A DNA stretch of 64,000 nt. Origin: Leucothrix mucor DSM 2157. Lineage in GTDB: Bacteria; Pseudomonadota; Gammaproteobacteria; Thiotrichales; Thiotrichaceae. The position numbers and the translations under genes were made by a program. Of the stretch, positions 1 to 64,000 are shown one piece after another; the stretch's first letter is position 1, and every line of letters starts with the position of its first letter. The DNA is taken from positions 2,028,655 to 2,092,654 of the forward strand of contig NZ_ATTE01000001.1 in the NCBI RefSeq assembly GCF_000419525.1, written 5' to 3'. The notes under the pieces are model-generated. The model ran no database searches and was not told where the DNA came from. It saw only the letters and a list, made by a program, of their open reading frames with translations.

Positions 1-196
1 TTTGGATACGCTCGCCACCAATTACTTTTTCTTTGGCGGATAGCACACGGTCATCAATCAGGATATCCCCTGCTTTTAGCCACTTTTGAAGTTGGCTGCG
101 AGAGTATTCGGGGCATAGATCGGCAATTACCCGATCAACTCGCTGATTGAAACCGGATTCCGGAACGATAAGTTCAATAATTTCCACGTCTGACAT
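1..196 (-). CDS. rluD: 23S rRNA pseudouridine synthase RluD, N-terminal part (CDS continues beyond window start)
   Basis: Minus-strand translation from ATG at 194-196 gives MSDVEIIELIVPESGFNQRVDRVIADLCPEYSRSQLQKWLKAGDILIDDRVL, the S4-like N-terminus typical of RluD. It is divergent from bamD as in E. coli. The ORF-track entry 127..348(-) is a different frame and looks spurious. Confidence 0.7.
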   Translation of the reverse strand, partial: MSDVEIIELIVPESGFNQRVDRVIADLCPEYSRSQLQKWLKAGDILIDDRVLSAKEKVIGGERIQ

Positions 197-373
197 TGAT
201 GGTCTATAATCACATTGCTAAATAATGTGGGGATTATACGGCATATCATCGTGCGCATGTCGTAATTCGCTTGCGATGCAGTGTATAATTCTTGTTTAAA
301 GGTTGACGGGGAGCTAACAGAATGGATCTGCGAGTACGTTCCCACCAATAATCATAATTAAGAGTCACAGACT

Positions 374-1153
374 ATGAACCGATGGAAACTTCTGGCAATC
401 GCTTCACTGGCAATAAGCCTTTCGGCATGTTCAATGCTGAGCCAAAATAAAGATAAAGAGACAAAAGTTGACAGCACAGTGAGTGCAGAGCAACTGCTAA
501 AGCAAGGACGCGACGCCACTAAAGCCAGAGATTACGAGGCAGCGATCAAAAGCTTTGAATCATTGGAAGCACGCTACCCTTTAGGTAAATTTGCAGAGCA
601 AGCGATGCTTGAGTCGGCTTATGCCTATTACAAGTATGATGAGGCGGATACCGCTCTGGATACCATCGACCGCTTTATGCGCATGTATCCTCGTAGCGCA
701 CGAATTGATTATGCGCTGTACTTACGCGGCTTGGTTAACTTTAACCGTGGCGGCAGTATTGTTGACCGTATTTTCCCAAGAAGCTTCTCGGATCTGGACT
801 CAGTCCGTAAAAAGGAGGCCTTCCATGACTTCCAACGCCTGCTGACTCGTCACCCTGACAGCAAATATGCACCGGATGCTGCGAAGCGACTGGGCTACTT
901 AAGAAATACATTGGGCGGTACTGAAGCGAATATCGGTAAATACTACATGAAACGTGGCGCGTATCTGGCTGCTTTCAACCGTGCGGAATACACGATTAAG
1001 CACCATCAGGGAACACCTGCAGTGATTGATGCCTTGCAGATTAAAGTCTGTGCAGCACGTGCGCTGAAACGGGAAAAAATTGCTAGTGATGCGATGCGTG
1101 TATTGCAGCTTAACTTCCCTAACAAGACGGAATTCAGCTGTAACTTTAATTAA
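374..1153 (+). CDS. bamD: Outer membrane protein assembly factor BamD (YfiO/ComL-type TPR lipoprotein)
   Basis: 259 aa. Lipoprotein signal with lipobox LSAC, TPR-like repeats, and position divergent from rluD. Confidence 0.85.
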   Translation: MNRWKLLAIASLAISLSACSMLSQNKDKETKVDSTVSAEQLLKQGRDATKARDYEAAIKSFESLEARYPLGKFAEQAMLESAYAYYKYDEADTALDTIDRFMRMYPRSARIDYALYLRGLVNFNRGGSIVDRIFPRSFSDLDSVRKKEAFHDFQRLLTRHPDSKYAPDAAKRLGYLRNTLGGTEANIGKYYMKRGAYLAAFNRAEYTIKHHQGTPAVIDALQIKVCAARALKREKIASDAMRVLQLNFPNKTEFSCNFN

Positions 1154-1181
1154 TCAGCTGATTACACAGTAAGAACTAAAA

Positions 1182-1210
1182 AGGCAGCGAATTAATCGCT
1201 GCCTTTTTTT
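1182..1210 (+). terminator. Rho-independent terminator downstream of bamD
   Basis: Hairpin aggcagcgaATTAatcgctgcct followed by a T7 run. Confidence 0.6.
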
Positions 1211-1230
1211 ATGGATGCCTTTCTGCTTTC

Positions 1231-1324
1231 GCTAACTGGCTAACTGGCTAACTGGCTAACTGGCTAACTGGCTAACTGGCTAACTGGCTAACTGGCTAAC
1301 TGGCTAACTGGCTAACTGGCTAAC
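1231..1324. repeat. Perfect octanucleotide tandem repeat (GCTAACTG/CTAACTGG), about 11-12 copies
   Basis: Read directly from the sequence. It is uninterrupted, about 94 nt long, and lies between the convergent 3' ends of bamD and radC. Confidence 0.95.
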
Positions 1325-1345
1325 GCATGATTTTCCACTGCTTTG

Positions 1346-2017
1346 TTATAGATAGCCACGCTCAGCAAATGAAACTACTTCATCCCCAATCACAAAATGA
1401 TCTAACACGCGCACATCCACCAAATTCAACGCTTCTTTCAAGCGATCAGTAATCCGATGATCTGCCTGACTAGGTTCAGCAACGCCCGAAGGATGATTAT
1501 GAGCAAAGATTATTGCCGCCGCATTATGATGAATCGCATGTCTAACCACTTCACGCGGATGCACACTGGCACTATCAATCGTTCCTCGAAACAGCTCTTC
1601 ATACTCAATCACACGATGCTTATTATCCAGAAATAAACAAGCAAAAACCTCATAAGGATAGCCGCGTAAACGATGCGTCAGATAATTACGAACCGCATTC
1701 ACATCTGTCAACGCCTCGCCATGCCTGAGCTTCTCCTCCAGATAGCGACGACTCATTTCCACCACCGCCTGCAACTGCACAAACTTAGCCTGACCCAAAC
1801 CTTTGCTTTGACAAAAGCGAGCCTCATTCGCGCCCAATAGCTCACGCAAACCGCCAGCATCGCTCAAAATGTCTCTCGCGAGATCAACAGCAGTCTTGCC
1901 TTTAATCCCGGTTCTAAGGAAAATCGCCAACAACTCGGCATCTGAAAGTGCCTCAGGACCACGTTGCAGTAATTTTTCGCGTGGCCGATCTTCAATTGCC
2001 CAATCTGTAATTGCCAT
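1346..2017 (-). CDS. radC: RadC-family JAB/MPN domain protein (UPF0758)
   Basis: 223 aa. HNHPSG JAMM-like motif and helix-hairpin-helix N-terminus, with the typical position next to coaBC. Confidence 0.85.
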
Positions 2018-2053
2018 AGAGTTTATTTTTCTTAATTTTGGTAGAATTAAAGT

Positions 2054-3283
2054 ATGACCAAATTATCTGCTAAGAACATCCTTATAGGGATAAGTGGCGG
2101 CATTGCAGCCTATAAATCTGCCGAGCTTGTCCGTTTATTCATTAAGTCCGGAGCCAATGTGCGCGTCTGTATGACGCCGGGTGCGCGTGAATTCATTACG
2201 CCACTCACATTGCAGGCGCTCTCTGGCAATCCGGTTCACACGGCGCTGCTCGACCCTGAAGCCGAAGCAGGCATGGGGCATATTGAGCTGGCTCGCTGGG
2301 CTGACTTGATAGTCATAGCCCCTGCGACCGCGGATTTGATGGCACGCTTACGCATCGGCATGGCGGATGACCTATTAAGCACACTGGTGCTTGCCACCGC
2401 AGCACCGGTGCATATTGCACCTGCCATGAATCAGCAAATGTGGGCGCATCCTGCAACACAGGAGAATGTGAATATTCTCAAGCAGCGCCATCATATTCAT
2501 GGGCCAGCCGCCGGCGAGCAAGCCTGTGGCGATGTGGGCTATGGCCGCATGCTGGAGCCACAGCAAATTGTTGATGCCGTAAGTGCCACACTGGAGCTAA
2601 CCCACACTCCAAGACCCAAGACGTTGGCCGGTCATCGACTATTAATCACAGCCGGTCCGACACGCGAGCCGCTCGACCCTGTACGCTACCTTACCAATCG
2701 CAGCTCAGGTAAAATGGGCTATGCAATTGCTGAAGCAGCCGCCTCAATGGGTGCTGAAGTGGTATTGGTTTCAGGACCGACTCAACTCGATACGCCTGAA
2801 GGTGTTCGCCGAATTAATATAGAAACTGCCGCCGAAATGCTTGAGGCAGTGACTAGTGAAGTGCCGGGTACCTCGATTTTTATCGCCGCCGCCGCCGTTG
2901 CAGATTATCGCTTGAAAGAAGTCGCGACTAAAAAAATGAAAAAACAAGGATCTGCGCTACACTTAGAGTTAGAACAAAACCCTGACATTCTGGCCAAAAC
3001 CAGCTTGGGTAACCCCGATTTATTTACGGTCGGTTTTGCTGCCGAAACGGATGACGTGATTCATTACGCTTCCGGCAAGCTCAAACGTAAGCAGCTGGAT
3101 ATGATCGTTGCCAATCAAGTCGGCAACGGTAAAGGCTTCGATAAAGACAGCAATCAGGTCGATATCCTCACCGCTGCCGGTGGCCACTTTACGTTACCAG
3201 AAGCCAGTAAAACTCAGCTGGCCTTTGAGATTCTTGACATTATCAATACCGTTTACCAACAAGGACAAGTACGACTCACATGA
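2054..3283 (+). CDS. coaBC: Bifunctional phosphopantothenoylcysteine decarboxylase / phosphopantothenate-cysteine ligase
   Basis: 409 aa. Flavoprotein N-domain (ISGGIAAYK) and CoaB C-domain, followed by dut as in the conserved dfp-dut arrangement. Confidence 0.9.
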
Positions 3284-3738
3284 TTCCAAGCATCGAGTAC
3301 AAAATATTAGACCCCAGAGTGGGCGACACAATTCCATTACCAAGCTACGCCACTGATGGCTCAGCGGGTATGGATTTACGAGCCTGCCTCGATGATGCGC
3401 TAGTGCTTGAAGCTGGCCAAACGGAGTTAATACCCACGGGGATCGCAATTCACATTGCAGACCCCGGCATTGCAGCAACCATCCTGCCACGCTCAGGATT
3501 GGGCCATAAACATGGCTTAGTATTGGGCAATTTGGTGGGATTAATTGATTCTGATTATCAGGGTCAGCTATTTATTTCCTGCTGGAACCGAAGCCAAACG
3601 GCTTACACGATTGAACCTGGCGACCGCATAGCGCAACTAGTCTTTGTGCCTGTGTTACAAGTCAGCCTAAAACCCGTCGATAGCTTTGATAGCAGTGAGC
3701 GTGGTGCAGGTGGTTTCGGACACTCAGGAAAACAATAA
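3280..3738 (+). CDS. dut: dUTP diphosphatase
   Basis: 152 aa. dUTPase motifs (AGxDLRA, GLIDSDYRG-like GLIDSDYQG). Its start overlaps the coaBC stop. Confidence 0.9.
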
Positions 3739-3780
3739 TGATTAAAATAATACCTATATACCCCCGAGTGGAGCAGTCTT

Positions 3781-5169
3781 ATGCAACCTATTCAACCCGA
3801 GATTTTTCGTGCCTATGATATTCGTGGCAAAGTAAACGAAGAGTTTTTCCCGCCGGATGCTTATGCAATCGGCTTGGTGATTGGTCATAACTTACTAAAA
3901 CAAGGCCGATGCAAAATCTTGCTCGGCCGTGATGGCCGCTTAAGTAGCCCCATCATTAAACAGAGCTTGCTGAGTGGCTTGCTTGATTCTGGCTGCGATG
4001 TAGTCGACCTGGGCTTAACCCCTACTCCGGTCGCCTATTTTGCATTGGCACATCTGGAGATTCCGGATGCTGTCGTTGTCACGGCCAGTCACAACCCCGG
4101 TCATTACAACGGCATCAAAATGGTTATGGATAGCGCCCCGCTGTCTAAGGAAGCCATTCGCCAGATTTATGATTCGATTTTTGAAAAGCAATTCTCGGCA
4201 TCTGAAGTCGTCGGTCAGCATCATCACTATGACACGATTTTGGACGACTACAACCGTGCAGTGATTGCTGACATTAAGATGAGTAAGTCCTTAAAAATCG
4301 CGGTCGACTGCGGAAATGGCGTGACGTCATTACATGCAGAAGCGCTATTTAAAGGCATTGGCTGCGAAGTCACCCCCTTGTTTTGCGAGTTAGATGGTAA
4401 CTTTCCGAATCATTCGCCAGATCCCACTGAGCCTGCGAATCTTCGTGCGCTGCAAGAGCTGGTAGTTAAGAACAAGCTGGATATCGGTATTGCCTTTGAT
4501 GGTGATGGCGATCGCGTGATTGCGGTCGATAATCAAGGCAAAATCCTTTGGCCAGATCGCATTATGATCCTGCTGGCCAAAGCCATGCTTAAAGAGAATC
4601 CCGGTGCGACGGTGGTTTGCGATGTGAAGTGCAGCTACCTACTGAATAATGCGGTGCAAGAAGCTGGCGGTGAGATTTCCTTATGCCCAACCGGACACTC
4701 GCACCTAAAGCGCCAAACACTGAAACACGATGCCATTTTGGGTGGTGAGTTTAGCGGCCATATTATTCTGCGCGATCGCTGGTCCAACTACGATGATGGT
4801 TTATATGCAGCAGCCCGCTTAATAGAGCTTCTAGCCAACTCCGAACTCACTTGCGAGCAACAGTTTGCTGAGCTACCCGATAACTACAGCACACCAGAGT
4901 ACCGGCTTGATCTAGGCAATGCCACAGCGGCGCACGCCATGATTGCCACGCTGATTAGTAGTGCACACTTTAATGATGCCACGCCCTGCATGATTGATGG
5001 CATGCGGGTTGACTACAATGATGGCTGGGGCCTAATGCGCGCGTCTAATACCAGTCCGGACCTCACCTTCCGCTTTGAAGCGGCGACTGAGCAACGATTA
5101 GAGGCGATTAAAGTACCATTTCGGGATTTACTCCGCGAGGTCGGAATAAAAGCTGATTTGCCGTTCTGA
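3781..5169 (+). CDS. algC: Phosphomannomutase/phosphoglucomutase
   Basis: 462 aa. Active-site TASHNP(GHY) motif and GDGDR Mg-binding motif. The order dut-algC-argB matches Pseudomonas-type synteny. Confidence 0.8.
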   Translation: MQPIQPEIFRAYDIRGKVNEEFFPPDAYAIGLVIGHNLLKQGRCKILLGRDGRLSSPIIKQSLLSGLLDSGCDVVDLGLTPTPVAYFALAHLEIPDAVVVTASHNPGHYNGIKMVMDSAPLSKEAIRQIYDSIFEKQFSASEVVGQHHHYDTILDDYNRAVIADIKMSKSLKIAVDCGNGVTSLHAEALFKGIGCEVTPLFCELDGNFPNHSPDPTEPANLRALQELVVKNKLDIGIAFDGDGDRVIAVDNQGKILWPDRIMILLAKAMLKENPGATVVCDVKCSYLLNNAVQEAGGEISLCPTGHSHLKRQTLKHDAILGGEFSGHIILRDRWSNYDDGLYAAARLIELLANSELTCEQQFAELPDNYSTPEYRLDLGNATAAHAMIATLISSAHFNDATPCMIDGMRVDYNDGWGLMRASNTSPDLTFRFEAATEQRLEAIKVPFRDLLREVGIKADLPF

Positions 5170-6099
<930 letters not shown>

Positions 6100-6125
6100 A
6101 GTACCGCGTTAGCTAGAATGCAAAC

Positions 6126-6446
6126 TTAGATTTCCAGTCCTTTTAACTTATAGTGATAAATTGGGACTGGAGTCTGTAGTGGGAAAGAATCCTCAAGCGG
6201 AACCGGACGGCCACGATAACCTGGCGTCACATCAAAGGTATTTGCATCTTTATTCCAAACCAAGTCGTAATTAACCTTGCGGTCAACATTCACTGGATTG
6301 TACTCGTGAGCGCCCAACGACCAGTGTAAGGTCGGGGATTCATCAATCACGATTTTTGTCTTTGAAAAGTGTGCGCTACCGGCCCATACCACGCCCGGTA
6401 ATGCGATTAATAGTGCTACATACTTGATACGCTTCTTCATAGCCAT
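6126..6446 (-). CDS. Hypothetical secreted protein
   Basis: 106 aa with an N-terminal signal peptide (MAMKKRIKYVALLIALPGVVWA). No recognised domain. Confidence 0.4.
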   Translation of the reverse strand: MAMKKRIKYVALLIALPGVVWAGSAHFSKTKIVIDESPTLHWSLGAHEYNPVNVDRKVNYDLVWNKDANTFDVTPGYRGRPVPLEDSFPLQTPVPIYHYKLKGLEI

Positions 6447-6892
6447 CTCCTAACACGGTTTTTATAGTCCAGATACTTTTGCCCGAACTTTTTTGTAAGT
6501 ATTATTTCTTCCGGAATAATCTGCTGTGTCGTCAGTAACACGATAAACAACGGCAATCCCAGCAATGGTGTAACGCTTCCTAACCAGAGTGCAAATCCCA
6601 GCAAATTCGTCAACAAGCCCAGATACATGGGGTTACGGGTGTATTGATACAAGCCCCCATCGACAAGTTCCTGCGAATTATCCGGCTTCATTGGGTTGAT
6701 TGTTGTTTTAGCTTTGAAGAACAAGGCAATGGCCCACAAATCAAAACTAACCCCAACTGCCAAAATGAACAGTCCAATCATATTCCACGGTTCATGTAGC
6801 CACTGCGCTATTGGCATCCATTGATGTAAAAACCACATCAGGGCTGCAATTGACAGAGTATAAACCGGCGGTGGTATCTTAAGCTTAAACAT
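6437..6892 (-). CDS. Isoprenylcysteine carboxyl methyltransferase-like / phospholipid methyltransferase family membrane protein
   Basis: 151 aa and multi-TM. The C-terminal RNPMYLG...L motif is typical of the ICMT/PEMT family. It overlaps the downstream ORF by 10 nt. Confidence 0.55.
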   Translation of the reverse strand: MFKLKIPPPVYTLSIAALMWFLHQWMPIAQWLHEPWNMIGLFILAVGVSFDLWAIALFFKAKTTINPMKPDNSQELVDGGLYQYTRNPMYLGLLTNLLGFALWLGSVTPLLGLPLFIVLLTTQQIIPEEIILTKKFGQKYLDYKNRVRRWL

Positions 6893-7014
6893 TTTGGCCT
6901 TAACTACTCACATGCTCTATTGATTAGGCAGCGAATATGAACCTTTGTTCACCCAATGGCAACCTCTCTATCTTCTCATACCCCTAGAATCAGACCAATT
7001 GAGCTTACAAAACT

Positions 7015-8616
7015 TTACAAAGTGGTAATCCAATTTTGTATTTTTTGCTGTTCTTCTAGTAATAACGGTGAATCAGGGGGCATTGGACGCACAGTATCGT
7101 GAAATAAACGCTCTTCAATCAAGCGCATACCTTCGTTTTTCAATAGCCACTGGCTAGGTAAACGCATGGCTTCCACCGTATTAGGCAAGGTATGGCAACT
7201 TTGACAACGGGTTAAAAACACCTGTGCTGCCGCCTTATCTATCACTGCAATCGTTGCCTCATTACCAATACCTGGCTTATTCGTTGGCTTAGCATTGTAA
7301 GCCTCGCCTCTGGCAATTCGTAATACCGCCTGATTAATATCATCCACCATCCAGATCGCACCATCATCTGCTACGGTAATCCCAACGGGTCGCCCCATTG
7401 GTCGAATTCCTGAGACGGCATCCATTTGGCTGATCACTTCATGCGCCTGTGCAATGTTTCCTGATTCGGGATACGCACGCCGGGTGAAAAGTGGATTGCG
7501 TCCGGGGTGATTATCATCAATAAAATAATATGCCTGCTTTGAGCGCTTCGGCAAACCAAAGCCATCGACCGCATAACTGACCAAGCGATGACCCGTATCG
7601 CGGTAGCCATGCCATGCAACTAGCAGGCTATTTTTCAGCTCTTTAAACATATCACCATTGTAATAACGCATATCTAATGGCGCGGCATGAGCTGGCATTA
7701 ATACCCAAGGGCGTCGGTGCTCTCGGCGGTCTGCACAAATTTTGCCGCCATGCGTTGGCCAGAGGTGACTGACTTGATCGTTGTCATAACAATACGGCCA
7801 GCCATAAAAGCCACCATCTTCCAGCACATTAATCTCCTCAAATGGCTGCTCAGCGCCGGGTAAATCTACACTGTTCTCAGCCTGCAATAACACACCACTG
7901 GGGTGACTACTCAGCGCCATGGAGTTGCGCAAGCCACGGGCGATAACTTTAAAAGTAGGAGACCAGCTATTAGTGGCCGCTTGATAAGCGTAACGGCGAA
8001 CGGCTGCATTGGTATTGGGCGTGTCATTAACTTGGGTACAAAACACCGCACGCGCATCAGCCTTGCAGTCATCGCTCGGCGCGCCCACATTCACAATAAG
8101 ATTGGAGTCTTTATCAAATATAAAATGTGTGAGTGGATGGCGGTGCGCTTTCCAGTCGGGCAAGTTTCTCACCACGCTCTGCACACCAACCGCCCTATCA
8201 TTACGAAGACGAAAGCGGAAAATGCGGTTGGATTCACCCACATAAAACTGACCTTTGGGGCCAATCTCCAAGCCATGCGGCAACTTAAGGCGGCTCAGTA
8301 TTGAGGTTAACGTCGCGGGCTTTTTAGAGGCATCCAGCAGCCAAACATGACCTCTGCCACGCTGCCAACCACCCATATCGGTAATCAGGAATTTCGGTTT
8401 GCCGGGGACTTGCACAATGCGGCGCGGCTTTTTCCAGCCATAGGGTTTGCTCCCCTGCGCCACCACACCCACACAAACGTTCTCAGCCGTGCCGACTTGG
8501 GCTTGCGGATAGCCATCACACAACTGATCGAATACGGGGTAGTTTTCTGCGAAACACAGGGATGTAAAAAACAAACAATTAAAAATTATTAAATATTTCA
8601 TAGGCTGACCCGACAC
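7015..8616 (-). CDS. PQQ-dependent sugar dehydrogenase (sorbosone/glucose dehydrogenase-like beta-propeller) with C-terminal cytochrome c domain
   Basis: 533 aa. Signal peptide and a soluble-GDH-like propeller, with a CQSCH haem-binding motif near the C-terminus. Confidence 0.65.
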   Translation of the reverse strand: MSGQPMKYLIIFNCLFFTSLCFAENYPVFDQLCDGYPQAQVGTAENVCVGVVAQGSKPYGWKKPRRIVQVPGKPKFLITDMGGWQRGRGHVWLLDASKKPATLTSILSRLKLPHGLEIGPKGQFYVGESNRIFRFRLRNDRAVGVQSVVRNLPDWKAHRHPLTHFIFDKDSNLIVNVGAPSDDCKADARAVFCTQVNDTPNTNAAVRRYAYQAATNSWSPTFKVIARGLRNSMALSSHPSGVLLQAENSVDLPGAEQPFEEINVLEDGGFYGWPYCYDNDQVSHLWPTHGGKICADRREHRRPWVLMPAHAAPLDMRYYNGDMFKELKNSLLVAWHGYRDTGHRLVSYAVDGFGLPKRSKQAYYFIDDNHPGRNPLFTRRAYPESGNIAQAHEVISQMDAVSGIRPMGRPVGITVADDGAIWMVDDINQAVLRIARGEAYNAKPTNKPGIGNEATIAVIDKAAAQVFLTRCQSCHTLPNTVEAMRLPSQWLLKNEGMRLIEERLFHDTVRPMPPDSPLLLEEQQKIQNWITTL

Positions 8617-8722
8617 TGCGTATAGTTTAAACTTGTTGCAATAAAGACTTCTCCGCCCCTGTCCGCTGCATCATACAGGCAGGAATAACCAACAAATAGT
8701 ATAAATTACAACGACAATCACT

Positions 8723-9220
8723 ATGACTTCTCAACCTTCTATTCGCCCGATCTTTCTACTTGGCTTTCTGATGTGCGCAGGCATGATCGGGGTCGCTCTA
8801 TTTGCTCAGTACTATATGTTGCTGGACCCTTGCCCCTTATGCATCTTTGCCCGCGTAGCGACCATGGTTATTGGTGCAGTCTTTTTGTTGGGTGCGATAC
8901 ATAATCCATCAGGCACTACCGGCCGCCGTGTTTACGGTCAGCTGCTAGTACTTGCAGCCCTAGGCGGCATTGCGATTACCGGTCGCCACTCTTACCTGCA
9001 GCACCTACCACCAGAGCACGTACCTGCTTGTGGCCCGGGTTTAAGCTATTGGATTGATAACCTTCCTGCTTTTGATGTATTTAGCAAAGTGTTTCAAGGC
9101 AGTGGCGAATGCGCCGCAGTCTCCTGGAGCATGTTCGGCCTAAGCATTCCGGAGTGGACTTTAGCAGTCTTCGCAGTGTTCATGATATATGGGCTCAAAG
9201 TTCTCATCAAAGGCCGCTAA
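8723..9220 (+). CDS. dsbB: Disulfide bond formation protein B
   Basis: 165 aa, four TM segments, CPLC redox motif (DPCPLCIFARV) and a second Cys pair in the periplasmic loop. Confidence 0.8.
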   Translation: MTSQPSIRPIFLLGFLMCAGMIGVALFAQYYMLLDPCPLCIFARVATMVIGAVFLLGAIHNPSGTTGRRVYGQLLVLAALGGIAITGRHSYLQHLPPEHVPACGPGLSYWIDNLPAFDVFSKVFQGSGECAAVSWSMFGLSIPEWTLAVFAVFMIYGLKVLIKGR

Positions 9221-9268
9221 GTAGTGCTACAATGCGCCCCATTACGCTATTGATAAGAGGATTACACC

Positions 9269-9619
9269 ATGGATGTCATGGATAGAATTAAGAGTGCAGT
9301 TGAAGAGAACCCAGTCATCATTTTCATGAAGGGCTCTCCAAAATTGCCACAGTGTGGTTTTTCAAGCCGTACAGCACAGGCGCTAATGGCTTGTGGCGAA
9401 GAGTTCGCTTATGTTGATGTGATTCAGGATATGGAAATTTTCCAAAACCTGCCACGTTATGCAGATTGGCCTACATTCCCACAAGTATATGTGGGCGGCG
9501 AGCTGATCGGTGGTTGTGATATCACACTAGAAATGTATGAAAGCGGTGATTTATTGCCAGCAATCAAAGCAGCCCGTACTGCCGCTGGTTTGCCAACAGC
9601 AGATTCTGCTGAAGGTTAA
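9269..9619 (+). CDS. grxD: Monothiol glutaredoxin Grx4 family
   Basis: 116 aa with the CGFS active-site motif (PQCGFSSR). Confidence 0.9.
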   Translation: MDVMDRIKSAVEENPVIIFMKGSPKLPQCGFSSRTAQALMACGEEFAYVDVIQDMEIFQNLPRYADWPTFPQVYVGGELIGGCDITLEMYESGDLLPAIKAARTAAGLPTADSAEG

Positions 9620-9640
9620 TCGCTTCATCTGTTTTAAAAA

Positions 9641-9669
9641 GAGCCTCGCCTAGTGCGAGGCTTTTTTAT
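9641..9669 (+). terminator. Rho-independent terminator after grxD
   Basis: Hairpin gagcctcgcCTAGTgcgaggctt followed by a T-run. Confidence 0.6.
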
Positions 9670-9755
9670 ATCTGCACATAATCTGCAAAGCTCCCCCATC
9701 CTCACGCAACAAGTCCTCCGTACACTAACTCCATCAACTAATTTGGAGTGCTGTT

Positions 9756-11288
9756 ATGGAAATAATATTTGGAATTTTCGCATTGGTCGTACTGGCCGCC
9801 CTTGGCATAGGGAGCGTGATGGTATTGCTGTTTTTCGCCCGCAAAATGGGACTGATGAATTCACAACCGGTGGTGGTCGACCCTGATAATCCGGATGCTC
9901 CTGTCAGCGCCAACAGAAACTTCCAACTGCCTCCACTTAAACACTTCAGCCAGTCATTAGTCTCTCGCTTTGCCTTGGTCGCAGTACTCAGTTTACTGAT
10001 GAGCATTCCGTTAACCCTGGTAGAAAATGTGGTGTATGAACGCGGCCAGCTCTACAACTCAGTACTCAGCAGCATTGCCAGCACCTGGGGGCAGCAACAG
10101 CGCTTATCCGGCCCAGCTTTAGTGATTCCGTATACCGAGAAATTTATCAATGAAAGCGTACTCACGGACAAAGATGGCAATCAGCGCAAAGTGAATAAAA
10201 CCACCTACCAACAGCGCACCGCAATTGTATTACCTGAAAGCCTTACCATCGACAGCCAACTCAATGGCCATGAGCGCAGCCGTGGGATTTATAAATCACT
10301 GGTGTATAGCGCCGACCTCAGTCTGAAAGGTCAATTCAAGCGTCCGGATATCGAAAGCCTCTCCAGCAATATCGACACTATTCACTGGGATAAAGCGTGG
10401 GTTATGCTGGGCATTTCAGATACTCGTGCCATTAACAAAGTCTCAGCGCTTAACTGGAATAACGATGCTTTAGATTTTGAACCGGGCACTCGCCTGACCA
10501 AGCTCATTCAACAAGGCTTTCATGCACCGCTTAAGTTGGATAACACTTCCAAGCTCTACAACTACAACTTAACCCTCAACTTAAACGGCAGCGGCGGATT
10601 TTTCTTTGAGCCCTTTGCCAAAACTACAGATGTAAACCTAAAATCCGACTGGCCACATCCAAGCTTTCAAGGCAGCGTATTGCCCAGCGAGCGAGAAATT
10701 AGCGATAGCGGCTTTAGTGCACATTGGTCCATTCCCCACTTAGCCCGTAACTACCCGCAGCTTTGGGTGGTTGAAGAGCAGCAATTTGATCTGCATGAGT
10801 TTAGCGCTGGGGTGAATTTGTTTGAACCGGTGTCGCTATACTCGCAGATCACTCGCACCATTAAATACGGCATTCTGTTTATTGCCCTCACCTATATCAC
10901 TTTTGTGATCTTTGAACTCGGCATTAAGCGACGTTTACATATGGTGCAATATGGGGTGATTGGTTTAGCGCTGACCATGTTCTACCTCAGCTTATTGTCT
11001 CTGGCTGAGCATATCGACTTTATGCGCGCTTATATTGCGGCGGCGGTGTTGATTAGCGGGATGATCAGCCTGTACGCCTACTCGGCAGTGCGCAGTGCCT
11101 CGCGAGCGCTCTTGGTATTTTTATTACTCAGCGGCTTGTATACGATTTTGTATTCGCTATTAAAACTGGAGGATTACGCGTTATTGGTTGGCACGCTGTT
11201 ATTACTGGTGATCTTGGCGGTGGTGATGTACTTCACCCGTCACATTGCTCAGGAAAAAGCGACGGATCAGCAATTAACAGATGACTAA
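9756..11288 (+). CDS. creD: Cell envelope integrity inner membrane protein CreD family
   Basis: 510 aa. N-terminal TM, a large periplasmic domain and a C-terminal multi-TM region, with overall resemblance to CreD. Confidence 0.5.
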   Translation: MEIIFGIFALVVLAALGIGSVMVLLFFARKMGLMNSQPVVVDPDNPDAPVSANRNFQLPPLKHFSQSLVSRFALVAVLSLLMSIPLTLVENVVYERGQLYNSVLSSIASTWGQQQRLSGPALVIPYTEKFINESVLTDKDGNQRKVNKTTYQQRTAIVLPESLTIDSQLNGHERSRGIYKSLVYSADLSLKGQFKRPDIESLSSNIDTIHWDKAWVMLGISDTRAINKVSALNWNNDALDFEPGTRLTKLIQQGFHAPLKLDNTSKLYNYNLTLNLNGSGGFFFEPFAKTTDVNLKSDWPHPSFQGSVLPSEREISDSGFSAHWSIPHLARNYPQLWVVEEQQFDLHEFSAGVNLFEPVSLYSQITRTIKYGILFIALTYITFVIFELGIKRRLHMVQYGVIGLALTMFYLSLLSLAEHIDFMRAYIAAAVLISGMISLYAYSAVRSASRALLVFLLLSGLYTILYSLLKLEDYALLVGTLLLLVILAVVMYFTRHIAQEKATDQQLTDD

Positions 11289-11746
11289 CTAAACCCCACC
11301 CGAATTCTTACCCGTAGGCGGCGAAAGGTATCTTTATCTAAGCTGCCTGCGGGGAGAATCACGGTGTAACGGCGCTTTTCAACGGTGAAATTCATAATCA
11401 CCAACAACGTGCTAACAAAACTATCCGGCATCAACTTCGCCAGTTGCCAATCTCCCGCATAACAACGAATCGCCCACTGCCCTTGCCCATCCTGGTTAAT
11501 CTCCAGTACCGAGCGTGGCAATTGCTGCCAATAGTGTAGCTTTATAAAATAGCCTGCCAGTGCTACACAAAACAGCCCCGGCAAAATCGCCAGATACCAA
11601 GGCCATGGCGTAAACCAAAACACCATTACCGAGATAAATAACAAAGGGAGGATAATCAATAAAGCGGTGCTGCGAGAAACTGGAATCTCCAGTCGTACCG
11701 GCGCACTAAAAGGTGAATCCAGTATCATCTGGATAGCACCCGGCAA
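11285..11746 (-). CDS. Hypothetical membrane protein
   Basis: 153 aa with two predicted TM helices. No recognised domain. Confidence 0.35.
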   Translation of the reverse strand: MPGAIQMILDSPFSAPVRLEIPVSRSTALLIILPLLFISVMVFWFTPWPWYLAILPGLFCVALAGYFIKLHYWQQLPRSVLEINQDGQGQWAIRCYAGDWQLAKLMPDSFVSTLLVIMNFTVEKRRYTVILPAGSLDKDTFRRLRVRIRVGFS

Positions 11747-11794
11747 CGCATATTGATTCGCATTATGTAGCGCACAATCACAATCGCTTAGTGA

Positions 11795-12910
11795 TCAGTC
11801 ACGACCAGCAATAGCCGGCTCTAATAAATGCGCTAACACTTCATCCCGCGAGCCACGGAAATAAATCCGCTCTTGTTTATCCGAGATTTGGTAGTCATAC
11901 ATCGGGTCGTAATAGTCCAGCAGCAACTCACCAAACACTGGTGCAAAGCCATCGTAATTACGCTGCAGGGCTAACTGCTTTGTGGCACCTTTCATCATTT
12001 GCAACATGCGTGAAAAACGCACGCCACCTAAGCGTTTGTGCAACTTCGTCAAACTATCAATCAGATGCTTTTCGAGTTTCTGCAGGCCTTGATACTCACC
12101 AAACTGGCGGCAATATTCCAAATGAATGTCTTCTGCATATTCCTGAACGGTAATGCCAACACGGTCTTCATCCGGCACTTCCAGCATCACCATTGGCGAC
12201 TGATTCATTTTAAGATTCAACACCACCGGCACATGCAAGGAGCCCACATTGCGACTTTCATCTTCCACTATCAGCGTTGTGTAACCGGCTGCTTCCGCTT
12301 TTAACAGTGCAATCGCTACGCCATTTTCAAAATTGATTTGAGAGGGCTGTGGCGTAGTGGTCGGGCCAAACGCCGAGCCACGGTGATTGGCCAAGCCTTC
12401 TAGGTCAATACTATGCGGAATTTGCTTTAACAAGCGCGTTTTTCCGGTACCACTGCGCCCGCTCAACACCACAAAGTTCATCTTATCGACTAGCCGTTCC
12501 GTGCTATCTAATAAAAACCGGCGCAGCGCCTTATAACCACCATCAACGCGGGGGTAATCCACAGCACTGTTTTCATAAATCCACTGCTGAGTCGTGCGCG
12601 AGCGCAAGCCACCACGGAAGCAATACAACACACCTTCCGGATGCTGCTCAATAAAGGCATTCCAGGCGTGCAGGCGAGCTTCTTTAATCTCACCACTGAC
12701 CAATTTATGGCCCAGCGTAATCGCCGCTTCCTGCCCATCTTGCTTGTAGCAAGTCCCCACGGCTGCGCGCTCGTCATCACTCATTAGTGGCAAGCTACTG
12801 GCACTGGGGAAACTACCTTGGGCGAACTCCACCGGTGCACGCAAATCAATCATCGGGACATCGTTTACAAACAGACGCGCAAAGTCGTCACTGGTCAGCG
12901 TTTTCAACAT
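11795..12910 (-). CDS. selU: tRNA 2-selenouridine synthase (rhodanese domain + P-loop)
   Basis: 371 aa. N-terminal rhodanese fold and Walker A SGRSGTGKT, as in SelU/MnmH (YbbB). Confidence 0.7.
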   Translation of the reverse strand: MLKTLTSDDFARLFVNDVPMIDLRAPVEFAQGSFPSASSLPLMSDDERAAVGTCYKQDGQEAAITLGHKLVSGEIKEARLHAWNAFIEQHPEGVLYCFRGGLRSRTTQQWIYENSAVDYPRVDGGYKALRRFLLDSTERLVDKMNFVVLSGRSGTGKTRLLKQIPHSIDLEGLANHRGSAFGPTTTPQPSQINFENGVAIALLKAEAAGYTTLIVEDESRNVGSLHVPVVLNLKMNQSPMVMLEVPDEDRVGITVQEYAEDIHLEYCRQFGEYQGLQKLEKHLIDSLTKLHKRLGGVRFSRMLQMMKGATKQLALQRNYDGFAPVFGELLLDYYDPMYDYQISDKQERIYFRGSRDEVLAHLLEPAIAGRD

Positions 12911-13004
12911 GGCTCACTGCACCGTGCAGGAAAAAAATCGCATTATACATGATAGTGAACAGAGGAATGCCCGGATGCGTGTATTTTGTAATGCGTTGCG
13001 GTAG

Positions 13005-14147
<1,143 letters not shown>

Positions 14148-14195
14148 GATACTCTCGACAGTCATTAATCCCTAACAGACAGATATTTAAAGACA

Positions 14196-14837
14196 TTGGA
14201 ACATTCAACACGAAATCGCACCATTGCTCTGGCAGCACTGTTTCAGTGTGTCGAGGGCGTCATGCAACTGGCTAACAAAGGCGTTTGTGATGAAGCCTTG
14301 TTCGAGTCTTGCGTTACCAGTATTTTGATCGATGATGCCATCAGCGCGGAAGCGTTGTACGGCGGCCTCGGACCACTGAAACCTGGTCTGAACGCGCTCA
14401 TCAATCAACTGGGTAATCGCGGCGATGCCCCTGATGGTGGCAAAGGCCGACAGCTGGATGCGACTCAATATGCAATCAGCCTGATGGCGCTTGAAAAGAA
14501 GCTGTCTAACAATCCCGACGTGTTTAAGCGCGTGATTGATGGCATTGCTGATGCGCAGCGCCAGCAGGAGTTCTTCTCACCAACACACACCAATATGATT
14601 GCGCGACTGGCTGAGCTATATGCCACAACCATTAGCACCATTGGCCCACGCATTATGATTCGCGGTAATCAGGACTACCTGCAAAATACCGAGAATGCAG
14701 CCAAAATGCGTAGCTTATTGCTGGCGGGTATTCGTGCAGCGCTGCTGTGGAATCAAGCCGGTGGTACGCGCTGGAAGCTACTGTTTGAGCGCGGCAAAAT
14801 GCAGCGTGAAGCTCATGAATTACTAAAACGAATCTAA
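14196..14837 (+). CDS. hflD: High frequency lysogenization protein HflD
   Basis: 213 aa. Position directly after mnmA as in Enterobacteria, with overall similarity to HflD/YcfC. Confidence 0.7.
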   Translation: MEHSTRNRTIALAALFQCVEGVMQLANKGVCDEALFESCVTSILIDDAISAEALYGGLGPLKPGLNALINQLGNRGDAPDGGKGRQLDATQYAISLMALEKKLSNNPDVFKRVIDGIADAQRQQEFFSPTHTNMIARLAELYATTISTIGPRIMIRGNQDYLQNTENAAKMRSLLLAGIRAALLWNQAGGTRWKLLFERGKMQREAHELLKRI

Positions 14838-14854
14838 CCATTCGAATTAGACAC

Positions 14855-14892
14855 ATAAAAAAGGGACTGAGTAATCAGTCCCTTATTTGTAT
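14855..14892. terminator. Bidirectional terminator between convergent hflD and gltX
   Basis: Hairpin agggactgaGTAAtcagtccct flanked by an A-run upstream and a T-rich stretch downstream. Confidence 0.55.
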
Positions 14893-14910
14893 CTGCAATA
14901 ACCTCAGCAA

Positions 14911-16317
14911 TTAAGCAGGCATTGCCTCAATGGTTGCGATGGCTTTATCGATACGCGCCAAAGTGCGCTCACGACCAACCAGGCTCAAGGTTACATCCAA
15001 GCCCGGAGACATTGGCGTGCCAGCAACCGCTAAACGCAGTGGCGGGCCCACTTTACCCAGTTTCAAATCCATCGCTTCGCAACTGGCTTTAATCGCGGAT
15101 TCAATCGCTTCAGGATTCCAATCGCTTAACTCACTCAGCTGATCGCGAACCGTCTTCAAGATTGCATCAACACCCGGCTTGAACTGCTTGCTCAGGGCTT
15201 TCTCGTCATAGGCTTCAAAGTCTTCGAAGAAGTAACGGCTACTAGACACCAGATCAACCAAGGTCTTAGCACGATCACGCTGCGCTTCAATCACATCAGT
15301 CAGTGCCGGACCATTGCTGGTGTCCAGTTTTTGATTATCAAGATGCCACTGCAACTGCGCGGCAATATTCTCTGCTGGCAATGTCTTCAGGTATTGCTGG
15401 TTCATCCAGATTAATTTGTCAGTGTTAAAGGCTGATGGCGCGCCATGCACATCTTCAATCTTGAAAAACTCCAGCATTTCTTCCAGCGTGAAGATTTCCT
15501 GATCGCCATGCGCCCAACCCAAACGAATCAGGTAGTTCAACACCGCTTCTGGCAAGAAACCATCGTCGCGATATTGCATAACGCCAACCGCACCATGACG
15601 CTTGGACAGACGCTTTCCATCATCACCCAAAATCATTGGCACGTGAGCAAATTCCGGCAAAGTCGCCCCCAAGGCCAGCATGATATTAATCTGGCGCGGA
15701 GTATTATTGATGTGATCATCACCACGAATAACGTGAGTAATATTCATATCAAGATCGTCCACCACAACGGTTAAGTTGTAGGTTGGCGTGCCATCTGAAC
15801 GCGCGATAATTAGGTCATCCAACTCGCGGTTGTTAATGACAATCTCGCCTTTAACCAAATCATTAATCACCACATCGCCATCCAGCGGATTGCGGAAACG
15901 AACGACTGGGTCAACGCCTTCAACAGGCTCAGTACGATCACGGCAGCAACCGTTATAGCGTGGCTTTTCTTTATTCGCCCACTGCTGCTCGCGCATCGCA
16001 TCCAACTCTTCGCGACTGCAATAACAATGATAAGCATGTCCGGAATCCATTAACTCCTGAATCACTTCAGCATAACGGTCAAAGCGATGAGTCTGGAAAA
16101 TCGGACCTTCGTCATAATCCAGTCCCAACCATTCCATACCTTCTAAAATCGCCTGAACCGACTCATCCGTCGAGCGTTCGCGGTCGGTATCTTCAATACG
16201 CAGTGCAAAAACGCCATTCATTTTACGGGCGTGAAGCCAGCTATAAAGCGCGGTGCGAGCACCACCAATGTGCAGGTAGCCGGTAGGACTTGGAGCAAAA
16301 CGGGTTTTAACGGTCAT
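14911..16317 (-). CDS. gltX: Glutamate--tRNA ligase
   Basis: 468 aa. HIGH motif ([12 protein letters not shown]) and KMSKS-like KLSKR. Confidence 0.9.
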
Positions 16318-16462
16318 GGTAAATATCAGGTCAGCTATTTGAAGGGTGAAGCGTAGCAGGTTCGGGGTGTTAGCGGCAACGGGAAATCAGGTACTTGCAT
16401 CATCAACATACGATTTTTCAACGGCTTGAATCGCCGCTTTTGTTGTATAGTTCTCCCTCACA

Positions 16463-17542
16463 ATGCTCTCTACACCCATAACGAGGCAAATACTCATGCG
16501 CGATGGCACGATAAAAAGACTCCTTGGCACCGAGCTTCCCATTATTCAAGCGCCCATGGCCGGCGTTCAGGATAGCGCCTTGACCATTGCCGTGAGTGAG
16601 GCCGGCGGCTTAGGCTCGCTACCGTGTGGATTGTTGAACATTGAAACTATTGTCAGCGAGCTTGCAACCATTAAACAAGCCACTGATAAGCCGTTTAATC
16701 TCAATTTTTTCTGCCATGAGATGCCCGCTTACGATGAGCAGAAACAAGCACGCTGGAAGGAAGCATTATCACCCTATTTTGATGAGCTGGGTATTGAGCT
16801 GAAAAGCAGCCCCAACAGCGCCACTCGCATGCCATTCAATCATGATATTGCCGATGCCATTGAGCCGTTTAAACCTGAATTCATTAGTTTTCACTTTGGT
16901 CTTCCCTCTCGCGAGTTAGTTGCCCGCTTAAAACAGTGGGGAACCAGAATTGTGTCTTCTGCGACTACGGTTGAAGAAGCCCTATGGCTTGAGTCCAGAG
17001 GGGCTGATGGCATTATCGCTCAAGGATTTGAAGCGGGAGGCCATCGAGGCATGTTTCTATCCGATGATATATCGACTCAGGTTGGGCTTGCCGCACTCGT
17101 GCCTCAGATTGCTAGCAAGGTAGGCGTACCGGTGATTGCCGCTGGCGGCATTGCTGATAATCGTGGCGTGGAAGCGGCTTTATTACTAGGTGCCAGTGCT
17201 GTTCAAATTGGTACCGGCTATTTGCTGTGTACCGAGGCTAAAACCTCCCAACTACACCGTACTGCGATACAAAGCGACCAATCCAGCCATACTGCACTAA
17301 CCACGGTATTCACTGGCAGGCCCGCCAGAAGCATTGTTAACCGTGCGATGAAAGAACTGGGGTATATGGACTCACCCGCACCGGCATTTCCTTATGCCTC
17401 GATTGAGATGGGGCAATTACGCGGGCCTGCGGAGAAACTGGGCTCAGCTGATTTCTCGCCACTCTGGTGCGGACAGAACACCTCCGGCTGCCAAGCGATT
17501 GCGGCAAGGGAGTTAACCTTATTGTTGGCGGGCAAGGACTAA
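16463..17542 (+). CDS. Nitronate monooxygenase (2-nitropropane dioxygenase family, FMN TIM barrel)
   Basis: 359 aa with NMO family motifs (PIIQAPMAG, GFEAGGHRG). The start may be the downstream Met (MRDGTIK). Confidence 0.75.
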   Translation: MLSTPITRQILMRDGTIKRLLGTELPIIQAPMAGVQDSALTIAVSEAGGLGSLPCGLLNIETIVSELATIKQATDKPFNLNFFCHEMPAYDEQKQARWKEALSPYFDELGIELKSSPNSATRMPFNHDIADAIEPFKPEFISFHFGLPSRELVARLKQWGTRIVSSATTVEEALWLESRGADGIIAQGFEAGGHRGMFLSDDISTQVGLAALVPQIASKVGVPVIAAGGIADNRGVEAALLLGASAVQIGTGYLLCTEAKTSQLHRTAIQSDQSSHTALTTVFTGRPARSIVNRAMKELGYMDSPAPAFPYASIEMGQLRGPAEKLGSADFSPLWCGQNTSGCQAIAARELTLLLAGKD

Positions 17543-17677
17543 CCTGAACAAGATAAGCCACCTACCAAATCACAATTAGAATACCTAATAAATCCCAGCT
17601 CGAATAGTGTGCTTGTATCCGCGCTGTTTGACATTTCACGCTACACTCAACGCTCCCAGAACCCACCGGAATGACAC

Positions 17678-18556
17678 ATGCCCTTTCACGGAGTACGACC
17701 TGAGCGACGCTATTTATTCCATCCATCACCAGTGAGTGATGTCGGCGTGAATGATGCGAATGTCTGGCGTCTGAATCCAGCGCATCGACACGTTTATAAC
17801 AAGCTGCATGTTGCGCTATCGCAAGGCCTGATTGCTGCACCGAGTGGCGTTAGCCCGATTGCCATGGGACTTGAACCGGAGCACGCTTGCTTTGTAAAAC
17901 CCATCACCAATTTAGGCGGTATGTCGCTCAATAGCTTCGCAACCACCGCTCAGGCATTGACTGATGCCACTATCAATGGCACTGAAAACACAGCTAGCAA
18001 CTCAGCGGCTGGCAGCTTTTGGTGTGAGTTTTTATCCGGTACGCAAACCAGTACCGACGTTTTAGTGCTAAACGGCGAACCACAGTGGTATGGGCACACA
18101 AAAGCCGCTGATCAACGTGATAAAAACCGCCCTATTTACTGGCTGATTGGCGCAGATTGTCAGGACTCAGAAGCGCATATCGAAACCTTTATTCGTCGCG
18201 AATTAGCGGACTATACCGGCTTGTGTAATGTCGAGATGATTGGTAGCCACATCATCGAAGTCCACCTGCGCGGGTCAAATGCCTTTTTTGACTATTACCC
18301 CGATGCCTTTATGCAGGCGTGGGTGAATCTGGTCGATCATCAAACATGGCAAGGCTTGGAGCCCATTAACCAAGGTTGTTTGTACTCCCTATTTGGCGAT
18401 TGGACGCTCCCTGACAATGCCGAGCAACTGGTTGAAGCATCCGGTGCGCGCCTGTATCGCGATGGAATGATGGCTGATCGGGTAGGAATCATTTTTGCGG
18501 ATTGTCCTGAAACTGCGCAGTCTATTGAGGCACAGTTAAAACAATCAAGTTGTTAG
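17678..18556 (+). CDS. Hypothetical protein, possibly ATP-grasp-like
   Basis: 292 aa with no confident motif. There is weak resemblance to the ATP-grasp fold (NVEMIGSHIIEVHLRG). Confidence 0.3.
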   Translation: MPFHGVRPERRYLFHPSPVSDVGVNDANVWRLNPAHRHVYNKLHVALSQGLIAAPSGVSPIAMGLEPEHACFVKPITNLGGMSLNSFATTAQALTDATINGTENTASNSAAGSFWCEFLSGTQTSTDVLVLNGEPQWYGHTKAADQRDKNRPIYWLIGADCQDSEAHIETFIRRELADYTGLCNVEMIGSHIIEVHLRGSNAFFDYYPDAFMQAWVNLVDHQTWQGLEPINQGCLYSLFGDWTLPDNAEQLVEASGARLYRDGMMADRVGIIFADCPETAQSIEAQLKQSSC

Positions 18557-18705
18557 ATGCATAACTAATCAGCTCGCTAAACAATGAATATTCCATGCTA
18601 AAAAAACGTTTACTTGTGATATTCATCTCTCTGTGGGCCAAGTACAAGCTTGCATGCAAATTAAGTTTATAATATAAGCATGGCTGACCCACAAAGGTTC
18701 CTACC

Positions 18706-19137
18706 ATGTCCAGTCTAATCCATACCATATACGCTAGCCGAGCCGTTAACGACTTTTCACAAGATGACATTGTCGATTTACTATCGAAAGCGAGAACGAA
18801 AAATGCATCGCTGGGTATAACGGGCATGCTGCTCTATGACGATGGCTCTTTCTTTCAGGTTTTGGAAGGAGAGGAAGCGGCGCTTGATCAGCTATTCAGT
18901 GAGATCTCCGACGACAAACGTCACCAGCAGGTCGCCAAAATCATTTCAGAAGCCATTCCAAAGCGACAATTTAGCGACTGGAGCATGGGCTATGCGGCGA
19001 TTTCAAGTGATGAGTTAAAAACCATCGAAGGCATGAATGACTTTTTCACTGAGCAAAACTGCCTTGCAGAAATAGATGCCGGACGGGCTAAAAAATTACT
19101 GAAAGCTTTCGCTCAGGGTCGCTGGAGACTGGACTAG
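18706..19137 (+). CDS. BLUF domain blue-light sensor protein
   Basis: 143 aa. BLUF signature YASRA...GITGMLLYDDGSFFQVLEG, with a conserved Tyr/Gln/Trp/Met set apparent. Confidence 0.8.
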   Translation: MSSLIHTIYASRAVNDFSQDDIVDLLSKARTKNASLGITGMLLYDDGSFFQVLEGEEAALDQLFSEISDDKRHQQVAKIISEAIPKRQFSDWSMGYAAISSDELKTIEGMNDFFTEQNCLAEIDAGRAKKLLKAFAQGRWRLD

Positions 19138-19139
19138 CA

Positions 19140-19868
19140 ATGTCCACGCCTGCCAGCCTAAGCAATATCGACTTTTCCCATGCATTTCAACCTATTGTAG
19201 ATATCGATGAAGGCAAGATTATCTCGTATGAGGTACTGGTAAGAGGCCCTAACCAAGAGTCTCCGGCAACTGTATTTAGCCAAGTGACTAAGCAACAATT
19301 CATGGACTTTGATCAGCTGATCAGGGAAAGAGGCATCGCACAAGCTGCCTCACTTGGACTTAGCTGCTGCTTGAGTCTCAACTTTACACCCGGCGAAATC
19401 CTATTCGCGCATGGCGCTTATGTTGAGCGCACTATTAGCGTTGCAGAACAACACAATATCCATGCACATCAGCTCATTATCGAAATCACCGAAAGTGAGG
19501 CAATACTGGATTTGCCACTGTTAGCAGAAATCATCAACAAGCTACGCCGCAGTGGTATAGCCATCTCTATTGATGACTTTGGATCGGGTTATGCAGGCTT
19601 AAGCCTGCTTGCAGATATTCAACCTGACCAGGTAAAAATCGATATACACCTGATCAAAAACGTTAATAAAAACGGCCCTCGGCAAACCATTGTAAAAGCC
19701 ATTAATAATATTTGTCTGGATCTTGGCATTGACGTGCTGGCAGAAGGCGTCGAAAGCCACGAGGAGTTTTTATTTTTAGAACGTGCGGGAATATCGCTGT
19801 ATCAAGGTTGGTTTATCGCACGACCAGCATTTGAATCCCTGCCACTAACGTTTGACTTAAAGCCTTAA
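19140..19868 (+). CDS. EAL domain c-di-GMP phosphodiesterase (stand-alone)
   Basis: 242 aa. EAL catalytic motifs are present (EVLVR, EITE, DDFGSGYAG, KIDIHLI, EGVE, QG). Its start is 2 nt after the BLUF stop. Confidence 0.8.
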   Translation: MSTPASLSNIDFSHAFQPIVDIDEGKIISYEVLVRGPNQESPATVFSQVTKQQFMDFDQLIRERGIAQAASLGLSCCLSLNFTPGEILFAHGAYVERTISVAEQHNIHAHQLIIEITESEAILDLPLLAEIINKLRRSGIAISIDDFGSGYAGLSLLADIQPDQVKIDIHLIKNVNKNGPRQTIVKAINNICLDLGIDVLAEGVESHEEFLFLERAGISLYQGWFIARPAFESLPLTFDLKP

Positions 19869-19923
19869 CAAACGCTTCCCACCTACTCCCCAACTCTTGC
19901 GACTATCGTTTGAATCACAGCGG

Positions 19924-20160
19924 CTATTTACATGTAAGCCATTCGACCAAGGTATCCATATCTTCTTCTACTTCATCATCGGTTTGAGTTATTACGGAAA
20001 TACCCAGGCGCGATACATGCGTTATAAAACCGGCAAGCGTCATTTTTGCCAAGCTTGCAGCGCATACTAGAGACAACTCACCATCCTTGAATAAGGTGGT
20101 TGCAAGGGCAATACGCACATCTGGGGTATCGAATGCTTTGATTTGATTAATAGTTATCAT
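19924..20160 (-). CDS. UPF0175-like small protein (putative orphan antitoxin-like)
   Basis: 78 aa, with a helical LAKMTLAGFITHVSRLGI pattern resembling UPF0175. No partner toxin gene is adjacent. Confidence 0.35.
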   Translation of the reverse strand: MITINQIKAFDTPDVRIALATTLFKDGELSLVCAASLAKMTLAGFITHVSRLGISVITQTDDEVEEDMDTLVEWLTCK

Positions 20161-20301
20161 TGCTAGACCTCAGGAAAAATCAGATAGGATTATCGTATGG
20201 TAAACTTCACAAAATAGCCATTAGGCAAGTTGATATAAGATGGCCCAGTTTCTGGCAGTCTCTGCTGTTAACCAATAGACTATAGCCACAACCTAAAACT
20301 A

Positions 20302-21135
20302 ATGGGAGGCAATACAATGACAAACGACAGCGTATTAAACAACGGACTTAAAATGCCTTGGCTAGGATTTGGCGTTTTCCAGATTGACGATGGCGGCTCG
20401 GTAGAAGGTGCCGTTCGCACAGCGCTAGACGTTGGCTATCGCAGCATTGATACCGCCGCCATTTACAAAAATGAAGCCGGCGTTGGGCAAGCAATTAAAG
20501 ACAGCGGCATTGCCCGCGAAGATATCTTTCTAACCACCAAGGTCTGGAATGATGCCCAGCGTGATAACAGCGTTGCGCAAGCCTTTGAAGATAGCTTGGA
20601 GCGCTTAGGAACCGACTATGTGGATTTGTACCTGGTACATTGGCCAGTGGCAAACTGCTATGAAGCGACATGGAAAGAGATGGAGAAGATTTACCAAAGT
20701 GGTCGCGCTAAAGCCATTGGCGTCAGTAACTTTCAGATCCATCATTTAAAAGACATTCTAGCGACGGCTGAAGTGGTTCCGGCCGTTAATCAGGTAGAGT
20801 TTCACCCACGACTACGCCAGCCAGAGCTGATGAAATTCTGTAAAGATAACAAGATCCAACTCGAAGCATGGAGCCCGCTCATGCAGGGGCATTTAGGTGA
20901 AGAGTCTGAGATTGTGGCGTTGGCAGAAAAGTACGGAAAGTCGCCTGCACAGATCATTTTACGTTGGGATATTCAGCATGAAGTGGTGACTATTCCAAAA
21001 TCAGCCACGCCAAGTCGCATTGCAGAAAATGCTCAGGTGTTTGATTTTGAATTGTCGCAGGATGATATGGCGGTATTGGATGCGCTAGATCAGGGAAAAC
21101 GTTTCGGACCTGACCCAGATACTTTTGACTTCTGA
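20302..21135 (+). CDS. Aldo/keto reductase (2,5-diketo-D-gluconate reductase-like)
   Basis: 277 aa with AKR motifs (IDTAAIY, LVHWP, IGVSNF). The start is probably the Met at MTNDSVL. Confidence 0.85.
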   Translation: MGGNTMTNDSVLNNGLKMPWLGFGVFQIDDGGSVEGAVRTALDVGYRSIDTAAIYKNEAGVGQAIKDSGIAREDIFLTTKVWNDAQRDNSVAQAFEDSLERLGTDYVDLYLVHWPVANCYEATWKEMEKIYQSGRAKAIGVSNFQIHHLKDILATAEVVPAVNQVEFHPRLRQPELMKFCKDNKIQLEAWSPLMQGHLGEESEIVALAEKYGKSPAQIILRWDIQHEVVTIPKSATPSRIAENAQVFDFELSQDDMAVLDALDQGKRFGPDPDTFDF

Positions 21136-21199
21136 CTAGGCAAAAAAGCAGAGGTCTCGTCATCGTTCTGACTGATGAGACCTCACTCTACGAGAGAGA

Positions 21200-21400
21200 T
21201 TAGGCCGCTTTTTTAGCTATCTTCTTAGCTACTGCGCGTGCTTTCTTGTTGTCGCCCTTCTTGATTTTCTTCAGCGCTTTCTTAGCCGCTGCTTTTACAA
21301 CTTTCTTGCTCTTAGAGACTTTTAAGCCTGCTTTTTTAACGGCTTTCTCTGCGAACTTTACTGCTTTTTTCTTGGCATCTTTCTTGTTTAACTTAGACAC
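21200..21400 (-). CDS. Histone H1-like Lys/Ala-rich nucleoid protein
   Basis: KKAVKFAEKAVKKAGLKVSKSKKVVKAAAKKALKKIKKGDNKKARAVAKKIAKKAA. A GTG start at 21398-21400 is preceded by AGGAGA with a 7-nt spacer. The ORF-track N-terminal extension to 21508 reads as non-coding. Confidence 0.6.
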   Translation of the reverse strand: MSKLNKKDAKKKAVKFAEKAVKKAGLKVSKSKKVVKAAAKKALKKIKKGDNKKARAVAKKIAKKAA

Positions 21401-21469
21401 GTATATGTCTCCTTTCGATAATTGAGACCAAACAATAATGTATATACATAGTATAGTCAAGTGAAGTAC

Positions 21470-21502
21470 AAAATTGTAGGGCCGCCGGTATGGCAGCCCT
21501 CT
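21470..21502 (-). terminator. Possible terminator downstream of the large helicase gene
   Basis: Minus-strand hairpin gggctgccataccggcggccc followed by a weak T-run (tacaatttt). Confidence 0.3.
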
Positions 21503-21549
21503 TTGCAATGACTACTACTTCATAGCCTGAGCAGGCTACAAGGAAAAGC

Positions 21550-24500
21550 CTAATTAACAACCGTCAGGTACGTTGGCCATTGACCACTGTTAACCATTAA
21601 AGCCGTATCAAATACTCTTTGCATCTTCTCTTCCTGAGCATCTGCAGTGGCCGAAAAGTTAAAAAGCTGCTGCTGTTTAGTCTGCACTTTAGGATTCCAG
21701 TACCCCATTCCTTGGTCAAATAACAATGTACTTTTTCTTCCAGATGCCCACTCAATTTCCATGCTCCTGCCATGTTGTAAGTCGTAAGTCTTATCGAACA
21801 ACTGAACAGTAGGAGTTATTCCGAAGGCACCGGAGAACAACATCTCTATGCAATTGGTCAGATCACTATCTCTTATCCAGTCGTGCTTTATTTCACGACT
21901 CGGATATGCCGCATTCACCTTAGGTCTTAAGGTTCTAATCTCGACACTCTCCAACTCATCACCACTTAGAAGCTCAATAAATCCACTCAATAAAACAGCT
22001 GACCACGGTGACTTAAGGTATCGATCAGAGTAAACAATTGAACGCACCTGATCAGTCTTCAATAAATCAGAAAACTCTTTTGCATAAGACTCAAATAGCT
22101 TGGAAATTCGATCACTTACGCTACTGACAGGGCCGTTTAGTTCCTCAGTAATCACCATGACCGATGTACCAGATGCAGGCTTAATCCATAGAGAAGTATC
22201 AACAGGGTTAACTGCGATAGGTTCTAACTCATTTGAAGTTGCCCAAGTATCTGTCTTAGAAGATTGGAGCCAAGTGTCACCGGGTATCAAAGGCTCAGGG
22301 TTGCTACAGAAAAGCGTATGACACCCCTCCTCAGAAAAGACCTGCAGAATCAAGTTGGCATCACTACTGTGTATTGCTTTATCAAGCTCTACTATACGCA
22401 CCCCAAGCTCAGAAATTCGAGACAGATCCCTTTGAATCTCAGCTTCGAAGGCACTTGCTGATTCGATACATAGCTCTACACTTACTTTATCAACCAACTG
22501 CCAACGTAATACCTGATCTCTAAACCCAGCAAAACCTAAGTCCCATTGACTAATGTCGTTACTGAGTAAAAGACGAATCGTGACTTCAGAAGATTTACTT
22601 TTTAACGTATTAATAGATCTTCTGATGTACTGGTTGGCACCTCTGGAGCAATATGTAGCACCGGGAATATCTTTAAGGGCGTCCGGTAAAGATAAGAATG
22701 ACAGATAATCACTTTCTTCTAGCCACTGCTTTGCAGCTTTTCTGTCTAACTCTTCTTGCTCAACTCTACTGTCTTGTGATGCTAAGCAGGCAGAACACAC
22801 ATTGTCACAATCAGCTATACAATTTAGCTTTTCCTTTACTGATCCGATGAGACCGACCAAATCATCAAGACCTGCTAATACAAAACCAGCTCCACCGCTA
22901 GCCTGATCGAACACCTGAATAACTGAGCGTTTAGAGCCCGTTTCAAGATCTCGATTTACTCTATAACTGAACCCCATTTCAGAACTAGAGATCCCCAAAC
23001 GATCGGCTAGTGCATCACGAAGTGCTACCGCTATAGTTGTAGCAACAACCTTATCTTCAGCAGAATCACTCAGCCACTGCCCAGTTTTTGGATTCTTTAA
23101 ATATAGCTCTAAAACATCTGTCGTGATTTGGTAGCCAAGGTATATATTTGGTTTGACTGCCTCACCGGAACAGCTTTGTTCCTTATCACTGCTAACGCTC
23201 CCTCCGCCTATGGGCTTATGCATTTCATCAGGTTGCAAGGCTTTAGGCACATTACCTTCATTCGTCATTGACTCTGCTCGTCCACAACTCATGCATACCG
23301 CATAGCCTTTTTCGTGCTCTCCAGATGAATTATAAAAAACGCGACCGTCATTCCCATATTGAACATGACCGCAGCGAGCATCAGGCAGCGAAATTGACTC
23401 ACCAATTAATTGAATAAGTGGCTTCTCTACGCGAATAAATTTTTGTGATGAAATGTCATTGCCCGGAGAGTCATAAAAATCAGTCTGGAAACCTGCTGGA
23501 CGTAAGACCTGCTTTTGGTTTTTCGAAGAAATTTCAGTATCACAACCATCGCAAGTCAGGTTTTCACTATTGCTGTAAGCATTTTCTTTTAAGCCACTAG
23601 CCCCACAATTAGTACAACGCCAAGCAATATCAAACTTCTGAGCTTCATTGATTGCGCCTCCTGCATGCCATTGTAAACTAACACCAACTGAGCGATACAC
23701 TTTCCCATCAATAACGACTTGCGCACCAGGGGCATACTCCCTAATTGCAACATCTAACCCCCGCGAAGGCAGCTCTTTCCACTTTCCAGTATTATCCTCC
23801 CGTCCTTCATTTTCTTTCTGTTTTTGTTTTTGAATAAAGTCATCCATATTATAGGTATTCAGCGTAACAACATCTGTTGGAAAACCATAAACTGGAAGGA
23901 ATGTACGAACAGAAAGGTCTCGTAAAAGGTATTCACCCCCGTGCCTCGTAAGCTCTAAGGATAATGCCCTTTTATAAGCATTCTCCTTAGCATTCCCAAT
24001 GAGGAGGTTTAACTTATCAAAATCAGTTTTCCATCTGGTTTGAATACCCCCAATCAGGTCAGATGCATCAACAAAAAGCTCCTCTAAAGAACGCCCTGAG
24101 ATACCGGTGCCTGCTGTTAACTTAGCGACTGCAGAAGCGACCTCTCCTGAGTGTGAGGCTGATTCCAGCCAGTCTCTAAACCTCTGACATGGAGAGTTTT
24201 CCCCGCTATAAAACCAGCTCACTGTAAGTTTTATATAATCATCACTAGGCTCAATAAAGGTTCGAAGAAAGTATGAGAGTAAATATGAATTCACATGTCT
24301 TAATACAATCTTATCCGAGCTTAACGTAATACTGGGTGCAGGAATTTTTGTGACAAATGGCCATACCGGGTCATTGAAAGCCCGTCTATTATGTGGGTCC
24401 GCTTTGCATAAAGTGTATGCAATAGCCCTAGACTCGCTTCTTCGCCCGGCACGACCCGCTCGCTGTAAATAGTTTGCCGGATGAGGTGGAACATTATTCA

Positions 24501-27500
24501 TTACAACAGCTGATATGCCGCCAATATCTACCCCCATCTCCATAGTCGTTGAGCAGTTCAGAACATTAATTTTTCCTCGCTTAAATAGCTCTTCATATTC
24601 CTCCAGACGCTCTGAGGTTTGCTGTGCGGAGTGTTCTGCTGTTCTATAGTAAAATCCCCCCTCAACTGTTCTATCGCTAAGATCTGTCCACAGACTCTCG
24701 CTCCTTAGCTCATCAACCTCCTGATCTTGACTAACAAGTTCTCGGATTTGAACTAACTTTGGTACAGCACTGCTATTAGGTCTAAATTTAGACAGGTCGG
24801 GCAACTTTACTTTCTTACATCGGTAGTCGACATCAGTAAGGATTTTTCGTGGTAGATAAGGTGTTAAACCTCTGAAAGTAGTATCAATCAGGCGATTTGT
24901 TTCACTACAGACCCAAGCTTCTCTAGGTAATGAAAAGGTAATTTTATCCAATAGCAGTTGATAACCCTTATCAGTTCTCACCAAAATATTTACATTATCG
25001 CTAGTCAGAGCCTCCCAAGCAGACTTTAACCATAAATTCAGCTTGTTTTGGTCTTCCCTATTTGTCATGTCAAGGTTGCAACCAGTAGCTAAGAGCTTGA
25101 TTAATCTAGATGCACTATTCCCCTTAGCCTGAGGCCACATCTTTATTGTATTGCTCTCATCTGTATTTGATTCTGGCGGAAACAAGGATTTTGGTGAAAA
25201 CTTTGAGCCCATCCAGAACCTGATGGTGTTCTCAAGTTTCAAATAAGTATTTTCACGAACAAAGAAGTCTAATGTCACTTTAAGAAAATCTTTCCAGTCA
25301 CTTAGGCTTAACCGTCCTTCTAAACTAACATCTCCTTGTATTGGAGATATCGCTCTCGTTTGCTCCCAGTACTGAGGAGCATGAGATACATTCGATAAAC
25401 CCTCATAATTAACCTTAATAATTCCCAATGTCTCGGTGCTGTTCTGGTTTTTAGGTCGTCGCGCATACTCTCTTGCCAATAAAAGGCGGGCAATGTATCG
25501 ACCAGTATTATCCTCTGACAGAATCTTCCGGTTAATTGATATATTGTAATCAAGAATATATTGACTAACATCGGTACAACCGGAAAGCTCGCTTACCATA
25601 TCTTGCCAGTTCATTTCTGCAGCTTCTGGTCGTGAATCACTATCAATTAGCGCCTCAGCCTGCTTTCTAAAAACTGCAGCACGATCAGACATTCCTTTTA
25701 ACTCAAAGGTTTCAGCAAATGTTATCAAATCATCATAAGAAAACTCCCCCATGGGGGAGTTTGTGATCTTTGAGTCAACATTTTTTTGATTCTCTGCCAA
25801 GATCTCAAATACCAATCCTCTTAACCTTGACCGCTCAGCTTCCTGCTGCATTCTTACCGCCATTCTTGCCGTGCCTTGGCGACTATCGGTAAAGGTAATA
25901 AGTTTGCGTCCACGCCCAGGAAGTTCTTCAGGTGACTTTCCAGCACAATCCTCTTTATCTGGATCTGGGCAATATTCTAAGACCGTAGGAACCGCATTCG
26001 CAGTGTAAAAAGGAGATCCTAAGTATAATTGACGATACCAAGAACCAAACTTGGAGGACTTTGCGTCACAGCGGCTACATATAGACTCTGAATGATTAAT
26101 ATGGGAAAAGCTGATTGAAGAGTTACTCTGATTAAGTACACCAAACTTAAGGCTCTCAGTATCCAATGAGCTTTTGCCATACGATTCATTTTTACAGTTA
26201 ATTCCCGCAATGACTTTTTTCGTATCATTTGGTTGAATATCTGGAGCTGAGTCTGAACTACCTTCAAAATCCTCACTATCTGATTCAGAATTTAGTGAAA
26301 ACTCATCCTCAACATAAGTGCTGATTTGCTGAAGCTCTCCTCCCTTATCTTCGGCAAGTAAATGAGGCTCCTTACATCCCTTACAAAACGTTAGTTCGTA
26401 AACAGGTGACCCACATGAACAACGTGACTTATGAGCAGTGTAAATATTTCCAAACGACCACTTTCCTAAACTCTCTGGTTTGGCTGTACATTTGGGGTCA
26501 ATGCAAGCCCACAGACCATGTAACATCTGCTGAAAAAGATGAATCCGAAGCTTAAGAAAAGGTGCTGACTCGATACTAGGCTTTGTGCCTGTCATTAAAT
26601 CTAACCACCCAAGAAGCTCCTGCTGCTTCTCTGTAAGAGATTGTCCCTCCAACCTATCACCGAACTCATTTACCAGTTCAGACAAATCAAGTGGACGATT
26701 TTGTTTCACAGCACCATTTAAACTACCCTTAAGAATGTATGTTCTCAGGTCGTGAGACAGCCTGTTATTAATTAAAGCCGTGAACCTACTTTCTGAAACT
26801 TCAGAGCCGAGCTCTATCTGTGATATTTCATCAAAGCTTAAGTTAGATAACTTTTCAGGAAGCGAGATTTCATCCCAAATTCTCCTTCCACCAATAACAA
26901 CAACTTGATTTGTAGAAACCCCTGCCAAGTCTGCTAAGTACTGTGTCAACTGTTCCTTAGCATCCTCACCTGCGATAGTTGCAGAAGTGGCGACAAAACG
27001 AATATCTTTCGCGTCTCTGCCAAATGCCTCAACAACCCTACGTAGCAGTAATGAGATCTCAGCAGCTTGGGACCCAACATAGGTATGTGCTTCATCCAGA
27101 ACAATCCAGCGCAGAGATTTGGCTTCTTTTGAAATACTAAGGATTGGGCTATCTACTTGCCTCACCAACATGTATTCCAGCATGGTAGCGTTTGTCATTA
27201 AAATGGGGGCTGGTTCTTTTCTTAATAGCTCGCGAGAAAGAATCTGATTAGGCTTTTTCTTTTGCTCTTTTCTAACACGGTCTGACCTCTCCTCTGTTTT
27301 ACCGTTGTATAAGCAAAAACGTAGGTCGCTACCATAGGATTTAGTCCAGGCATCGAGCCTTTCCTGCTGAGAATTGATCAGTGCATTCAAAGGATAAAGA
27401 AATAGTGCTCTCACTCCGACCAGAGCACCCTTTTGATTAGCTCTTTCCTGAATTAAATCCTCAAGTATGGGAATCATGAAACACTCGGTCTTACCTGACC

Positions 27501-27867
27501 CCGTTCCACTTGTAATGACTGCTGACTTAGGCTGCTTATCTAACAGTGTTTCCCAAGCCTGAATTTGATGCTTGTAAGGCTTTAGACTTCTTGGAAAATC
27601 ATAGGCATCAGCTTTCTCCAAATTATCAAGCAAGCTTCTTGATAAAAGCGTTCCTTCTAAACTTGCCAATGATATTGCTGACGGCTCCCAGCCAAAAGTG
27701 TGCTCAAAAACGGGGGCTGCCAGAAAGCACCCATCAGAACCCAGCTCATCATTCATCTGGCTTGCAAGGTGCTGCCTGAGCTCTGCATTATTGATACCTA
27801 AAATACTTAATGTAGCCTCTCTGGTGCGACTGAGGCTTTGGTTAATTAAGTCCTTGAAGAAGTACAT
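21550..27867 (-). CDS. Very large SF2 DEAD/DEAH helicase with DUF1998-like Cys4 zinc-ribbon domain and unknown C-terminal region. DruE-like; candidate Druantia type III helicase.
   Basis: 2105 aa. Q-motif PYKHQIQAW, Walker A TSGTGSGKTE, DEAH box VLDEAHTY, motif III TSAT, motif VI QRAGRAGRR. Cys clusters CTNCG...CDGC and CMSCG resemble DUF1998/MrfA-like. About 40% GC versus about 48% in the flanks. Confidence 0.65.
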   Translation of the reverse strand: MYFFKDLINQSLSRTREATLSILGINNAELRQHLASQMNDELGSDGCFLAAPVFEHTFGWEPSAISLASLEGTLLSRSLLDNLEKADAYDFPRSLKPYKHQIQAWETLLDKQPKSAVITSGTGSGKTECFMIPILEDLIQERANQKGALVGVRALFLYPLNALINSQQERLDAWTKSYGSDLRFCLYNGKTEERSDRVRKEQKKKPNQILSRELLRKEPAPILMTNATMLEYMLVRQVDSPILSISKEAKSLRWIVLDEAHTYVGSQAAEISLLLRRVVEAFGRDAKDIRFVATSATIAGEDAKEQLTQYLADLAGVSTNQVVVIGGRRIWDEISLPEKLSNLSFDEISQIELGSEVSESRFTALINNRLSHDLRTYILKGSLNGAVKQNRPLDLSELVNEFGDRLEGQSLTEKQQELLGWLDLMTGTKPSIESAPFLKLRIHLFQQMLHGLWACIDPKCTAKPESLGKWSFGNIYTAHKSRCSCGSPVYELTFCKGCKEPHLLAEDKGGELQQISTYVEDEFSLNSESDSEDFEGSSDSAPDIQPNDTKKVIAGINCKNESYGKSSLDTESLKFGVLNQSNSSISFSHINHSESICSRCDAKSSKFGSWYRQLYLGSPFYTANAVPTVLEYCPDPDKEDCAGKSPEELPGRGRKLITFTDSRQGTARMAVRMQQEAERSRLRGLVFEILAENQKNVDSKITNSPMGEFSYDDLITFAETFELKGMSDRAAVFRKQAEALIDSDSRPEAAEMNWQDMVSELSGCTDVSQYILDYNISINRKILSEDNTGRYIARLLLAREYARRPKNQNSTETLGIIKVNYEGLSNVSHAPQYWEQTRAISPIQGDVSLEGRLSLSDWKDFLKVTLDFFVRENTYLKLENTIRFWMGSKFSPKSLFPPESNTDESNTIKMWPQAKGNSASRLIKLLATGCNLDMTNREDQNKLNLWLKSAWEALTSDNVNILVRTDKGYQLLLDKITFSLPREAWVCSETNRLIDTTFRGLTPYLPRKILTDVDYRCKKVKLPDLSKFRPNSSAVPKLVQIRELVSQDQEVDELRSESLWTDLSDRTVEGGFYYRTAEHSAQQTSERLEEYEELFKRGKINVLNCSTTMEMGVDIGGISAVVMNNVPPHPANYLQRAGRAGRRSESRAIAYTLCKADPHNRRAFNDPVWPFVTKIPAPSITLSSDKIVLRHVNSYLLSYFLRTFIEPSDDYIKLTVSWFYSGENSPCQRFRDWLESASHSGEVASAVAKLTAGTGISGRSLEELFVDASDLIGGIQTRWKTDFDKLNLLIGNAKENAYKRALSLELTRHGGEYLLRDLSVRTFLPVYGFPTDVVTLNTYNMDDFIQKQKQKENEGREDNTGKWKELPSRGLDVAIREYAPGAQVVIDGKVYRSVGVSLQWHAGGAINEAQKFDIAWRCTNCGASGLKENAYSNSENLTCDGCDTEISSKNQKQVLRPAGFQTDFYDSPGNDISSQKFIRVEKPLIQLIGESISLPDARCGHVQYGNDGRVFYNSSGEHEKGYAVCMSCGRAESMTNEGNVPKALQPDEMHKPIGGGSVSSDKEQSCSGEAVKPNIYLGYQITTDVLELYLKNPKTGQWLSDSAEDKVVATTIAVALRDALADRLGISSSEMGFSYRVNRDLETGSKRSVIQVFDQASGGAGFVLAGLDDLVGLIGSVKEKLNCIADCDNVCSACLASQDSRVEQEELDRKAAKQWLEESDYLSFLSLPDALKDIPGATYCSRGANQYIRRSINTLKSKSSEVTIRLLLSNDISQWDLGFAGFRDQVLRWQLVDKVSVELCIESASAFEAEIQRDLSRISELGVRIVELDKAIHSSDANLILQVFSEEGCHTLFCSNPEPLIPGDTWLQSSKTDTWATSNELEPIAVNPVDTSLWIKPASGTSVMVITEELNGPVSSVSDRISKLFESYAKEFSDLLKTDQVRSIVYSDRYLKSPWSAVLLSGFIELLSGDELESVEIRTLRPKVNAAYPSREIKHDWIRDSDLTNCIEMLFSGAFGITPTVQLFDKTYDLQHGRSMEIEWASGRKSTLLFDQGMGYWNPKVQTKQQQLFNFSATADAQEEKMQRVFDTALMVNSGQWPTYLTVVN

Positions 27868-27873
27868 AAGCGA

Positions 27874-30800
27874 TTAATCCTTATCGTTTTTATTAAGTAA
27901 ATATGAGGTAACAAGTGCATGAGCTGGCCGATACCAAGAGGTCCTATCAAAGTCTGATATTTTTCTGACAAAGAACTTTAGCTCGGCCATCGTTGAGTTC
28001 ATTTTTAAGTCAGCAATACTAGATTTTCCTGAGGTTACATAAGCCATAAATATAGGCAGGTAAACCACTGAATCTTCATATTTTTCAAGAGGCAGTGCCT
28101 TAATTTTCTTTGAAAAATCTTGCTGTTCAACCCACGCTGAAAGTTCACCATTCAAATACTTTGGCCAAAGAGTGTTTTGATAGCTTTCATGAAGAGTGTC
28201 CCTCCACATAGGCAATATCAAGTCAGGTGGCAGACTTGTAAGCACCTCATTATTGCCACTGCTAAGGTAGTGTTCCACGCTCTCAAAGCCAGAAACGATG
28301 TTCGAAAGAACGGCTTTTCTGTTATCAACCATGTCATTAATAACAAATTCTGGAAGCCCCATTCCCCTCAGCCAACGATCATAATTTTTATAGGCTTGGC
28401 TCCAAATAGGTAAAGAAATACTTTCCCAGATTATCGACAACTCATCACGCATCCGGTCACTAAATAACTCATCAACCTCAAGGCGTAAAATCGATACTGC
28501 TAAGGTTAGTGGATTGCGTGAAAGTGAAAGCCAACTCTCAAAGGTAGACAGTGGTAGGTGATCAAATTTTCTTTTAATATCATCTAAATATTGCCACCCA
28601 CTGTGATCAAGATCACTTCCCATTTCGGCAATTTGGTCATCTATTACATGTGGATTATTCTGAGGGTGATAAAGCCGCGCAGCCTCATGTAAGGAGTGAA
28701 TTTTAGATCCGGAAGAATAGGTATTCGAAGCCGGTTGGCCGACTAGCAGATATGGCCTGAACTTGACTCTAGACTCTGCTTCTGGATAGAGCAACCAAGG
28801 CCCATCTCTATACATGGAGTCATCTGTGACAAATCGGCCAGTACCCACTCCCTGACTTGTTAGTTCACGCAATTCAATGGGGGTTTGCTTGGGATCAGAA
28901 AGGAGCATTGCGGAGACATTTACTCCACTAGCCACTCTACCAGTCGTGAAGTCAGATGCAGTGAAAACCTCTGTGCTATCTTTTGCGATAGACCCGTTAT
29001 ATCTTTTAATATTGACTGTCATTAAGCGACGCTGAGGGCTTTCAACCGTTAGCTTGACATAGGCATCCTGACTTTCCATCGCAGCCAATATCTGTCGTAA
29101 ATCATTTTGATACGCAAACAAATTAACAGAAAGCGGAACATCACCCGATTTGAACAACCGGTAATCAAGATAAACGTTAGTGCTGAAGTTCTTATCCTGC
29201 AACTCCATTCTCAGATGAAAGGACTGTGTTTCACCTACAGAAAATAGCAATATACTCAAGCCAATCAGATCTTCTGGGATCAAACTTTCGGACGTCAATA
29301 TATTGTTACTGGAGTCCAATAATCGCGCTCCCTCATAAGGAAAAGGTAAGCGTAGTATTACTGGCTCAAGAAATTCACCACCTTTAACACTTAATTGAAG
29401 ATTAGAGGGTGGTACTGCGTCTCGATAAGAAAGTGAAATAACCGATCGCCCCTCAATAATCTCTAAGCGGGAGCTGATATTTTCACCCATGACGCCAAAC
29501 TTACACTCACCTCCCCCCATAATTTCAAGGCGAGCTGGGCGAGTAGCATCACCGGCAAACAAACGGACTTTAAAGCTTTCAGGTAGTACACCGAATTTTC
29601 TCCTGAATAGAATTTCACCAGAGCTATTTTTAAGCGTGTAATTAAAGACCCCACCTATCTCACGCCGGCTTTTAGCAACTAACTCTCCATTAATATACTC
29701 ATAAACAGAACCTTCATTGCTCTTTTGGCACAGCTTTGGCCATCCCAGATAGACAGCGTTAGGGAGGGAATCAAAATCAAGCAGCTTTCCATCCAATGCA
29801 AACGTTTGAGTTACAGAAGGATGATTCAAACGAACTCTAAACTTATCACTTCCCAGAAAGATTGATGTCTCCTGGCTAAGCAAAACCCAGCGAACACCAT
29901 CAGTTTGTATATGCTTTATTTCTACACTTTCCGCTGGAGTAAAGTCAGCATTAGGTGGAAGCCGCACTAAAACTGCTGGTTGCCTCAAGGAACAACTCGC
30001 ATTTGCAAGCAGTTCCTGATCACCACTTACCTCAAAAATGACCGGTGCAGTTTCAAAGTCAATAGAGCTGGCATCAAACTGAGTTTGATAAATGGCAACA
30101 CCGTTATCCATCAAAGCCAAAGAAAGTGACTCACTACAGTCTCTTCTTTTTAACACTACTGGTGCTCTCGGTAGCCGTACTTTCAGCTCAGTACCATTTT
30201 GTACTTCACCATAGACAATGCTACCCCGAGCAATAAGCACACTGCCCTCATAGAATGCCATTTCAAGACGAGTACTGCTTAGAGCCGAAATATCAACCGG
30301 AAAGGTTACCGCAATAGGCGTAATGAGTTGTGCCTGTAAATCCCAGTGACCTTCAACTTGTCCAGCAATACTGTGCGTACACCTGAAATCATTCGGTGTC
30401 TTTTTAATGATTTCATTTTCTGCCTGACGCTTACTTGCATCACGCAACCAGTCCGTAATCAGGTTTTTAGCATTAGCTTCATTAAGTGGTAGAGGAAAAT
30501 CTTTTTTCCAGCGGGGCTCAGCTTTATCTAAAAATTCAACCGGATCTATTTCTTGCTTCAAGCTGGGATACTTTCCTGCGAGATGCATCAGCTGTTCAAT
30601 CACACCTGCAAGCAATTGTCGGGTTTCAAGGTTGTGAAAGGTATAAGGCAAGTCTTGCTCATAACTGGCAATCATGTCACTCGTCGTGCCTAAACTGGCT
30701 TTATTGCTATGGTAATTCTTCAAACCCTTTCTGATTACACGCCCAAAGCCGTGTGTTTCGCTTTTTATCAGCGGCCAAGGCAGCCCGCCCTCCAGAAATA

Positions 30801-31176
30801 ATGAGCCAATAAAATTCCGACCTTTTTCTGTACGACGTATTGGCCTTTTCCAAAAGCTTTCTAAGCCATAACTTATGAGTTCACTTCTTAGACCTTGCTT
30901 AAAATCACAACCTAATGACTTATCTGCCCACTCCCACGACCAGCTACCCTCTTCTGCTCCGTAGTCGCGCCGAAACCTTTCTGCTACAAATAAACAATAG
31001 AGCTCAGCCCAATGCTTACCTTTGATCGGGTCTGTAGCGAATCTAATATTGGCGATTAACTTATTTTTCAGGCTTTGAAATTCCTCAAATGTTACGTGAT
31101 AACTATACAAAGGCTTACCAGTTGGCCCAGCAAAACATTCACGAATAAAGAGAAACTCACTCAACCAAGCCTTCAT
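27874..31176 (-). CDS. Large protein of unknown function upstream of the helicase. DruH-like; candidate Druantia type III partner.
   Basis: 1100 aa with no recognisable motif. Its stop is 6 nt before the helicase start. Size and order (unknown ~1000-aa protein then DUF1998 helicase) match the type III Druantia architecture. Low GC. Confidence 0.45.
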   Translation of the reverse strand: MKAWLSEFLFIRECFAGPTGKPLYSYHVTFEEFQSLKNKLIANIRFATDPIKGKHWAELYCLFVAERFRRDYGAEEGSWSWEWADKSLGCDFKQGLRSELISYGLESFWKRPIRRTEKGRNFIGSLFLEGGLPWPLIKSETHGFGRVIRKGLKNYHSNKASLGTTSDMIASYEQDLPYTFHNLETRQLLAGVIEQLMHLAGKYPSLKQEIDPVEFLDKAEPRWKKDFPLPLNEANAKNLITDWLRDASKRQAENEIIKKTPNDFRCTHSIAGQVEGHWDLQAQLITPIAVTFPVDISALSSTRLEMAFYEGSVLIARGSIVYGEVQNGTELKVRLPRAPVVLKRRDCSESLSLALMDNGVAIYQTQFDASSIDFETAPVIFEVSGDQELLANASCSLRQPAVLVRLPPNADFTPAESVEIKHIQTDGVRWVLLSQETSIFLGSDKFRVRLNHPSVTQTFALDGKLLDFDSLPNAVYLGWPKLCQKSNEGSVYEYINGELVAKSRREIGGVFNYTLKNSSGEILFRRKFGVLPESFKVRLFAGDATRPARLEIMGGGECKFGVMGENISSRLEIIEGRSVISLSYRDAVPPSNLQLSVKGGEFLEPVILRLPFPYEGARLLDSSNNILTSESLIPEDLIGLSILLFSVGETQSFHLRMELQDKNFSTNVYLDYRLFKSGDVPLSVNLFAYQNDLRQILAAMESQDAYVKLTVESPQRRLMTVNIKRYNGSIAKDSTEVFTASDFTTGRVASGVNVSAMLLSDPKQTPIELRELTSQGVGTGRFVTDDSMYRDGPWLLYPEAESRVKFRPYLLVGQPASNTYSSGSKIHSLHEAARLYHPQNNPHVIDDQIAEMGSDLDHSGWQYLDDIKRKFDHLPLSTFESWLSLSRNPLTLAVSILRLEVDELFSDRMRDELSIIWESISLPIWSQAYKNYDRWLRGMGLPEFVINDMVDNRKAVLSNIVSGFESVEHYLSSGNNEVLTSLPPDLILPMWRDTLHESYQNTLWPKYLNGELSAWVEQQDFSKKIKALPLEKYEDSVVYLPIFMAYVTSGKSSIADLKMNSTMAELKFFVRKISDFDRTSWYRPAHALVTSYLLNKNDKD

Positions 31177-31427
31177 AAACTAGATCCTCGGCTTATTTTC
31201 AAGCCAACTGTTTTCATATAACAGCAACAATAAGACGCCAAAAACTACTAATATTTGCCGCTTCTAATAAATTATCAACAATAGAACATACCCCTTTCAA
31301 AAAAAATAATAAACAATGAGTTAAGGACATAAAATTTAATATGTAATCAAACAAATAAGTGGTACCTCTTATGAGCTCTAAGATTTGATCTCTTAAAGAG
31401 TAAGAAATACCACCTATAATGGCTCTA

Positions 31428-32573
31428 TCATTCCAAGCGCACCGTGCTATTCATCAGTCCTTCCAAGCCGCCATACACCTTCAGCTCACAAATATTGCTG
31501 GTAATACTTTCCAGTACTTCCAGCTCTTTCAAGCGCAATAGCACAGGATTACCTTCCATCAATTTGGCCGTATTATGCAGCGAACGCGTGGCCTGAGTTT
31601 CTTCACGACGACGAATCAAATTCGCTTCAGCCTGCTTTTCAGCCGCTACTACTTCAATCAGGATTTCCTTCATATCACCTGGTAACACGATATCTCGCAC
31701 GCCGACCTTTTTCAGGTCAAGGCCATAGGCTGACACACTCTCCAGCACTAGCTCATGCACTTGCTGGTTTAGCAGGTTTTTATCCGCCAACAATTGGTCC
31801 AGCGTTTGAGTCGAGACCACGCTGCGCAATGCCAGCTGCAGTTCACGATACAAAAACGCCTCATGATCTTTAATCGCATCACGGACTTTAATGGCATCCA
31901 ATACCTGCCACGTCGCTGAGACATTAATCCGCAGGCTCACCTTGTCCTTGGTTAAAATCTCCTGACCATTCACCTCCATGGTCTGCAAGCGCATATCCAT
32001 CATCTGCAAACTCACATACGGATTAACCAACCACCAGCCATGCTGGCCTTCTTGCAAAACGGCATGACGCACACCGCTCACCAATAAGAAACCGATATGT
32101 CCTTCCGGCACATAGCCCAGCGTGTACAAGCAAGTCACCAGGTGGCTTTTTAGCAATGGCTCACGGGTTTTCGCCAACTCATCCGCCAAGCTAGCGCTCA
32201 ACAGATAGCTATTGCTGATATCCAACGTGCGAAACTCCAACTCGCGCTTACCTTTCCAATACGCGCCACTACGACCTGGTGCGGCGATGTCTTTAAGCAC
32301 GCCGGCTTCGTAAAACATTCCAATAGCTTGCGGGCCAGTTTCCCAGCTCATCACATGCTCTGTGAATGCCTCCGGGTGCAACTCGACCAAGTGCAATAAA
32401 TCCTGATCGACGCGTCGAAACTCATTACTCACCGCATACTGCTGAATACTGATCTCACCGCGTAAATTCCAATGTTCATAACAGCCCGGCGTTAAAATCG
32501 CCTGAAACTGCTGATTTTTAAACAGCAATCCGCGGTGTGATTCCGGAATAATTGTTTTCATTTTGAATAACAT
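31428..32573 (-). CDS. SPFH/band 7 (stomatin/prohibitin/flotillin-like) domain protein
   Basis: 381 aa. Band-7 core (VSLRINVSATWQV...KKVGVRDIVLPGDMKEI) followed by a coiled-coil region EVVAAEKQAEANLIRRREETQA. Confidence 0.75.
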   Translation of the reverse strand: MLFKMKTIIPESHRGLLFKNQQFQAILTPGCYEHWNLRGEISIQQYAVSNEFRRVDQDLLHLVELHPEAFTEHVMSWETGPQAIGMFYEAGVLKDIAAPGRSGAYWKGKRELEFRTLDISNSYLLSASLADELAKTREPLLKSHLVTCLYTLGYVPEGHIGFLLVSGVRHAVLQEGQHGWWLVNPYVSLQMMDMRLQTMEVNGQEILTKDKVSLRINVSATWQVLDAIKVRDAIKDHEAFLYRELQLALRSVVSTQTLDQLLADKNLLNQQVHELVLESVSAYGLDLKKVGVRDIVLPGDMKEILIEVVAAEKQAEANLIRRREETQATRSLHNTAKLMEGNPVLLRLKELEVLESITSNICELKVYGGLEGLMNSTVRLE

Positions 32574-32860
32574 GCTGCTTCTCCTGCAAAATTCATAAAT
32601 AAAGTCGGCATAGCCTTCACACCTGAACGAGCGTCGATATTTACACTAAACGGGGCTAAGCGCCGGATGCCTCATAACAAGGTATTGACGGTCACTTGCC
32701 GCACTTAATGGACCCATACCAAAGGTCATTCAATGTGCTGGATGCCTGCTCAGTGCCGCCGACTCAGTGTGTTGCCACGCTGCGCCCGCTTTACCTAACA
32801 AACATCCCGAAGGCTATTGCCTAGTGGCCCTTTCGGGCAGTTAAGACAACTGGGAGAGTT

Positions 32861-32935
32861 GTTTTGCTAGTTGGAATCGAACCAACAACCGATTGATGAT
32901 GAGTCAATTGCTCTACCGCTTGAGCTATAACAAAT
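32861..32935 (-). ncRNA. tRNA-like element with CAT anticodon-like loop. It could be a degenerate tRNA-Met/Ile2 or a YrlA-type Y-RNA tRNA-mimic module.
   Basis: The minus strand folds as a cloverleaf: acceptor TTTGTTA/TAGCAAA (one G-U pair), D-stem GCTC/GAGC, anticodon stem ATTGA/TCAAT with loop CTCATCA, T-arm GTTGG-TTCGATT-CCAAC. It is non-canonical: U at position 1, C at position 37 and no encoded CCA. It sits between a sigma-54 promoter and the SPFH gene. Confidence 0.5.
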
Positions 32936-33067
32936 TGCCGTGCTTTTCGCACAGCGTGCTATGACCCTACACAGCCGATACACAGCCACTTTCAGAGAAA
33001 GCCTGTGTCAGGCAGGTATACAGAACCTGCTCCGCTGGCCAATGCAGTTAACAGTCATAAATAATCT

Positions 33068-33086
33068 ATTGCACGGCACGTGCCAA
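33068..33086 (-). promoter_or_regulatory. Sigma-54 (-24/-12) promoter divergent from rtcR, embedded in the palindrome GGCACGTGCC
   Basis: Minus strand reads TTGGCACG-TGCC-GTGCAAT. GG and GC elements have the correct spacing (TGGCACG-N4-TTGCA consensus) with one mismatch. It lies about 150 nt upstream of the rtcR start, on the opposite strand. Confidence 0.55.
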
Positions 33087-33238
33087 CTTTAGAATTAAAA
33101 TCATAAATAACTGAAAATTAAGGATTATTTATTTTTCATCCTCGAAAGGCCAAAACACCAAAATTGAACTAATTATTTTTTCAGATAAATTTATACGGTT
33201 TTAGATATACTGAATTAAATCGAACTTAGGGTTACATT

Positions 33239-34843
33239 ATGACCAGTAACGTCATCATCAGTATTTTGGGTAGTAAGCTTGATCATCGTGGCTTTGGTCA
33301 GAAGCGATTTGAACGCTGGCGACCCAATGTTGCACTAGCTCAGCACCCTGAGTTACCCATTGATGAGTTTATTCTGCTGTATCACCCCGACCATGAAGCG
33401 CTGGCTAAATTAACGCTGGGAGATATCAAAGAGGTGTCGCCTAGCACCAAGCTCACCGGTATTACGCTTAATATCGACGACCCTTGGAATTTTGAGCAGG
33501 TGTATGGCGAGCTGCACGATGTGATGAAGCGCATCTCTTTCGACCCTGAAAATCACAATTACTACACGCACATCACTACCGGTACGCATGTCGCGCAGAT
33601 CTGTTTGTACCTGTTAACCGAGGCGCGCTTTATTCCCGGTAAGTTACTGCAATCCTCACCACTCAAAGAAGGCAATGGCGGCTCTTATCAAATTATTGAT
33701 TTGGATTTATCCTGCTATGATCAAATTGCGTCACGCTTTGCGGCCGAGGCGCGCCAAGGGGTTGACCATTTAAAAGGCGGCATCCAAACCCGCAATGCCG
33801 CTTTTAATAAAATGATGGCGCAGCTGGAGCAGGTATCGATTCGCTCGACCGCACCGATTTTACTCACTGGCCCGACCGGTGCCGGTAAATCGCAATTGGC
33901 GCGTCGTATTTATGCACTGAAGCAGAAGCGCGGTTTGGTCAGCGCTGATCTGGTGGAAGTTAACTGCGCGACCTTACGCGGCGACAATGCTATGTCCGCG
34001 CTATTTGGCCATGTAAAAGGGGCCTTTACCGGTGCCTTAAATGCGCGTACCGGCCTGCTGCGTGAAGCCAATAAAGGTCTGTTATTTCTCGATGAAATTG
34101 GCGAGCTGGGGCTGGATGAGCAGGCCATGTTACTACGGGCGATTGAGGATAAGGTCTTTATGCCGCTGGGCTCCGATCGCAATATCAGTAGCGATTTTCA
34201 ACTGATTGCCGGCACCAATCGCAACCTATTCCAACGCGTTAGCGAAGGCTTGTTCCGCGAAGATTTACTGGCGCGTATCAATCTTTGGACCTATGAAATC
34301 CCCTCGCTAAAAGCGCGGCAGGAAGATTTAGACCCCAATATCGACTATGAACTGCAGCAGTTCACCCATAAAGCGGGCCACAATGTGCGCTTCAATAAAA
34401 CTGCGCGCAAGCAATACCTTGATTTTGCCCACTCCGGCGAAGCCAGCTGGCGCGCCAATTTCCGCGATTTAAACTCCAGCATGACGCGCATGGCGACACT
34501 GGCCAGCGGTGGGCGCATTACCGAAGCAATCATTGCCGATGAAATCGTACGCTTGCAATCAGACTGGGCAAACCATGAAACAAAAGCTTCAGGCAGCACC
34601 TCGGTAGCTGACACTCTGCAAAGCATTTTATCCGATGCGGCAATTGCCGAAATCGACCTGTTTGATCACGCACAACTGGCCCATGTCATCGAAATTTGTC
34701 GCGGTAGTAAAAGCATGGCCGAGGCCGGTCGTAAACTGTTTAATGTGAGCCGAGAGCGCCGTAGCAGCAGCAATGACAGCAACCGGCTCAAAGTCTATCT
34801 CAACAAATTTGACTTAGAGTTTAAGCAGCTCACGGCCAACTGA
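33239..34843 (+). CDS. rtcR: Sigma-54-dependent transcriptional activator RtcR (N-terminal CARF-like domain + AAA+ + HTH)
   Basis: 534 aa. It is near-collinear with E. coli RtcR across all domains (WRPNV, HITTGTHVAQIC, LLTGPTGAGKSQLARRI, VEVNCATLRGDNAMSALFGHVKGAFTGA, GNFRDL). Confidence 0.9.
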   Translation: MTSNVIISILGSKLDHRGFGQKRFERWRPNVALAQHPELPIDEFILLYHPDHEALAKLTLGDIKEVSPSTKLTGITLNIDDPWNFEQVYGELHDVMKRISFDPENHNYYTHITTGTHVAQICLYLLTEARFIPGKLLQSSPLKEGNGGSYQIIDLDLSCYDQIASRFAAEARQGVDHLKGGIQTRNAAFNKMMAQLEQVSIRSTAPILLTGPTGAGKSQLARRIYALKQKRGLVSADLVEVNCATLRGDNAMSALFGHVKGAFTGALNARTGLLREANKGLLFLDEIGELGLDEQAMLLRAIEDKVFMPLGSDRNISSDFQLIAGTNRNLFQRVSEGLFREDLLARINLWTYEIPSLKARQEDLDPNIDYELQQFTHKAGHNVRFNKTARKQYLDFAHSGEASWRANFRDLNSSMTRMATLASGGRITEAIIADEIVRLQSDWANHETKASGSTSVADTLQSILSDAAIAEIDLFDHAQLAHVIEICRGSKSMAEAGRKLFNVSRERRSSSNDSNRLKVYLNKFDLEFKQLTAN

Positions 34844-34938
34844 TATAAACCGCCACAAGAATTGCTCATTTAAGTCAATTCTGATAATTTGACGACGAAA
34901 ACCAATACGTATTTACAGTTTCCGAGCGTCTATAACCT

Positions 34939-35988
34939 ATGGCTACTTTGAAAGACATCTCCCGTCACCTCAATTTGTCGGTGACAACTATTAGCCGTGC
35001 GCTAAATGGCTTTCCCGAAGTCAACGAGGAGACTCGTCTACTGGTTGTAAAAACAGCAGCGGCGATGAACTATCGTCCGAATCAATTTGCACAGAAGTTA
35101 GTCACCGGCCGCTCGGGCATGGTGTGCATGATTATTCAGGCCTCACCGGATTTGTCCGCCAATATTCACTTTATGGAGGTGGTCACCGGCTTATCGCAGT
35201 ATTTCTCCGCGCACGGCATGCACTTTATTTTGCATGTGAGTACCGAATTTGATGTGCTTGCACCGTATCGTTCAATGACTGCTGGCAATTTGATGGATGG
35301 CTACATCCTCACGCACCCGACTCCAAATGATCCTCGGGTTGAATTTTTGCGTGGAAAAAATGTGCCATTCGTTATGCATGGCCGCTTGGATGAAGACAGC
35401 GACTATCCGTATTATGATATTGAGAACTATGGGGTGTCCCGACAGGCGACCGAGTACTTATTATCAATAGGCCACCAACGAATCACTCTACTCAATGGGC
35501 CTGCGGAATTAAGCTTTGCCAAGCAACGAAAAGCGGGCTTTTTAGATGCGATGAGTGCATCCGATATGAGTGATGCGGATATTATCGATGACATGAGCGG
35601 GGTGCAGGTACATCACGGGCAGATGACTGAAGAGTTCGGCCACCGCACTGCCAAAGCGGTTCTTTCCAGAAGCAATACTATTCGTCCCTCGGCCATTATC
35701 TGTTCTAATATTTTAATTGCCGAAGGCGTATATGAAGCCGCAAAAGAAATGGGCTTGAAAATTCCGGAAGACCTTTCGGTGATCGCACACGATGATGACA
35801 TTCCATTACATCGGGCTAATGAAATGAAACCACCGCTCTCAGTGACCCACTCCGCTTTGCGCGAGGCACTGGAGCCACTGGCCAATATTTTAATGCGCCG
35901 AATTAAAAGTGAAGAGTCGATTAAGAGCTTGCAAGAAGTGGCGCCTACCAAGCTAATTATTCGAGAATCAACGCGCTTGCTTTTCTAA
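34939..35988 (+). CDS. LacI family transcriptional regulator
   Basis: 349 aa. N-terminal HTH (ATLKDISRHLNLSVTTISRALNG) and a periplasmic-binding-protein-like sugar-binding domain. Confidence 0.8.
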   Translation: MATLKDISRHLNLSVTTISRALNGFPEVNEETRLLVVKTAAAMNYRPNQFAQKLVTGRSGMVCMIIQASPDLSANIHFMEVVTGLSQYFSAHGMHFILHVSTEFDVLAPYRSMTAGNLMDGYILTHPTPNDPRVEFLRGKNVPFVMHGRLDEDSDYPYYDIENYGVSRQATEYLLSIGHQRITLLNGPAELSFAKQRKAGFLDAMSASDMSDADIIDDMSGVQVHHGQMTEEFGHRTAKAVLSRSNTIRPSAIICSNILIAEGVYEAAKEMGLKIPEDLSVIAHDDDIPLHRANEMKPPLSVTHSALREALEPLANILMRRIKSEESIKSLQEVAPTKLIIRESTRLLF

Positions 35989-36831
35989 GATCACCAAAGC
36001 AATACCGCCCAGTATCGCGACACTGGCTAAGGCCATGCGTAGCGTTAGCGGCTCAGATAACAGAATAACACCACCAATTGCAGCAATCACCGGCACACTC
36101 AGCTGCACGGTCGCAGCGGTGGTGGATTTCAGCAGCGGCAAAGCGGTATACCAAATCGCATAGCCCACACCCGATGCCAGCGCTCCAGAAGCAATTGCAT
36201 AGCCGACTCCGGCCATATCCAGCGACCAGTAGGAATACATCAAAGCACTTAGCAGCAAAGCCAATGGCACAGAGCGCAGGAAGTTGCCAGCCGTGACCAC
36301 CGTCGCATCGCCCGCACCACGGCCACGTAAAGAATACACACCCCACGCCACACCAGCGCCCAACATCAGCACCGAGCCAAATAATGGTGGCGACTCAAGC
36401 CCCGGCAGCATCAAACCGATCAGCCCGCCAAAAGCCATTAACAAGCCTATCAACTGAATGCCCCGCAAGCGCTCGCCACGGTAAATACCATAGCCAATCA
36501 TCGTGACTTGCACCGCGCCAAATAACAGTAGCGCACCAGTACCCGCCACCAAACTCACATAGGCATAAGAGAAGCCAGCAGCATAAGCAAATAACGCCAA
36601 CGCCGACCACCAATTGCCGCCAACAGCATTTTGCCCAGCACCCTTATCTTCTGCACGACTGGCCCGCAAGCGCACAATTAACCACAACACTAAGGCACCG
36701 GCGATCAAGCGAATCGAGGTAAAACTCGCCGCATCAATCTCAGTTTGATTGAGCGCTGCGCGACAGAGCAATGAGTTACCGGCAAATGCCGTCATTGCCA
36801 TTACAGTGAGTGTGAGCGCCTGGGAATTCAT
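35968..36831 (-). CDS. EamA/DMT family transporter
   Basis: About 287 aa with 10 TM segments and two EamA repeats. Start is placed at MNSQAL (the ORF-track start at 36876 would overlap the upstream gene). Confidence 0.6.
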   Translation of the reverse strand: MNSQALTLTVMAMTAFAGNSLLCRAALNQTEIDAASFTSIRLIAGALVLWLIVRLRASRAEDKGAGQNAVGGNWWSALALFAYAAGFSYAYVSLVAGTGALLLFGAVQVTMIGYGIYRGERLRGIQLIGLLMAFGGLIGLMLPGLESPPLFGSVLMLGAGVAWGVYSLRGRGAGDATVVTAGNFLRSVPLALLLSALMYSYWSLDMAGVGYAIASGALASGVGYAIWYTALPLLKSTTAATVQLSVPVIAAIGGVILLSEPLTLRMALASVAILGGIALVILEKQAR

Positions 36832-38087
36832 TCTGGTTCCGCCCAACGAATCAGCCATAACGCACCCAAGCCACATATCAGGAAGCCCATCACTAATGGC
36901 ATTACCGAGTTATCGTAAAACATACCGATGGCAATCCCGAGTGGCACCGAAACTAGCGTCGATAAGGAACCCACGACTGCTGCACCAATCCCCGCAATAT
37001 GCCCTAATGGCTCCATCGCCATGGTGTTCAAGTTACCGAATAACATTCCCATGCAGAACAAAATCGCCACCAGATAGGCCATAAACAACAACAGCGGCGG
37101 ATTGCCATCAGTCAGATACACCGGCAACAAAAACACGAGCGATAATCCAATCACGCCCAACATGGCACAGCGCGATAAAAAGCGCATGCCAAACTGCATA
37201 ACGAGCTTGGAGTTCACAAAAGAGGCCACACCAATCGCCAATGCCAATACCGCAAAATACAGCGAGAACTGCGCGCCTAAGCCGTATTGCTCCTGTAAAA
37301 CAGGCTGCGCGGTGCTTAAGTAGGTTAAAAACGGCCCGGAAACCATACCAACCGCGAGGGTATAACCCAATGCCGCACGGATTCTGCAGACCTCAATAAG
37401 CCCTAACCACACTTGCTTAAACGAGAATGGCTTGCGGTTTTCAGGAGCCAGCGTTTCCGGCTGTCGTATGGAGAACCACAGCGTTAAGATAAGCGCTAAC
37501 CCTAAAAACGAGCCGAAAATGCTACGCCAGTCCGCGATATACAGCACCAGTTGGCCAAGCGCCGGTGCTAACATCGGCACCAAAATAAACACCATCATGA
37601 TGAGTGACATGACGCGAGCCATAGCACGGCCTTCATATTCATCACGAATCAGCGCCATCGGCACCACGCGCGGCGCAGAAGCCCCAACCCCCTGCAATAC
37701 GCGCCCAATCAGCATCGTATTGAAATCAGTCGCAAAAATAGACAGCAAACAGCCCAGCATGAAAACCGTCATGCCCGCATACAAGGCGACTTTACGACCA
37801 AAGCTATCCGACATTGGCCCAAATAATAGTTGACCAAATGCCATCCCCAAAAACACCATGGAGACAATCAACTGAGTATGGTTAGGGTCGGCGATGGCCA
37901 AGTCCTGACCGATAGCCGGTAAGGCGGGCAACATGCCATCAATGGTTAGCGCAACCAAGGAAGTAGTCAGGGCCATTAATGCGATGAATTCCACAAATGG
38001 CAGCCGTTGAGACGGGGAGAATAATTTCACAATTTTAGTATCTGCTAAAATTCTGCTGATCATAACAACCTTGGAAAAGAACAGCAA
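36828..38087 (-). CDS. MFS transporter, Bcr/CflA drug-efflux subfamily
   Basis: 419 aa with 12 TM segments. MFS motif A region GPMSDSFGRK. Confidence 0.7.
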   Translation of the reverse strand: MLFFSKVVMISRILADTKIVKLFSPSQRLPFVEFIALMALTTSLVALTIDGMLPALPAIGQDLAIADPNHTQLIVSMVFLGMAFGQLLFGPMSDSFGRKVALYAGMTVFMLGCLLSIFATDFNTMLIGRVLQGVGASAPRVVPMALIRDEYEGRAMARVMSLIMMVFILVPMLAPALGQLVLYIADWRSIFGSFLGLALILTLWFSIRQPETLAPENRKPFSFKQVWLGLIEVCRIRAALGYTLAVGMVSGPFLTYLSTAQPVLQEQYGLGAQFSLYFAVLALAIGVASFVNSKLVMQFGMRFLSRCAMLGVIGLSLVFLLPVYLTDGNPPLLLFMAYLVAILFCMGMLFGNLNTMAMEPLGHIAGIGAAVVGSLSTLVSVPLGIAIGMFYDNSVMPLVMGFLICGLGALWLIRWAEPE

Positions 38088-38173
38088 AATGTTATGCTAC
38101 TGAAATAAACACTGGTTAGTATCCACCGTTTCTCCCAAAAATATCGCTAAAAAACAAATAAGGAAATGCGCTA

Positions 38174-39544
38174 ATGAGTCAAGACGTTATTGATGCCAAA
38201 GTCTCCCCTACTCGCCACCTCGGCGTTTTATCAAAAATGGAAGTCAACCGCCTGCTAGATCGCAGTAAGGGTGATGTGTATCGTTTGTATCGCAACTGTT
38301 CACTGGCAGTGCTGAACTACGGCGACTTTTCCGATGATGCCGAAGCGCTCATGCAGCGCTTTGCAGACTTTGACATCAACATAATCTCGCAAGAGCGCGG
38401 GATTAAACTGGAGCTAAGCAATGCTCCCGCCAATGCTTTTGTGGATGGCGTGATGATTAAGGGTGTTAACGAGCACCTGTTCTCCGTTCTGCGCGACGTG
38501 GTTTACATCAACGATGTGATTTTGGATAACCCAAAATTTGATCTGAATAATTCGGACCTCATTACCGATGCCGTCTTCCATATTATGCGCAATGCGGATG
38601 TGTTGCGTCCCGGCCTGAGCCCTCAGTTAGTGGTTTGCTGGGGTGGTCACTCGATTTCCCGTTTGGAATATGACTACACCAAAGAAGTCGGCTACCAGAT
38701 GGGTTTGCGTGGCTTAGACATTTGTACCGGCTGCGGCCCTGGCGCCATGAAAGGCCCAATGAAAGGGGCTACAGTTGGTCATGCCAAGCAGCGTAATGTC
38801 GATGGTCAGTACCTGGGTATTACCGAGCCTGGCATTATTGCCGCTGAATCGCCAAACCCCATCGTGAATGAGCTGGTGATTATGCCGGACATTGAGAAGC
38901 GTCTGGAAGCATTCGTGCGCACCGGTCACGGTATTGTGGTATTCCCTGGTGGCGTGGGTACGGCGGAAGAGATTCTGTATATTTTGGGTATTTTATTGCA
39001 CCCGGATAATCAGGATATTCCATTCCCATTGGTGTTCAGTGCACCGGCGACCTCAAAAGATTACTTCACTCAAATCGATGAATTCATTGGTGCCACGCTG
39101 GGTAAAAAAGCGCAGTCGTTATATGAAATCGTGATTGATGATCCGGTCAAAGTCTCACGCATTATGACGGAAGGCATGCAGGAAGTGCGCGCTTACCGTA
39201 AAGCCAATGGCGATGCTTATTACTTCAACTGGATGCTTAAGATCGATAAGATTTTCCAGCACCCGTTTGAGCCCACGCATGAGAATATGCGCAATCTGCA
39301 ACTGCATAAGAATCAGGAAAGCCATGTACTGGCCGGTGCGCTTCGCCAAATGTTCTCCGGTATTGTTTCCGGTAACGTAAAGGAAGATGGCCTGAGAGCG
39401 ATTAAAGAGCACGGCAAATTCGAGATTCAAGGTGATCCGGATATTATGCAGCGCATGGATGCCATGCTGACCTCATTCATCGCCCAAAAGCGCATGAAAA
39501 TTGATTCAGCAGAGTATGTGCCTTGCTACACCTTAGTTAAATAG
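38174..39544 (+). CDS. ppnN: Nucleotide 5'-monophosphate nucleosidase PpnN (LOG family)
   Basis: 456 aa, collinear with E. coli PpnN/YgdH (VVCWGGHSI, CTGCGPGAM, PGGVGTAEE, NMRNLQLH). Confidence 0.85.
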   Translation: MSQDVIDAKVSPTRHLGVLSKMEVNRLLDRSKGDVYRLYRNCSLAVLNYGDFSDDAEALMQRFADFDINIISQERGIKLELSNAPANAFVDGVMIKGVNEHLFSVLRDVVYINDVILDNPKFDLNNSDLITDAVFHIMRNADVLRPGLSPQLVVCWGGHSISRLEYDYTKEVGYQMGLRGLDICTGCGPGAMKGPMKGATVGHAKQRNVDGQYLGITEPGIIAAESPNPIVNELVIMPDIEKRLEAFVRTGHGIVVFPGGVGTAEEILYILGILLHPDNQDIPFPLVFSAPATSKDYFTQIDEFIGATLGKKAQSLYEIVIDDPVKVSRIMTEGMQEVRAYRKANGDAYYFNWMLKIDKIFQHPFEPTHENMRNLQLHKNQESHVLAGALRQMFSGIVSGNVKEDGLRAIKEHGKFEIQGDPDIMQRMDAMLTSFIAQKRMKIDSAEYVPCYTLVK

Positions 39545-39608
39545 GTCGGTACTGCACATCTAGCCACTTAAGTGAGTCTGGATTTAAACCATGCTCGCTT
39601 GGGTCAAG

Positions 39609-40247
39609 CTAACGTTTATCAGGCTCACTAGCCACCAATACACTATCTAAATAGATATCCAGCAAGGCTTGACCGTCTTGCTGGAGGTCGACCGGGCTGC
39701 ACGTCTCAAGATGGTGATGAATCAGTCCAAATAAATAGCTCAATAAACCACTCGCTAAGGCTTCATTACTCAAGCTCGAACGCAACAAATTCAAGCTACG
39801 TAACTGCCCAAACGCCCCACTCAATCCCGTCCAATAATCCGACTGCTTCTCCATTAAAAACTGATTTAATGGCGTTTTTGCGTCACTAAACTCGATGCAG
39901 TGCATTAATATACGTAAGGATTGTGTGTATTTCGGGTCATTCAATACGTGATCCAGCACGCCTTTTATCGTAAACCTAAAATCCGCTTCTGCCTTTTCCG
40001 GCGCTAAGCTACTCAGGCTTTTCATAAACGCCGCATGCGCCTCGCCCGCCCCTTCCTGCCAGAGCGATTTGATAATGTCGTCTTTATTATCAAAGTGCCA
40101 ATACACCGCACCCCGCGTCATACCGGCATGCTCAGCAATTTTGTTTAAGGTCGTGCCTGCAACACCTTGCTCAATAAACAACTGAGAGGCAGAGTCCAAT
40201 AACTTTTGATAGGTGATTTGTTTATCTGTTTCGGTTTTTCTGGCCAT
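39609..40247 (-). CDS. TetR/AcrR family transcriptional regulator
   Basis: 212 aa. N-terminal TetR HTH (GVAGTTLNKIAEHAGMTRGAVYWHF). It is divergent from the RND efflux genes. Confidence 0.75.
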   Translation of the reverse strand: MARKTETDKQITYQKLLDSASQLFIEQGVAGTTLNKIAEHAGMTRGAVYWHFDNKDDIIKSLWQEGAGEAHAAFMKSLSSLAPEKAEADFRFTIKGVLDHVLNDPKYTQSLRILMHCIEFSDAKTPLNQFLMEKQSDYWTGLSGAFGQLRSLNLLRSSLSNEALASGLLSYLFGLIHHHLETCSPVDLQQDGQALLDIYLDSVLVASEPDKR

Positions 40248-40380
40248 GTAGCATTAGCTTTAATTGCGAGGGGGATGAAGGATTGTATACCGCTTCCAGA
40301 TAAGTCGCACTAGTTAACATACAAGCACGTATGTATAATCGACTGCTCTATTGAACATGCTACCTGCTTGAGACCTGATA

Positions 40381-41481
40381 ATGACTCTAAAAAATGCCAT
40401 TTACCGATTACTACTGATCAGCCTGATCCCCGTATTACAGGCTTGTCAGCTCGATTCAACAGCCGCTGAGCAAGCAGAAGAAGCAAAACCGGAACCCATT
40501 CGTCCCGCATTAGTTTTTACACCAATTCGGATGAGCGGTGGTTCTGAGCGGACATTCCCAGCCGTTTTAGAAGCCACTGATCAGACCAATATGGCATTTC
40601 GGGTGGCAGGCCAACTCACCAAACTAACGGTTCAGCCCGGACAGTCCATCAAAAAAGGCCAACTAATTGCCCAACTGGATGACACCGACTTTCGCACCAC
40701 GCTAAGCGACTATCAGGCAAAGTTGGATCTGGCATCCACGCAGTACCAGCAAACCTATGGTTTGTACCAAAAGAACTATATCGCCAAGTCACAGTTAGAC
40801 TCTGCTCGCGCCGCATTACGCAGTGCCGAAGCCGCCGTCAAGCAAGGCAAAAGCAATCTGACTTACACCACGCTACGCGCACCCTTTAGCGGTGTAGTTG
40901 CTCATGTCAGTGTGGAGAATTTCCAGTTTATTCAGCCACAGCAAACCATTATTCAAATTCAGCGCTCTGGCGACTTAGGCATTCGTTTCGATGTGCCAGA
41001 GTCCGTCTTTACGCAAATGCGCCAAGTGAAAAACTACCAATCGCTGTGTGGTACAGTCAGCTTTAGCGCCTCTCCAGACTCTTACAAAGCCTGCTACAAA
41101 GAGCATGATTTAGTCCCTGATGCCCTCACCCGCAGCTACCCGGTGCTGTTTAATCTCGAAGTCCCAAAGAATGTGACCTTGCTAGCAGGTATGAGCGCCA
41201 ATATCACCATCGACCTCAGCGCCATCAGCTCCAATATGGATGATCGCAGCGTATTAGTTCCGGTAGAAGCGGTATTTGATCAGAACAATTCACAGTTCGT
41301 ATGGCGCGTAGAGCAGGATCTGAAATTGCACAAGCAGCCGGTTAAAGTCGGCGGCATTAGCAATAATATGATTCGCATTACTGAAGGCCTAAGCACCCAG
41401 GATCGTATCGTCGCGGCCGGCGTCAGCTACTTAGTTGAAGGCCAGCAGATTCGCATTTATGAAAAAGAACGTGGTCTATAA
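40381..41481 (+). CDS. RND efflux periplasmic adaptor subunit (membrane fusion protein)
   Basis: 366 aa with a lipoprotein-type signal (LQAC), a coiled-coil hairpin and biotinyl-like domains. Confidence 0.8.
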   Translation: MTLKNAIYRLLLISLIPVLQACQLDSTAAEQAEEAKPEPIRPALVFTPIRMSGGSERTFPAVLEATDQTNMAFRVAGQLTKLTVQPGQSIKKGQLIAQLDDTDFRTTLSDYQAKLDLASTQYQQTYGLYQKNYIAKSQLDSARAALRSAEAAVKQGKSNLTYTTLRAPFSGVVAHVSVENFQFIQPQQTIIQIQRSGDLGIRFDVPESVFTQMRQVKNYQSLCGTVSFSASPDSYKACYKEHDLVPDALTRSYPVLFNLEVPKNVTLLAGMSANITIDLSAISSNMDDRSVLVPVEAVFDQNNSQFVWRVEQDLKLHKQPVKVGGISNNMIRITEGLSTQDRIVAAGVSYLVEGQQIRIYEKERGL

Positions 41482-41493
41482 CAGGAAATAGCG

Positions 41494-44400
41494 ATGAGTA
41501 TTGCGGAAAGCTCGATCCGGAACAAAACCGTTAGCTGGATGGTCATCGTGTTGCTGATTATCGGCGGCTACATTTCCTTTCAGGGATTAGGACGATTAGA
41601 AGACCCGAACTTCACCATTAAGCAGGCGGTGATCGTGGTCCAATACCCTGGCGCCTCGGCTCAGGAAGTAGAAGAAGAAGTCACCCTGCCGATTGAAAAT
41701 GTCGTGCAGCAGCTGCCCTATCTGGACAAAGTCACCTCCACCACCATGAATGGTCTTTCCCAGATCATGGTGGAAATGAAGAGTATCTACCGTAAAGATG
41801 ATCTTGCCCAAATCTGGGATGAGATGCGCCGTAAAATCCGCGATATGGAAGGCAGCCTACCCTCCGGTGTCAGGACGCCAATCATCAACGATGACTTCGG
41901 CGATGTGTACGGCTACTACCTTGCCATTACCGGCGACGGCTACGAATACAACGACATCGAAAACTACGTCGACTACCTACGACGCGAGTTAATACTGGTT
42001 GATGGCGTTGGTAAAGTCACCGTGGGCGGCACCCGTTCGCGCCAATTGGTGATGGAAGTTGACCGCGCCAAAATGAACTCACTAGGGTTATCCGTCACCA
42101 CCCTGCAGCAGTTACTCGCCACTCAAAGCTTAGTCACCAATGCCGGTAGCATCCGCGTTGGCAGTGAATACATTCGCATTAAGCCCACCGGCACCGTCTC
42201 CAGCGTGGATGATTTGCGCAACCTGACCGTTGGCCGCAATGGCGATCAACTCGTCTATTTAAGCGATGTCGCCACCCTAAAGCTGGACTACGTCGACCCA
42301 CCCAGCCACATCTATCACTTTAACGGCAAGCCCGCGCTCACTCTTGGAATCTCATTCTCCAGTGGTGTAAACGTGGTGAATGTCGGTAAAGCCGTGCGCG
42401 ACCGCATGGAAGAACTCGAATACATGCGCCCGCTGGGCATTAATATCGGCACCATTTACGACCAACCATTACAAGTAGAAGCCTCGGTTGAAAACTTTGT
42501 TATTGGCTTGGCCGAATCCATCGGTATCGTTATCGTGGTTCTGCTGGTTGCCATGGGTTTGCGCCCTGGTATTTTAATGAGTTTTGTCTTACTGCTGACC
42601 ATTGCCGGCACCTTTATCGTGATGAAAATGGCCGGCATCGAGCTACACCGAATATCGCTGGGGGCGCTGATTATTGCGCTGGGGATGTTGGTGGACAATG
42701 CCATTGTCATCACCGAGGGGGTCATGATTGGCCTGCACAATGGCCTCACCCGAATTGAGGCCGCCAAGCGCATTGTTAAAAATACCAGCTGGCCACTGCT
42801 GGGAGCGACGGTGATTGCGATTACCGCCTTTGCGCCAATTGGCTTGTCGCCCGATGCCAGTGGTGAGTTTACCGGCAGCCTATTTTGGGTACTGCTGATC
42901 TCGCTGTTCTTAAGCTGGATATTGGCCATCACCATTACCCCCTTCCTCTGCTATTTGATGTTTAAAGAGGAAGCCGGTAAAGCCGAGCCTGGCGAGCAAT
43001 CTGACCCATACAAAGGTATTTTTTACCGCTTGTTCCGTGGACTCGTGCGCTTCTGCCTGCGCTTCCGCTGGTTCACTGTGCTGCTGATTATGCTGATGTT
43101 TGCCGCCTCGATTGTGGGCTTTGGTCAAGTGCGCCAAGCCTTCTTCCCTGATAGCCCGCTGCCGATGTTTATCGTCGATTACTGGCTACCGGAAGGCACC
43201 GACATTCGCGCCACCGAGGCCGATGCTGGCAAACTGGAAAAGTACGTCACCTCGCTGGATAGCGTCGAAGCCGTGACCACCACCATTGGCCGTGGTGCTG
43301 AGCGCTTTATGCTGACCTACAATGTCGAGTTTAATGCGCCAAGCTATGCACAGCTGATTGTGCGGGTGAAATCGTTTGATGATATCGAACCTGCCATCAA
43401 CCAACTGCGCAACTACACCACCGAGCACAATCCGCAAGCCTTTGTAAAATTTGGTCGCATGGCCATTGGCCCCGCCACCAAAGCAAAAATCGAAGCCCGC
43501 TTTATCGGCCCTGATCCACAAGTCTTACGGGCGCTGGGTGAAAAAGGCTTAGAGATTATGCGCGCCCAGCCGAACGCCATTAACGTACAGCAGGATTGGC
43601 GCGAGCGCAGCAAAGTCATCCGCCCCGTATTTAATGATGAGGAAGCACGACGCTTAGGCATTAGTAAATCGGATCTGGATAATGCAATTGCCCTGAATGT
43701 GAGCGGCCTAAGTATCGGCTTATATCGCCAAGGCTCTACCTTGCTGCCGATTGTATTGCGCCCACCGGAGAGTGAGCGCGGCACCGTCGAGCAGTTGAAA
43801 AACATTCAGGTGTATAGCCAAGCGCGCCAAGCGTATGTGAGCATTGAGCAAGTCATTGACCGTATCGATGTGGTCTGGGAAGACCCGCTGATTAAGCGTC
43901 GTGACCGCAAGCGCACGCTCTCAGTACTGGCTGATCCGGACACCGACAAAGGCAGTAACCCGGTCGCGCTGCTGGCGCAAGTCCGCCCTGCTTTTGAAGC
44001 AATTCCGCTAGAGCCCGGCTACTCACTGGAATGGGGTGGCGAGTTTGAAGCACAGGCCAAAGCCAATAAATCGGTGTTTGCCTTCGTGCCGCTCGGTGCC
44101 TTGCTGATGGTCGTGATTACCATGTTCATGTTTAACTCACTGCGCCAAACGCTGGTGATTTGGATAACCGTGCCGCTCGCCATTATCGGCGTGAGTGCCG
44201 GTCTGTTGATTATGAACACGCCCTTTAGTTTTACCGCGATGCTGGCGGTGCTGAGCTTAAGTGGCATGGTGATCAAAAATGGCATCGTACTGGTTGAGGA
44301 AATCAAGCTCCTCAATGAGGAAGAAAGTATGCCGTGGATTGAAGCCATTGAACAAGCCGCCGTCAGCCGGATGCGCCCTGTCACCATGGCGATGATCACC

Positions 44401-44658
44401 ACGGTGCTTGGGATGATCCCGCTGCTGCCCGACGTATTCTTCCGCCCGATGGCCGTGTCGATTATGTTTGGCTTGAGCTTTGCCACCATCCTCACGCTGA
44501 TTATGGTGCCGGTGTTATTTGCCCTGTTCTATCGGGTGAAATACCGCTCCCCCGCGCGCATTGCCAAGGATGAAGCGAAAGCGGCAGCTAAGCTTGCCAA
44601 GAAGCAGGCGAAGATCGATGCCAAGATTGCGAAGCAGCGAAAAGCAGCAGAAAGTTAA
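41494..44658 (+). CDS. RND efflux permease (AcrB/AcrD family)
   Basis: 1054 aa and 12 TM with two large periplasmic loops. The C-terminus is Lys/Ala-rich. Confidence 0.9.
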   Translation: MSIAESSIRNKTVSWMVIVLLIIGGYISFQGLGRLEDPNFTIKQAVIVVQYPGASAQEVEEEVTLPIENVVQQLPYLDKVTSTTMNGLSQIMVEMKSIYRKDDLAQIWDEMRRKIRDMEGSLPSGVRTPIINDDFGDVYGYYLAITGDGYEYNDIENYVDYLRRELILVDGVGKVTVGGTRSRQLVMEVDRAKMNSLGLSVTTLQQLLATQSLVTNAGSIRVGSEYIRIKPTGTVSSVDDLRNLTVGRNGDQLVYLSDVATLKLDYVDPPSHIYHFNGKPALTLGISFSSGVNVVNVGKAVRDRMEELEYMRPLGINIGTIYDQPLQVEASVENFVIGLAESIGIVIVVLLVAMGLRPGILMSFVLLLTIAGTFIVMKMAGIELHRISLGALIIALGMLVDNAIVITEGVMIGLHNGLTRIEAAKRIVKNTSWPLLGATVIAITAFAPIGLSPDASGEFTGSLFWVLLISLFLSWILAITITPFLCYLMFKEEAGKAEPGEQSDPYKGIFYRLFRGLVRFCLRFRWFTVLLIMLMFAASIVGFGQVRQAFFPDSPLPMFIVDYWLPEGTDIRATEADAGKLEKYVTSLDSVEAVTTTIGRGAERFMLTYNVEFNAPSYAQLIVRVKSFDDIEPAINQLRNYTTEHNPQAFVKFGRMAIGPATKAKIEARFIGPDPQVLRALGEKGLEIMRAQPNAINVQQDWRERSKVIRPVFNDEEARRLGISKSDLDNAIALNVSGLSIGLYRQGSTLLPIVLRPPESERGTVEQLKNIQVYSQARQAYVSIEQVIDRIDVVWEDPLIKRRDRKRTLSVLADPDTDKGSNPVALLAQVRPAFEAIPLEPGYSLEWGGEFEAQAKANKSVFAFVPLGALLMVVITMFMFNSLRQTLVIWITVPLAIIGVSAGLLIMNTPFSFTAMLAVLSLSGMVIKNGIVLVEEIKLLNEEESMPWIEAIEQAAVSRMRPVTMAMITTVLGMIPLLPDVFFRPMAVSIMFGLSFATILTLIMVPVLFALFYRVKYRSPARIAKDEAKAAAKLAKKQAKIDAKIAKQRKAAES

Positions 44659-44728
44659 TAGATTTGCAATAAAGTAAAAGAGAGGCTTGCATGGCTATAA
44701 AAATGCTTTTATAATCGCCAGCCTCTTC

Positions 44729-44804
<76 letters not shown>

Positions 44805-44815
44805 AGATATCAAAA

Positions 44816-44846
44816 GGTCACAATGTTTACATTGTGGCCTTTTTTT
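44816..44846 (+). terminator. Rho-independent terminator after tRNA-Thr
   Basis: Hairpin ggtcacaatgTTTAcattgtggcc followed by T7. Confidence 0.7.
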
Positions 44847-44916
44847 ATGCCTGCGATTTGTGAATCGGTATGTCTCGAAAAGATTAGAATTGCAGCTCAA
44901 ACCAAAACCATAAATA

Positions 44917-46221
44917 ATGGAGCCAGTCCCCCAAACTCTATCTAAAAGGTGCGCTCCCTTGCCAAATTCAACAACTTCACAAAATGACTTCGATCTTATC
45001 GTTGTGGGCGCAGGTATGGTTGGCATGTCGACGGCGCTGTGGGCGCAAAAAGAAGGCTTAAAAACGCTGATCTGTGATCCCAATCCAGCGGGCTCTGGTA
45101 CCACTTACGGCTCGGCTTGCACCATCGCAACCTATGCGTGTATCCCCGTCAACAGCCCATCGATATTCACCTCGCTACCGCATTTATTGACCAGTCGCGA
45201 AAGCCCCCTCAGCTTCAATATCGGCTACGGCGTGAGCAACCCGCGTTGGATGCTGAGCTTCCTGAATAATTGCCGCGCATCCCGCGTTAAACACATCAGC
45301 GAGGCACTTGGGCAATTTCTAAAACATACAGATGCCGGTCTCGACCCACTGATTCACGAGGCGAATGCACAGGATCTGGTTGTGAGTAATGACTGCGTGT
45401 ATGTCTGGTCCAGCTGTGCCGGTTTTGAAAGCGCCAGAGACAGCAATGCGATGCGTGCGGCACAAGGCGTGGTGTTTGACGAGTTAAGCTCAGATGAGGT
45501 GCTTAAACTGGAGCCTAATATTAAACAGCCTATTCATCGCGGACTGCATTTCAAAGGTGCACGACATATCACCAACCCACAGGAACTGGTTGGCCGTATG
45601 CAAACGCGGTTTGAGGCGCTGGGCGGGACAGTCATGCAACACGGTGTTGAGCGTTGCCAGCCCGACGCCACTGGGGTAACTGCCTATCTAACGGATGGCA
45701 CAGAGATCCGCGCGGATCGATTAGCACTAACTGCCGGCGCGCGCTCACGTCAGATTAAAGGCACCGGCGCTGAAAACCTGCCGCTAGGGACTGAACGCGG
45801 CTACCATATTCTGTATCGCAATCACGGCGCTCACGTATCACGTCCGGTGGGCTGGGCCGAAGCGGGCTTTTATGCCACGCCGATGGCTGATGGATTACGC
45901 ATTGCGGGTACGGTCGAGATCAATGCCATCGACGCGTCCTTCAATACCAAATGCACCGACTACCTGCAGCGTAAATCACATGATATGTTTGGTGATTTGG
46001 GATCGCCTGATGACACGTGGCTTGGGCATCGACCGACTATGCCGGACTCTCTGCCGGTGATAGGTAAATCAAAGACTTCAGAACGTGTGATATTTGCCTT
46101 TGGGCATCAACATATCGGCCTTACCTTGGGCGGCGTGACGGGCAAGATCGTGACTGATCTTGCTCAGGGACGGGAGCCATCTTGTGACATTAGCGACTTT
46201 TTGCCTCAGCGCTTCATCTGA
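44917..46221 (+). CDS. FAD-dependent oxidoreductase (D-amino-acid dehydrogenase/DadA-like)
   Basis: 434 aa. Rossmann GxGxxG (DLIVVGAGMVGMSTA). The start codon is uncertain. Confidence 0.6.
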   Translation: MEPVPQTLSKRCAPLPNSTTSQNDFDLIVVGAGMVGMSTALWAQKEGLKTLICDPNPAGSGTTYGSACTIATYACIPVNSPSIFTSLPHLLTSRESPLSFNIGYGVSNPRWMLSFLNNCRASRVKHISEALGQFLKHTDAGLDPLIHEANAQDLVVSNDCVYVWSSCAGFESARDSNAMRAAQGVVFDELSSDEVLKLEPNIKQPIHRGLHFKGARHITNPQELVGRMQTRFEALGGTVMQHGVERCQPDATGVTAYLTDGTEIRADRLALTAGARSRQIKGTGAENLPLGTERGYHILYRNHGAHVSRPVGWAEAGFYATPMADGLRIAGTVEINAIDASFNTKCTDYLQRKSHDMFGDLGSPDDTWLGHRPTMPDSLPVIGKSKTSERVIFAFGHQHIGLTLGGVTGKIVTDLAQGREPSCDISDFLPQRFI

Positions 46222-46327
46222 TAATTTGATTTACATCAACACAAAAGCCCCCACTCATTGTCTATAATGAAACTGTAGTTACAAGGGATGACTTTATCGC
46301 CTTGTATAACCAAGAGGAGTTTTCATT

Positions 46328-46741
46328 ATGTATCAGAACATATTAGTCCCAGTCGCTCCCTACCACCCAGCCAATACCCAAGAGGCCATTCGGCTGGCTC
46401 AGGCACTGAGAGCTGAAGGTGGGAAAATCACCTTAATCTCTGCACTGGATAGCATCCCTGCCTATGTCGTCGATTATTTACCCGAAGGCCAGCTGCAGAA
46501 AAACCACGCAGACGCTAAAGCCAGTTTGCTGGAAGATTCCAAAGGCATTAGCGATGTAACGATTAAAGTTGTCACCGAAGAAGGCTCTGCCGGCTCGACC
46601 ATTGTTGAGTATGCTAAACAGCATAAATCGGATTTGATTATTATCGCCTCGCACCGACCAGGCTTGCAGGATTTCTTTCTTGGGTCTACCGCCGCGCGAG
46701 TGGTTCGCCATGCGCCTTGTGCGGTGCATGTTGTTCGATAA
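46328..46741 (+). CDS. Universal stress protein (UspA family)
   Basis: 137 aa with the Usp fold and a C-terminal ATP-binding-like G-rich motif. Confidence 0.8.
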   Translation: MYQNILVPVAPYHPANTQEAIRLAQALRAEGGKITLISALDSIPAYVVDYLPEGQLQKNHADAKASLLEDSKGISDVTIKVVTEEGSAGSTIVEYAKQHKSDLIIIASHRPGLQDFFLGSTAARVVRHAPCAVHVVR

Positions 46742-46752
46742 CTGACTCAAGA

Positions 46753-46783
46753 GGCCGCAATGATTTCGTTGTGGCCTTTTTTT
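46753..46783 (+). terminator. Rho-independent terminator after usp gene
   Basis: Hairpin ggccgcaatgATTTcgttgtggcc followed by T7. Confidence 0.6.
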
Positions 46784-46829
46784 GTGACAGAGCTATTGGC
46801 GATATGACTCAATTGTCTGCCCACTAGAC

Positions 46830-47036
46830 TCACTTAGAGCCGCTGTCTGACATGCTGGCAGCGCTTATCACGGTAAGAACGACACCTGAAACTATCCACC
46901 AATTAATGCCACCGTGAGCTATTGGTTTAGAGGCCTCTGTACCTGACTCTTCTGACTTTACAGATGATCTCACATGGCTACAGCCTATAGTGACCGTTAT
47001 CAAAGCCGCGATAAGTACACTGGATACAAATTTCAT
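46830..47036 (-). CDS. Small putative lipoprotein
   Basis: 68 aa. Signal peptide with lipobox TIGC. Confidence 0.3.
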   Translation of the reverse strand: MKFVSSVLIAALITVTIGCSHVRSSVKSEESGTEASKPIAHGGINWWIVSGVVLTVISAASMSDSGSK

Positions 47037-47073
47037 AAGTAGCCCCTAAAAAGTAGAACATTAAACTGAAACA

Positions 47074-47325
47074 TTAGAATCTCCTCAAGCCATCACTAAA
47101 CACGCCGCGCTGTTCAACTCTTTGATTATAAGCCTCTAGCGCTTCACTGTTCTGCTCCAGCCACTCAGCACGCTTTTTCTCGGCCAGCACTGCCACAAGA
47201 GCCTGTTCCAGTACTTTTGAAAGGTTAAGCTTATAGTGTCGCGCCTCCTCTAAAAGATTTTCATTAACATTTAGCTTCAAAGAGCATGTGGTAGCTGTTG
47301 CGTCATAAATTAATGCCTTTTGCAT
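47074..47325 (-). CDS. CcdA-like antitoxin family protein (orphan)
   Basis: 83 aa. The pattern LNVNENLLEEARHYKLNLSKVLEQAL...WLEQNSEALEAYNQRVEQRGVFSD resembles CcdA. No ccdB-like gene is adjacent. Confidence 0.45.
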   Translation of the reverse strand: MQKALIYDATATTCSLKLNVNENLLEEARHYKLNLSKVLEQALVAVLAEKKRAEWLEQNSEALEAYNQRVEQRGVFSDGLRRF

Positions 47326-47481
47326 AAAGGTCTCCTAAATCAATATTTATTGTGTTAGCGTTATCACTTTTATGTATTAAAAATAATTAAGCCTATAACT
47401 TCCAAGCACAAAAAAACCCTAAAAACTTCACAGTCTTTAGGGCTTTAATATTATCTTAAAAAACAGTAATGATTAAACCAT

Positions 47482-48090
47482 TTATTTTGGCATTAACACT
47501 GTATCAATTACATGAATAACACCATTGCCTGCCATTATATCGGCGGCCACTACGGTAGCATCATTAATCTTAACGCCATCCGAAGTATCAATCATCACAT
47601 CAGAGCCTTGTACAGTTGTCGCCGAACTCAATTTAGCCACATCGGCTGCAGTGACTTTTCCAGAGACCACGTGATAGAGAAGTACATTTCTCAGCGCTTC
47701 TTTATCGGCAATCAGGGCCTGCAGCGCGTCTGCTGGCACCTTGGCGAAGGCTTCATCGGTGGGTGCAAACACGGTAAATGGCCCATCGCCCTTGAGCGTA
47801 TCCACTAAGTCAGCGGCTGTCGCTGCGGCGAGTAGCGTGTTGAAGGTACCTGCACTGCTAGCGGTATCGACAATGTCTGGCTTGGAGTGGGCCATCACCC
47901 GCATGAAGCCACTTTGCTGCTGGCCGGTTGAGTAACTTGTTTTCATCGCTTTGTCGGCATAATTACAATCATCTGCCGATGCTAATACTGGAACGGATAA
48001 TAATAATGTCGCAGCTACAGAAGATATAAATTTAACGTTCATTTCTCTCACACCTCTATTAATAAATAAAATAAGGGATTGTGCTGTCAC
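47482..48090 (-). CDS. Fasciclin (FAS1) domain secreted protein
   Basis: 202 aa. FAS1 motifs ([17 protein letters not shown]). The signal-peptide start is probably at MNVKFISS. Confidence 0.75.
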
Positions 48091-48416
48091 GAGAAAATAA
48101 TAGTTCGAGATTAATTAAACCGTCTATAAACCATTATCTAAAAAAGGTAAATAAACTACCTTTAAAATATTATGATTAATTAACTTTAATGTTAGTTTTA
48201 ATCGCGAAGTGACTTTTATCTTGAGATTGCTATGGCGAAAAATAACGCAGTTAGCTAGGCAGTCAGCGTTTTCTGCTAACTAATGTTTCAAAGAGTTAAC
48301 ATATTGTCGATACTCTTCTGAACCTGTCTGTGGTAAAACGACCGAAACTATGCCGCGATTAGGTTTCCCCAAGCTAATGCCAAATAGCCCGGAGTTGCCG
48401 CTCACTCCAAACCACA

Positions 48417-49271
48417 ATGCTCACCAACAGATGGAAACCCACTATGCACACCGTTAACGTCGAATCGGAACTTGAATACAGTATCGCTTCACCCTCCAGT
48501 TTTGTCTTCAATATTGCGCCCGCTTTTACCCAGCATCAAATGATCTCAAATGAGAACCTGACCGTTTCTCCAGACACTAATATCGAATGGTGCATGTTGA
48601 ATCAACTGGGCGTGCGAGGCATTCGGATCAATGCTGGGCCTGGCGACTTTAAGATTCGCTACAGCGCCACGGTGGCGTTATCGCCGGAAGTCGATCAGCC
48701 AAGTTATCTAAATGAAGTACGCCATCCGGTGATTCCGACCGATGTGCTGCCATACTTAAACCCTAGCCGTTATTGCGAATCCGACCGCTTGGGGCGCTTT
48801 GCCGCGAAAGAATTCGGGCATTTGGATGGCGGCTATTACCGCGTTCAGGCGATTTGCGACTGGGTGTTTAACCACATTGACTACATCTCTGGCAGCACCG
48901 ATGCCTCATCAAGCGCTTGCGATGTGCTCATCCAGCGTGCGGGAGTGTGTCGCGACTTTGCACATGTCAGCATTTCATTGTGCCGCGCATTGGGCATTCC
49001 GGCGCGTTATGTTGGTGGCTATGCGGCCGGTTTAGAGCCGCCCGATTTCCACGGCTTTTTTGAAGTGTATTTAAATGAAGACTGGTACATGTTTGATGCC
49101 ACCAAAATGGCACCCGTGAGTGGCTTTGTGCGCGTTGGCATTGGCCGCGATGCAGCGGATACCTCATTTGCAAGCATTGTAGGACAGGCGACTTTTGTCT
49201 CCATGCGCGTGAGTGCGGTTGCGGTAGATTCCAGTCAGCCCAGCCCTGATGATGCTATTTCAACGGCATAA
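48417..49271 (+). CDS. Transglutaminase-like cysteine peptidase family protein
   Basis: 284 aa with a Cys-His-Asp core (GVCRDFAHV...HGFFEVY...D). Confidence 0.7.
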   Translation: MLTNRWKPTMHTVNVESELEYSIASPSSFVFNIAPAFTQHQMISNENLTVSPDTNIEWCMLNQLGVRGIRINAGPGDFKIRYSATVALSPEVDQPSYLNEVRHPVIPTDVLPYLNPSRYCESDRLGRFAAKEFGHLDGGYYRVQAICDWVFNHIDYISGSTDASSSACDVLIQRAGVCRDFAHVSISLCRALGIPARYVGGYAAGLEPPDFHGFFEVYLNEDWYMFDATKMAPVSGFVRVGIGRDAADTSFASIVGQATFVSMRVSAVAVDSSQPSPDDAISTA

Positions 49272-49312
49272 GACTTCACTCTGAAGCCCTATGCCATTGG
49301 GTCTGGACGTAA

Positions 49313-49840
49313 TTAAGCCTTGCGCTCCAGACCTAACCAGTAGTCCAGCGACAATTTACCCGGCCCTGCAACCACAATAGCAGCAGCCACTGCAAACCAC
49401 CAAGACGCAGGATTCATCCAATGCGACCACTCGGGGAATACAGCCAGCTGGATAAAGGCAACCATCGCGACGATTCCCAGCGCAGCAAAGCGGCTAAATA
49501 ATCCAATAATCAATAACACCGGCAGCACAACTTCCATCACGCCCGCGGTTACCGCTAGATATTTGATGACGGTGACGGTGGTTGAGCCATCCACATATTC
49601 CAGTGTTTCAGGATTGCACAGTTGCAGTGCGCCGGCGCGTGGCTCTTCGGGACAAAAAAACTCATACATAAACAAGTCATACACACCGGGATCAGGCTTT
49701 AAAAATCCGCTCCATTTGGCAAGGCCAGAGAGGATAAACACATAAGCAATCTGCACACGCAAACCCAGCATAACGATCGGTTTAAACCATTGCTCGATTC
49801 GCTCAAAGAAGCCACTGTAAAGGGAAGTTAAAAAGCTCAT
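49313..49840 (-). CDS. DoxX family membrane protein (bufferin cluster, BufD-like)
   Basis: 175 aa with four TM segments. It is the last gene of the DUF2282-DUF692-DUF2063-DoxX operon. Confidence 0.7.
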   Translation of the reverse strand: MSFLTSLYSGFFERIEQWFKPIVMLGLRVQIAYVFILSGLAKWSGFLKPDPGVYDLFMYEFFCPEEPRAGALQLCNPETLEYVDGSTTVTVIKYLAVTAGVMEVVLPVLLIIGLFSRFAALGIVAMVAFIQLAVFPEWSHWMNPASWWFAVAAAIVVAGPGKLSLDYWLGLERKA

Positions 49841-49887
49841 AGGGGTAGTCTCGAATTTATTGTTAGTTTGTTGATGGTTATAGGTCT

Positions 49888-50718
49888 TTAGGATGATTCA
49901 ACAGCGGCTTTGAGTTGTAGCAGCTGTGCATTGAGCAAGTCGGCAAACAGGCTGGATAAATCAAAACTTTCATCGACCTCGTTAGCGGCAGCCGCGGCCT
50001 GATCGAAATTTGTGTGTTGCAGCATTTGCATAAAGACTGCTTCTGCGGCGTTTAACGGTCGGGCTTGTACCCTGCCATCTAGCTGCCAGAATAAAATGGT
50101 GGTGGTGTTTAACTTTAGCTCTATGGCAGAGTCCGGAGTTTGCTCGCCAAAGCGCAAGGTGCTCCAGAGCTCCATTAAGTCATACTGCAAGCTCACTAAG
50201 CGGCTGGAGTCGACTAAGGCTAATGGCAATGCGCCAAGGTCTTCGCCTTGCGCAATCAATGCCTGAACCTGCTCCAAGCTTAAAAAGTCTTCGCCATTGG
50301 CATTCAACGCTTGCAACCAAGCCTGATCCAATGCGCAGATATCAGTTAAATACGGGTACTGTTTAACGATCGCGCCATGACGCTGATTTAGGTATTCAAT
50401 AAAGCTGAGCGTGGCATATTCATCGCTATCCACCCCAAAACCATAGCCAACTAAAGTCGCAGTGGCGGGAGGATTTTCTTGCACATAAGCAGCAGCCAGT
50501 TGCCCAAAAAACTCCTCACCCAGTAGCACCGGCAAGCAGGGTAAATTACTCTGTAACGCGCCAATGCTGGCTTTAATATAGCCATTGCGATAAACACTGA
50601 GAAACGCAGCCGGTCGACTACCGTCTAAAAACGGCAATACATCATTCTGGTTACCAGAGTGCATAAACTGCGTAAAGGCATTAATATAATCAGCATGTGT
50701 GTTTTCTGAATTAGCCAT
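49888..50718 (-). CDS. DUF2063 protein (MbnC/BufC-like RiPP recognition partner)
   Basis: 276 aa. It overlaps the upstream DUF692 gene by 8 nt, with typical DUF692-DUF2063 pairing. Confidence 0.65.
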   Translation of the reverse strand: MANSENTHADYINAFTQFMHSGNQNDVLPFLDGSRPAAFLSVYRNGYIKASIGALQSNLPCLPVLLGEEFFGQLAAAYVQENPPATATLVGYGFGVDSDEYATLSFIEYLNQRHGAIVKQYPYLTDICALDQAWLQALNANGEDFLSLEQVQALIAQGEDLGALPLALVDSSRLVSLQYDLMELWSTLRFGEQTPDSAIELKLNTTTILFWQLDGRVQARPLNAAEAVFMQMLQHTNFDQAAAAANEVDESFDLSSLFADLLNAQLLQLKAAVESS

Positions 50719-51637
50719 TAATGACCGCCTGCTGTTTATTTATTTCAGCACTATTTAATAATAAATCCTGTGCACGATTTCGCTCATTCATTAATTCAGA
50801 AAACTGCGGAATATTATCATCGCGCTCTAATAAAACGGGCTTAGTGCCCAGTGTTTTAATTGTGGTTTCTAATAATGACCAAACCGCTTCATCAACCGGT
50901 GCAGCGTGGCTATCAATCAATAATTCATCAGGGTAATTCTGGTCCACATCAAATCCTGCAATGTGAATTTCACCGACTTTCTCAGGCGCTAATGCATTTA
51001 AATAAGCGATTGGATCAAGGCCGGTATTCTGCTGGCTGAGGTAGAGGTTATTCACATCTAACAGCAAGCCTGCGCCAGTGCGCTTGAGTGCTTCCATTAG
51101 AAAATCCGCTTCATCCATATCAGATACGAAGTCTAAATAGTTGGTGGGGTTTTCTATCAAAATACTGCGGCCAATGGCTTCCTGATAACGATCAATTCCC
51201 TCGCACAAACAGGCCAGTGCCTGCTCCGTTCTGGGTAGTGGCAACAGCTCGGCAAAGTAAGCGTGCTGGCTAACTGACCAAGTTGCATGCTCTGAGACCA
51301 GTACCGGATTAAAGCATTTAACCAGACCTGCGACTTGAGCCAAGTGCCGTGTTGTCAGGGCTGAAGGCTTATCCGTGTAAGAACCTAGCGAACCACCAAC
51401 CCCATGAAAGCTAAGCGGAAAGCGTTCGGATATTGCTTGCAGGTAACGCAGCCTTGGGCCGCCATCCACAAAGTAATTTTCGGTATGCACCTCAAACCAG
51501 ACATCCGAATCGATGCTGGTTTGAGCCTGAGTATCAGCAAGGGAAAGTGCTTCGTCGTAGTGCTGGGGTTTTAAATTCACCCCAGCACCAAACAAGCGCT
51601 GCTGACCCGAATCAAATGGAGGGATTTGATTCGTCAT
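50711..51637 (-). CDS. DUF692 multinuclear non-haem iron oxidase (MNIO; MbnB/BufB-like)
   Basis: 308 aa with a TIM-barrel DUF692/UPF0276 signature (FEVHTENYF, SFHGVGGSLGS). Confidence 0.8.
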   Translation of the reverse strand: MTNQIPPFDSGQQRLFGAGVNLKPQHYDEALSLADTQAQTSIDSDVWFEVHTENYFVDGGPRLRYLQAISERFPLSFHGVGGSLGSYTDKPSALTTRHLAQVAGLVKCFNPVLVSEHATWSVSQHAYFAELLPLPRTEQALACLCEGIDRYQEAIGRSILIENPTNYLDFVSDMDEADFLMEALKRTGAGLLLDVNNLYLSQQNTGLDPIAYLNALAPEKVGEIHIAGFDVDQNYPDELLIDSHAAPVDEAVWSLLETTIKTLGTKPVLLERDDNIPQFSELMNERNRAQDLLLNSAEINKQQAVING

Positions 51638-51640
51638 GGC

Positions 51641-52012
51641 TTATGGCAGGTTGCGATCTAGTTCAGTTTTAGACGCTGGGCCTTCTGGTGTGTTGATGAA
51701 CTCGCAGCTGCCTTTGGGTGCATAAGTCCAGGCGTTTCCTTGGAAATCAACGGTTGAAGTACCCTGACAGCTAGTGCCTGCACCGGCTTTACAATCGTTC
51801 TCTGCACTCAATGCAATTCCGTAGCATTTATCTTTACGGCCTGATATTGCTGCGCCGCCAACCCAAGCATTAAAACTCTCTTTTACATTCGTTGGGGCTT
51901 CAGCCGATATTCTTAATTGATCATTGGGTTTTGCATTGGCAACAGAGCCTACTAATGCTAATGCTGCGCCGGCCATTAATGCTTTGCTAATTGAGTTACT
52001 CATAACTTCCAC
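51641..52012 (-). CDS. DUF2282 secreted Cys-containing peptide precursor (bufferin BufA-like)
   Basis: 123 aa with a signal peptide and the conserved core [43 protein letters not shown] containing four Cys. Confidence 0.75.
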
Positions 52013-52199
52013 CTTATAAAATTAATTAAGTTGTTTAATTCATAACATCGTTTCAATGTTGTTTCTATTTACGCGAGGCTTGTTTTTTTGGATGCTAAAT
52101 AATTTACTTTTTTTAATGTTGTATGATTTTCTGGTATCCCATGCACTACACTAAGCACTATTATCTCAATATAAAATTCACCAGTCAGGGAGAAAAATC

Positions 52200-53066
52200 A
52201 TGTCTGCAATTGATCAGTTAATACAGCCCCGCACCGAAGATCTTGGCGAGTTTTCGGTACGCCGCATGTTACCCAACGCCAAGTGCCGCGCGGTTGGTCC
52301 GTGGGTATTCTTCGATCATATGGGGCCGGCCGATTTCCCAGCAGGGCCGGGTATTAATGTGCGCCCTCATCCCCATATTAATCTGGCGACGGTCACTTAC
52401 TTATTCGAAGGTGAAATTTTGCACCGCGACTCTTTGGGCTGTGAGCAAGCCATTCGCCCCGGTGATATTAATCTGATGGTGGCAGGCAGCGGCATTGTGC
52501 ATTCTGAGCGCGAGCGCCCTGAGATGATGGAGTCCGACCGTCGCTTACACGGCTTGCAACTGTGGTTGGCATTGCCCGAGGCCGATGAGGAAACGCCACC
52601 GGAGTTTTTGCACTATCCTAGCAACGACATTCCCGCGCTCACTTTAAATGAGGTTCCAGTGCGCGTGATGCTGGGTAGTGCTTATGGCGTCACCTCGCCA
52701 GTTAAAACCTTTGCAGAAACCTTGTATGTAGAAGCCACGTTGCAAGCCGGTCAGCGCTTGTCGATTCCCGATGTGGACGAGCGTGCGGTGTATGTTGCAG
52801 GCGGAGAAGTTGAAATTAATGGTGAGTTGGTGCCGGAATTCGCACTGGCCACATTAGATACTGCGTCAGGGCTTGAAATTATTGCCAAACAGCCTAGTAG
52901 AATTGCTATAATCGGCGGTGAAAATATTGGACATCGTTATGTATGGTGGAACTTCGTTTCCAGCCGTAAGCAACGTATCGAGCAAGCAAAACAAGATTGG
53001 GCCGAAGGACGCTTCCCCCTAGTCCCCGGTGATGACGCGGAATTTATTCCACTACCCGAGAAATAA
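52200..53066 (+). CDS. Pirin family protein (bicupin)
   Basis: 288 aa with pirin N-terminal cupin metal-binding His motifs (RPHPHINLATVTY). Confidence 0.85.
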   Translation: MSAIDQLIQPRTEDLGEFSVRRMLPNAKCRAVGPWVFFDHMGPADFPAGPGINVRPHPHINLATVTYLFEGEILHRDSLGCEQAIRPGDINLMVAGSGIVHSERERPEMMESDRRLHGLQLWLALPEADEETPPEFLHYPSNDIPALTLNEVPVRVMLGSAYGVTSPVKTFAETLYVEATLQAGQRLSIPDVDERAVYVAGGEVEINGELVPEFALATLDTASGLEIIAKQPSRIAIIGGENIGHRYVWWNFVSSRKQRIEQAKQDWAEGRFPLVPGDDAEFIPLPEK

Positions 53067-53136
53067 CCCCTGCTTGATACACAGCGCATAGTTCCGATGG
53101 CCTTTTAACCGTCTTTTAGATAATCCAGGTAAAACC

Positions 53137-53457
53137 ATGAGCTTAAAAAAACAGGTTCTTAAATCACGTCCGATTTGTAAAGTCACTTTTCGGGTCAGCA
53201 AAGAAGCCGCCGATGGCGCTAAAACGATTTATGTCGTAGGCGATTTCAACCATTGGGATGAAACTGCCAGCCCGCTAAAGCGTTTAAAAAGCGGCGAATT
53301 CACCACTATGCTAGAACTGGACACCACTCGCGATGAGTATCAGTTCCGTTATCTTTATGATGGCGAAAACTGGGAAAATGAGTGGGAAGCCGACGGCTAT
53401 GCTGATAATGGCAATGGCGGCGAAAACTCGGTGGTTAAAGTCACTGCTGACGCTTAA
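53137..53457 (+). CDS. Stand-alone CBM48/AMPK-beta-like glycogen-binding domain protein
   Basis: 106 aa. The pattern TIYVVGDFNHWDE...FRYLYDGENWEN matches the carbohydrate-binding module 48 fold. Confidence 0.45.
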   Translation: MSLKKQVLKSRPICKVTFRVSKEAADGAKTIYVVGDFNHWDETASPLKRLKSGEFTTMLELDTTRDEYQFRYLYDGENWENEWEADGYADNGNGGENSVVKVTADA

Positions 53458-53518
53458 CCGCAACACGTTAGAATCTCGCATGGCATCTCAATCGGGATGC
53501 CACGCGAGGCTAATTGCT

Positions 53519-54649
53519 TTATTTCAGCTTGAGGTCTGGCGCTTTTAATAGCTCAGAAACTGCTCTAACACTGGCCTCCAGTGCCCCTTCCAAATAGCCG
53601 TTAAACCGGCTGCCATTCGGTGCCGTCTCGGTCCCTGACCAAATTAATCGCTGCGACCAACCCGCTTCGACAATCTGTTGAATGTCATTGCTTGGGTGCG
53701 AGGTCATCATTTCCTGATCTAGCGCTGTCGCGGTTAGCCGGTCTTTAGCCCAATCTTTGAAGTAGATATCCAACGGCGTTGCAGCCTGTTCACCAAATAA
53801 TCGTACCAGTTGCGCAATAGCCGCTTGCTTTAAAGCCTGCTGATCGCCGCGATGCACTGCCGGAATACCCATAAACCCAAATAACGCCGCCGGGCCATCA
53901 CCTGCCGGAGAGGCATCGTGAATTTCATGCATCGGGCCAACTTGGCTCACGCAATCACCAGAGAAGCCTTGCTCCAGCCAGAATGGGGTTTCGTAAAAGG
54001 CAAGGAGTTTGGCATGACCTGCCATCCAAGTCTGTACGCCATTGAGCACGGTAACGCGTGGTTCAGGGAGCGCTGGTGCAAAGCAAATTTGCTCAACAGC
54101 AACACGAGGCGGTGCGGCAATCACCACAGCTTCACAGTTTAGCGTGATGGGCTTGCCATCTAAGGTTACAGCGGCGCGAATGCCTGACTCTTGAGCGTCA
54201 ATATATTCAAGCTGGGTTACTAAAGCATTGAGCATGACAGTGTCAGCAGACAAGCCCTTTTCCAAGGCCGAAATCAACTGCGCATTGCCACCTCGCATAC
54301 GGTAGGAACCCGCCATGGAAATGCCCTGAATACCACGCACAATCTTGCCTTCTGCATTTTCATACACGGCATCGCCCGTTTCTTGCTGCATAAAAACGGA
54401 CTCGGTCAGGCCTAATTCCTGAACCAGATTTTCCATATGGGATTGACCAGGCCAGAACCAAGCGGGGCCCATATCGTAAGCAGGCAGGCTGTCAGTGTAG
54501 TCAGCCTGCTGCCAATTGCGTGACATAATCCGCCCGCCCAAACGAGGACGCGCTTCCAGCAGTTTGCAGTCAATGCCCTGCTGAGCCAGCGTATAAGCAG
54601 TGTGTAGGCCGCTTATGCCGCCGCCGATAATGAGTACCTTTGTGTCCAA
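53519..54649 (-). CDS. FAD-dependent amine oxidase family oxidoreductase
   Basis: 376 aa. N-terminal GxGxxG (VLIIGGGISGLHTA) followed by EARPRLGGRI, typical of flavin amine oxidases. Confidence 0.7.
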   Translation of the reverse strand: MDTKVLIIGGGISGLHTAYTLAQQGIDCKLLEARPRLGGRIMSRNWQQADYTDSLPAYDMGPAWFWPGQSHMENLVQELGLTESVFMQQETGDAVYENAEGKIVRGIQGISMAGSYRMRGGNAQLISALEKGLSADTVMLNALVTQLEYIDAQESGIRAAVTLDGKPITLNCEAVVIAAPPRVAVEQICFAPALPEPRVTVLNGVQTWMAGHAKLLAFYETPFWLEQGFSGDCVSQVGPMHEIHDASPAGDGPAALFGFMGIPAVHRGDQQALKQAAIAQLVRLFGEQAATPLDIYFKDWAKDRLTATALDQEMMTSHPSNDIQQIVEAGWSQRLIWSGTETAPNGSRFNGYLEGALEASVRAVSELLKAPDLKLK

Positions 54650-54907
54650 GCGAGCATCCTCGATTTACAGTGTGTGGCAATGGTAGCACTGTACGGGAGG
54701 ACACAAAGGATTTGAGGTTGAAATTGTTACAGTGCAGGCAACGGTGGCAGTTTCTGGCCTAACCATTTTTGTGACAACTCATCCAGCTTAGCAAAGTTGA
54801 TTAATATCAATGCTATTGAAGTACAGAAGAAGAACACTGCCGCGAAGTATCAAAACACCAGAATACCAACATCTGGTCGTCATTAATTTACTTAGAGGCA
54901 CGTACTG

Positions 54908-55768
54908 TTGAATTTACTTTTTATACTTATCTTTGTCGTCGCCATAATTATCGGCTTGGCGCTAATCGCCATCCACCTAGGCTTTCGCGCGCCCCGAAAC
55001 AAAGAACAAAGCACTCCGAAGGATATCGGCATTGAGTATCAGCAGGTACAAATTCCCACGCCCTCCGGCAAGCAGCTATTCGGCTGGCTCCTACCCAAGC
55101 CCAACTCCCATGAAACCCTCATCATCCTGCATGGCTGGGGCAGCAATGCCGAAATGATGCTGCCTATCGCCGTGCCATTTTATGAAGCCGGAATGAATGT
55201 GCTGTTATTTGATGCCAGAAGCCATGGCAAGAGTGATGCGGATACCTTTTCATCCTTACCCCGTTTTGCTGAGGATCTCGGTAGCACCATTGACTGGTTG
55301 AAACAACGCCATACAGCCGCCGAAAAAATAGCGCTGCTAGGACATTCAGTGGGTGCCGGAGCGGTATTACTGGAAGCATCGAAGCGCGATGATATTTCGG
55401 CGGTGATCAGCCTCTCGTCATTCGCCCATCCCGCGTGGGTGATGCAGCGTTATTTGCAGCACTTTCACATTCCCGCGCCATTTCGGAAAGTTGTTATGCG
55501 CTATGTGGAATGGGTGATCGGGCATCGCTTTGCCAGCTTTGCGCCGCTGGATACCGTGTGTAAAATTCAATGTCCGGCGTTACTCGTACATGGCAAAGAT
55601 GACACCACGGTAACGGTGGATGATGCGCGGGCGATTATGGAAAACTGCCCGAAGCCGCATTTAAGCCTGCTGGAAATTGATGATGCGGGACATGACTCCG
55701 TGGAGAAAATTGAGGAGCATGGCTGGGAGCTGGTGGCCTTTTTGCGTAAAGCGGGATTTGATTGTTAA
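54908..55768 (+). CDS. Alpha/beta hydrolase
   Basis: 286 aa. N-terminal TM/signal, HGWGSN oxyanion region and nucleophile elbow GHSVG. The start codon (TTG in the ORF track) is uncertain. Confidence 0.7.
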   Translation: MNLLFILIFVVAIIIGLALIAIHLGFRAPRNKEQSTPKDIGIEYQQVQIPTPSGKQLFGWLLPKPNSHETLIILHGWGSNAEMMLPIAVPFYEAGMNVLLFDARSHGKSDADTFSSLPRFAEDLGSTIDWLKQRHTAAEKIALLGHSVGAGAVLLEASKRDDISAVISLSSFAHPAWVMQRYLQHFHIPAPFRKVVMRYVEWVIGHRFASFAPLDTVCKIQCPALLVHGKDDTTVTVDDARAIMENCPKPHLSLLEIDDAGHDSVEKIEEHGWELVAFLRKAGFDC

Positions 55769-55773
55769 CACTG

Positions 55774-56916
55774 CTACGTCAAACAGCCATCCCCCATTGA
55801 AATCAGATAATTATTCTTGCCTGACTTCTTCACCTTATACATCAGCTCATCCGCCTTCATTCGCAAGCTTCTGGCAGTACTCGCGCCATAGGGATACCCC
55901 GCTGCACCAATACTAACCCCAACCCTAAGCTGAAAGCGGCCATACGTCACCGGCCGACTAATCACCTCAACCAAGCGCGCGCACAGCTTTGAAATATCGG
56001 TGATGTACTCAACCTTTTCAATTACCACCAAAAACTCATCGCCGCCGGCTCGGCAGGCTGTATCTGATGACCTGATGGTAGAAAGGATTCGCTTCGAAAC
56101 TTCCTTGAGCACCACGTCCCCCGCTTCATGACCGTAGGTATCATTAATCGCTTTGAATCCATCCAAGTCCAAAAATAGCAACGCCGATTGATGACCGCCC
56201 TTTTCAGCTGAACTAATCACAAAATCCAACCGCGCATCGGCAAGCCGAAGTGATGGCAAGCCCGTTAACGGGTCATGATTTGCTAAGTGTTCGATCTTTT
56301 GCTTTTGCTCTTCGATGATTTCATTTCGGTGCTCCAGCTCACTGAGTAAAGTGACGATTCGCTCTTGCAAGAAGGACACACTCAAACCGATCAGGCAGAA
56401 AAATATCAGCCCAGCCACCAGCACAACCACCCAAGTCGAGAGCGAGGCCATATAGTGCTTATCGCCACTGGGAACCACGCTACCGGCGTAAACAAATAAG
56501 TACATGCAATAGCCATAAACGGCCAGCACCAGCGGCAAAACAAACCAAGTCACTCGCTTATTCAGGTAAAACAATGGCAACATCAAACTAAACACGGCAG
56601 CAAATGCACCTCCACCTACCAAGCCGAATTCACTCAGTTCAACCAGCGCCTCGGCAATTCCCAGTCCCATGTAGCAGTACACTTTTGCCGTAAAAGGGAT
56701 TCGATTGCCGAGTAGCAAAATTAAAAAAACGACGGCAATAATCACGTAATCTGCGTTACATAAGTTTGGCCATGTTTCGTTATGCGTGCGAAAAACAGAG
56801 GCGGGAATCGCAATCAATACGAGTGGAAGCAGGTAAACCGCTAAACGGTTCAGCGCCTCTACTTTAAAATCTTCCAACTGCTGCTGAACATTTTTGGAGG
56901 TTTTTTTATTTTTCAT
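55774..56916 (-). CDS. Membrane sensor diguanylate cyclase (GGDEF domain)
   Basis: 380 aa. N-terminal multi-TM sensor region and a C-terminal GGDEF domain (active-site variant RAGGDEF: ACRAGGDEFLVV). Confidence 0.8.
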   Translation of the reverse strand: MKNKKTSKNVQQQLEDFKVEALNRLAVYLLPLVLIAIPASVFRTHNETWPNLCNADYVIIAVVFLILLLGNRIPFTAKVYCYMGLGIAEALVELSEFGLVGGGAFAAVFSLMLPLFYLNKRVTWFVLPLVLAVYGYCMYLFVYAGSVVPSGDKHYMASLSTWVVVLVAGLIFFCLIGLSVSFLQERIVTLLSELEHRNEIIEEQKQKIEHLANHDPLTGLPSLRLADARLDFVISSAEKGGHQSALLFLDLDGFKAINDTYGHEAGDVVLKEVSKRILSTIRSSDTACRAGGDEFLVVIEKVEYITDISKLCARLVEVISRPVTYGRFQLRVGVSIGAAGYPYGASTARSLRMKADELMYKVKKSGKNNYLISMGDGCLT

Positions 56917-57076
56917 AAGTCACGAAGTCGCCGCTAATTATTCTGCGTTAGAATTATTTCTGATGTAGCCCCGCCACTAACTTCTTAAAATGCACAGAAT
57001 TTATGCGAGTCTAAATTGATTATGAATTGATCATTGTAGACTACCATCCAGCATAATATAAAGGTTTATATGTTAA

Positions 57077-58507
57077 CTATTTAAGTGACCCCAACATCAG
57101 TTCCGGGTTTACCCATTGATCATATTGCTCAGCACTGATCACTCCGCTTAGGATGGCTTCCTCACGCAGTGTCGTACCATTTTTATGTGCTTTCTTGGCT
57201 AGCACTGCAGCTTGGTCATATCCAATTTCTGGCACAAGTGCAGTCACCAGCATGAGTGATCGATTAAGGTTGTTACTGATATTCTCCAAGCGCGGATTTA
57301 TCCCCGCAACGCAACGTGTATTAAATGACTCCACCGCATCGGTGAGTAGCTCAATGGATTGAAGCACATTGTAAGCAATCATCGGTTTGTACACGTTCAG
57401 CTCAAATTGACCTTGGCTGGCGGCAAACGCTACCGCCGCATTATTACCGTGAATATGCGCACAGACTTGAGTCAACGCTTCGCACTGTGTGGGATTCACT
57501 TTGCCCGGCATAATGGATGAGCCCGGTTCGTTTTCCGGCAATGCCAGTTCGCCTAAACCAGCACGCGGGCCAGAAGCCAGCAGTCGAATATCATTCGCAA
57601 TTTTATAACAAGCCATCGCCGCGACATGAATAGCGCCATGTACCGCCAGCACGCCATCGTGCGCTGCGAGCAAAGCAAATTTGTTGCTCGCCGTTTCAAA
57701 AGCATAACCACTGTCAGCAGCTATTTGTTGTGCGACCTGCTCTGCAAAGCCAAGGCTGGTATTCAAACCCGTACCCACAGCCGTACCACCCTGAGCGATC
57801 ATCAACAGTTCAGAGCTGCTTTGTTTAATGCGCATAATGGCCGCATCAATTTGAGCAGCATAGCCAGAAAACTCCTGACCCAGCGTTAGCGGCGTTGCAT
57901 CCTGCGCATGGGTACGACCAATCTTAATAATTGAAATCCACGTTTCCGCTTTCAGTGATAAGGTTTCCTGAAATGACTCCAGTGACGGGAGCAAATTTTG
58001 GTGTATCGCATCGACAAATGCGACATGCATCACCGTTGGAAAAGTATCGTTCGATGACTGCCCCATATTGACGTGATCATTGGGATGTACTGGATTTTTA
58101 GAGCCTAACTCGCCCTGCAAAAGCTCAATGGCTCGATTTGCAATGACCTCATTAGCATTCATATTGGTTTGCGTGCCGGAGCCCGTTTGCCAAACAACCA
58201 AAGGGAAATGATCATCAAGCTCACCATCCGCAACCTCATTGGCGGCTTGCACGATCGCATCGCCAATCGTTGAGTCTAATCCACCCAGCGCCATATTGCT
58301 CTTGGCCACAGCAGCTTTAACCAAACCAAAGGCACGAATAATGGGACGTGGCATGCGCTCATTGCCGATGGGAAAATTAAGCAAGCTGCGCTGTGTTTGT
58401 GCGCCCCAGTAGCATGATGCCTCTACATCGATTTGACCAAAACTATCGGTTTCAACTCGTACTGCCATCTTAATGCTCTCATCCGTTGATTTCGTCGACC
58501 CTAGCAA
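57077..58507 (-). CDS. fumC: Class II fumarate hydratase
   Basis: Collinear with E. coli FumC ([16 protein letters not shown], signature [16 protein letters not shown]). The likely start is the internal Met ([11 protein letters not shown]), giving about 463 aa. Confidence 0.85.
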
Positions 58508-58621
58508 AAGGGGGAGGAGTATTATCCTACCCCCTTAGCATCGGAATGGTCTAATCTAAATCAATTGAATGAGAATGGCACCACCCTGTGGGGTGAACGC
58601 CATCACTTGCGGTTAACGTTT

Positions 58622-61153
58622 CTAGCCACCGACATTCACAAACACCTGAATGGCATTGGCACGGCCTTGAGCATCGCTAATGGCATACCAAAAACTATCC
58701 ATACCAGTAAAGCCAGTGCGTGGCTTGTAGTTTAGTTTGTTATTTACCGCCGCGACTGTCGCGCCATTGACCGAGTACTGGTTAACATCCAGAATGCTCA
58801 AACCAACGCCGGTATCGTTTGCCAACACATCAATCGTCAGCGCTGTGTTTAGCCCCGTGCTAACCGTCTCGCTAATAGCTACCGGATAAGGTGCTTCACC
58901 AGTCACATTAATAGTCACCTGACCACTATTTAAGCGACCTTGGAAGTCCATCAACACATACCAGAGCTTGTCCTCACCCACAAAATCTTGCTTTGGCGTG
59001 TAGACAATTTTACCCGTGACAATCGACACCCGACCACCGCGTAATGACCAAGGATTAGAGCTGGAAATACTCAAGCCCACACCCGTATCGTTAGCCAGTA
59101 CATCAATAGTCAGCTCAGTGTTCGCAGGCGTACTCACGGCATCATTCACGCCAACGGGGTATGGATTAGTATCGGCAACGGCTTTCACATTCCATAACTG
59201 AGGCAAGTGGCTTGGGATAAAGTTATAGCTGATGGCATCGGCATTGACCGCATTTTCACGACGGTCCAGCGCTTGTGACTTACAATGCTGCGGGCGGAAG
59301 TTAAACTGACCACCATTGCGGGTGAGAATCCAACGGCGGTTTTTACCTACATCGGAAGTCGCTCCGGAGATCGTACTTAAGTTAGCACAGGCCGAATTCT
59401 CAACTTCTAAGAAGCGACCGCTAAAGGTATTTTGGATGGTATAGATACGGCTGCCAAGATGCTTAATCTTCCAGCGCTGATCATCCCAAGGGCCAGCGTT
59501 AACCATGCGTGATTTGAAACTATTCCAGCTTGGTGCGGCTAAGCGTTGCTCGGTATCTGGCGCTTCTAACCAATACTCCCCATCGGCCAGTAGCGGCGCA
59601 ACAAAGGCATCCCCCACGCGGACAACTTTAGAAATACTGGGAGTGCCGGCTGCATTCATTGCAAACAGCATGTAATTGCCCGGTGGTGCCAGATTGCGGC
59701 TTGGCATTTTAACTGAGTAATTGCGCGGCGCATTCACATCAAAACTTAAGGGTACACGGCGTTGTTCGTTATTCACACTGTGCGTTGCAGAGCTGGCGCG
59801 GACTAATGACATTGAGCTGATATCTGTGTCAGTAATCACATTGATATAGCCATCGTAGGTGGCGGTAGTCGGTGCTGAGGTAATAACAGGACGCGTGGCT
59901 AAAGTGCTGCTGCCCTCATTAAACAAATATGGTGGCGAGTAAATTTCCGCATCGGGATGGTTCGTGGTACAGGTGTTACACAGGCCGCCACCGCCAACAA
60001 AAATACGTCCATCATTCAGCAAAATAGCGCTGCTGTGATAGGTGCGTGGTGTGGCCATTGCGGCTAGCTGAGTCCAGGTTTTAGTAGCAGGGTTCCACAG
60101 TTCTGGCGTAAGTACCGCATCTAAATCAGAGAAGATGATGGTCTTTTTCATGCCGCCAACCACAAACACTTCACCGTTAGGTAACACAACCGAATTATGC
60201 AGCGTGCGGGCAAAGGCCATGTTCTGCACTTCTTCAACCACTGGCGTGTCATTATTGATGTCGATAATGTGCGTTAGTTTCGTACCGGGATAGCCGCCGC
60301 CATAGGCTTCTGCGCCCCCTACTTTCAGAATTTTGCCAACATCGTACATCACGGTCGTGCCGTTCATGGAGTACGGATCATTACCGCGAGTTCCAGCGTT
60401 GACGACTTTATTCGCGCCATCCGGGTCAATCCAATGCATATTCCGACTTGGGCCTGCATGGAAAATTTTTCCGTTAGGTGCCGCCCACAGCCACGCGTGG
60501 TTATCATCACGGTACTCGCCTTGTGGCTCCTCTTCCGAACCATCGCGCACCGTGGCATCGGAGGTGATTTCAGGGTAAGCCACCCAACCGGACTCCTGCG
60601 TCCATAACTCGGCGTTCTTACCGCCAATTGGCCCACTCCATGAGCCGCCCAGCGTAAACACCGAGCCATCACCCATGGTGACATTGCCTTGGTAACCGCG
60701 AATCGTGTTCATCGCTTCACCTGCTTCCCAATTGCCGGTCGCGGGATTGTAAATACTAGTTTTGTCGTTACCCGAACCACCTGCGACTAACACGCGCCCA
60801 TCCGGCAAGTTATTAATACCCGGACAAAACATATCGTGGCCGGTATTGCTAACGAGTACCGTGGATGAGGTTTGGTTATAAGGGTCGAAAATAGAGGTAT
60901 AGGTTTTGCCCTCATTGCCGCCGAAGGCGAGTCGGTCTTTGGCTGACCACGTTAGCAAATTGCCATCGGGCAGATTGGCCACCGCCACCGGCACGATTTC
61001 CATTGGAATAACGTTAGTCCAGCTACCGCTTTGAGAGTTGGCCAGTGCATTCGCTGATATCGCCAATGGCATCAGCAGCAAAGCATGGCGTAGTAATTGT
61101 GTTTTCATAGTGTGAGTCCCTTCTTCCTTTAGGCGAGCTGATTCAATAAGCAA
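58622..61153 (-). CDS. Secreted galactose-oxidase/glyoxal-oxidase-like kelch beta-propeller protein with ricin-B-like lectin module and two tandem Ig/cadherin-like C-terminal repeats
   Basis: 843 aa with a signal peptide (MKTQLLRHALLLMPLAISANALA) and a kelch-type propeller. It also has a QxW-containing beta-trefoil segment and two about 95-aa repeats (...LTIDVLANDTGVGLSI...). Confidence 0.5.
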   Translation of the reverse strand: MLIESARLKEEGTHTMKTQLLRHALLLMPLAISANALANSQSGSWTNVIPMEIVPVAVANLPDGNLLTWSAKDRLAFGGNEGKTYTSIFDPYNQTSSTVLVSNTGHDMFCPGINNLPDGRVLVAGGSGNDKTSIYNPATGNWEAGEAMNTIRGYQGNVTMGDGSVFTLGGSWSGPIGGKNAELWTQESGWVAYPEITSDATVRDGSEEEPQGEYRDDNHAWLWAAPNGKIFHAGPSRNMHWIDPDGANKVVNAGTRGNDPYSMNGTTVMYDVGKILKVGGAEAYGGGYPGTKLTHIIDINNDTPVVEEVQNMAFARTLHNSVVLPNGEVFVVGGMKKTIIFSDLDAVLTPELWNPATKTWTQLAAMATPRTYHSSAILLNDGRIFVGGGGLCNTCTTNHPDAEIYSPPYLFNEGSSTLATRPVITSAPTTATYDGYINVITDTDISSMSLVRASSATHSVNNEQRRVPLSFDVNAPRNYSVKMPSRNLAPPGNYMLFAMNAAGTPSISKVVRVGDAFVAPLLADGEYWLEAPDTEQRLAAPSWNSFKSRMVNAGPWDDQRWKIKHLGSRIYTIQNTFSGRFLEVENSACANLSTISGATSDVGKNRRWILTRNGGQFNFRPQHCKSQALDRRENAVNADAISYNFIPSHLPQLWNVKAVADTNPYPVGVNDAVSTPANTELTIDVLANDTGVGLSISSSNPWSLRGGRVSIVTGKIVYTPKQDFVGEDKLWYVLMDFQGRLNSGQVTINVTGEAPYPVAISETVSTGLNTALTIDVLANDTGVGLSILDVNQYSVNGATVAAVNNKLNYKPRTGFTGMDSFWYAISDAQGRANAIQVFVNVGG

Positions 61154-61370
61154 CTAAATGTTGGGGGAGTAAACATTCAGCAGATTTGGTTATTGTTCAG
61201 TCATTATCAAAGACACTATCCTTGGATTGTCAGGCATGGAACAGGCACAGAGCTATAGGAGGCTATTGAGACGTGACAGACGGACGGTAGCTAAAATGAA
61301 AAGCCGCAAGCATCCACCGACCTCAACCCATTTCTGCTAGACTAAAGATTAATCACACAGGAGGCCGACT

Positions 61371-61604
61371 ATGAAAAAACTAAAAAATGAAAAAGAGATG
61401 GTTAAAAAGGCAATCGCAGAAGGCGTGAAGTATGGCGAGGCGCGTGGCGTTGTTGAATTTGAACCCACTGATTCTGCGGCGGATAAAATTGAGTATATTT
61501 ACCGTCTGTTAGTGCACGATAAAATCATTCAGCCTTTACCTAATGATCAGATTTCACAGCTTTCGATGAAGCACCGGATTGCGATTTGGGCGTCTAAGTT
61601 ATAG
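61371..61604 (+). CDS. Hypothetical small protein
   Basis: 77 aa with no recognised domain. RBS GGAGG upstream. Confidence 0.3.
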   Translation: MKKLKNEKEMVKKAIAEGVKYGEARGVVEFEPTDSAADKIEYIYRLLVHDKIIQPLPNDQISQLSMKHRIAIWASKL

Positions 61605-61715
61605 CGGCCAATCCAGAAGACAGGTATTAAATGATAGACCGTTTTTGGCTTTGTCTACAAATCTGCCAAGGCGGTCGAGCCGAAAATCGGACTAGTTTTT
61701 CAGGGATGGCGACGC

Positions 61716-61751
61716 TATAATTTGTATTGCAATGTAAGTTTAATGCAATAC
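61716..61751 (+). promoter_or_regulatory. Putative promoter (-10 TATAAT) with overlapping inverted repeat operator upstream of the antitoxin gene
   Basis: TATAAT at 61716-61721 is followed by the inverted repeat GTATTGCA-N14-TGCAATAC, a typical autoregulatory operator arrangement for type II TA loci. Confidence 0.4.
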
Positions 61752-61767
61752 ATATGAGGTGATAATC

Positions 61768-62067
61768 ATGAAGACTGCAGCCATCAATGCACGTATAGCC
61801 CCTGAGCTAAAAGAAGATGTTGAGTCCATCTTATCTCGTCTTGGCATGACAACAACGCAAGCAATTACCATGTATTTTGAGCAGATCAAGATGAAGCGTG
61901 GTTTACCTTTTTCCGTCACCTTAGCCGATGATGCTGAGCTGCAAGCAGCCACGCCACAGGCTAAAGGCTGGCCCGAGGGCTATTTCGAGAGCTTAGCTGC
62001 TTGGGAAGGAGAAGATATTGTTCGACCGGATCAAGGTGAATACGAAACGCGCTTGGAGTTTGATTAA
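61768..62067 (+). CDS. Type II antitoxin, RHH/DinJ-RelB-like (partner of PIN toxin)
   Basis: About 99 aa from the ATG at 61768 (RBS GAGG). N-terminal ribbon-helix-helix region ARIAPELKEDVESILSRLGMTTTQAITMYFEQI. Its stop overlaps the vapC start (TAATG). Confidence 0.6.
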   Translation: MKTAAINARIAPELKEDVESILSRLGMTTTQAITMYFEQIKMKRGLPFSVTLADDAELQAATPQAKGWPEGYFESLAAWEGEDIVRPDQGEYETRLEFD

Positions 62068-62465
62068 TGTATTTACTGGATACAAATACCTGCATTCAAA
62101 TCATTAATCGCCCTACGGGTGTCGTTGCAGAGCGGTTCCGTCGACACGAGCCTCATGAAATCAATTTGTGCAGTGTTGTAAAAGCAGAATTATATTACGG
62201 AGCCCGAAAAAGCCAGCAGGTGGAATCAAACCTTGAACGGATGAAGTTCTTCTTCGCACCATTAGGAAGCCTCCCTTTTGATGATCGTTGCGCCGCAGAG
62301 TATGGTCAAATCAAAGCGATCTTGGCAGCTCAAGGCCAGCTGATTGGGCCGAATGATTTACTGATTGCGGCTATTGCTCGTGCTTACGACGCCGTGTTTG
62401 TCACCAATAATACTCGTGAGTTTTCTCGGGTCACAGGCTTACGTTTAGAAGACTGGCAATCCTAG
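62067..62465 (+). CDS. vapC: PIN-domain toxin VapC
   Basis: 132 aa with PIN acidic residues (LLDTN ... E ... D ... NTREF). Confidence 0.8.
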   Translation: MYLLDTNTCIQIINRPTGVVAERFRRHEPHEINLCSVVKAELYYGARKSQQVESNLERMKFFFAPLGSLPFDDRCAAEYGQIKAILAAQGQLIGPNDLLIAAIARAYDAVFVTNNTREFSRVTGLRLEDWQS

Positions 62466-62609
62466 GTACTGCCGTTAGCAAATTTTAGGAGATACATGCC
62501 CATATGACATTGCGTGTATTTCCCCCTAACAGTGTTATATTGAGGCTCCCCAATCAACCATCCACCTCAGCTCAGTCTGTTGCGTGGTGGTTCCCCTCAG
62601 GAGCGCTGC

Positions 62610-64000
62610 ATGCAAATCATTTCAACCAACGTCTACGTCGGGCCTAACGTCTTTGCTTTATTTCCAGTCATTCGCCATGTCATCGATATTGGTGTGCTGG
62701 AAGACTACCCTTCCGTCGTCTTGGGTGATGCATTTATTGATGGCTTGGTTAGCGCAATCCCCAGCCTAGCCGAACACGGTTGCTCCTACGGTGAGCCCGG
62801 TGGATTCTTGCGCCGCTTGCGTGAAGACGAAGGCACGTGGATGGGCCACATCTGGGAACACGTCGTGCTGGAATTACAAAGTTTGGCAGGCTCCGATGTC
62901 ACCTTTGGTAAAACGCGCAGCGCCACCAAGCCCGGCCAATACAATATGGTCTTTGAATACCGCCAGCGTGACGTGGGCTTAGCCGCCGGAAAACTTGGTC
63001 GCAGCTTACTGATTTCCTTGTTACCTAAGGAGATTGCCAAGCAATTACATACTGACATCGATGCAGACTTTAATTTTGAAACCGAGCTGCATGACTTTAT
63101 CCGCTTTGCACAACGCAAAGAATTTGGCCCGAGTACCGCCTCATTAGTGCATGCCGCTGAAGCGCGCAATATCCCATGGATTCGCTTAAACAATTACTCG
63201 CTGGTGCAGTTCGGGCAAGGCAAACACCAACAACGCATTCAAGCCACCATCACCAGCCATACCAACCACATTGCAGTTGAAATCTCCTGCGATAAAGAAG
63301 ACACCCATAATTTGCTAAGCGATTTGGGCCTGCCAGTGCCACGACAACAAATGATTCACAGCGCTGAGCAAGCCGTAAGAGCCGCTAAGCGAATTGGCTT
63401 TCCGGTTGTGGTTAAGCCACTGAATGCCAATCATGGTCGCGGTGTATCGATCAATTTACGCAGCGATGAAGAGGTCACTACCGCCTTTGATTTTGCCCGC
63501 ACCCAAGGCACCAGCCGAGCAGTATTGGTGGAATCTTACCTGACCGGAATGGATCATCGCATGTTGGTGGTCAATGGCGAGCTGGTGGCGGTTGCCAAAC
63601 GCGTTCCAGGACACGTCACCGGTGATGGCAAGCACACGATTAGCGAGTTAATTGAGATTGTAAACAGCGACCCACGACGAGGTGTGGGTCATGAAAAGGT
63701 ATTAACCCAGCTATTAATGGATGACCAAGCCCAGCGCTTGTTAGCCAATGCCGGCCACACGCCAGACAGTATTTTGGATGAAGGCAACATTCTCTACTTA
63801 CGGGATACCGCCAATTTATCAACCGGCGGCACCGCGATTGATATGACCGATCAGGTGCATCCTGATAACCGTGAAATGGCCGTGCGTGCGATTACCGCTG
63901 TTGGCTTGGATGTTGGTGGCGTGGATTTCCTAACCTCCGATATTACCCAATCGTATAAAGATGTCGGCGGCGGGATTGTTGAAGTAAATGCCGCACCAGG
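62610..64000 (+). CDS. cphA: Cyanophycin synthetase, N-terminal part (CDS runs off window end)
   Basis: Open frame from the ATG at 62610 to the window end. It is collinear with the CphA N-domain and ATP-grasp region (HGCSYGEPGGFLRRLREDEGTWMGHIWEHV, GKHQQRIQATI, VVKPLNANHGRGVSINL, LSTGGTAIDMTD). It is absent from the ORF track only because no stop occurs in the window. Confidence 0.85.
   Translation, partial: MQIISTNVYVGPNVFALFPVIRHVIDIGVLEDYPSVVLGDAFIDGLVSAIPSLAEHGCSYGEPGGFLRRLREDEGTWMGHIWEHVVLELQSLAGSDVTFGKTRSATKPGQYNMVFEYRQRDVGLAAGKLGRSLLISLLPKEIAKQLHTDIDADFNFETELHDFIRFAQRKEFGPSTASLVHAAEARNIPWIRLNNYSLVQFGQGKHQQRIQATITSHTNHIAVEISCDKEDTHNLLSDLGLPVPRQQMIHSAEQAVRAAKRIGFPVVVKPLNANHGRGVSINLRSDEEVTTAFDFARTQGTSRAVLVESYLTGMDHRMLVVNGELVAVAKRVPGHVTGDGKHTISELIEIVNSDPRRGVGHEKVLTQLLMDDQAQRLLANAGHTPDSILDEGNILYLRDTANLSTGGTAIDMTDQVHPDNREMAVRAITAVGLDVGGVDFLTSDITQSYKDVGGGIVEVNAAP

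Follow-up and report, generated by a model that had tools for sequence, protein, structure and literature searches.

Genes and features of the rtcR locus

The window considered here, i.e., the whole analyzed stretch of 64 kb of Leucothrix mucor DNA, contains a gene for the transcriptional regulator RtcR (33239–34843, plus strand). Profiles from Pfam, NCBIfam and PADLOC describe its product as a sigma54-dependent activator with CARF, AAA+ and HTH domains. It matches the Pfam RtcR profile with 234.7 bits and also contains Sigma54_activat, it reaches 765 bits against the NCBIfam equivalog RNA_repair_RtcR (cut-off of 650) and 793 bits against the PADLOC profile RtcR--CARF_AAA_HTH. The closest RtcR matches are those of Thiotrichaceae and Leucothrix (73–78%). 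Divergently from rtcR runs an operon that carries a tRNA-like gene, about 125 nt downstream of a sigma54 (-24/-12) promoter that can be read directly from the DNA (TGGCAC-GTGCC-GTGCA; 33070–33085, minus strand). This promoter is conserved in relatives: its GG and GC elements are kept in the related loci L037 and L038, and the spacer varies. An equivalent sigma54 motif occurs 105–232 nt upstream of the tRNA-like gene in nine of the 12 loci with a divergent rtcR. An earlier note on this DNA had placed the tRNA-like element in an RtcR-dependent transcript, and the conserved promoter at 33085–33070(-) supports that placement. Transcription would start near 33060, as judged from the position of the promoter. 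The resulting 5' leader of about 126 nt (32935–33060, minus strand) is predicted to fold into a closed domain followed by a hairpin that abuts the tRNA-like gene (MFE of -52.4 kcal/mol). It contains two terminator-like hairpins (33013–33001 and 32955–32937) and is conserved in L037 and L038, although three sequences are too few for a covariation test.

The protein-coding part of the operon begins with a Band-7/SPFH (slipin) gene (31428–32573, minus strand), preceded by the Shine-Dalgarno sequence AGGAG (32585–32581). Its start lies 288 nt beyond the end of the co-oriented tRNA-like gene. The encoded protein of 381 amino acids is soluble, comprises three beta-meander repeats, an SPFH core and a long helix, and belongs to an oligomer-forming family. 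RtcB, RtcA, RlaP and Rsr, the latter searched by tblastn, are absent from the entire 64-kb window, as the earlier note had stated for Rsr and RtcB.

Behind the Band-7 gene follow druH (27874–31176, minus strand; PADLOC DruH3 1208 bits, NCBIfam YjiT_fam 810 bits) and druE (21550–27867, minus strand; PADLOC DruE3 2412 bits), a helicase gene with the Pfam domains DEAD, Helicase_C and MZB. This combination of DruH and DruE is the pair that identifies Druantia type III. The terminator scan found no operon-strand terminator between the Band-7 gene and druH; a terminator hairpin is located after druE (21500–21478, minus strand). Alignment with the close relative L038, which matches the window from 33719 to 31432 and then again from 21475 to 20248, delineates an indel of 9.96 kb (21476–31431) that contains druH-druE and sits after the Band-7 stop codon, ahead of the terminator. 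A mobile-element signature at the cassette borders was rejected, as a search for terminal repeats, direct or inverted, found none. The cassette is absent from the closest relatives of the window. An ancestral partnership between Druantia and the module was likewise rejected, as neither DruH nor DruE is encoded in the 36 RtcR-anchored or the 80 SPFH-anchored loci; a DruH-anchored metagenome scan did not return anything either. The Druantia cassette was thus inserted recently, behind an rtcR/b7a-tRNA/Band-7 module that was already in place. The tRNA-Thr gene at 44.7 kb was also considered as an integration site of an island and was discarded, given its housekeeping neighbours and the lack of an integrase.

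A tRNA-like cloverleaf with unusual features

The tRNA-like element is called as a tRNA-Met(cat) at 32861–32934(-) by ARAGORN and matches all 71 positions of the Rfam tRNA model RF00005 at 32862–32934(-), with 62.5 bits (E-value of 3.6e-11) against a gathering score of 29. Together with the family covariance model, these hits define a 73-nt cloverleaf (32862–32934, minus strand), which we refer to as a type A b7a-tRNA. For comparison, the genuine tRNA-Thr in the window obtains 72.5 bits with the Rfam model. Our family model R1, trained on 20 rows (the window sequence among them) from Band-7-adjacent loci that include RtcB-containing operons, assigns 89.1 bits to the element. As R1 also gives the real tRNA-Thr 73 bits, a mimic and a tRNA are inseparable by sequence alone.

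In its topology, the element is an ordinary cloverleaf with an open acceptor and a complete anticodon arm. The T arm (GUUGG-UUCGAUU-CCAAC) has the conserved bases G53, U54, U55, C56, A58 and C61, and the nucleotides for tRNA tertiary contacts are present as well (U8, A14, G18G19, A21 and the A15-U48 Levitt pair). The acceptor stem is AU-rich, with U1-A72 and a U5-G68 pair. The anticodon loop reads CUCAUCA, in which CAU (CAT at 32901–32899) is followed by C37 (32898). The discriminator A73 is followed by CAA, so no CCA is encoded, whereas the tRNA-Thr of the window does encode CCA. The description in the earlier note is borne out on all these points: ARAGORN and Rfam recover the full cloverleaf with a canonical T arm, a D arm and a CAT loop, and every deviation it listed (U1, an AT-rich acceptor with a G-U pair, C37 and no CCA) is found in the sequence. 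It had further held that scoring as a normal functional tRNA, with expression and aminoacylation, would speak against a mimic. By bit score the element is indeed normal, but the comparative data given below show that its behaviour is not that of a decoding tRNA.

Conservation of the cloverleaf and drift of the anticodon

Across the family, the cloverleaf is 94.2% paired and 13 pairs are changed on both sides, compared to at most five in slid controls. All four helices are maintained by compensatory change, with differences between them: the four pairs of the D-stem never covary, while four out of five pairs of the anticodon stem do. The D and T arms and the nucleotides involved in tertiary contacts are near-invariant. 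The anticodon, on the other hand, is free. Loci with 83–90% DNA identity differ in it, as the window has CAT, L038 has TTT and L037 has CTT, and three of the five differences between the cloverleaves of the window and L038 fall inside the 7-nt anticodon loop. Loop lengths range from 4 to 9 nt in the family, and the entropy of the anticodon loop equals that of the variable loop (both 1.03). On the latter observation, diversifying selection on the anticodon loop was rejected, and we claim a lack of constraint only. The pair 1:72 is mismatched in 12 out of 20 family sequences.

These data bear on the possibility that the element serves as a spare tRNA-Met (or tRNA-Ile2) that is functional and is induced by stress to replace damaged tRNA. 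Besides the high tRNA score, A73 together with CAU provides the determinants for MetRS. Moreover, full tRNA arrays accompany SPFH and RtcB genes in related loci, and the tRNAs of the Anabaena array are aminoacylated and found on polysomes. Nonetheless, a spare tRNA is not expected to change its anticodon between near-identical loci (CAT, TTT and CTT), nor does it fit with a pyrimidine where a purine is expected at position 37, a missing CCA and a weak, AU-rich acceptor. The mismatch at 1:72 in most family members, the aberrant loop lengths and the persistence of the SPFH-proximal copy beside complete arrays that already supply its anticodon all add to this, making a decoding function very unlikely.

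Linkage to Band-7/SPFH genes

The position of the element relative to the Band-7 gene is widely conserved. SPFH is present in 19 of the RtcR-anchored loci, and in 18 of these the tRNA-like model finds a match just upstream of it with an E-value below 0.01; the remaining locus, L021, has a marginal match of 17.7 bits. Of the SPFH-anchored metagenome loci, 60 have upstream sequence of 700 nt or more, and 55 of these 60 contain a homologous tRNA-like gene on the same strand, 220–614 nt upstream (median of 334 nt). The SPFH proteins in question are orthologous to that of the window (53–62% identical), and the same slot before their genes is occupied by tRNA-like genes across several phyla.

Often, the neighbours in related loci are RtcB, RlaP, RtcA or tRNA arrays, and Rsr occurs among the neighbours as well. 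RtcB is present in 34 of 80 related metagenome loci, yet at least 17 loci whose downstream sequence covers 2.5 kb or more do not have it, so that adjacency to RtcB is frequent for this module, not universal. Arrays of tRNA genes are located directly upstream of the b7a-tRNA in 13 of the 80 related loci, and the SPFH-proximal copy is kept even where a complete array supplies the same anticodon. At other loci there is an additional tRNA-like gene, type B, in which the CCA is encoded; a search of the 5' leader of the window with model R1 for such a gene, in degenerate form, gave no match at an E-value of 1 or below. Experimental data from Anabaena hint at the same association, as the slipin gene alr0740 shows a 42-fold de-repression in concert with rtcB and the operon of the tRNA array, an independent pointer to a link between slipin, rtcB and tRNAs.

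The earlier note had offered, as an alternative, a decayed tRNA-Met that marks an old integration site of a genomic island. The surroundings could suggest this, as the stretch around the element, from 21 to 35 kb, has a lower GC content (about 42%) and carries the defence cassette. A decayed gene would hardly be retained, however, with compensatory changes at the same position in more than 70 loci of different phyla and fixed relative to Band-7. The only detectable indel junction lies after the Band-7 gene, 1.4 kb away, and there is no integrase and no flanking repeats. The probability of this alternative is negligible.

Structured RNA between the cloverleaf and the Band-7 gene

Downstream of the cloverleaf, three structural features can be distinguished. 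The first, hairpin P0 (ACAAC-UCUCCCA-GUUGU; 32846–32862, minus strand), was read from the sequence, begins at the discriminator and may be a 3'-processing or protective element. By inspection, without a formal count, Methylococcales relatives show CUACC...GGUAG at this position. The second, hairpin P1 (GCCC-GAAA-GGGC; 32827–32838, minus strand), has a GNRA tetraloop. Its stem is invariant in 13 of the 14 aligned sequences, with GAAA, GCAA or GUAA as the loop. This hairpin had been proposed in the earlier note and is real at 32838–32827, kept in relatives as GCCC-GNRA-GGGC. A second proposed hairpin, CC-UUCG-GG, finds no support, and the bases concerned (32813–32806) are located on the 5' side of a long-range helix that covaries. 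In this helix, 32817–32809 pairs with 32618–32610, and it can be extended by GGCA/UGCC; the GCCUUC/GAAGGC of the window is replaced by GCCUCC/GGAGGC in relatives.

The long-range helix closes the third feature, a structured RNA domain of about 215 nt (32607–32821, minus strand) delimited by RNAalifold and covariation. The domain contains long internal helices, and about 25 nt separate its end from the Shine-Dalgarno sequence. RNAalifold predicts 34 pairs, 95.8% of the cells are paired and 21 pairs are changed on both sides, compared to at most eight in slid controls; none of 500 shuffles reached the observed values. The same helices are present in the single-sequence MFE structure (z = -3.4). 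The domain was detected in 23 loci with nhmmer and does not match any Rfam family. In the clade of the window, the tRNA mimic is always followed by this domain, as it is by an analogous domain in a distant clade. A blastn search of 5426 E. coli genomes did not yield a counterpart of the leader. The idea that the downstream domain reads the neighbouring anticodon in the manner of a T-box was rejected: there is no specifier signal and no consistent column, and 4-mers complementary to the own loop occur 1.79 times per domain on average, versus 1.75 in mismatched controls.

Identity of the element

The best explanation of these observations, which we consider highly probable, is that the element is a non-decoding tRNA mimic, a b7a-tRNA, in the leader of a Band-7/SPFH gene under the control of RtcR and sigma54. 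The b7a-tRNA goes back to a prediction of Burroughs & Aravind (Nucleic Acids Res 2016), recounted by Wang et al. (2018; bioRxiv 10.1101/312249), according to whom it adjoins Band-7 and RtcB and ‘strongly resembles an authentic tRNA’. In that account, the element is treated as a functional counterpart of YrlA, redundancy with YrlA is proposed, and the class is purely predicted. Membership was judged here by this secondary account in combination with operational criteria, of which the cloverleaf, the co-oriented Band-7 neighbour, the homology to copies in RtcB operons and the RtcR/sigma54 regulon are all found. An adjacent RtcB ligase, which belongs to the original context of the class and is not implied by its name, is missing in the 64-kb window. 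The assignment follows from the genomic partner of the element, the downstream Band-7/SPFH gene, which the earlier note had left out of account. The element is another member of an already predicted class, in a new genomic context. Like other members, it has a Band-7/SPFH neighbour in an RNA-repair context of the rtc type, and at 89 bits it is homologous to the RtcB-adjacent copies; unlike them, it lacks RtcB, RtcA and RlaP nearby and has a Druantia III cassette after Band-7. In the present analysis, the 215-nt domain follows the tRNA-like gene, and the type B gene occurs at other loci.

The earlier note had favoured a YrlA-like tRNA mimic, of which the non-decoding mimic in an RtcR-controlled RNA-damage regulon stands and membership of the Y RNA family does not. 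There are similarities: YrlA is a tRNA mimic from an RtcR-regulated operon (rsr-yrlBA-rtcBA), its D and T arms have the potential for tertiary pairing, and a partnership with a scaffold protein is likewise proposed for this RNA. The RtcR context, the tRNA-like D and T arms and the Levitt pair of the window element are what a Ro60-binding Y RNA with a tRNA-like module would lead one to expect. In YrlA, though, a loop closes the acceptor and the 5'/3' Ro-binding stem takes the place of the anticodon arm (Chen et al., RNA 2014), while the element in the window is a normal cloverleaf with an open acceptor and a complete, covarying anticodon stem, genomically paired with Band-7 and without an rsr neighbour in 64 kb. 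The motif GNCGAA(N0-1)G does not occur in the 487-nt leader, the Rfam search returned only tRNA matches and no Y RNA at an E-value of 5 or below, and a long terminal stem between the 5' and 3' ends was not found, as the two flanks do not pair with each other and fold as separate domains. A YrlA-type Y RNA is thus highly improbable.

Two further systems deserve comparison. Stress-induced arrays of tRNA genes with a link to rtcB (Santamaria-Gomez et al., NAR 2021; TrcR regulon, Commun Biol 2023) are co-regulated with RtcB under translational stress, in Anabaena together with a slipin, and a sponge role has been proposed for them. They differ in having canonical anticodon sets and chargeable tRNAs, whereas the copy next to SPFH stands alone and has a loop that drifts and is often aberrant, and the window contains no array. 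RtcR-headed superoperons with Druantia III (Bell et al., eLife 2024) share the RtcR homolog upstream of co-directional defence genes and the idea that RNA fragments with cyclic phosphates induce defence. These superoperons centre on CoCoNuT, which is absent from the window, and Band-7 and the tRNA-like gene are not mentioned in that work.

Possible functions of the mimic

As to the function of the element, we infer the following. RtcR is activated by 5' tRNA halves that end in a cyclic phosphate (Hughes 2020). Activated RtcR would drive a single transcript that comprises the 5' leader, the tRNA-like gene, the 215-nt domain and the Band-7 mRNA, in this strain probably with read-through into druH-druE. 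RNase P and a 3' endonuclease would then cut out the L-shaped RNA, like tRNAs that are co-transcribed with mRNAs. The excised RNA would work through its tRNA body rather than by decoding, most likely as a dedicated partner of the oligomeric Band-7 scaffold, comparable to a Y RNA with Ro60. The Band-7-RNA particle would offer a surrogate tRNA to tRNA-handling enzymes, or recruit them, during tRNA damage. If the identity of the element is correct, we consider a role as cofactor of a Band-7 ribonucleoprotein to have about an even chance. Contact between Band-7 and the RNA is not supported by any computed feature. As the window lacks RtcB, RtcA and RlaP, a cofactor role in repair would require the partners to be encoded elsewhere in the genome.

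The unconstrained anticodon loop fits such a function of the tRNA body, and it fits equally well with a role in cis for which only recognition by RNase P is needed. In the latter case, the cloverleaf would be kept merely as a site for RNase P and the 3' endonuclease, and the excised RNA would have no function in trans. Cleavage would strip the 5' leader, so that the Band-7 mRNA would begin with the 215-nt domain, which would stabilize or regulate it. The fixed same-strand position 220–614 nt before the SPFH start, the conserved structured domain between the cloverleaf and the Shine-Dalgarno sequence and the irrelevance of the anticodon loop are in line with such punctuation, and the E. coli thrU-tyrU-glyT-thrT-tufB operon is a precedent for a co-transcript of tRNAs and an mRNA. 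However, RNase P requires just the geometry of the acceptor and T arm, which leaves the near-invariant D-stem, the full set of tertiary nucleotides and the maintained anticodon stem unexplained. We consider a role restricted to punctuation unlikely.

Alternatively, the mimic may be a substrate that is sacrificed to anticodon nucleases or to other toxins that target tRNA. As long as it is uncut, it would soak these up; once cut, its 5' half with a 2',3'-cyclic phosphate would bind the CARF domain of RtcR and amplify the induction. Such a decoy or sentinel accords with the activation of RtcR by 5' tRNA halves with cyclic phosphates, with the sponge role against toxin RNases proposed for operonic tRNAs near rtcB, with the switches among CAU, UUU and CUU in close relatives, and with the near-invariant D arm, which falls in the 5' half. 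Many loops in the family, however, have 4–6 or 9 nt and would be poor baits for nucleases, the variability of the loop is no greater than that of the variable loop and signifies nothing beyond a lack of constraint, and the strict linkage with Band-7 is not explained. In addition, the related mimic YrlA is not cleaved by the Salmonella nuclease (Hughes 2020). A decoy or sentinel is therefore rather improbable. Given that the identity is right, some other mechanism altogether has a slim chance.

A further step would be to read the whole arrangement as one system, in which rtcR, b7a-tRNA and Band-7 form a self-contained sensor of tRNA damage that arms Druantia III by sigma54 read-through, and the mimic, the 215-nt domain and the soluble, MVP-like Band-7 protein assemble into a vault-like ribonucleoprotein particle. 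Vaults, with their MVP shell, vault RNA and the TROVE domain of TEP1, are a near system in this respect. Taken jointly, these proposals are speculative and distinctly unlikely to hold all at once.

Biological significance

The b7a-tRNA is a decade-old computational prediction in the RtcR-RtcB pathway, the physiological logic of which is still being worked out. With one mimic, one Band-7 gene and one regulator, and no confounding ligase or cyclase, the window represents an unusually clean case, suited to asking what the RNA and Band-7 do by themselves. It offers three testable handles: a free anticodon loop combined with frozen D and T arms, the 215-nt domain and the arrival of Druantia III within the transcription unit. 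Provided that RtcR does drive read-through, the locus would be a natural case of RNA-damage sensing that controls a DNA-targeting defence, a form of control suggested to date for CoCoNuT superoperons alone. Should the sensor interpretation also be true, a phage or toxin that cuts tRNA would thereby switch on immunity at the DNA level.

The cloverleaf and its operon

The element at 32862-32934(-) is identified as tRNA-Met(cat) by ARAGORN and matches the Rfam tRNA model over its full length (62.5 bits, E 3.6e-11; the window's genuine tRNA-Thr scores 72.5 bits). Its AU-rich acceptor stem starts with U1-A72 and contains U5-G68, its anticodon loop is CUCAUCA (CAU followed by C37), and A73 is followed by CAA, not CCA. 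The usual tertiary nucleotides are complete (U8, A14, A15-U48, G18G19, G53U54U55C56, A58 and C61). The earlier note was thus correct in describing a cloverleaf with U1, a G-U pair, C37 and no CCA. The family covariance model, built from 20 tRNA-like sequences including the window's own, also gives the real tRNA-Thr 73 bits; the evidence for a mimic thus comes from comparison among loci and not from the sequence itself. This tRNA-Thr(TGT) (44729-44804(+)) has an encoded CCA and is adjoined by housekeeping genes (DAO oxidoreductase, Usp), with no integrase among its neighbours. In its D arm and anticodon stem (UAGCUCAGUUGGUAGAGCAACUGACU...) it is almost identical to the mimics studied here (type A), a hint as to what sort of tRNA may be ancestral to them.

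A canonical rtcR gene (33239-34843(+); Pfam RtcR and Sigma54_activat, NCBIfam equivalog at 765 bits) lies upstream, and a sigma54 -24/-12 motif read from the sequence (TGGCAC-N5-GTGCA, 33085-33070(-)) diverges from it. The motif is followed by a leader of about 126 nt, the tRNA-like gene, another 288 nt of leader and a Band_7/SPFH gene (31428-32573(-), 381 aa), after which DruH and DruE form a complete Druantia type III system (PADLOC, 1208 and 2412 bits). This supports the earlier placement in a presumed RtcR-controlled leader. Homologs of RtcB, RtcA, Rsr and RlaP are absent from the whole 64-kb window, as had been claimed for Rsr and RtcB. The 5' leader (32935-33060(-)) folds as its own closed domain (-52 kcal/mol) with two terminator-like hairpins (33013-33001 and 32955-32937), which are possible attenuators. 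This leader is conserved in the two closest relatives, L037 and L038, but the second hairpin is absent from L037.

Association with Band-7 across loci

A scan with RtcR yielded 36 loci (48-78% identity) from Gammaproteobacteria, Planctomycetota, Riflebacteria and others, most of which carry operon-strand tRNA-like genes according to ARAGORN and a purpose-built covariance model. Gene clustering and Pfam place RtcB, RtcA, Rsr (one locus), RlaP and an SPFH ortholog among the neighbours. Of the 19 loci with the SPFH ortholog, 18 have a tRNA-like gene directly before it; the match in the remaining one, L021, is marginal (17.7 bits, E 0.12). Two loci (L028, L031) share the window's order of rtcR, tRNA-like CAT and SPFH, followed by rtcA and rtcB. 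The RtcR-divergent operons of two Phycisphaerales loci contain Rsr (L022:3123-3633) or SPFH (L024:3689-3934), then short arrays of 3-6 tRNA genes and rtcB-rtcA; judged by gene order, the Ro system and the Band-7 system can stand in for each other here within one genomic frame.

Homologs of the window's SPFH protein number more than 7,000. Scanning metagenomes with an SPFH alignment yielded 80 loci (37-62% identity), in which the family model finds 290 matches, nearly all on the SPFH strand. In 60 of the loci the upstream sequence extends for 700 nt or more, and 55 of these have a match whose distance to the SPFH start is 220-614 nt (median 334). Neighbours include RtcB (n = 34), RtcR (n = 10), RlaP (n = 7) and RtcA (n = 2); DruH and DruE occur in none of the 80. 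In loci that lack RtcB, the gene after SPFH varies (MFS, TPR, AAA ATPase, kinase or HNH). The upstream matches and the varied neighbours argue that the tRNA-like gene and Band-7 are a portable two-part module. In the position after Band-7, loci without RtcB recurrently have a gene for an AAA ATPase or a TPR protein, and in one case for a Ser/Thr kinase (L058:9162-10325, L095:2955-4022, L057:3945-5819, L073:1353-3200, L117:9194-10978); these may be alternative module partners.

Arrays of 10-24 tRNA genes lie upstream of the proximal copy in 13 SPFH-anchored loci (L049:1279-5692, L050:266-4567, L079:3280-5497, L085:2633-7112, L108:2314-4001 and eight more). They are co-oriented, have near-complete anticodon sets and precede a b7a-tRNA - SPFH - RtcB (- RlaP) cassette. 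A link of long arrays to rtcB was previously noted in cyanobacteria; no report of a link to SPFH was found in the literature searched. Many loci carry a second tRNA-like gene, type B, immediately 5' of type A (L002:4136-4210(-), L003:4354-4423(-), L040:6950-7021(+), L041:7560-7628(+), L045:5411-5478(+) and others), which is absent from the window. Type B has a GC-rich acceptor and a 4-5-nt loop closing its anticodon arm. The final base of its encoded U/A-CCA touches nucleotide 1 of type A, so that an RNase P cut of type A would free a mature CCA end.

In the AF2 model of the SPFH protein (pLDDT 83), an SPFH core is accompanied by three beta-meander repeats and a long helix. We infer that it has no transmembrane segment, because its secondary-structure map lacks an N-terminal hydrophobic helix. 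In Anabaena, deletion of TrcR de-represses a slipin gene along with rtcB and the tRNA-array operon (TrcR regulon, Commun Biol 2023), which is independent experimental evidence for slipins in this stress regulon.

Constraint on the RNA and drift of its anticodon

The family cloverleaf (n = 20) is 94.2% paired, with 13 pairs changed on both sides versus at most 5 when partners are slid; none of 500 shuffles reached the observed covariation. The D stem shows no covariation, its sequence being frozen, and 1:72 is mismatched in 12 of the 20. Both the D arm (UAGCUCA..GGGUAGAGCA) and the T arm (GGGUUCGAnUCCC) hardly vary among 73 proximal copies. The anticodon loop is free to vary in sequence and length (4-9 nt), with an entropy equal to that of the variable loop. 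L037 and L038 are syntenic with the window at 83-90% DNA identity, yet the window's CAT is TTT in L038 and CTT in L037; three of the five differences between the window's gene and that of L038 fall within the 7-nt loop. The unusual CUCAUCA loop reappears in distant lineages. By this comparison, the family behaves unlike a decoding tRNA, and a spare tRNA is effectively excluded by anticodons that drift among CAT, TTT and CTT in close relatives and by loops of 4-9 nt.

A structured RNA domain downstream

A stretch of 240-290 nt separates the tRNA-like gene from the SPFH start, and both its length and its sequence are conserved within the clade of at least about 50% SPFH identity. Covariation supports a structured RNA domain of about 215-250 nt that comes after the tRNA-like gene and before the Band-7 Shine-Dalgarno (window 32607-32821(-); L002:3803-4057, L044:114-366, L045:5559-5791 and others). 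The domain is uncatalogued, with no Rfam match even at E<=5. RNAalifold and pair counting support long internal helices and a closing 9-bp long-range helix in which 32817-32809 pairs with 32618-32610 and compensatory changes occur (for example, CCUCC/GGAGG to CCUUC/GAAGG). They likewise support the GCCC-GAAA-GGGC hairpin reported earlier (32838-32827), conserved as GCCC-GNRA-GGGC. The proposed CC-UUCG-GG hairpin dissolves, its bases being the 5' strand of the covarying long-range helix. In the alignment, 95.8% of cells are paired, a value somewhat inflated because the structure was drawn from the same alignment, and 21 pairs changed on both sides versus at most 8 in slid controls. The window sequence by itself gives the same fold (z = -3.4). 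In a soil clade of about 40% SPFH identity (L057, L058, L061 and others), the domain in this position shares the layout but differs in sequence and is not homologous. A T-box-like link of the domain to the adjacent anticodon was tested and rejected.

The Druantia insertion

L038 aligns to window 33719-31432 and then to 21475-20248, and therefore lacks 21476-31431, the segment holding druH-druE. This 9.96-kb indel (GC ~42%) separates the Band-7 stop codon from the terminator; the AKR, EAL and BLUF genes beyond it are common to both. We found no operon-strand terminator between the Band-7 stop and druH, and no terminal repeats at the cassette borders. The AT-rich spacer holds a sigma70-like promoter (31300-31271(-)), and a terminator hairpin after druE occupies the slot of the Band-7 terminator of L038. 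The absence of the cassette from L038 and of a terminator before druH argue for a strain-specific insertion within the Band-7 transcription unit, and read-through from the RtcR promoter into druH-druE is plausible. The association with the module is a single case in the loci sampled. Druantia III is also present in the RtcR-headed superoperons of Bell et al. (2024), whose account mentions neither Band-7 nor a tRNA-like gene.

Interpretation

Together, these comparisons establish a conserved, structurally constrained, apparently non-decoding tRNA-like gene tied to Band-7 within an RtcR/sigma54 leader. The earlier note had correctly spotted a genuine feature; its family assignment was off. The feature belongs to a neighbouring family, the band 7-associated tRNAs (b7a-tRNA). 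A YrlA-like Y RNA is effectively excluded, and so is a decayed tRNA, given a conserved, structurally constrained element tied to Band-7. As summarised in the Wang et al. 2018 preprint (bioRxiv 10.1101/312249), b7a-tRNA is a class predicted by Burroughs and Aravind (2016), for which functional redundancy with YrlA has been proposed and which lacks experimental validation; no further mention of the name was found in the literature searched.

The gene would be co-transcribed with the Band-7 operon; RNase P and a 3' endonuclease would excise its RNA, which would act via its tRNA body. We favour a Band-7-RNA particle, by analogy with Ro-Y RNA, because the tRNA-like gene is linked to Band-7 rather than to RtcB or RtcR, and because conservation of the D and T arms exceeds structural need. 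A decoy or sensor role of the RNA and a purely cis processing role of the gene are live alternatives to this particle. What was already known is b7a-tRNA as a purely predicted class; new are the context without a ligase and the Druantia insertion. The few specialists who know the class will not be surprised by its presence here, but this locus offers a tractable setting in which to put the predicted class to experiment.

What the first reader, a model, noticed from the sequence alone, without database searches (positions are those of the whole stretch)
33060..33090. Sigma-54 promoter embedded in a perfect 10-bp palindrome (GGCACGTGCC) between rtcR and the tRNA-like element
Minus strand: TTGGCACG-TGCC-GTGCAAT fits the -24 GG / -12 GC consensus (TGGCACG-N4-TTGCA) with one mismatch. 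The -24 element is part of the palindrome GGCAC|GTGCC, so the plus strand also carries GGCAC. This is the only strong sigma-54-like site I found in the window, and it is in the orientation expected for an RtcR target.
Basis: seen in the sequence. Interest (0 to 1): 0.6.

Follow-up and report, generated by a model that had tools for sequence, protein, structure and literature searches.

The report
RtcR sigma-54 promoter driving structured RNA
The motif is a genuine, evolutionarily conserved sigma-54 promoter of the RNA-damage regulator RtcR (an ordinary member of a known kind; its palindrome is a coincidence), but here it fires straight into a ~0.5-kb structured RNA with a tRNA-like core and an SPFH/slipin gene, with no RNA ligase and with a Druantia III phage-defence cassette inserted just downstream.

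Summary
The minus strand at 33086-33068 reads TTGGCACGTGCCGTGCAAT, with GG at -25/-24, GC at -13/-12 and one mismatch to TGGCACG-N4-TTGCW. GGCACGTGCC (33075-33084) is unique in the window.

A PWM built from 47 other RtcR loci scores this site 21.3 bits; the next best site in the window scores 13.4 and the best shuffle 19.3. The same motif sits at a fixed distance from rtcR in 50 of 52 related loci and in E. coli K-12 (PrtcBA). The -24/-12 columns are invariant, the spacer is not. The closest relatives read GGCACGTGCT and GGCACACCCC, so the palindrome is incidental.

The window is Leucothrix mucor. The promoter does not precede rtcBA. Predicted +1 (~33059) is the first base of a ~490-nt structured RNA with strong covariation: a 5' three-way junction, the band-7-associated tRNA-like element, and a 215-nt 3' domain. 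An SPFH/slipin gene follows. Eighteen loci carry the same promoter directly in front of this RNA.

A 9.9-kb Druantia type III cassette (druH, druE) is inserted between the slipin stop codon and its ancestral terminator, so read-through is possible but unproven.

Verdict: an ordinary RtcR promoter in a mildly unusual operon.

The parts
33239..34843 (+). rtcR. It encodes a sigma-54 enhancer-binding protein with CARF-like RtcR, AAA+ and HTH domains, and is transcribed divergently from the promoter.
   Evidence: Pfam PF06956 (6.8e-70) and PF00158. NCBIfam NF038308 at 765 bits against a cut-off of 650. GAFTGA and GPTGAGKS motifs in the translation. Identical to WP_022951996.1 of Leucothrix mucor.
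33174..33207 (-). Candidate RtcR upstream activating sequence. It is a degenerate array with 10-bp phasing: TATC-N6-CGTA-N6-TATC-N6-AATA. It lies 89-122 nt upstream of the T of TGGCAC.
   Evidence: Related loci carry GATA-N6-TATC-N6-GATA at the same distance from the promoter, both next to rtcR and at stand-alone promoters. E. coli has GATA/TATC repeats at the same place. Binding by RtcR is inferred, not shown.
33087..33173 (-). AT-rich spacer between the UAS and the promoter. This is where IHF bends the DNA in E. coli and in many related loci.
   Evidence: Related loci have AATCAAnnnnTTA about 40 nt upstream of TGGCAC. PMC9650030 mentions an IHF site in the E. coli rtc promoter. I found no good WATCAANNNNTTR match in the window itself by reading.
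33068..33086 (-). Sigma-54 promoter core TTGGCACGTGCCGTGCAAT. GG is at 33084-33083 (-25/-24) and GC at 33072-33071 (-13/-12).
   Evidence: PWM score 21.3 bits, best in the window.
33075..33084 (.). Perfect palindrome GGCACGTGCC. It is formed by the -24 element and the non-conserved spacer, and is judged incidental.
   Evidence: Unique in the window. Not conserved in L095 (GGCACGTGCT), L001 (GGCACACCCC) or any of about 65 other promoters of the family.
33056..33060 (-). Predicted transcription start. +1 is about 33059, which is 12 nt downstream of the C at -12.
   Evidence: This is arithmetic from the -12 GC. The covariance model of the 5' RNA domain starts at 33060. In 12 of 18 loci with the same arrangement, the T at -26 lies 24-26 nt before the model start. 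No experimental TSS is available.
32958..33060 (-). 5' domain of the structured RNA. It is a three-way junction with a near-invariant hairpin GCAGGU-UCUGUAU-ACCUGC and the motif CUGACAC...GUGUAUCGG.
   Evidence: RNAalifold on 7 sequences gives 9 of 29 pairs with compensatory changes. CM R1 finds it once per locus in 76 of 84 loci. On those sequences 91.4% of cells are paired against 28-40% in the slid controls, and 0 of 500 shuffles reach this.
32937..32955 (-). Lineage-specific extra hairpin GCUGUGC-GAAAA-GCACGGC. It is present in the window and in L095 and absent from L001.
32861..32934 (-). tRNA-like element. [quoted passage not shown] It has the full cloverleaf, an AU-rich acceptor stem, a CAU 'anticodon' with C at position 37, and no encoded CCA.
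   Evidence: Rfam tRNA 62.5 bits and ARAGORN. One or two such elements lie upstream of slipin in 81 of 83 loci. Their anticodons are wildly variable and often impossible, so they do not decode. The name comes from bioRxiv 10.1101/312249.
32607..32821 (-). 3' domain of the structured RNA. It is closed by the long-range helix GGCAAUAGCCUUC (32821-32809) / GAAGGCUAUGCC (32618-32607) and contains the GUG-GCAA-CAC hairpin. The GCCC-GAAA-GGGC (GNRA) hairpin lies just 5' of it.
   Evidence: 76 pairs were counted on 7 sequences. 92.1% of cells are paired against 34-39% in the slid controls, and 41 pairs change on both sides against 5-12. None of 500 shuffles reaches these values. The MFE z-score of the whole leader is -4.2. 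Rfam has no match beyond the tRNA part.
31428..32573 (-). SPFH/Band-7 'slipin family' gene (381 aa). It is the protein partner of the RNA. The RBS AGGAGAA lies 25-30 nt after the RNA's closing helix.
   Evidence: Pfam PF01145 at 1.1e-26. More than 7000 relatives were found. In 80 genome loci the gene follows the RNA, usually downstream of rtcB and rtcR.
21512..31427 (-). Insertion of about 9.9 kb carrying a Druantia type III defence cassette. It contains a 250-nt gap of 30% GC (31177-31427), druH/yjiT (27874-31176) and druE/yjiV (21550-27867).
   Evidence: PADLOC DruH3 scores 1208 bits and DruE3 2412 bits. NCBIfam YjiT_fam scores 810 bits. The cassette is absent from the syntenic relative L095, which runs slipin to aldo-keto reductase to EAL. 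GC is 42% against 49-51% in the neighbours. A sigma-70-like TTGAAA-18-GATAAT lies at 31300-31271. No terminator-like hairpin was found on the minus strand in the gap.
21478..21500 (-). Intrinsic-terminator-like hairpin AGGGCUGCC-AUACC-GGCGGCCCU followed by a T-rich tail. It corresponds to the hairpin that directly follows slipin in L095, and here it lies after druE.

Best explanation
This is the RtcR-dependent sigma-54 promoter of the Leucothrix mucor Rtc locus. The proposed mechanism has six steps; the basis of each is marked.

1. Sigma-54 RNA polymerase sits as a closed complex on TTGGCAC-N5-GTGCAAT (33086-33068, minus strand).

2. RtcR, encoded divergently, binds the GATA/TATC array about 90-120 bp upstream, next to its own start codon. 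This is inferred from conservation.

3. RtcR is switched on when its CARF-like domain binds damaged RNA. [quoted passage not shown] This is established for Salmonella and E. coli and assumed here.

4. AAA+ ATP hydrolysis, acting through the GAFTGA loop, opens the promoter.

5. Transcription starts at about 33059, on the first nucleotide of a ~490-nt structured RNA. The RNA has a 5' three-way junction, a tRNA-like core and a 3' domain. Transcription continues into the SPFH/slipin gene. The structure, its conservation and the fixed promoter-to-RNA spacing are shown here. The transcript itself is inferred.

6. No terminator was found between slipin and the inserted Druantia III genes, and the ancestral slipin terminator now lies after druE. 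Some RtcR-driven transcription probably reads through into druH-druE. This rests on weak inference, at about 40-50%. The cassette also carries its own sigma-70-like promoter.

The 10-bp palindrome has no role. It arises because the variable 5-nt spacer happens to be GTGCC.
For: - Motif and rank.
- Regulator identity and motifs.
- Conservation of -24/-12 and of its position in 50 of 52 rtcR loci.
- Same layout in E. coli K-12. PMC9650030 describes a UAS, an IHF site and a -24/-12 element for that promoter. PMC7790460 gives the RtcR mechanism.
- The same promoter and the same UAS sit directly in front of the RNA in 18 loci, with the T at -26 lying 24-26 nt before the RNA model start.
- RNA structure and covariation.
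- Druantia insertion between the slipin stop and the terminator.
Against: - There are no expression data, so the TSS and the dependence on rpoN and rtcR are untested.
- The -12 element reads GTGCA rather than TTGCA, and the PWM score (21.3 bits) is below the family median of 26.5.
- The UAS in the window is degenerate (CGTA and AATA in place of GATA), and no clear IHF consensus is present.
- In E. coli, RtcR activation needs RtcA and RtcB (PMC9650030, abstract). Neither is encoded here, so the activation route may differ.
- For step 6, the 250-nt untranslated AT-rich gap is a plausible Rho-termination site. DruHE cassettes elsewhere stand alone without RtcR.
Confidence: 0.85

Rival explanations
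1. The palindrome GGCACGTGCC is itself a functional operator. A dimeric regulator, acting for example as a repressor, would bind it, overlap the -24 element and compete with sigma-54.
For: It is a perfect 10-bp palindrome that is unique in the window. An 8-bp core, GCACGTGC, survives in L095.
Against: L001 has the same operon and synteny but reads GGCACACCCC. None of about 65 other promoters of the family has a spacer complementary to the -24 element, and the spacer columns carry 0.2-0.5 bits. Five of the ten bases are simply the conserved GGCAC.
Confidence: 0.04
2. The motif is a chance match. The RNA and slipin would be transcribed from a sigma-70 promoter, for example TTGGCC-18-AATAAT at 33153-33124.
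For: The loose consensus search finds as many hits as chance predicts. A weak sigma-70-like site (9 of 12) lies upstream.
Against: The site is the best PWM hit in the window and scores above all shuffles. The -24/-12 columns are invariant and the position is fixed across 50 loci and E. coli. In 18 loci the spacing to the RNA 5' end is fixed. The sigma-70-like site is no better than shuffles give (15 found against 21 expected).
Confidence: 0.04
3. It is a real sigma-54 promoter that serves only the RNA and slipin. The Druantia cassette would be transcriptionally independent, with its own sigma-70 promoter at 31300-31271 and Rho-dependent termination in the gap. The adjacency would be an accident of insertion into a permissive site.
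For: - DruH-DruE cassettes in five other contexts have no RtcR or slipin neighbour.
- None of the 80 genome-collection slipin loci, nor L001-L005, carries druH or druE.
- The cassette differs in GC content and brings a 250-nt AT-rich upstream region with a 10-of-12 sigma-70 match.
- L095 lacks the cassette.
Against: No intrinsic terminator lies between slipin and druH, and the ancestral terminator now follows druE. RtcR homologues heading operons that contain Druantia III are reported in PMC11090510. The same junction is found in independent samples, L093 and L094.
Confidence: 0.5
4. It is a sigma-54 promoter, but a different enhancer-binding protein activates it, not the adjacent RtcR.
For: Several stand-alone promoter-RNA-slipin modules have no rtcR within 8 kb. 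Enhancer-binding proteins can act in trans.
Against: The stand-alone modules carry the same GATA-N6-TATC-N6-GATA array, at the same distance, as the promoters that abut rtcR. In the window rtcR is the divergent neighbour, and the array overlaps its 5' end.
Confidence: 0.05

Closest known systems
E. coli K-12 rtcBA promoter (PrtcBA), sigma-54 and RtcR dependent (Genschik et al. 1998, as cited in PMC7790460; PMC9650030)
   Same: - rtcR is divergent.
- The extended motif is shared: E. coli has CTGGCACGACGGTTGCAAT, the window has TTGGCACGTGCCGTGCAAT.
- GATA/TATC repeats lie next to the rtcR start codon.
- An AT-rich region lies between the repeats and the promoter.
- The distance from the rtcR ATG is about 134 nt in E. 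coli and 153 nt in the window.
   Different: - The E. coli promoter drives rtcB and rtcA. The window's promoter drives neither.
- The window's -12 element has G in place of the first T.
- The UAS half-sites are degenerate.
- No clear IHF consensus is present.
Salmonella rsr-yrlBA-rtcBA operon (PMC7790460; PMC4201824)
   Same: An RtcR/sigma-54 promoter drives an operon that combines a non-coding RNA with a tRNA-like domain (YrlA) and an RNA-binding or scaffold protein. The inducer is damaged tRNA.
   Different: The protein partner here is an SPFH/slipin, not Ro60/Rsr. The RNA is not a Y RNA: Rfam gives no hit other than tRNA. It is far larger, at about 490 nt with two extra structured domains. 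There is no RtcB or RtcA.
RtcB-associated Band-7 protein with 'b7a-tRNA' (Burroughs and Aravind 2016, as summarised in bioRxiv 10.1101/312249)
   Same: A Band-7/SPFH gene is preceded by a predicted tRNA-like RNA within an Rtc locus. 81 of 83 loci examined here show this pairing.
   Different: RtcB is missing from the locus in the window, L095 and L001. The tRNA-like part is embedded in conserved 5' and 3' structured domains. I could not find these domains described, but the 2016 paper is not in the library, so I could not check it. In 18 loci the RNA has its own sigma-54 promoter.
RtcR-homologue-headed defence 'superoperons' with Type I RM, Druantia III and CoCoNuTs (PMC11090510)
   Same: An RtcR-family CARF regulator lies upstream of a run of same-direction genes that includes Druantia type III. 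That paper proposes induction of defence genes by RNA fragments with cyclic-phosphate ends.
   Different: There the RtcR homologue lies at the 5' end and, as described, usually in the same orientation, and a CoCoNuT (McrBC-type) system is the core. Here rtcR is divergent and orthologous to the RNA-repair RtcR (NF038308 above its cut-off). There is no CoCoNuT, and Druantia is a recent single insertion that is absent from sister strains.
Druantia type III (DruH-DruE; YjiT/YjiV) defence system (Doron et al. 2018, as cited in PMC11090510; PADLOC models)
   Same: Full-length matches to the DruH3 and DruE3 models. The two genes are 6 nt apart, as in other cassettes.
   Different: This is the only instance found here that lies inside an Rtc/slipin transcription unit.

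Membership tests
Sigma-54 (RpoN) dependent promoter | Conserved GG and GC dinucleotides at -24 and -12 with the fixed spacing TGGCAC-N5-TTGC | tested here: met
   TGGCACGTGCCGTGCA matches 11 of 12 specified positions, with GG and GC intact. The family PWM scores it 21.3 bits, the best site in the window.
Sigma-54 (RpoN) dependent promoter | A cognate AAA+ enhancer-binding protein with a GAFTGA loop | tested here: met
   RtcR is the divergent neighbour. It has PF00158, GAFTGA and Walker A.
Sigma-54 (RpoN) dependent promoter | An upstream activating sequence about 80-150 bp upstream | tested here: inconclusive
   The conserved GATA-N6-TATC-N6-GATA array of related loci has a degenerate counterpart at 33174-33207. 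Binding has not been shown.
Sigma-54 (RpoN) dependent promoter | Transcription start about 12 nt downstream of the GC, dependent on rpoN | not testable with these tools
   No transcript data are available. Indirect support: the conserved RNA begins at the predicted +1 in the window and in 17 other loci.
RtcR regulon promoter (orthologue of PrtcBA) | Located in the rtcR-divergent intergenic region at a conserved offset | tested here: met
   The offset is +153 nt in the window and +154 in L001. It is +131 to +136 in 33 loci and about +134 in E. coli.
RtcR regulon promoter (orthologue of PrtcBA) | Drives the RNA repair enzymes RtcB and/or RtcA | tested here: not met
   tblastn finds no RtcB anywhere in the 64-kb window. 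The downstream genes are SPFH, DruH and DruE. No L. mucor RtcB appears among the best 120 relatives of the L. arctica RtcB; this is suggestive only.
Band-7 / b7a-tRNA module of Rtc loci | An SPFH/Band-7 gene immediately preceded by a tRNA-like non-coding element | tested here: met
   (81 of 83 loci).
Band-7 / b7a-tRNA module of Rtc loci | Adjacency to RtcB | tested here: not met
   The window, L095 and L001 lack rtcB between rtcR and the RNA.
Genuine (decoding) tRNA gene | Conserved anticodon identity, a purine at position 37, and a CCA end or a normal processing context | tested here: not met
   Position 37 is C, no CCA is encoded, and the acceptor stem is AU-rich. The anticodon is CAT in the window, TTT in L095 and CTT in L001. 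Across loci there are more than 40 different, often impossible, anticodons and abnormal loops.
Druantia type III | Adjacent DruH and DruE (a helicase of about 2100 aa with DEAD, Helicase_C and MZB domains) | tested here: met
   PADLOC scores DruH3 at 1208 bits and DruE3 at 2412 bits, both full length. Pfam finds DEAD, Helicase_C and MZB.
RtcR-headed CoCoNuT superoperon (PMC11090510) | Presence of a CoCoNuT (McrBC-derived, coiled-coil nuclease) system downstream of the RtcR homologue | tested here: not met
   The operon ends at the terminator after druE. The next genes are an aldo-keto reductase and an EAL protein on the other strand.

The most novel reading that the evidence does not exclude
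The RtcR/sigma-54 promoter, the ~0.5-kb structured RNA with its tRNA-like core, and slipin may form a self-contained RNA-damage-responsive module that works without RtcB. Eighteen loci have the promoter directly on the RNA, several of them with no rtcB nearby. The tRNA-like core could act as a decoy or sentinel substrate for anticodon nucleases, and its cleavage products could feed back on the RtcR CARF domain. In L. mucor this module has captured Druantia III inside its transcription unit. A DNA-targeting anti-phage system would then be induced by tRNA damage. That would be a natural, minimal example of the 'echeloned' RtcR-controlled defence proposed for CoCoNuT superoperons.
Probability: 0.15. 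Interest if true: 0.7.

Novelty: new member of a known kind. Interest (0 to 1): 0.35.

Why it matters
The promoter itself adds little. It is one more RtcR/sigma-54 promoter, and its palindrome can be dismissed.

Its value is as an anchor. It fixes the 5' end of a large, strongly covarying RNA that Rfam does not hold beyond the tRNA-like core. It also shows that this RNA and its SPFH/slipin partner are direct RtcR targets, even in genomes or loci without the RtcB ligase.

That makes the unvalidated 'b7a-tRNA' prediction experimentally approachable. The promoter, the inducer class and the transcript boundaries are now defined.

It also offers a simple natural test of whether RtcR-type RNA-damage sensing can drive a phage-defence system, here Druantia III.

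Tried and rejected
- A loose IUPAC search (TGGCACNNNNNTTGCW, one mismatch) gave 3 hits against 3.98 expected. It is uninformative alone, so I replaced it with a family PWM.
- blastn of the locus against E. coli genomes matched only the AAA+ core of rtcR. It was useful only for fetching PrtcBA.
- The exact look-up of the slipin protein found nothing. I used relatives instead.
- Burroughs and Aravind 2016 could not be read by DOI or by PMC id. What it says about b7a-tRNA is taken second-hand from bioRxiv 10.1101/312249.
- I looked for an IHF consensus (WATCAANNNNTTR) in 33087-33173 on both strands by eye and found no good match. Related loci and E. coli have one about 40 nt upstream of TGGCAC.
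- A plus-strand sigma-54 promoter using the other palindrome arm is rejected, because no GC lies at the -12 distance.
- The idea that the tRNA-like element is a real tRNA-Met gene is rejected (see the membership test).
- The idea that Druantia III is habitually linked to slipin or RtcR is rejected. Five other DruHE contexts and about 85 other slipin loci (L001-L085) show no such link.
- The idea that the window's layout arose simply by deleting rtcB from the canonical layout is left open. Stand-alone promoter-RNA-slipin modules exist, so either history is possible.
- Literature searches for the larger RNA found no description.
Full report
**1. The observation**

The minus strand at 33086-33068 reads TTGGCACGTGCCGTGCAAT. 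GG lies at 33084/33083 and GC at 33072/33071, at the spacing that defines sigma-54 promoters (TGGCAC-N5-TTGC). The only departure from TGGCACG-N4-TTGCW is G for T at 33074.

GGCACGTGCC (33075-33084) is a perfect palindrome and occurs once in the window, against 0.06 expected. The plus-strand copy of GGCAC has no GC at the -12 distance, so only the minus strand carries a promoter-like site.

A loose consensus search is not significant on its own: it gives 3 hits against 3.98 expected. I therefore built a 26-nt PWM from the promoters of 47 other RtcR loci and scanned both strands of the window.
- This site scores 21.3 bits.
- The next best site scores 13.4 bits.
- Twenty shuffled windows gave maxima averaging 13.3 and never above 19.3.

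**2. Context**

Exact protein look-ups identify the window as the Leucothrix mucor chromosome.

The divergent gene at 33239-34843 is a full-length RtcR. It scores 765 bits against NCBIfam NF038308 (cut-off 650). It has the RtcR/CARF-like domain and the sigma-54 interaction domain, plus the GAFTGA and Walker A motifs.

Downstream of the motif on the minus strand lie, in order:
- a tRNA-like element at 32934-32861 (Rfam tRNA 62.5 bits);
- an SPFH/Band-7 'slipin' gene at 32573-31428;
- a 1100-aa DruH/YjiT protein at 31176-27874;
- a 2105-aa DruE helicase at 27867-21550.

The last two are full-length matches to the PADLOC Druantia type III models. No RtcB or RtcA is encoded in the window.

**3. 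Comparative test of the promoter**

Slipin relatives are numerous. I fetched 80 loci from genome assemblies and several from metagenomes. The usual layout is rtcR, then divergently rtcB, a spacer of about 600 nt with one or two tRNA-like elements, and slipin.

In 50 of 52 loci with rtcR, a motif with at least 9 of 12 matches and intact GG and GC lies on the strand leaving rtcR.
- In 33 of them it lies 131-136 nt from the rtcR start codon.
- In the window the distance is 153 nt, and in its relative L001 it is 154 nt.
- In an ungapped stack of those 33 regions, the TGGCA and TTGC..T columns carry 1.8-2.0 bits.
- The five spacer columns carry 0.2-0.5 bits, and the surrounding DNA is essentially unconserved.

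The E. coli K-12 rtcR-rtcB intergenic region has CTGGCACGACGGTTGCAAT at the same offset. The literature treats this promoter as sigma-54 and RtcR dependent, with a UAS and an IHF site (PMC7790460; PMC9650030).

The window's site is therefore the positional and sequence counterpart of PrtcBA.

**4. The palindrome**

Five of its ten bases are the conserved GGCAC. The other five are the variable spacer.

The two closest relatives, with the same operon and flanking synteny, read GGCACGTGCT (L095) and GGCACACCCC (L001). None of the other promoters of the family has a self-complementary spacer. I conclude that the palindrome is a coincidence of this lineage.

**5. Upstream elements**

Next to the rtcR start codon, related loci carry GATA-N6-TATC-N6-GATA about 90-115 nt upstream of TGGCAC. 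Many also have AATCAAnnnnTTA (IHF-like) about 40 nt upstream. E. coli has both.

The window has a degenerate array in the same phase: TATC (33207-33204), N6, CGTA, N6, TATC (33187-33184), N6, AATA (33177-33174). I found no clear IHF consensus in the AT-rich 33087-33173.

That RtcR binds this array is an inference from conservation.

**6. What the promoter transcribes**

Predicted +1 is about 33059. The stretch from there to the slipin start codon (about 490 nt) is more conserved among the window, L095 and L001 than the promoter-upstream DNA is. It folds far better than shuffles do (z = -4.2).

*5' domain (33060-32958).* It is a three-way junction with a near-invariant hairpin.
- Nine of 29 pairs show compensatory changes in seven sequences.
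- A covariance model finds it exactly once, upstream of slipin, in 76 of 84 loci.
- On those 76 sequences 91.4% of cells are paired, against 28-40% when partners are slid.
- There are 458 double-change cells against 38-88, and no shuffle out of 500 reaches this.
- That alignment is fitted to the model, which favours the structure.

*tRNA-like element.* It follows the 5' domain. In 81 of 83 loci one or two such elements are present. They show more than 40 different 'anticodons', including impossible ones and abnormal loops. Here position 37 is C and no CCA is encoded. These are not decoding tRNAs.

They correspond to the 'band 7-associated tRNA' predicted by Burroughs and Aravind 2016. I know that paper only through bioRxiv 10.1101/312249, which states that the RNA had not been validated experimentally.

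*3' domain (32821-32607).* It is closed by a 12-pair long-range helix.
- It has 76 predicted pairs.
- On an independent MAFFT alignment of seven sequences, 92.1% of cells are paired against 34-39% in the slid controls.
- 41 pairs change on both sides, against 5-12, and 0 of 500 shuffles reach this.

Rfam 15 matches only the tRNA-like part. Literature searches found no description of the flanking domains. I could not read the 2016 paper itself.

**7. The promoter belongs to the RNA**

I scanned the 750 nt upstream of slipin in 83 loci with the PWM. Strong sigma-54 sites (13-31 bits) lie directly in front of the RNA in 18 loci that also have the covariance-model hit.
- These include Thiothrix and Thiolinea loci with no rtcR or rtcB adjacent.
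- One locus, L022, has a second such promoter in front of rtcB.
- The T at -26 lies 24-26 nt before the model's first position in 12 of the 18, so the RNA begins at the predicted +1.
- These stand-alone promoters carry the same GATA-N6-TATC-N6-GATA array at the same distance.

The window is one instance of a recurrent module: UAS, sigma-54 promoter, structured RNA, slipin. Whether the window's layout arose by loss of rtcB or by placement of such a module next to rtcR cannot be decided.

Among the best 120 relatives of the Leucothrix arctica RtcB there are sequences from L. sargassi and Leucothrix sp., but none from L. mucor. This suggests, without proving, that this RtcB lineage is absent from the genome.

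**8. The Druantia cassette**

L095 (slipin 92% identical) aligns with the window from rtcR to the slipin stop codon (31432). It then jumps to 21475 and continues through the aldo-keto reductase and EAL genes.

The window therefore carries an insertion of about 9.9 kb. It has 42% GC against 49-51% in the neighbours, and its 250-nt leader has 30% GC.

The hairpin that follows slipin in L095 corresponds to the terminator-like hairpin at 21500-21478, which now follows druE. No terminator-like hairpin lies on the minus strand between slipin and druH. A sigma-70-like TTGAAA-18-GATAAT lies at 31300-31271.

The same junction occurs in two other samples, L093 and L094. DruH-DruE cassettes in five other contexts have no RtcR or slipin neighbours, and none of about 85 other slipin loci (L001-L085) has Druantia.

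The adjacency is thus a recent, lineage-specific insertion. Read-through from the sigma-54 promoter is structurally possible, but I rate it no better than even.

A published survey reports RtcR homologues at the head of gene arrays that include Druantia III and CoCoNuTs (PMC11090510). That makes the idea plausible. This locus differs in that rtcR is divergent and orthologous to the RNA-repair RtcR, and there is no CoCoNuT.

**9. Mechanism and verdict**

The best-supported reading has four steps.
1. RtcR bound at 33174-33207 is activated by damaged RNA. The ligand is known for Salmonella and assumed here.
2. RtcR remodels sigma-54 holoenzyme at 33086-33068.
3. Transcription starts at about 33059 on the first base of the structured RNA.
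4. Transcription continues into slipin and possibly into druH-druE.

As a promoter this is a new member of a well-known kind, so the overall interest is modest. The more interesting items are by-products:
- the size and covariation of the RNA around the 'b7a-tRNA';
- its direct sigma-54 promoters;
- the absence of RtcB;
- the Druantia insertion inside the transcription unit.

Noticed in passing
window 32607-33060 (minus strand); also L001 9536-10000, L095 661-1148, and 76 of 84 loci examined: The tRNA-like element is the core of a ~490-nt structured RNA with a conserved 5' three-way-junction domain and a 215-nt 3' domain. Both show strong covariation. Rfam 15 matches only the tRNA part, and I found no description of the flanking domains.
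   Followed up: yes
window 21512-31427: A Druantia type III cassette (druH 27874-31176, druE 21550-27867) of about 9.9 kb and lower GC is inserted exactly between the slipin stop codon and its ancestral terminator hairpin (21478-21500). It is absent from the syntenic relative L095 and present in samples L093 and L094.
   Followed up: yes
L007, L010, L014, L016, L019, L020, L021, L028, L076 and others (about 750 nt upstream of slipin): Stand-alone modules of UAS (GATA-N6-TATC-N6-GATA), sigma-54 promoter, structured RNA and slipin occur with no rtcR or rtcB detected in the fetched locus (up to 8 kb on each side where the contig allowed). L022 has two such promoters, one before rtcB and one before the RNA.
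   Followed up: partly
83 loci, region upstream of slipin: The tRNA-like elements (one in 36 loci, two in 45) carry more than 40 different 'anticodons'. These include A34 anticodons, a stop anticodon, and 6- or 8-nt loops. Close relatives differ: CAT in the window, TTT in L095, CTT in L001. The anticodon loop appears free to drift or is diversifying.
   Followed up: partly
whole genome of Leucothrix mucor (outside the window): No L. mucor protein appears among the best 120 relatives of the Leucothrix arctica RtcB, whereas L. sargassi and Leucothrix sp. do. RtcR may be retained in a genome that has lost this RtcB lineage.
   Followed up: partly
L001 11176-12063: In the 84%-identical relative, the DNA downstream of slipin holds different convergent genes (195 aa and at least 98 aa, no Pfam hit on record) rather than Druantia or the aldo-keto reductase. 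The slipin 3' flank looks like a variable insertion site.
   Followed up: no
L063 3817-4827 (Leucothrix arctica): A 336-aa ORF lies between the rtcR-proximal sigma-54 promoter and rtcB, so the Rtc operon has an extra first gene in this congener. I did not identify it.
   Followed up: no
window 5279-5304 (+) and 12327-12302 (-): These are the second and third best hits of the RtcR-family sigma-54 PWM (13.4 and 12.9 bits). Both fall within the range reached by shuffled sequence, so they are probably chance matches.
   Followed up: no
window 31177-31427 (minus strand): The 250-nt gap before druH has 30% GC and a sigma-70-like TTGAAA-18-GATAAT (31300-31271). It has no sequence similarity to the upstream regions of five other DruHE cassettes.
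   Followed up: partly

What the first reader, a model, noticed from the sequence alone, without database searches (positions are those of the whole stretch)
49313..52012. Complete bufferin-type RiPP gene cluster (DUF2282 precursor, DUF692 MNIO, DUF2063 partner, DoxX)
Four co-directional minus-strand genes with overlapping or very close boundaries. They are a secreted 4-Cys DUF2282 peptide (KCYG...DCKAG...SCQG...GSCE), a DUF692 multinuclear non-haem iron oxidase, a DUF2063 protein and a DoxX membrane protein. This is the architecture recently described for bufferins, copper-binding RiPP metallophores made by MbnB/MbnC-like enzymes. These were described only recently and their role in this lineage is probably unstudied.
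Basis: established knowledge. Interest (0 to 1): 0.6.

Follow-up and report, generated by a model that had tools for sequence, protein, structure and literature searches.

The report
Bufferin copper-peptide operon in Leucothrix
This is an ordinary, complete four-gene operon for a bufferin, a secreted peptide whose cysteines are enzymatically converted into copper-binding rings, and it belongs to a little-described marine sub-lineage with a longer peptide, an altered membrane partner and no adjacent regulator.

Summary
Four tightly packed minus-strand genes at 49313-52003 encode BufA (DUF2282/BufA1 precursor with a signal peptide and four Cys), BufB (MNIO), BufC (DUF2063 partner) and BufD (DoxX). 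Two details need correcting: bufA starts at the ATG at 52003, not the GTG at 52012, and DUF2282 is PF10048, not PF09987.

The bufABCD order recurs in 59 genome loci plus two further loci. BufB keeps the full MNIO iron-ligand set. The BufC model matches only MNIO partner proteins (TglI, NGO1945). The two central Cys lie in a motif almost identical to that of Caulobacter BufA1.

The window is from Leucothrix mucor, and current Pfam and UniRef naming already recognises these families.

It belongs to a distinct long-form lineage (Thiotrichaceae, Marinomonas, Gynuella, Hyphomonas) with three features:
- A conserved 35-residue structured extension between the signal peptide and the DUF2282 domain.
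- A 24-residue loop with two Cys in DoxX, predicted to be periplasmic.
- No linked sigF/nrsF and no GTAACC-N16-CGAA box; a different ECF-like box sits upstream instead.

The peptide modification, copper binding and regulation are inferred, not shown. Verdict: a new member of a known, very abundant kind, of modest interest.

The parts
51641..52003 (-). bufA: 120-aa bufferin-1 precursor. It has a signal peptide, a 35-aa conserved extension and a DUF2282/BufA1 domain, with Cys60, Cys71, Cys79 and Cys100.
   Evidence: Pfam PF10048, 2.3e-20. ATG and Shine-Dalgarno sequence read. Orthologue alignments. 1788 homologues with E<=0.001.
51932..52003 (-). Sec-type signal peptide, residues 1-24 (MSNSISK / [14 protein letters not shown] / ANA, predicted cleavage before KPN).
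   Evidence: n-, h- and c-regions and an A-x-A site read from the sequence. A24 is invariant and K25 and P26 nearly invariant across 62 homologues. No signal-peptide predictor was available.
51827..51931 (-). Lineage-specific N-terminal extension of the mature peptide, residues 25-59 ([35 protein letters not shown]). It contains no Cys, His or Met.
   Evidence: Conserved in 62 long-form homologues, with N27, L30, W47, G50 and G55-D58 invariant. Absent from Caulobacter and Burkholderiales BufA. The AlphaFold2 model gives pLDDT 81-93 for residues 31-60, with a helix at 38-48.
51689..51835 (-). DUF2282/BufA1 domain. The two central Cys (Cys71, Cys79 in [15 protein letters not shown]) are the inferred thiooxazole sites, and the outer Cys60 and Cys100 are the inferred disulfide pair.
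   Evidence: Pfam stretch. Caulobacter sp. L024 has [15 protein letters not shown]. The roles of the central and outer Cys come from PMC11626156 and PMC12452194. The loop 69-86 has pLDDT below 50.
50711..51637 (-). bufB: a multinuclear non-haem iron oxidase (MNIO, DUF692), 308 aa.
   Evidence: Pfam PF05114, 1.1e-82. NCBIfam MNIO_BufB 309 bits against a cutoff of 310. PDB relatives 3BWW and MbnB. H51, H78, H117, E162, D194, N197, H225, D242, H244 and E271 are conserved in at least 97% of 58 sequences.
49888..50718 (-). bufC: DUF2063/HvfC_N partner protein (PME type 1), 276 aa. A helical N-domain is followed by a beta-sheet/helix C-domain.
   Evidence: Pfam PF09836, 1.8e-12. AlphaFold2 pLDDT 86. 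The only Foldseek PDB hits with E<=1e-3 are TglI (8HI7_A, 8HCI_A) and NGO1945 (3DEE). It is 100% identical to a Leucothrix mucor protein.
49313..49840 (-). bufD: DoxX-family membrane protein, 175 aa. It carries a lineage-specific ~24-aa loop insertion (YEFFCPEEPRAGALQLCNPETLEYVDG) with Cys63 and Cys75.
   Evidence: Pfam DoxX 4.8e-9 and DoxD 6e-5. Insertion seen in the alignment. Present in 16 of 16 long-form loci and 0 of 36 short-form loci, and also in L060 and L061. The loop 43-92 has 8 D/E against 2 K/R, so it is inferred to be periplasmic.
52068..52095 (-). ECF-like promoter candidate, GCATCC-N16-CGTAAA, 65-92 nt upstream of the bufA ATG.
   Evidence: It aligns with TGATCT-N16-CGTAT in Thiotrichaceae relatives. 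The exact pattern occurs in 6 loci, once each, always upstream of bufA. In the window alone it is not above chance. Function is inferred.
52044..52060 (-). Short inverted repeat, AACATTG-AAA-CGATGTT, just downstream of the promoter candidate. It could be a 5'-leader hairpin or an operator.
   Evidence: Its counterpart in relatives is GACATC-N4-GATGTC, and in Hyphomonas CACGAC-N7-GTCGTG. Thermodynamically unremarkable: -5.7 kcal/mol, z -0.13.
49262..49299 (.). 18-bp hairpin between the convergent bufD and transglutaminase genes. It is a probable bidirectional terminator marking the operon's end.
   Evidence: dG -26.8 kcal/mol, z -7.1, with 0 of 200 shuffles folding as well. There is no T-run, so the consensus terminator scan did not list it.

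Best explanation
The region is a self-contained bufABCD operon of Leucothrix mucor that makes a Buf1-type bufferin (a 'captophorin').

Inferred pathway:
1. BufA is translated as a 120-aa precursor.
2. In the cytoplasm the BufB-BufC complex (iron-dependent MNIO plus a DUF2063/RRE-like partner) uses O2 to convert the two central cysteines (Cys71, Cys79) into 5-thiooxazoles.
3. The Sec system exports the peptide and signal peptidase cuts after Ala24.
4. In the periplasm Cys60 and Cys100 form a disulfide.
5. The 96-residue folded product sequesters excess Cu(I)/Cu(II).

Shown here: gene identities, operon structure, conservation of the catalytic and substrate residues, and the partner-protein fold.

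Inferred from the Caulobacter work: the chemistry, the export route, copper binding and the protective role.

This copy belongs to a long-form lineage with three differences from the Caulobacter model:
- The mature peptide has an extra structured 35-residue N-terminal segment.
- DoxX has a loop with two Cys, predicted to be periplasmic.
- Transcription probably depends on an unlinked ECF-type sigma factor acting on a GCATCC-N16-CGTA box, not on an adjacent sigF-nrsF pair.
For: Family assignments for all four proteins are above the Pfam thresholds, and the best NCBIfam match is MNIO_BufB.

The A-B-C-D order recurs in 59 genome loci from Thiotrichaceae to Caulobacter and Burkholderiales, and these are the only genes shared by 17 long-form loci.

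The four Cys are invariant in 62 homologues. The central motif [15 protein letters not shown] differs by one residue from Caulobacter sp. BufA. The Caulobacter vibrioides homologue was shown to carry two thiooxazoles and one disulfide, to be cut at the signal-peptidase site and to bind Cu (PMC11626156).

In BufB, H51, H78, H117, E162, D194, N197, H225, D242, H244 and E271 are conserved in at least 97% of sequences. They align with the MbnB and 3BWW motifs. N197, D242 and H244 match the HvfB site-3 ligands N175, D242 and H244 that are needed for activity.

The BufC model (pLDDT 86) hits only TglI and NGO1945.

In the BufA model the Cys71/Cys79 loop is flexible and the extension is confident.

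Regulatory contrast: GTAACC-N16-CGAA plus a divergent ECF sigma gene is present in nearly all short-form loci and absent from the long-form loci. The alternative box is positionally conserved.
Against: No experiment on this organism exists in the searched literature.

The MNIO_BufB score is 1 bit below the NCBIfam equivalog cutoff, and neither BufA nor BufC hits any NCBIfam model.

BufB is only 42-50% identical to the short-form BufB proteins, including those of the Caulobacter loci (43-49%); BufC is ~30% and BufD ~27% identical to the Caulobacter sp. proteins. Substrate chemistry or metal preference could therefore differ.

The mature peptide has no His or Met, so all metal binding would rest on the two modified Cys.

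No copper-homeostasis gene or metal sensor is adjacent.

The window's promoter box is not statistically distinguishable from chance on its own. One sigma-70-like site also exists upstream.

DoxX was dispensable in Caulobacter, so its role here is unknown.
Confidence: 0.8

Rival explanations
1. The biosynthetic chemistry is the same (a thiooxazole peptide), but the physiological role and trigger differ. In this reading the long-form lineage responds to another stress, such as a different thiophilic metal, hypochlorite/oxidative stress or sulfur stress. The Cys-pair DoxX would act as a periplasmic thiol:quinone redox partner of the peptide.
For: There is no linked sigF/nrsF and no GTAACC-N16-CGAA box, and the upstream box is a different one.

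The DoxX loop with two conserved Cys co-occurs perfectly with the long BufA: 16 of 16 against 0 of 36, plus L060 and L061.

The literature notes that doxX genes suggest protection from other stresses, and that SigF/NrsF systems also answer to chromate, cadmium or HOCl.

No copper genes are nearby.
Against: All characterised products of MNIO-PME1 clusters bind copper.

The co-occurrence is explained equally well by common descent of one operon lineage.

DoxX is dispensable for modification and for copper protection in Caulobacter.
Confidence: 0.15
2. A methanobactin-like chalkophore system that acquires copper from the environment for cuproenzymes, rather than detoxifying it.
For: BufB is homologous to MbnB. 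A secreted galactose-oxidase-like protein, a family I know as copper radical oxidases, is encoded 6.6 kb away.
Against: The MbnB equivalog score is 48.9 against a cutoff of 325.

The precursor is a 96-residue Sec-exported folded protein, not a short leader-core peptide.

None of the Pfam-scanned ORFs between 38174 and 61153 had an MbnC, TonB-dependent receptor or MATE-exporter domain; the one RND (AcrB-type) transporter with its membrane-fusion partner at 40381-44658 is 4.7 kb from the operon and not conserved with it.

The literature places bufferins in periplasmic sequestration.
Confidence: 0.03
3. The older annotations are right: DUF2282 is a 'predicted integral membrane protein' and DUF2063 a 'putative DNA-binding' regulator. 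On this reading the cluster is not a RiPP pathway.
For: The Pfam description lines and the NCBI name 'DNA-binding domain-containing protein' say so.
Against: BufA has a single N-terminal hydrophobic segment ending in A-x-A, followed by a polar 96-residue domain.

The BufC fold matches MNIO partner proteins, including TglI crystallised in complex with its MNIO.

The Caulobacter homologues were reconstituted in vitro.

Newer Pfam has renamed the families BufA1 and HvfC_N.
Confidence: 0.02

Closest known systems
Caulobacter vibrioides buf1ABCD (bufferin 1; CCNA_03363-03366), Leprevost et al. PNAS 2024 (PMC11626156)
   Same: The same four families are in the same order. The precursor has a Sec signal peptide and four Cys, and the central Cys motif is nearly identical. 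The MNIO ligand set is conserved. There is a DUF2063 partner with an RRE-like C-domain, and DoxX is the last gene.
   Different: - Identity to Caulobacter sp. proteins is 61% for the BufA domain, 49% for BufB, 30% for BufC and 27% for BufD.
- The mature peptide here has a 35-residue conserved structured extension before CysI.
- DoxX has a 24-residue loop with two Cys.
- There is no divergent sigF-nrsF and no GTAACC-N16-CGAA promoter.
Captophorins in general (fontiphorin, oxazolin/HvfA, gonophorin; MNIO-PME1 clusters), PMC13097082
   Same: An MNIO plus DUF2063/PME1 pair acts on Cys of a signal-peptide-bearing precursor. A DoxX gene often accompanies them. Thiooxazole chemistry and copper binding are expected.
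   Different: The precursor is of the DUF2282 class, not EGKCG/Lys-Cys repeats. The HvfB equivalog scores 190.6 against a cutoff of 360, and HvfX 35.8 against 80.
Methanobactin MbnABC
   Same: A homologous MNIO (MbnB) modifies Cys of a ribosomal peptide into a copper-binding heterocycle plus a sulfur ligand.
   Different: The precursor, partner protein (MbnC), product (oxazolone/thioamide), export route and uptake machinery all differ, and the role is copper acquisition. The MbnB model score is far below its cutoff.
Long-form BufA1 operons of Leucothrix, Cocleimonas, Marinomonas, Gynuella and Hyphomonas (uncharacterised; L001-L016, L060, L061)
   Same: These are direct orthologues: BufB 62-76% and BufA 67-80% identical in L001-L016. 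They have the same N-terminal extension and the same DoxX loop with two Cys (L001-L016, L060, L061). L001-L016 lack an adjacent ECF sigma gene, and L060 and L061 have no sigma-factor Pfam family among their called genes.
   Different: The -35/-10 boxes differ by genus: TGATCT-N16-CGTAT in other Thiotrichaceae, GGAACC-N16-GTCTA in Marinomonas and Gynuella, and GCATCC-N16-CGTAA here. L. arctica has a second, repeat-tailed bufA.

Membership tests
Buf1 (DUF2282) bufferin BGC | The precursor matches the DUF2282/BufA1 profile above threshold. | tested here: met
   PF10048, 72.8 bits against a gathering score of 22.4.
Buf1 (DUF2282) bufferin BGC | [quoted passage not shown] | tested here: met
   A basic n-region, a 14-residue hydrophobic core and an ANA|K cleavage motif. 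The cleavage-site residues are conserved in 62 homologues. This was judged by inspection only, because no predictor was available.
Buf1 (DUF2282) bufferin BGC | Four conserved Cys (CysI-IV); the central two are the PTM sites. | tested here: met
   C60, C71, C79 and C100 are invariant in alignment A2. They align with the Caulobacter and Burkholderiales Cys.
Buf1 (DUF2282) bufferin BGC | An adjacent MNIO (DUF692) enzyme of the BufB type with an intact metal-ligand set. | tested here: met
   PF05114, 1.1e-82. The ligand positions are conserved. Caveat: the NCBIfam MNIO_BufB equivalog scores 309 bits against a cutoff of 310, just under it.
Buf1 (DUF2282) bufferin BGC | A DUF2063 / PME-type-1 partner protein with an RRE-like C-terminal domain, encoded after the MNIO gene. 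| tested here: met
   PF09836, 1.8e-12. Model pLDDT 86. The only significant PDB fold matches are TglI and 3DEE. The gene overlaps bufB by 8 nt.
Buf1 (DUF2282) bufferin BGC | A DoxX gene in the cluster (a frequent core component, not essential). | tested here: met
   PF07681, 37.2 bits against 23.6. The HvfX equivalog is below its cutoff, 35.8 against 80.
Buf1 (DUF2282) bufferin BGC | Linked sigF / nrsF regulators and a GTAACC-N16-CGAA promoter. These are present in a subset of Buf1 BGCs and do not define the family. | tested here: not met
   No ECF sigma gene lies next to bufA in the window or in L001-L016, whereas one lies there in 36 short-form loci. The exact box is absent, and the window has only a 2-mismatch version.
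Buf1 (DUF2282) bufferin BGC | 5-thiooxazole modification of the central Cys, and a CysI-CysIV disulfide. | not testable with these tools
   This needs LC-MS/NMR of the product. It is inferred from PMC11626156.
Buf1 (DUF2282) bufferin BGC | Copper binding, copper induction and copper protection. | not testable with these tools
   No data were found for Leucothrix. It is inferred from Caulobacter.
Methanobactin (Mbn) cluster | An MbnB equivalog, MbnC, an MbnA precursor and transport genes. | tested here: not met
   TIGR04159 scores 48.9 against a cutoff of 325. No MbnC or TonB-receptor domain was found in the Pfam-scanned ORFs flanking the operon. MbnA itself was not searched for.
HvfABC / oxazolin (EGKCG) cluster | An HvfB equivalog and an EGKCG-repeat precursor. 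| tested here: not met
   NF003818 scores 190.6 against a cutoff of 360. BufA contains no EGKCG repeat.

The most novel reading that the evidence does not exclude
The long-form lineage could be a functionally distinct bufferin subtype in which the peptide and DoxX work together. On this reading the conserved 35-residue N-terminal module of mature BufA docks onto, or is recognised through, the co-evolved loop of BufD that carries two Cys and is predicted to be periplasmic. BufD would act as a membrane thiol:quinone oxidoreductase that sets the redox state of the thiooxazole thiols or of the CysI-CysIV disulfide. That would give DoxX its first defined role in these clusters. The operon would be controlled by an unlinked ECF sigma factor with a different -35 specificity, and possibly a different inducing signal.
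Probability: 0.12. Interest if true: 0.55.

Novelty: new member of a known kind. Interest (0 to 1): 0.3.

Why it matters
Bufferins (captophorins) are now thought to be among the most abundant RiPP classes and a widespread periplasmic copper defence. One more instance adds little on its own.

This instance does document that Leucothrix mucor, a filamentous marine epibiont, and its relatives carry a coherent sub-lineage. That sub-lineage has an extended peptide, a DoxX with a Cys pair and no linked regulator.

It could therefore be a useful comparative system for three open questions in the field:
- What DoxX does.
- How the BufBC complex recognises its substrate. The signal peptide is dispensable in Caulobacter, and the extension here is a candidate recognition element.
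- How clusters without sigF/nrsF are regulated.

Tried and rejected
1. Linked regulators. An RpoE-seeded phmmer search of all ORFs in the window and 59 loci found ECF sigma genes only next to short-form clusters. Pfam on 20 flanking window ORFs found no sigma, anti-sigma or metal sensor. Marinomonas neighbours are housekeeping genes.

2. Prevalence of the extension. I tried to measure how widespread the N-terminal extension is by searching it alone against 1.84 billion representatives. A 36-residue query is too short for that. Only two truncated long-form BufA representatives passed, along with giant repeat proteins sharing a short 'FN.W..G..ISG' motif. This is uninformative and probably a motif coincidence.

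3. 5'-leader inverted repeat. It is not thermodynamically significant. The alignment register shifts by one column, so a formal covariation count was not attempted.

4. Sigma-70 promoter and terminator consensus scans were at chance level.

5. Other buf genes. There is no second bufA or other buf homologue elsewhere in the window.

6. Sequence search of PDB with BufA and BufC found nothing. Only fold comparison identified BufC's relatives.

7. The afdb50 fold library was unavailable.

8. I rejected treating pirin (divergent) and transglutaminase (convergent) as cluster members. They are not conserved next to buf genes in any relative.
Full report
**Observation**

The window carries four co-directional minus-strand ORFs at 49313-52012. 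Read on the minus strand:
- The bufA stop is 3 nt from the bufB ATG.
- bufB and bufC overlap by 8 nt (ATGGCTAA).
- bufC and bufD are 47 nt apart.

Pfam assigns the four proteins to DUF2282 (PF10048, 72.8 bits), MbnB_TglH_ChrH/DUF692 (277.7 bits), DUF2063 (47.8 bits) and DoxX (37.2 bits). All are above their gathering scores.

Two details of the finding need correcting:
- The ORF finder's GTG at 52012 sits inside the Shine-Dalgarno sequence AAGGTGGA (52008-52015). The real start is almost certainly the ATG at 52003, which gives a 120-aa precursor. This matches the orthologues and the closest database protein, which is 120 aa and 96% identical.
- DUF2282 is PF10048, not PF09987.

**Source organism**

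BufC is 100% identical to a protein of Leucothrix mucor on a 5.1-Mb contig. The nearest genome loci are Leucothrix and Cocleimonas (Thiotrichaceae), followed by Marinomonas and Gynuella.

**Is it a unit?**

A tblastn survey of the 59 genome loci recovered with BufB shows the same A-B-C-D order essentially everywhere, from Thiotrichaceae to Caulobacter and Burkholderiales.

Clustering all flanking ORFs of 17 long-form loci shows that the four buf genes are the only shared genes. The window's neighbours are not conserved with the cluster and are not part of it. They are pirin (divergent), CBM48, an amine oxidase, a hydrolase, GGDEF and fumarase on one side. On the other side they are transglutaminase (convergent), fasciclin, an orphan CcdA and Usp.

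An 18-bp hairpin at 49262-49299 (dG -26.8 kcal/mol, z -7.1) lies between bufD and the convergent transglutaminase gene. It probably ends the operon.

**The precursor (BufA)**

BufA has a typical Sec signal peptide ([24 protein letters not shown]|K) followed by a 96-residue polar mature part with exactly four Cys and no His or Met. All four Cys are invariant in 62 homologues.

The central motif [15 protein letters not shown] differs by one residue from that of Caulobacter sp. BufA. In C. vibrioides Buf1 the following were shown experimentally (PMC11626156, PMC12452194):
- The central Cys are converted into 5-thiooxazoles.
- The outer two Cys form a disulfide.
- The signal peptide is removed at the predicted site.
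- The product binds copper in the periplasm and protects against copper.

In the AlphaFold2 model the loop carrying Cys71 and Cys79 is the low-confidence part (pLDDT below 50). That is what one would expect of a substrate loop.

**The enzymes**

BufB:
- Its best NCBIfam match is the MNIO_BufB equivalog, at 309 bits, 1 bit below the 310 cutoff. HvfB, ApyH, MbnB and ChrH score far below their cutoffs.
- Across 58 BufB sequences, H51, H78, H117, E162, D194, N197, H225, D242, H244 and E271 are at least 97% conserved.
- These residues lie in the HG, SEH, EN, DxxN, HIAG, DxH and ERD motifs that align with MbnB and 3BWW. From my own knowledge of the MbnB structures, these are the iron ligands.
- N197, D242 and H244 correspond to the HvfB site-3 residues N175, D242 and H244. 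Substituting those abolishes activity.

BufC:
- It has no sequence relative in the PDB.
- Its AlphaFold2 model (pLDDT 86) matches only three chains at E<=1e-3. Two are TglI, the partner of the MNIO TglH. The third is NGO1945/3DEE, the founding DUF2063/PME-1 structure.
- This settles that BufC is an MNIO partner and not a DNA-binding regulator, as older annotation says.

**What distinguishes this copy**

The loci fall into two groups.

Short-form clusters (Caulobacter, Burkholderiales and others):
- BufA is roughly 95-110 aa.
- A divergently transcribed ECF sigma gene lies immediately upstream.
- Upstream of bufA they carry an exact or near-exact GTAACC-N16-CGAA. This is the sigma-F box determined experimentally in Caulobacter (PMC3511200).

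The long-form group comprises the window, L001-L016, Hyphomonas johnsonii (L060) and L061. It differs in three linked ways:

1. Extension of mature BufA. It begins with a conserved 35-residue extension, KPNxQL..(A)..F..W..G...GRKDK. N27, L30, W47, G50 and GRKD are invariant. The extension is predicted with high confidence (pLDDT 81-93) to form a helix plus a strand that packs on the DUF2282 domain.

2. Insertion in BufD. It carries a ~24-residue insertion, YEFFCPEE.R.GAL.LC.P.TL.Y, with two conserved Cys, in the first extramembrane loop. That loop is strongly acidic, so the positive-inside rule places it in the periplasm. The insertion is present in 16 of 16 long-form loci and 0 of 36 short-form loci, and also in the alphaproteobacterial L060 and in L061.

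3. Regulation. L001-L016 and the window have no adjacent ECF sigma gene and no sigma-F box, and no sigma-factor family is recorded among the genes called in L060 and L061. Thiotrichaceae instead share TGATCT-N16-CGTAT 70-90 nt upstream of bufA. The exact pattern is found in six loci, once each, always at that position. Marinomonas and Gynuella have GGAACC-N16-GTCTA. The window has GCATCC-N16-CGTAAA at 52068-52095. The geometry and the -10 CGT are typical of ECF-dependent promoters, so I infer control by an unlinked ECF sigma factor. This remains an inference. In the window alone the box is not above chance.

**Mechanism (best explanation, confidence about 0.8)**

Steps 1 to 5 are inferred by homology to the Caulobacter system; none was shown here:
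1. BufBC modifies Cys71 and Cys79 of the precursor to 5-thiooxazoles in the cytoplasm.
2. Sec exports the peptide and signal peptidase cleaves it.
3. The Cys60-Cys100 disulfide forms in the periplasm.
4. The folded 10-kDa product buffers copper.
5. BufD's role is unknown.

The perfect co-occurrence of the BufA extension and the BufD Cys loop allows a speculative direct BufA-BufD redox interplay. Common descent of one operon lineage explains the co-occurrence just as well.

Rivals:
- The same chemistry with a different stress signal or metal (about 0.15).
- A methanobactin-like acquisition system (about 0.03).
- The old 'membrane protein plus DNA-binding protein' annotation (about 0.02).

**Comparison with what is known, and novelty**

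This is a member of the Buf1 bufferin family, which now falls under the proposed class name captophorins (PMC13097082). The family is curated: newer Pfam names are BufA1 and HvfC_N, and UniRef has 'BufA1 family periplasmic bufferin-type metallophore'. More than 20,000 such clusters are reported in RefSeq, and published Buf1 lengths of 80-120 residues already include this size.

I found no description of the long-form extension, of the DoxX Cys loop or of the alternative promoter in the papers read. I also found no bufferin or copper-homeostasis work on Leucothrix among the listed hits.

My verdict is a new member of a known kind, with sub-lineage features worth a sentence in a comparative study. 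Interest is about 0.3.

Noticed in passing
window 21550-31176 (minus strand), within the low-GC stretch at about 20-32 kb: A Druantia type III anti-phage defence pair. DruE3 is a 2105-aa helicase (PADLOC PDLC00037, 2412 bits) and DruH3 is 1100 aa (PDLC00050, 1208 bits). They lie in an island with GC near 0.42, against about 0.49 elsewhere. An SPFH/Band-7 gene is next to them at 31428-32573.
   Followed up: partly
L003 (Leucothrix arctica) 4919-5533: A second bufA gene in tandem, upstream of the regular one. Its C-terminus carries about 13 NPCAA(K) repeats, so a Cys-rich repeat tail is fused to a long-form DUF2282 domain.
   Followed up: no
L061 4624-6813: A second MNIO plus HvfC_N pair, with an 87-aa signal-peptide precursor rich in CKG/CKT motifs (Buf2-like or Cys-Lys type). 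It lies directly upstream of the long-form bufABCD, giving two captophorin clusters back to back.
   Followed up: no
window 52044-52060 (minus strand), with equivalents in L001, L004-L008 and L060: A short inverted repeat lies just downstream of the promoter-like box: AACATTG-AAA-CGATGTT here, GACATC-N4-GATGTC in relatives and CACGAC-N7-GTCGTG in Hyphomonas. The arms change sequence but stay complementary, which suggests a 5'-leader hairpin or an operator. It is energetically weak.
   Followed up: partly
window 51827-51931 (BufA residues 25-59), compared with P0171 and P0175: The motif 'V..FN.W..G..ISG..D' in the extension resembles a unit repeated many times in giant proteins (2967 aa and 375 aa). 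The summed E-value is 9e-13, but each stretch scores only about 26 bits. It is probably a short helix-turn motif coincidence.
   Followed up: partly
window 49262-49299: A very stable 18-bp hairpin (dG -26.8 kcal/mol, z -7.1) lies between the convergent bufD and transglutaminase genes. It has no T-tract on either strand.
   Followed up: partly
window 47074-47325; 61759-62465; 18706-19868; 58622-61153: Four other features: an orphan CcdA antitoxin with no adjacent CcdB-sized ORF; a RelB-PIN toxin-antitoxin pair; a BLUF sensor next to an EAL phosphodiesterase; and a secreted 843-aa galactose-oxidase-like protein with Kelch, Big_9, cadherin-like and ricin domains.
   Followed up: no
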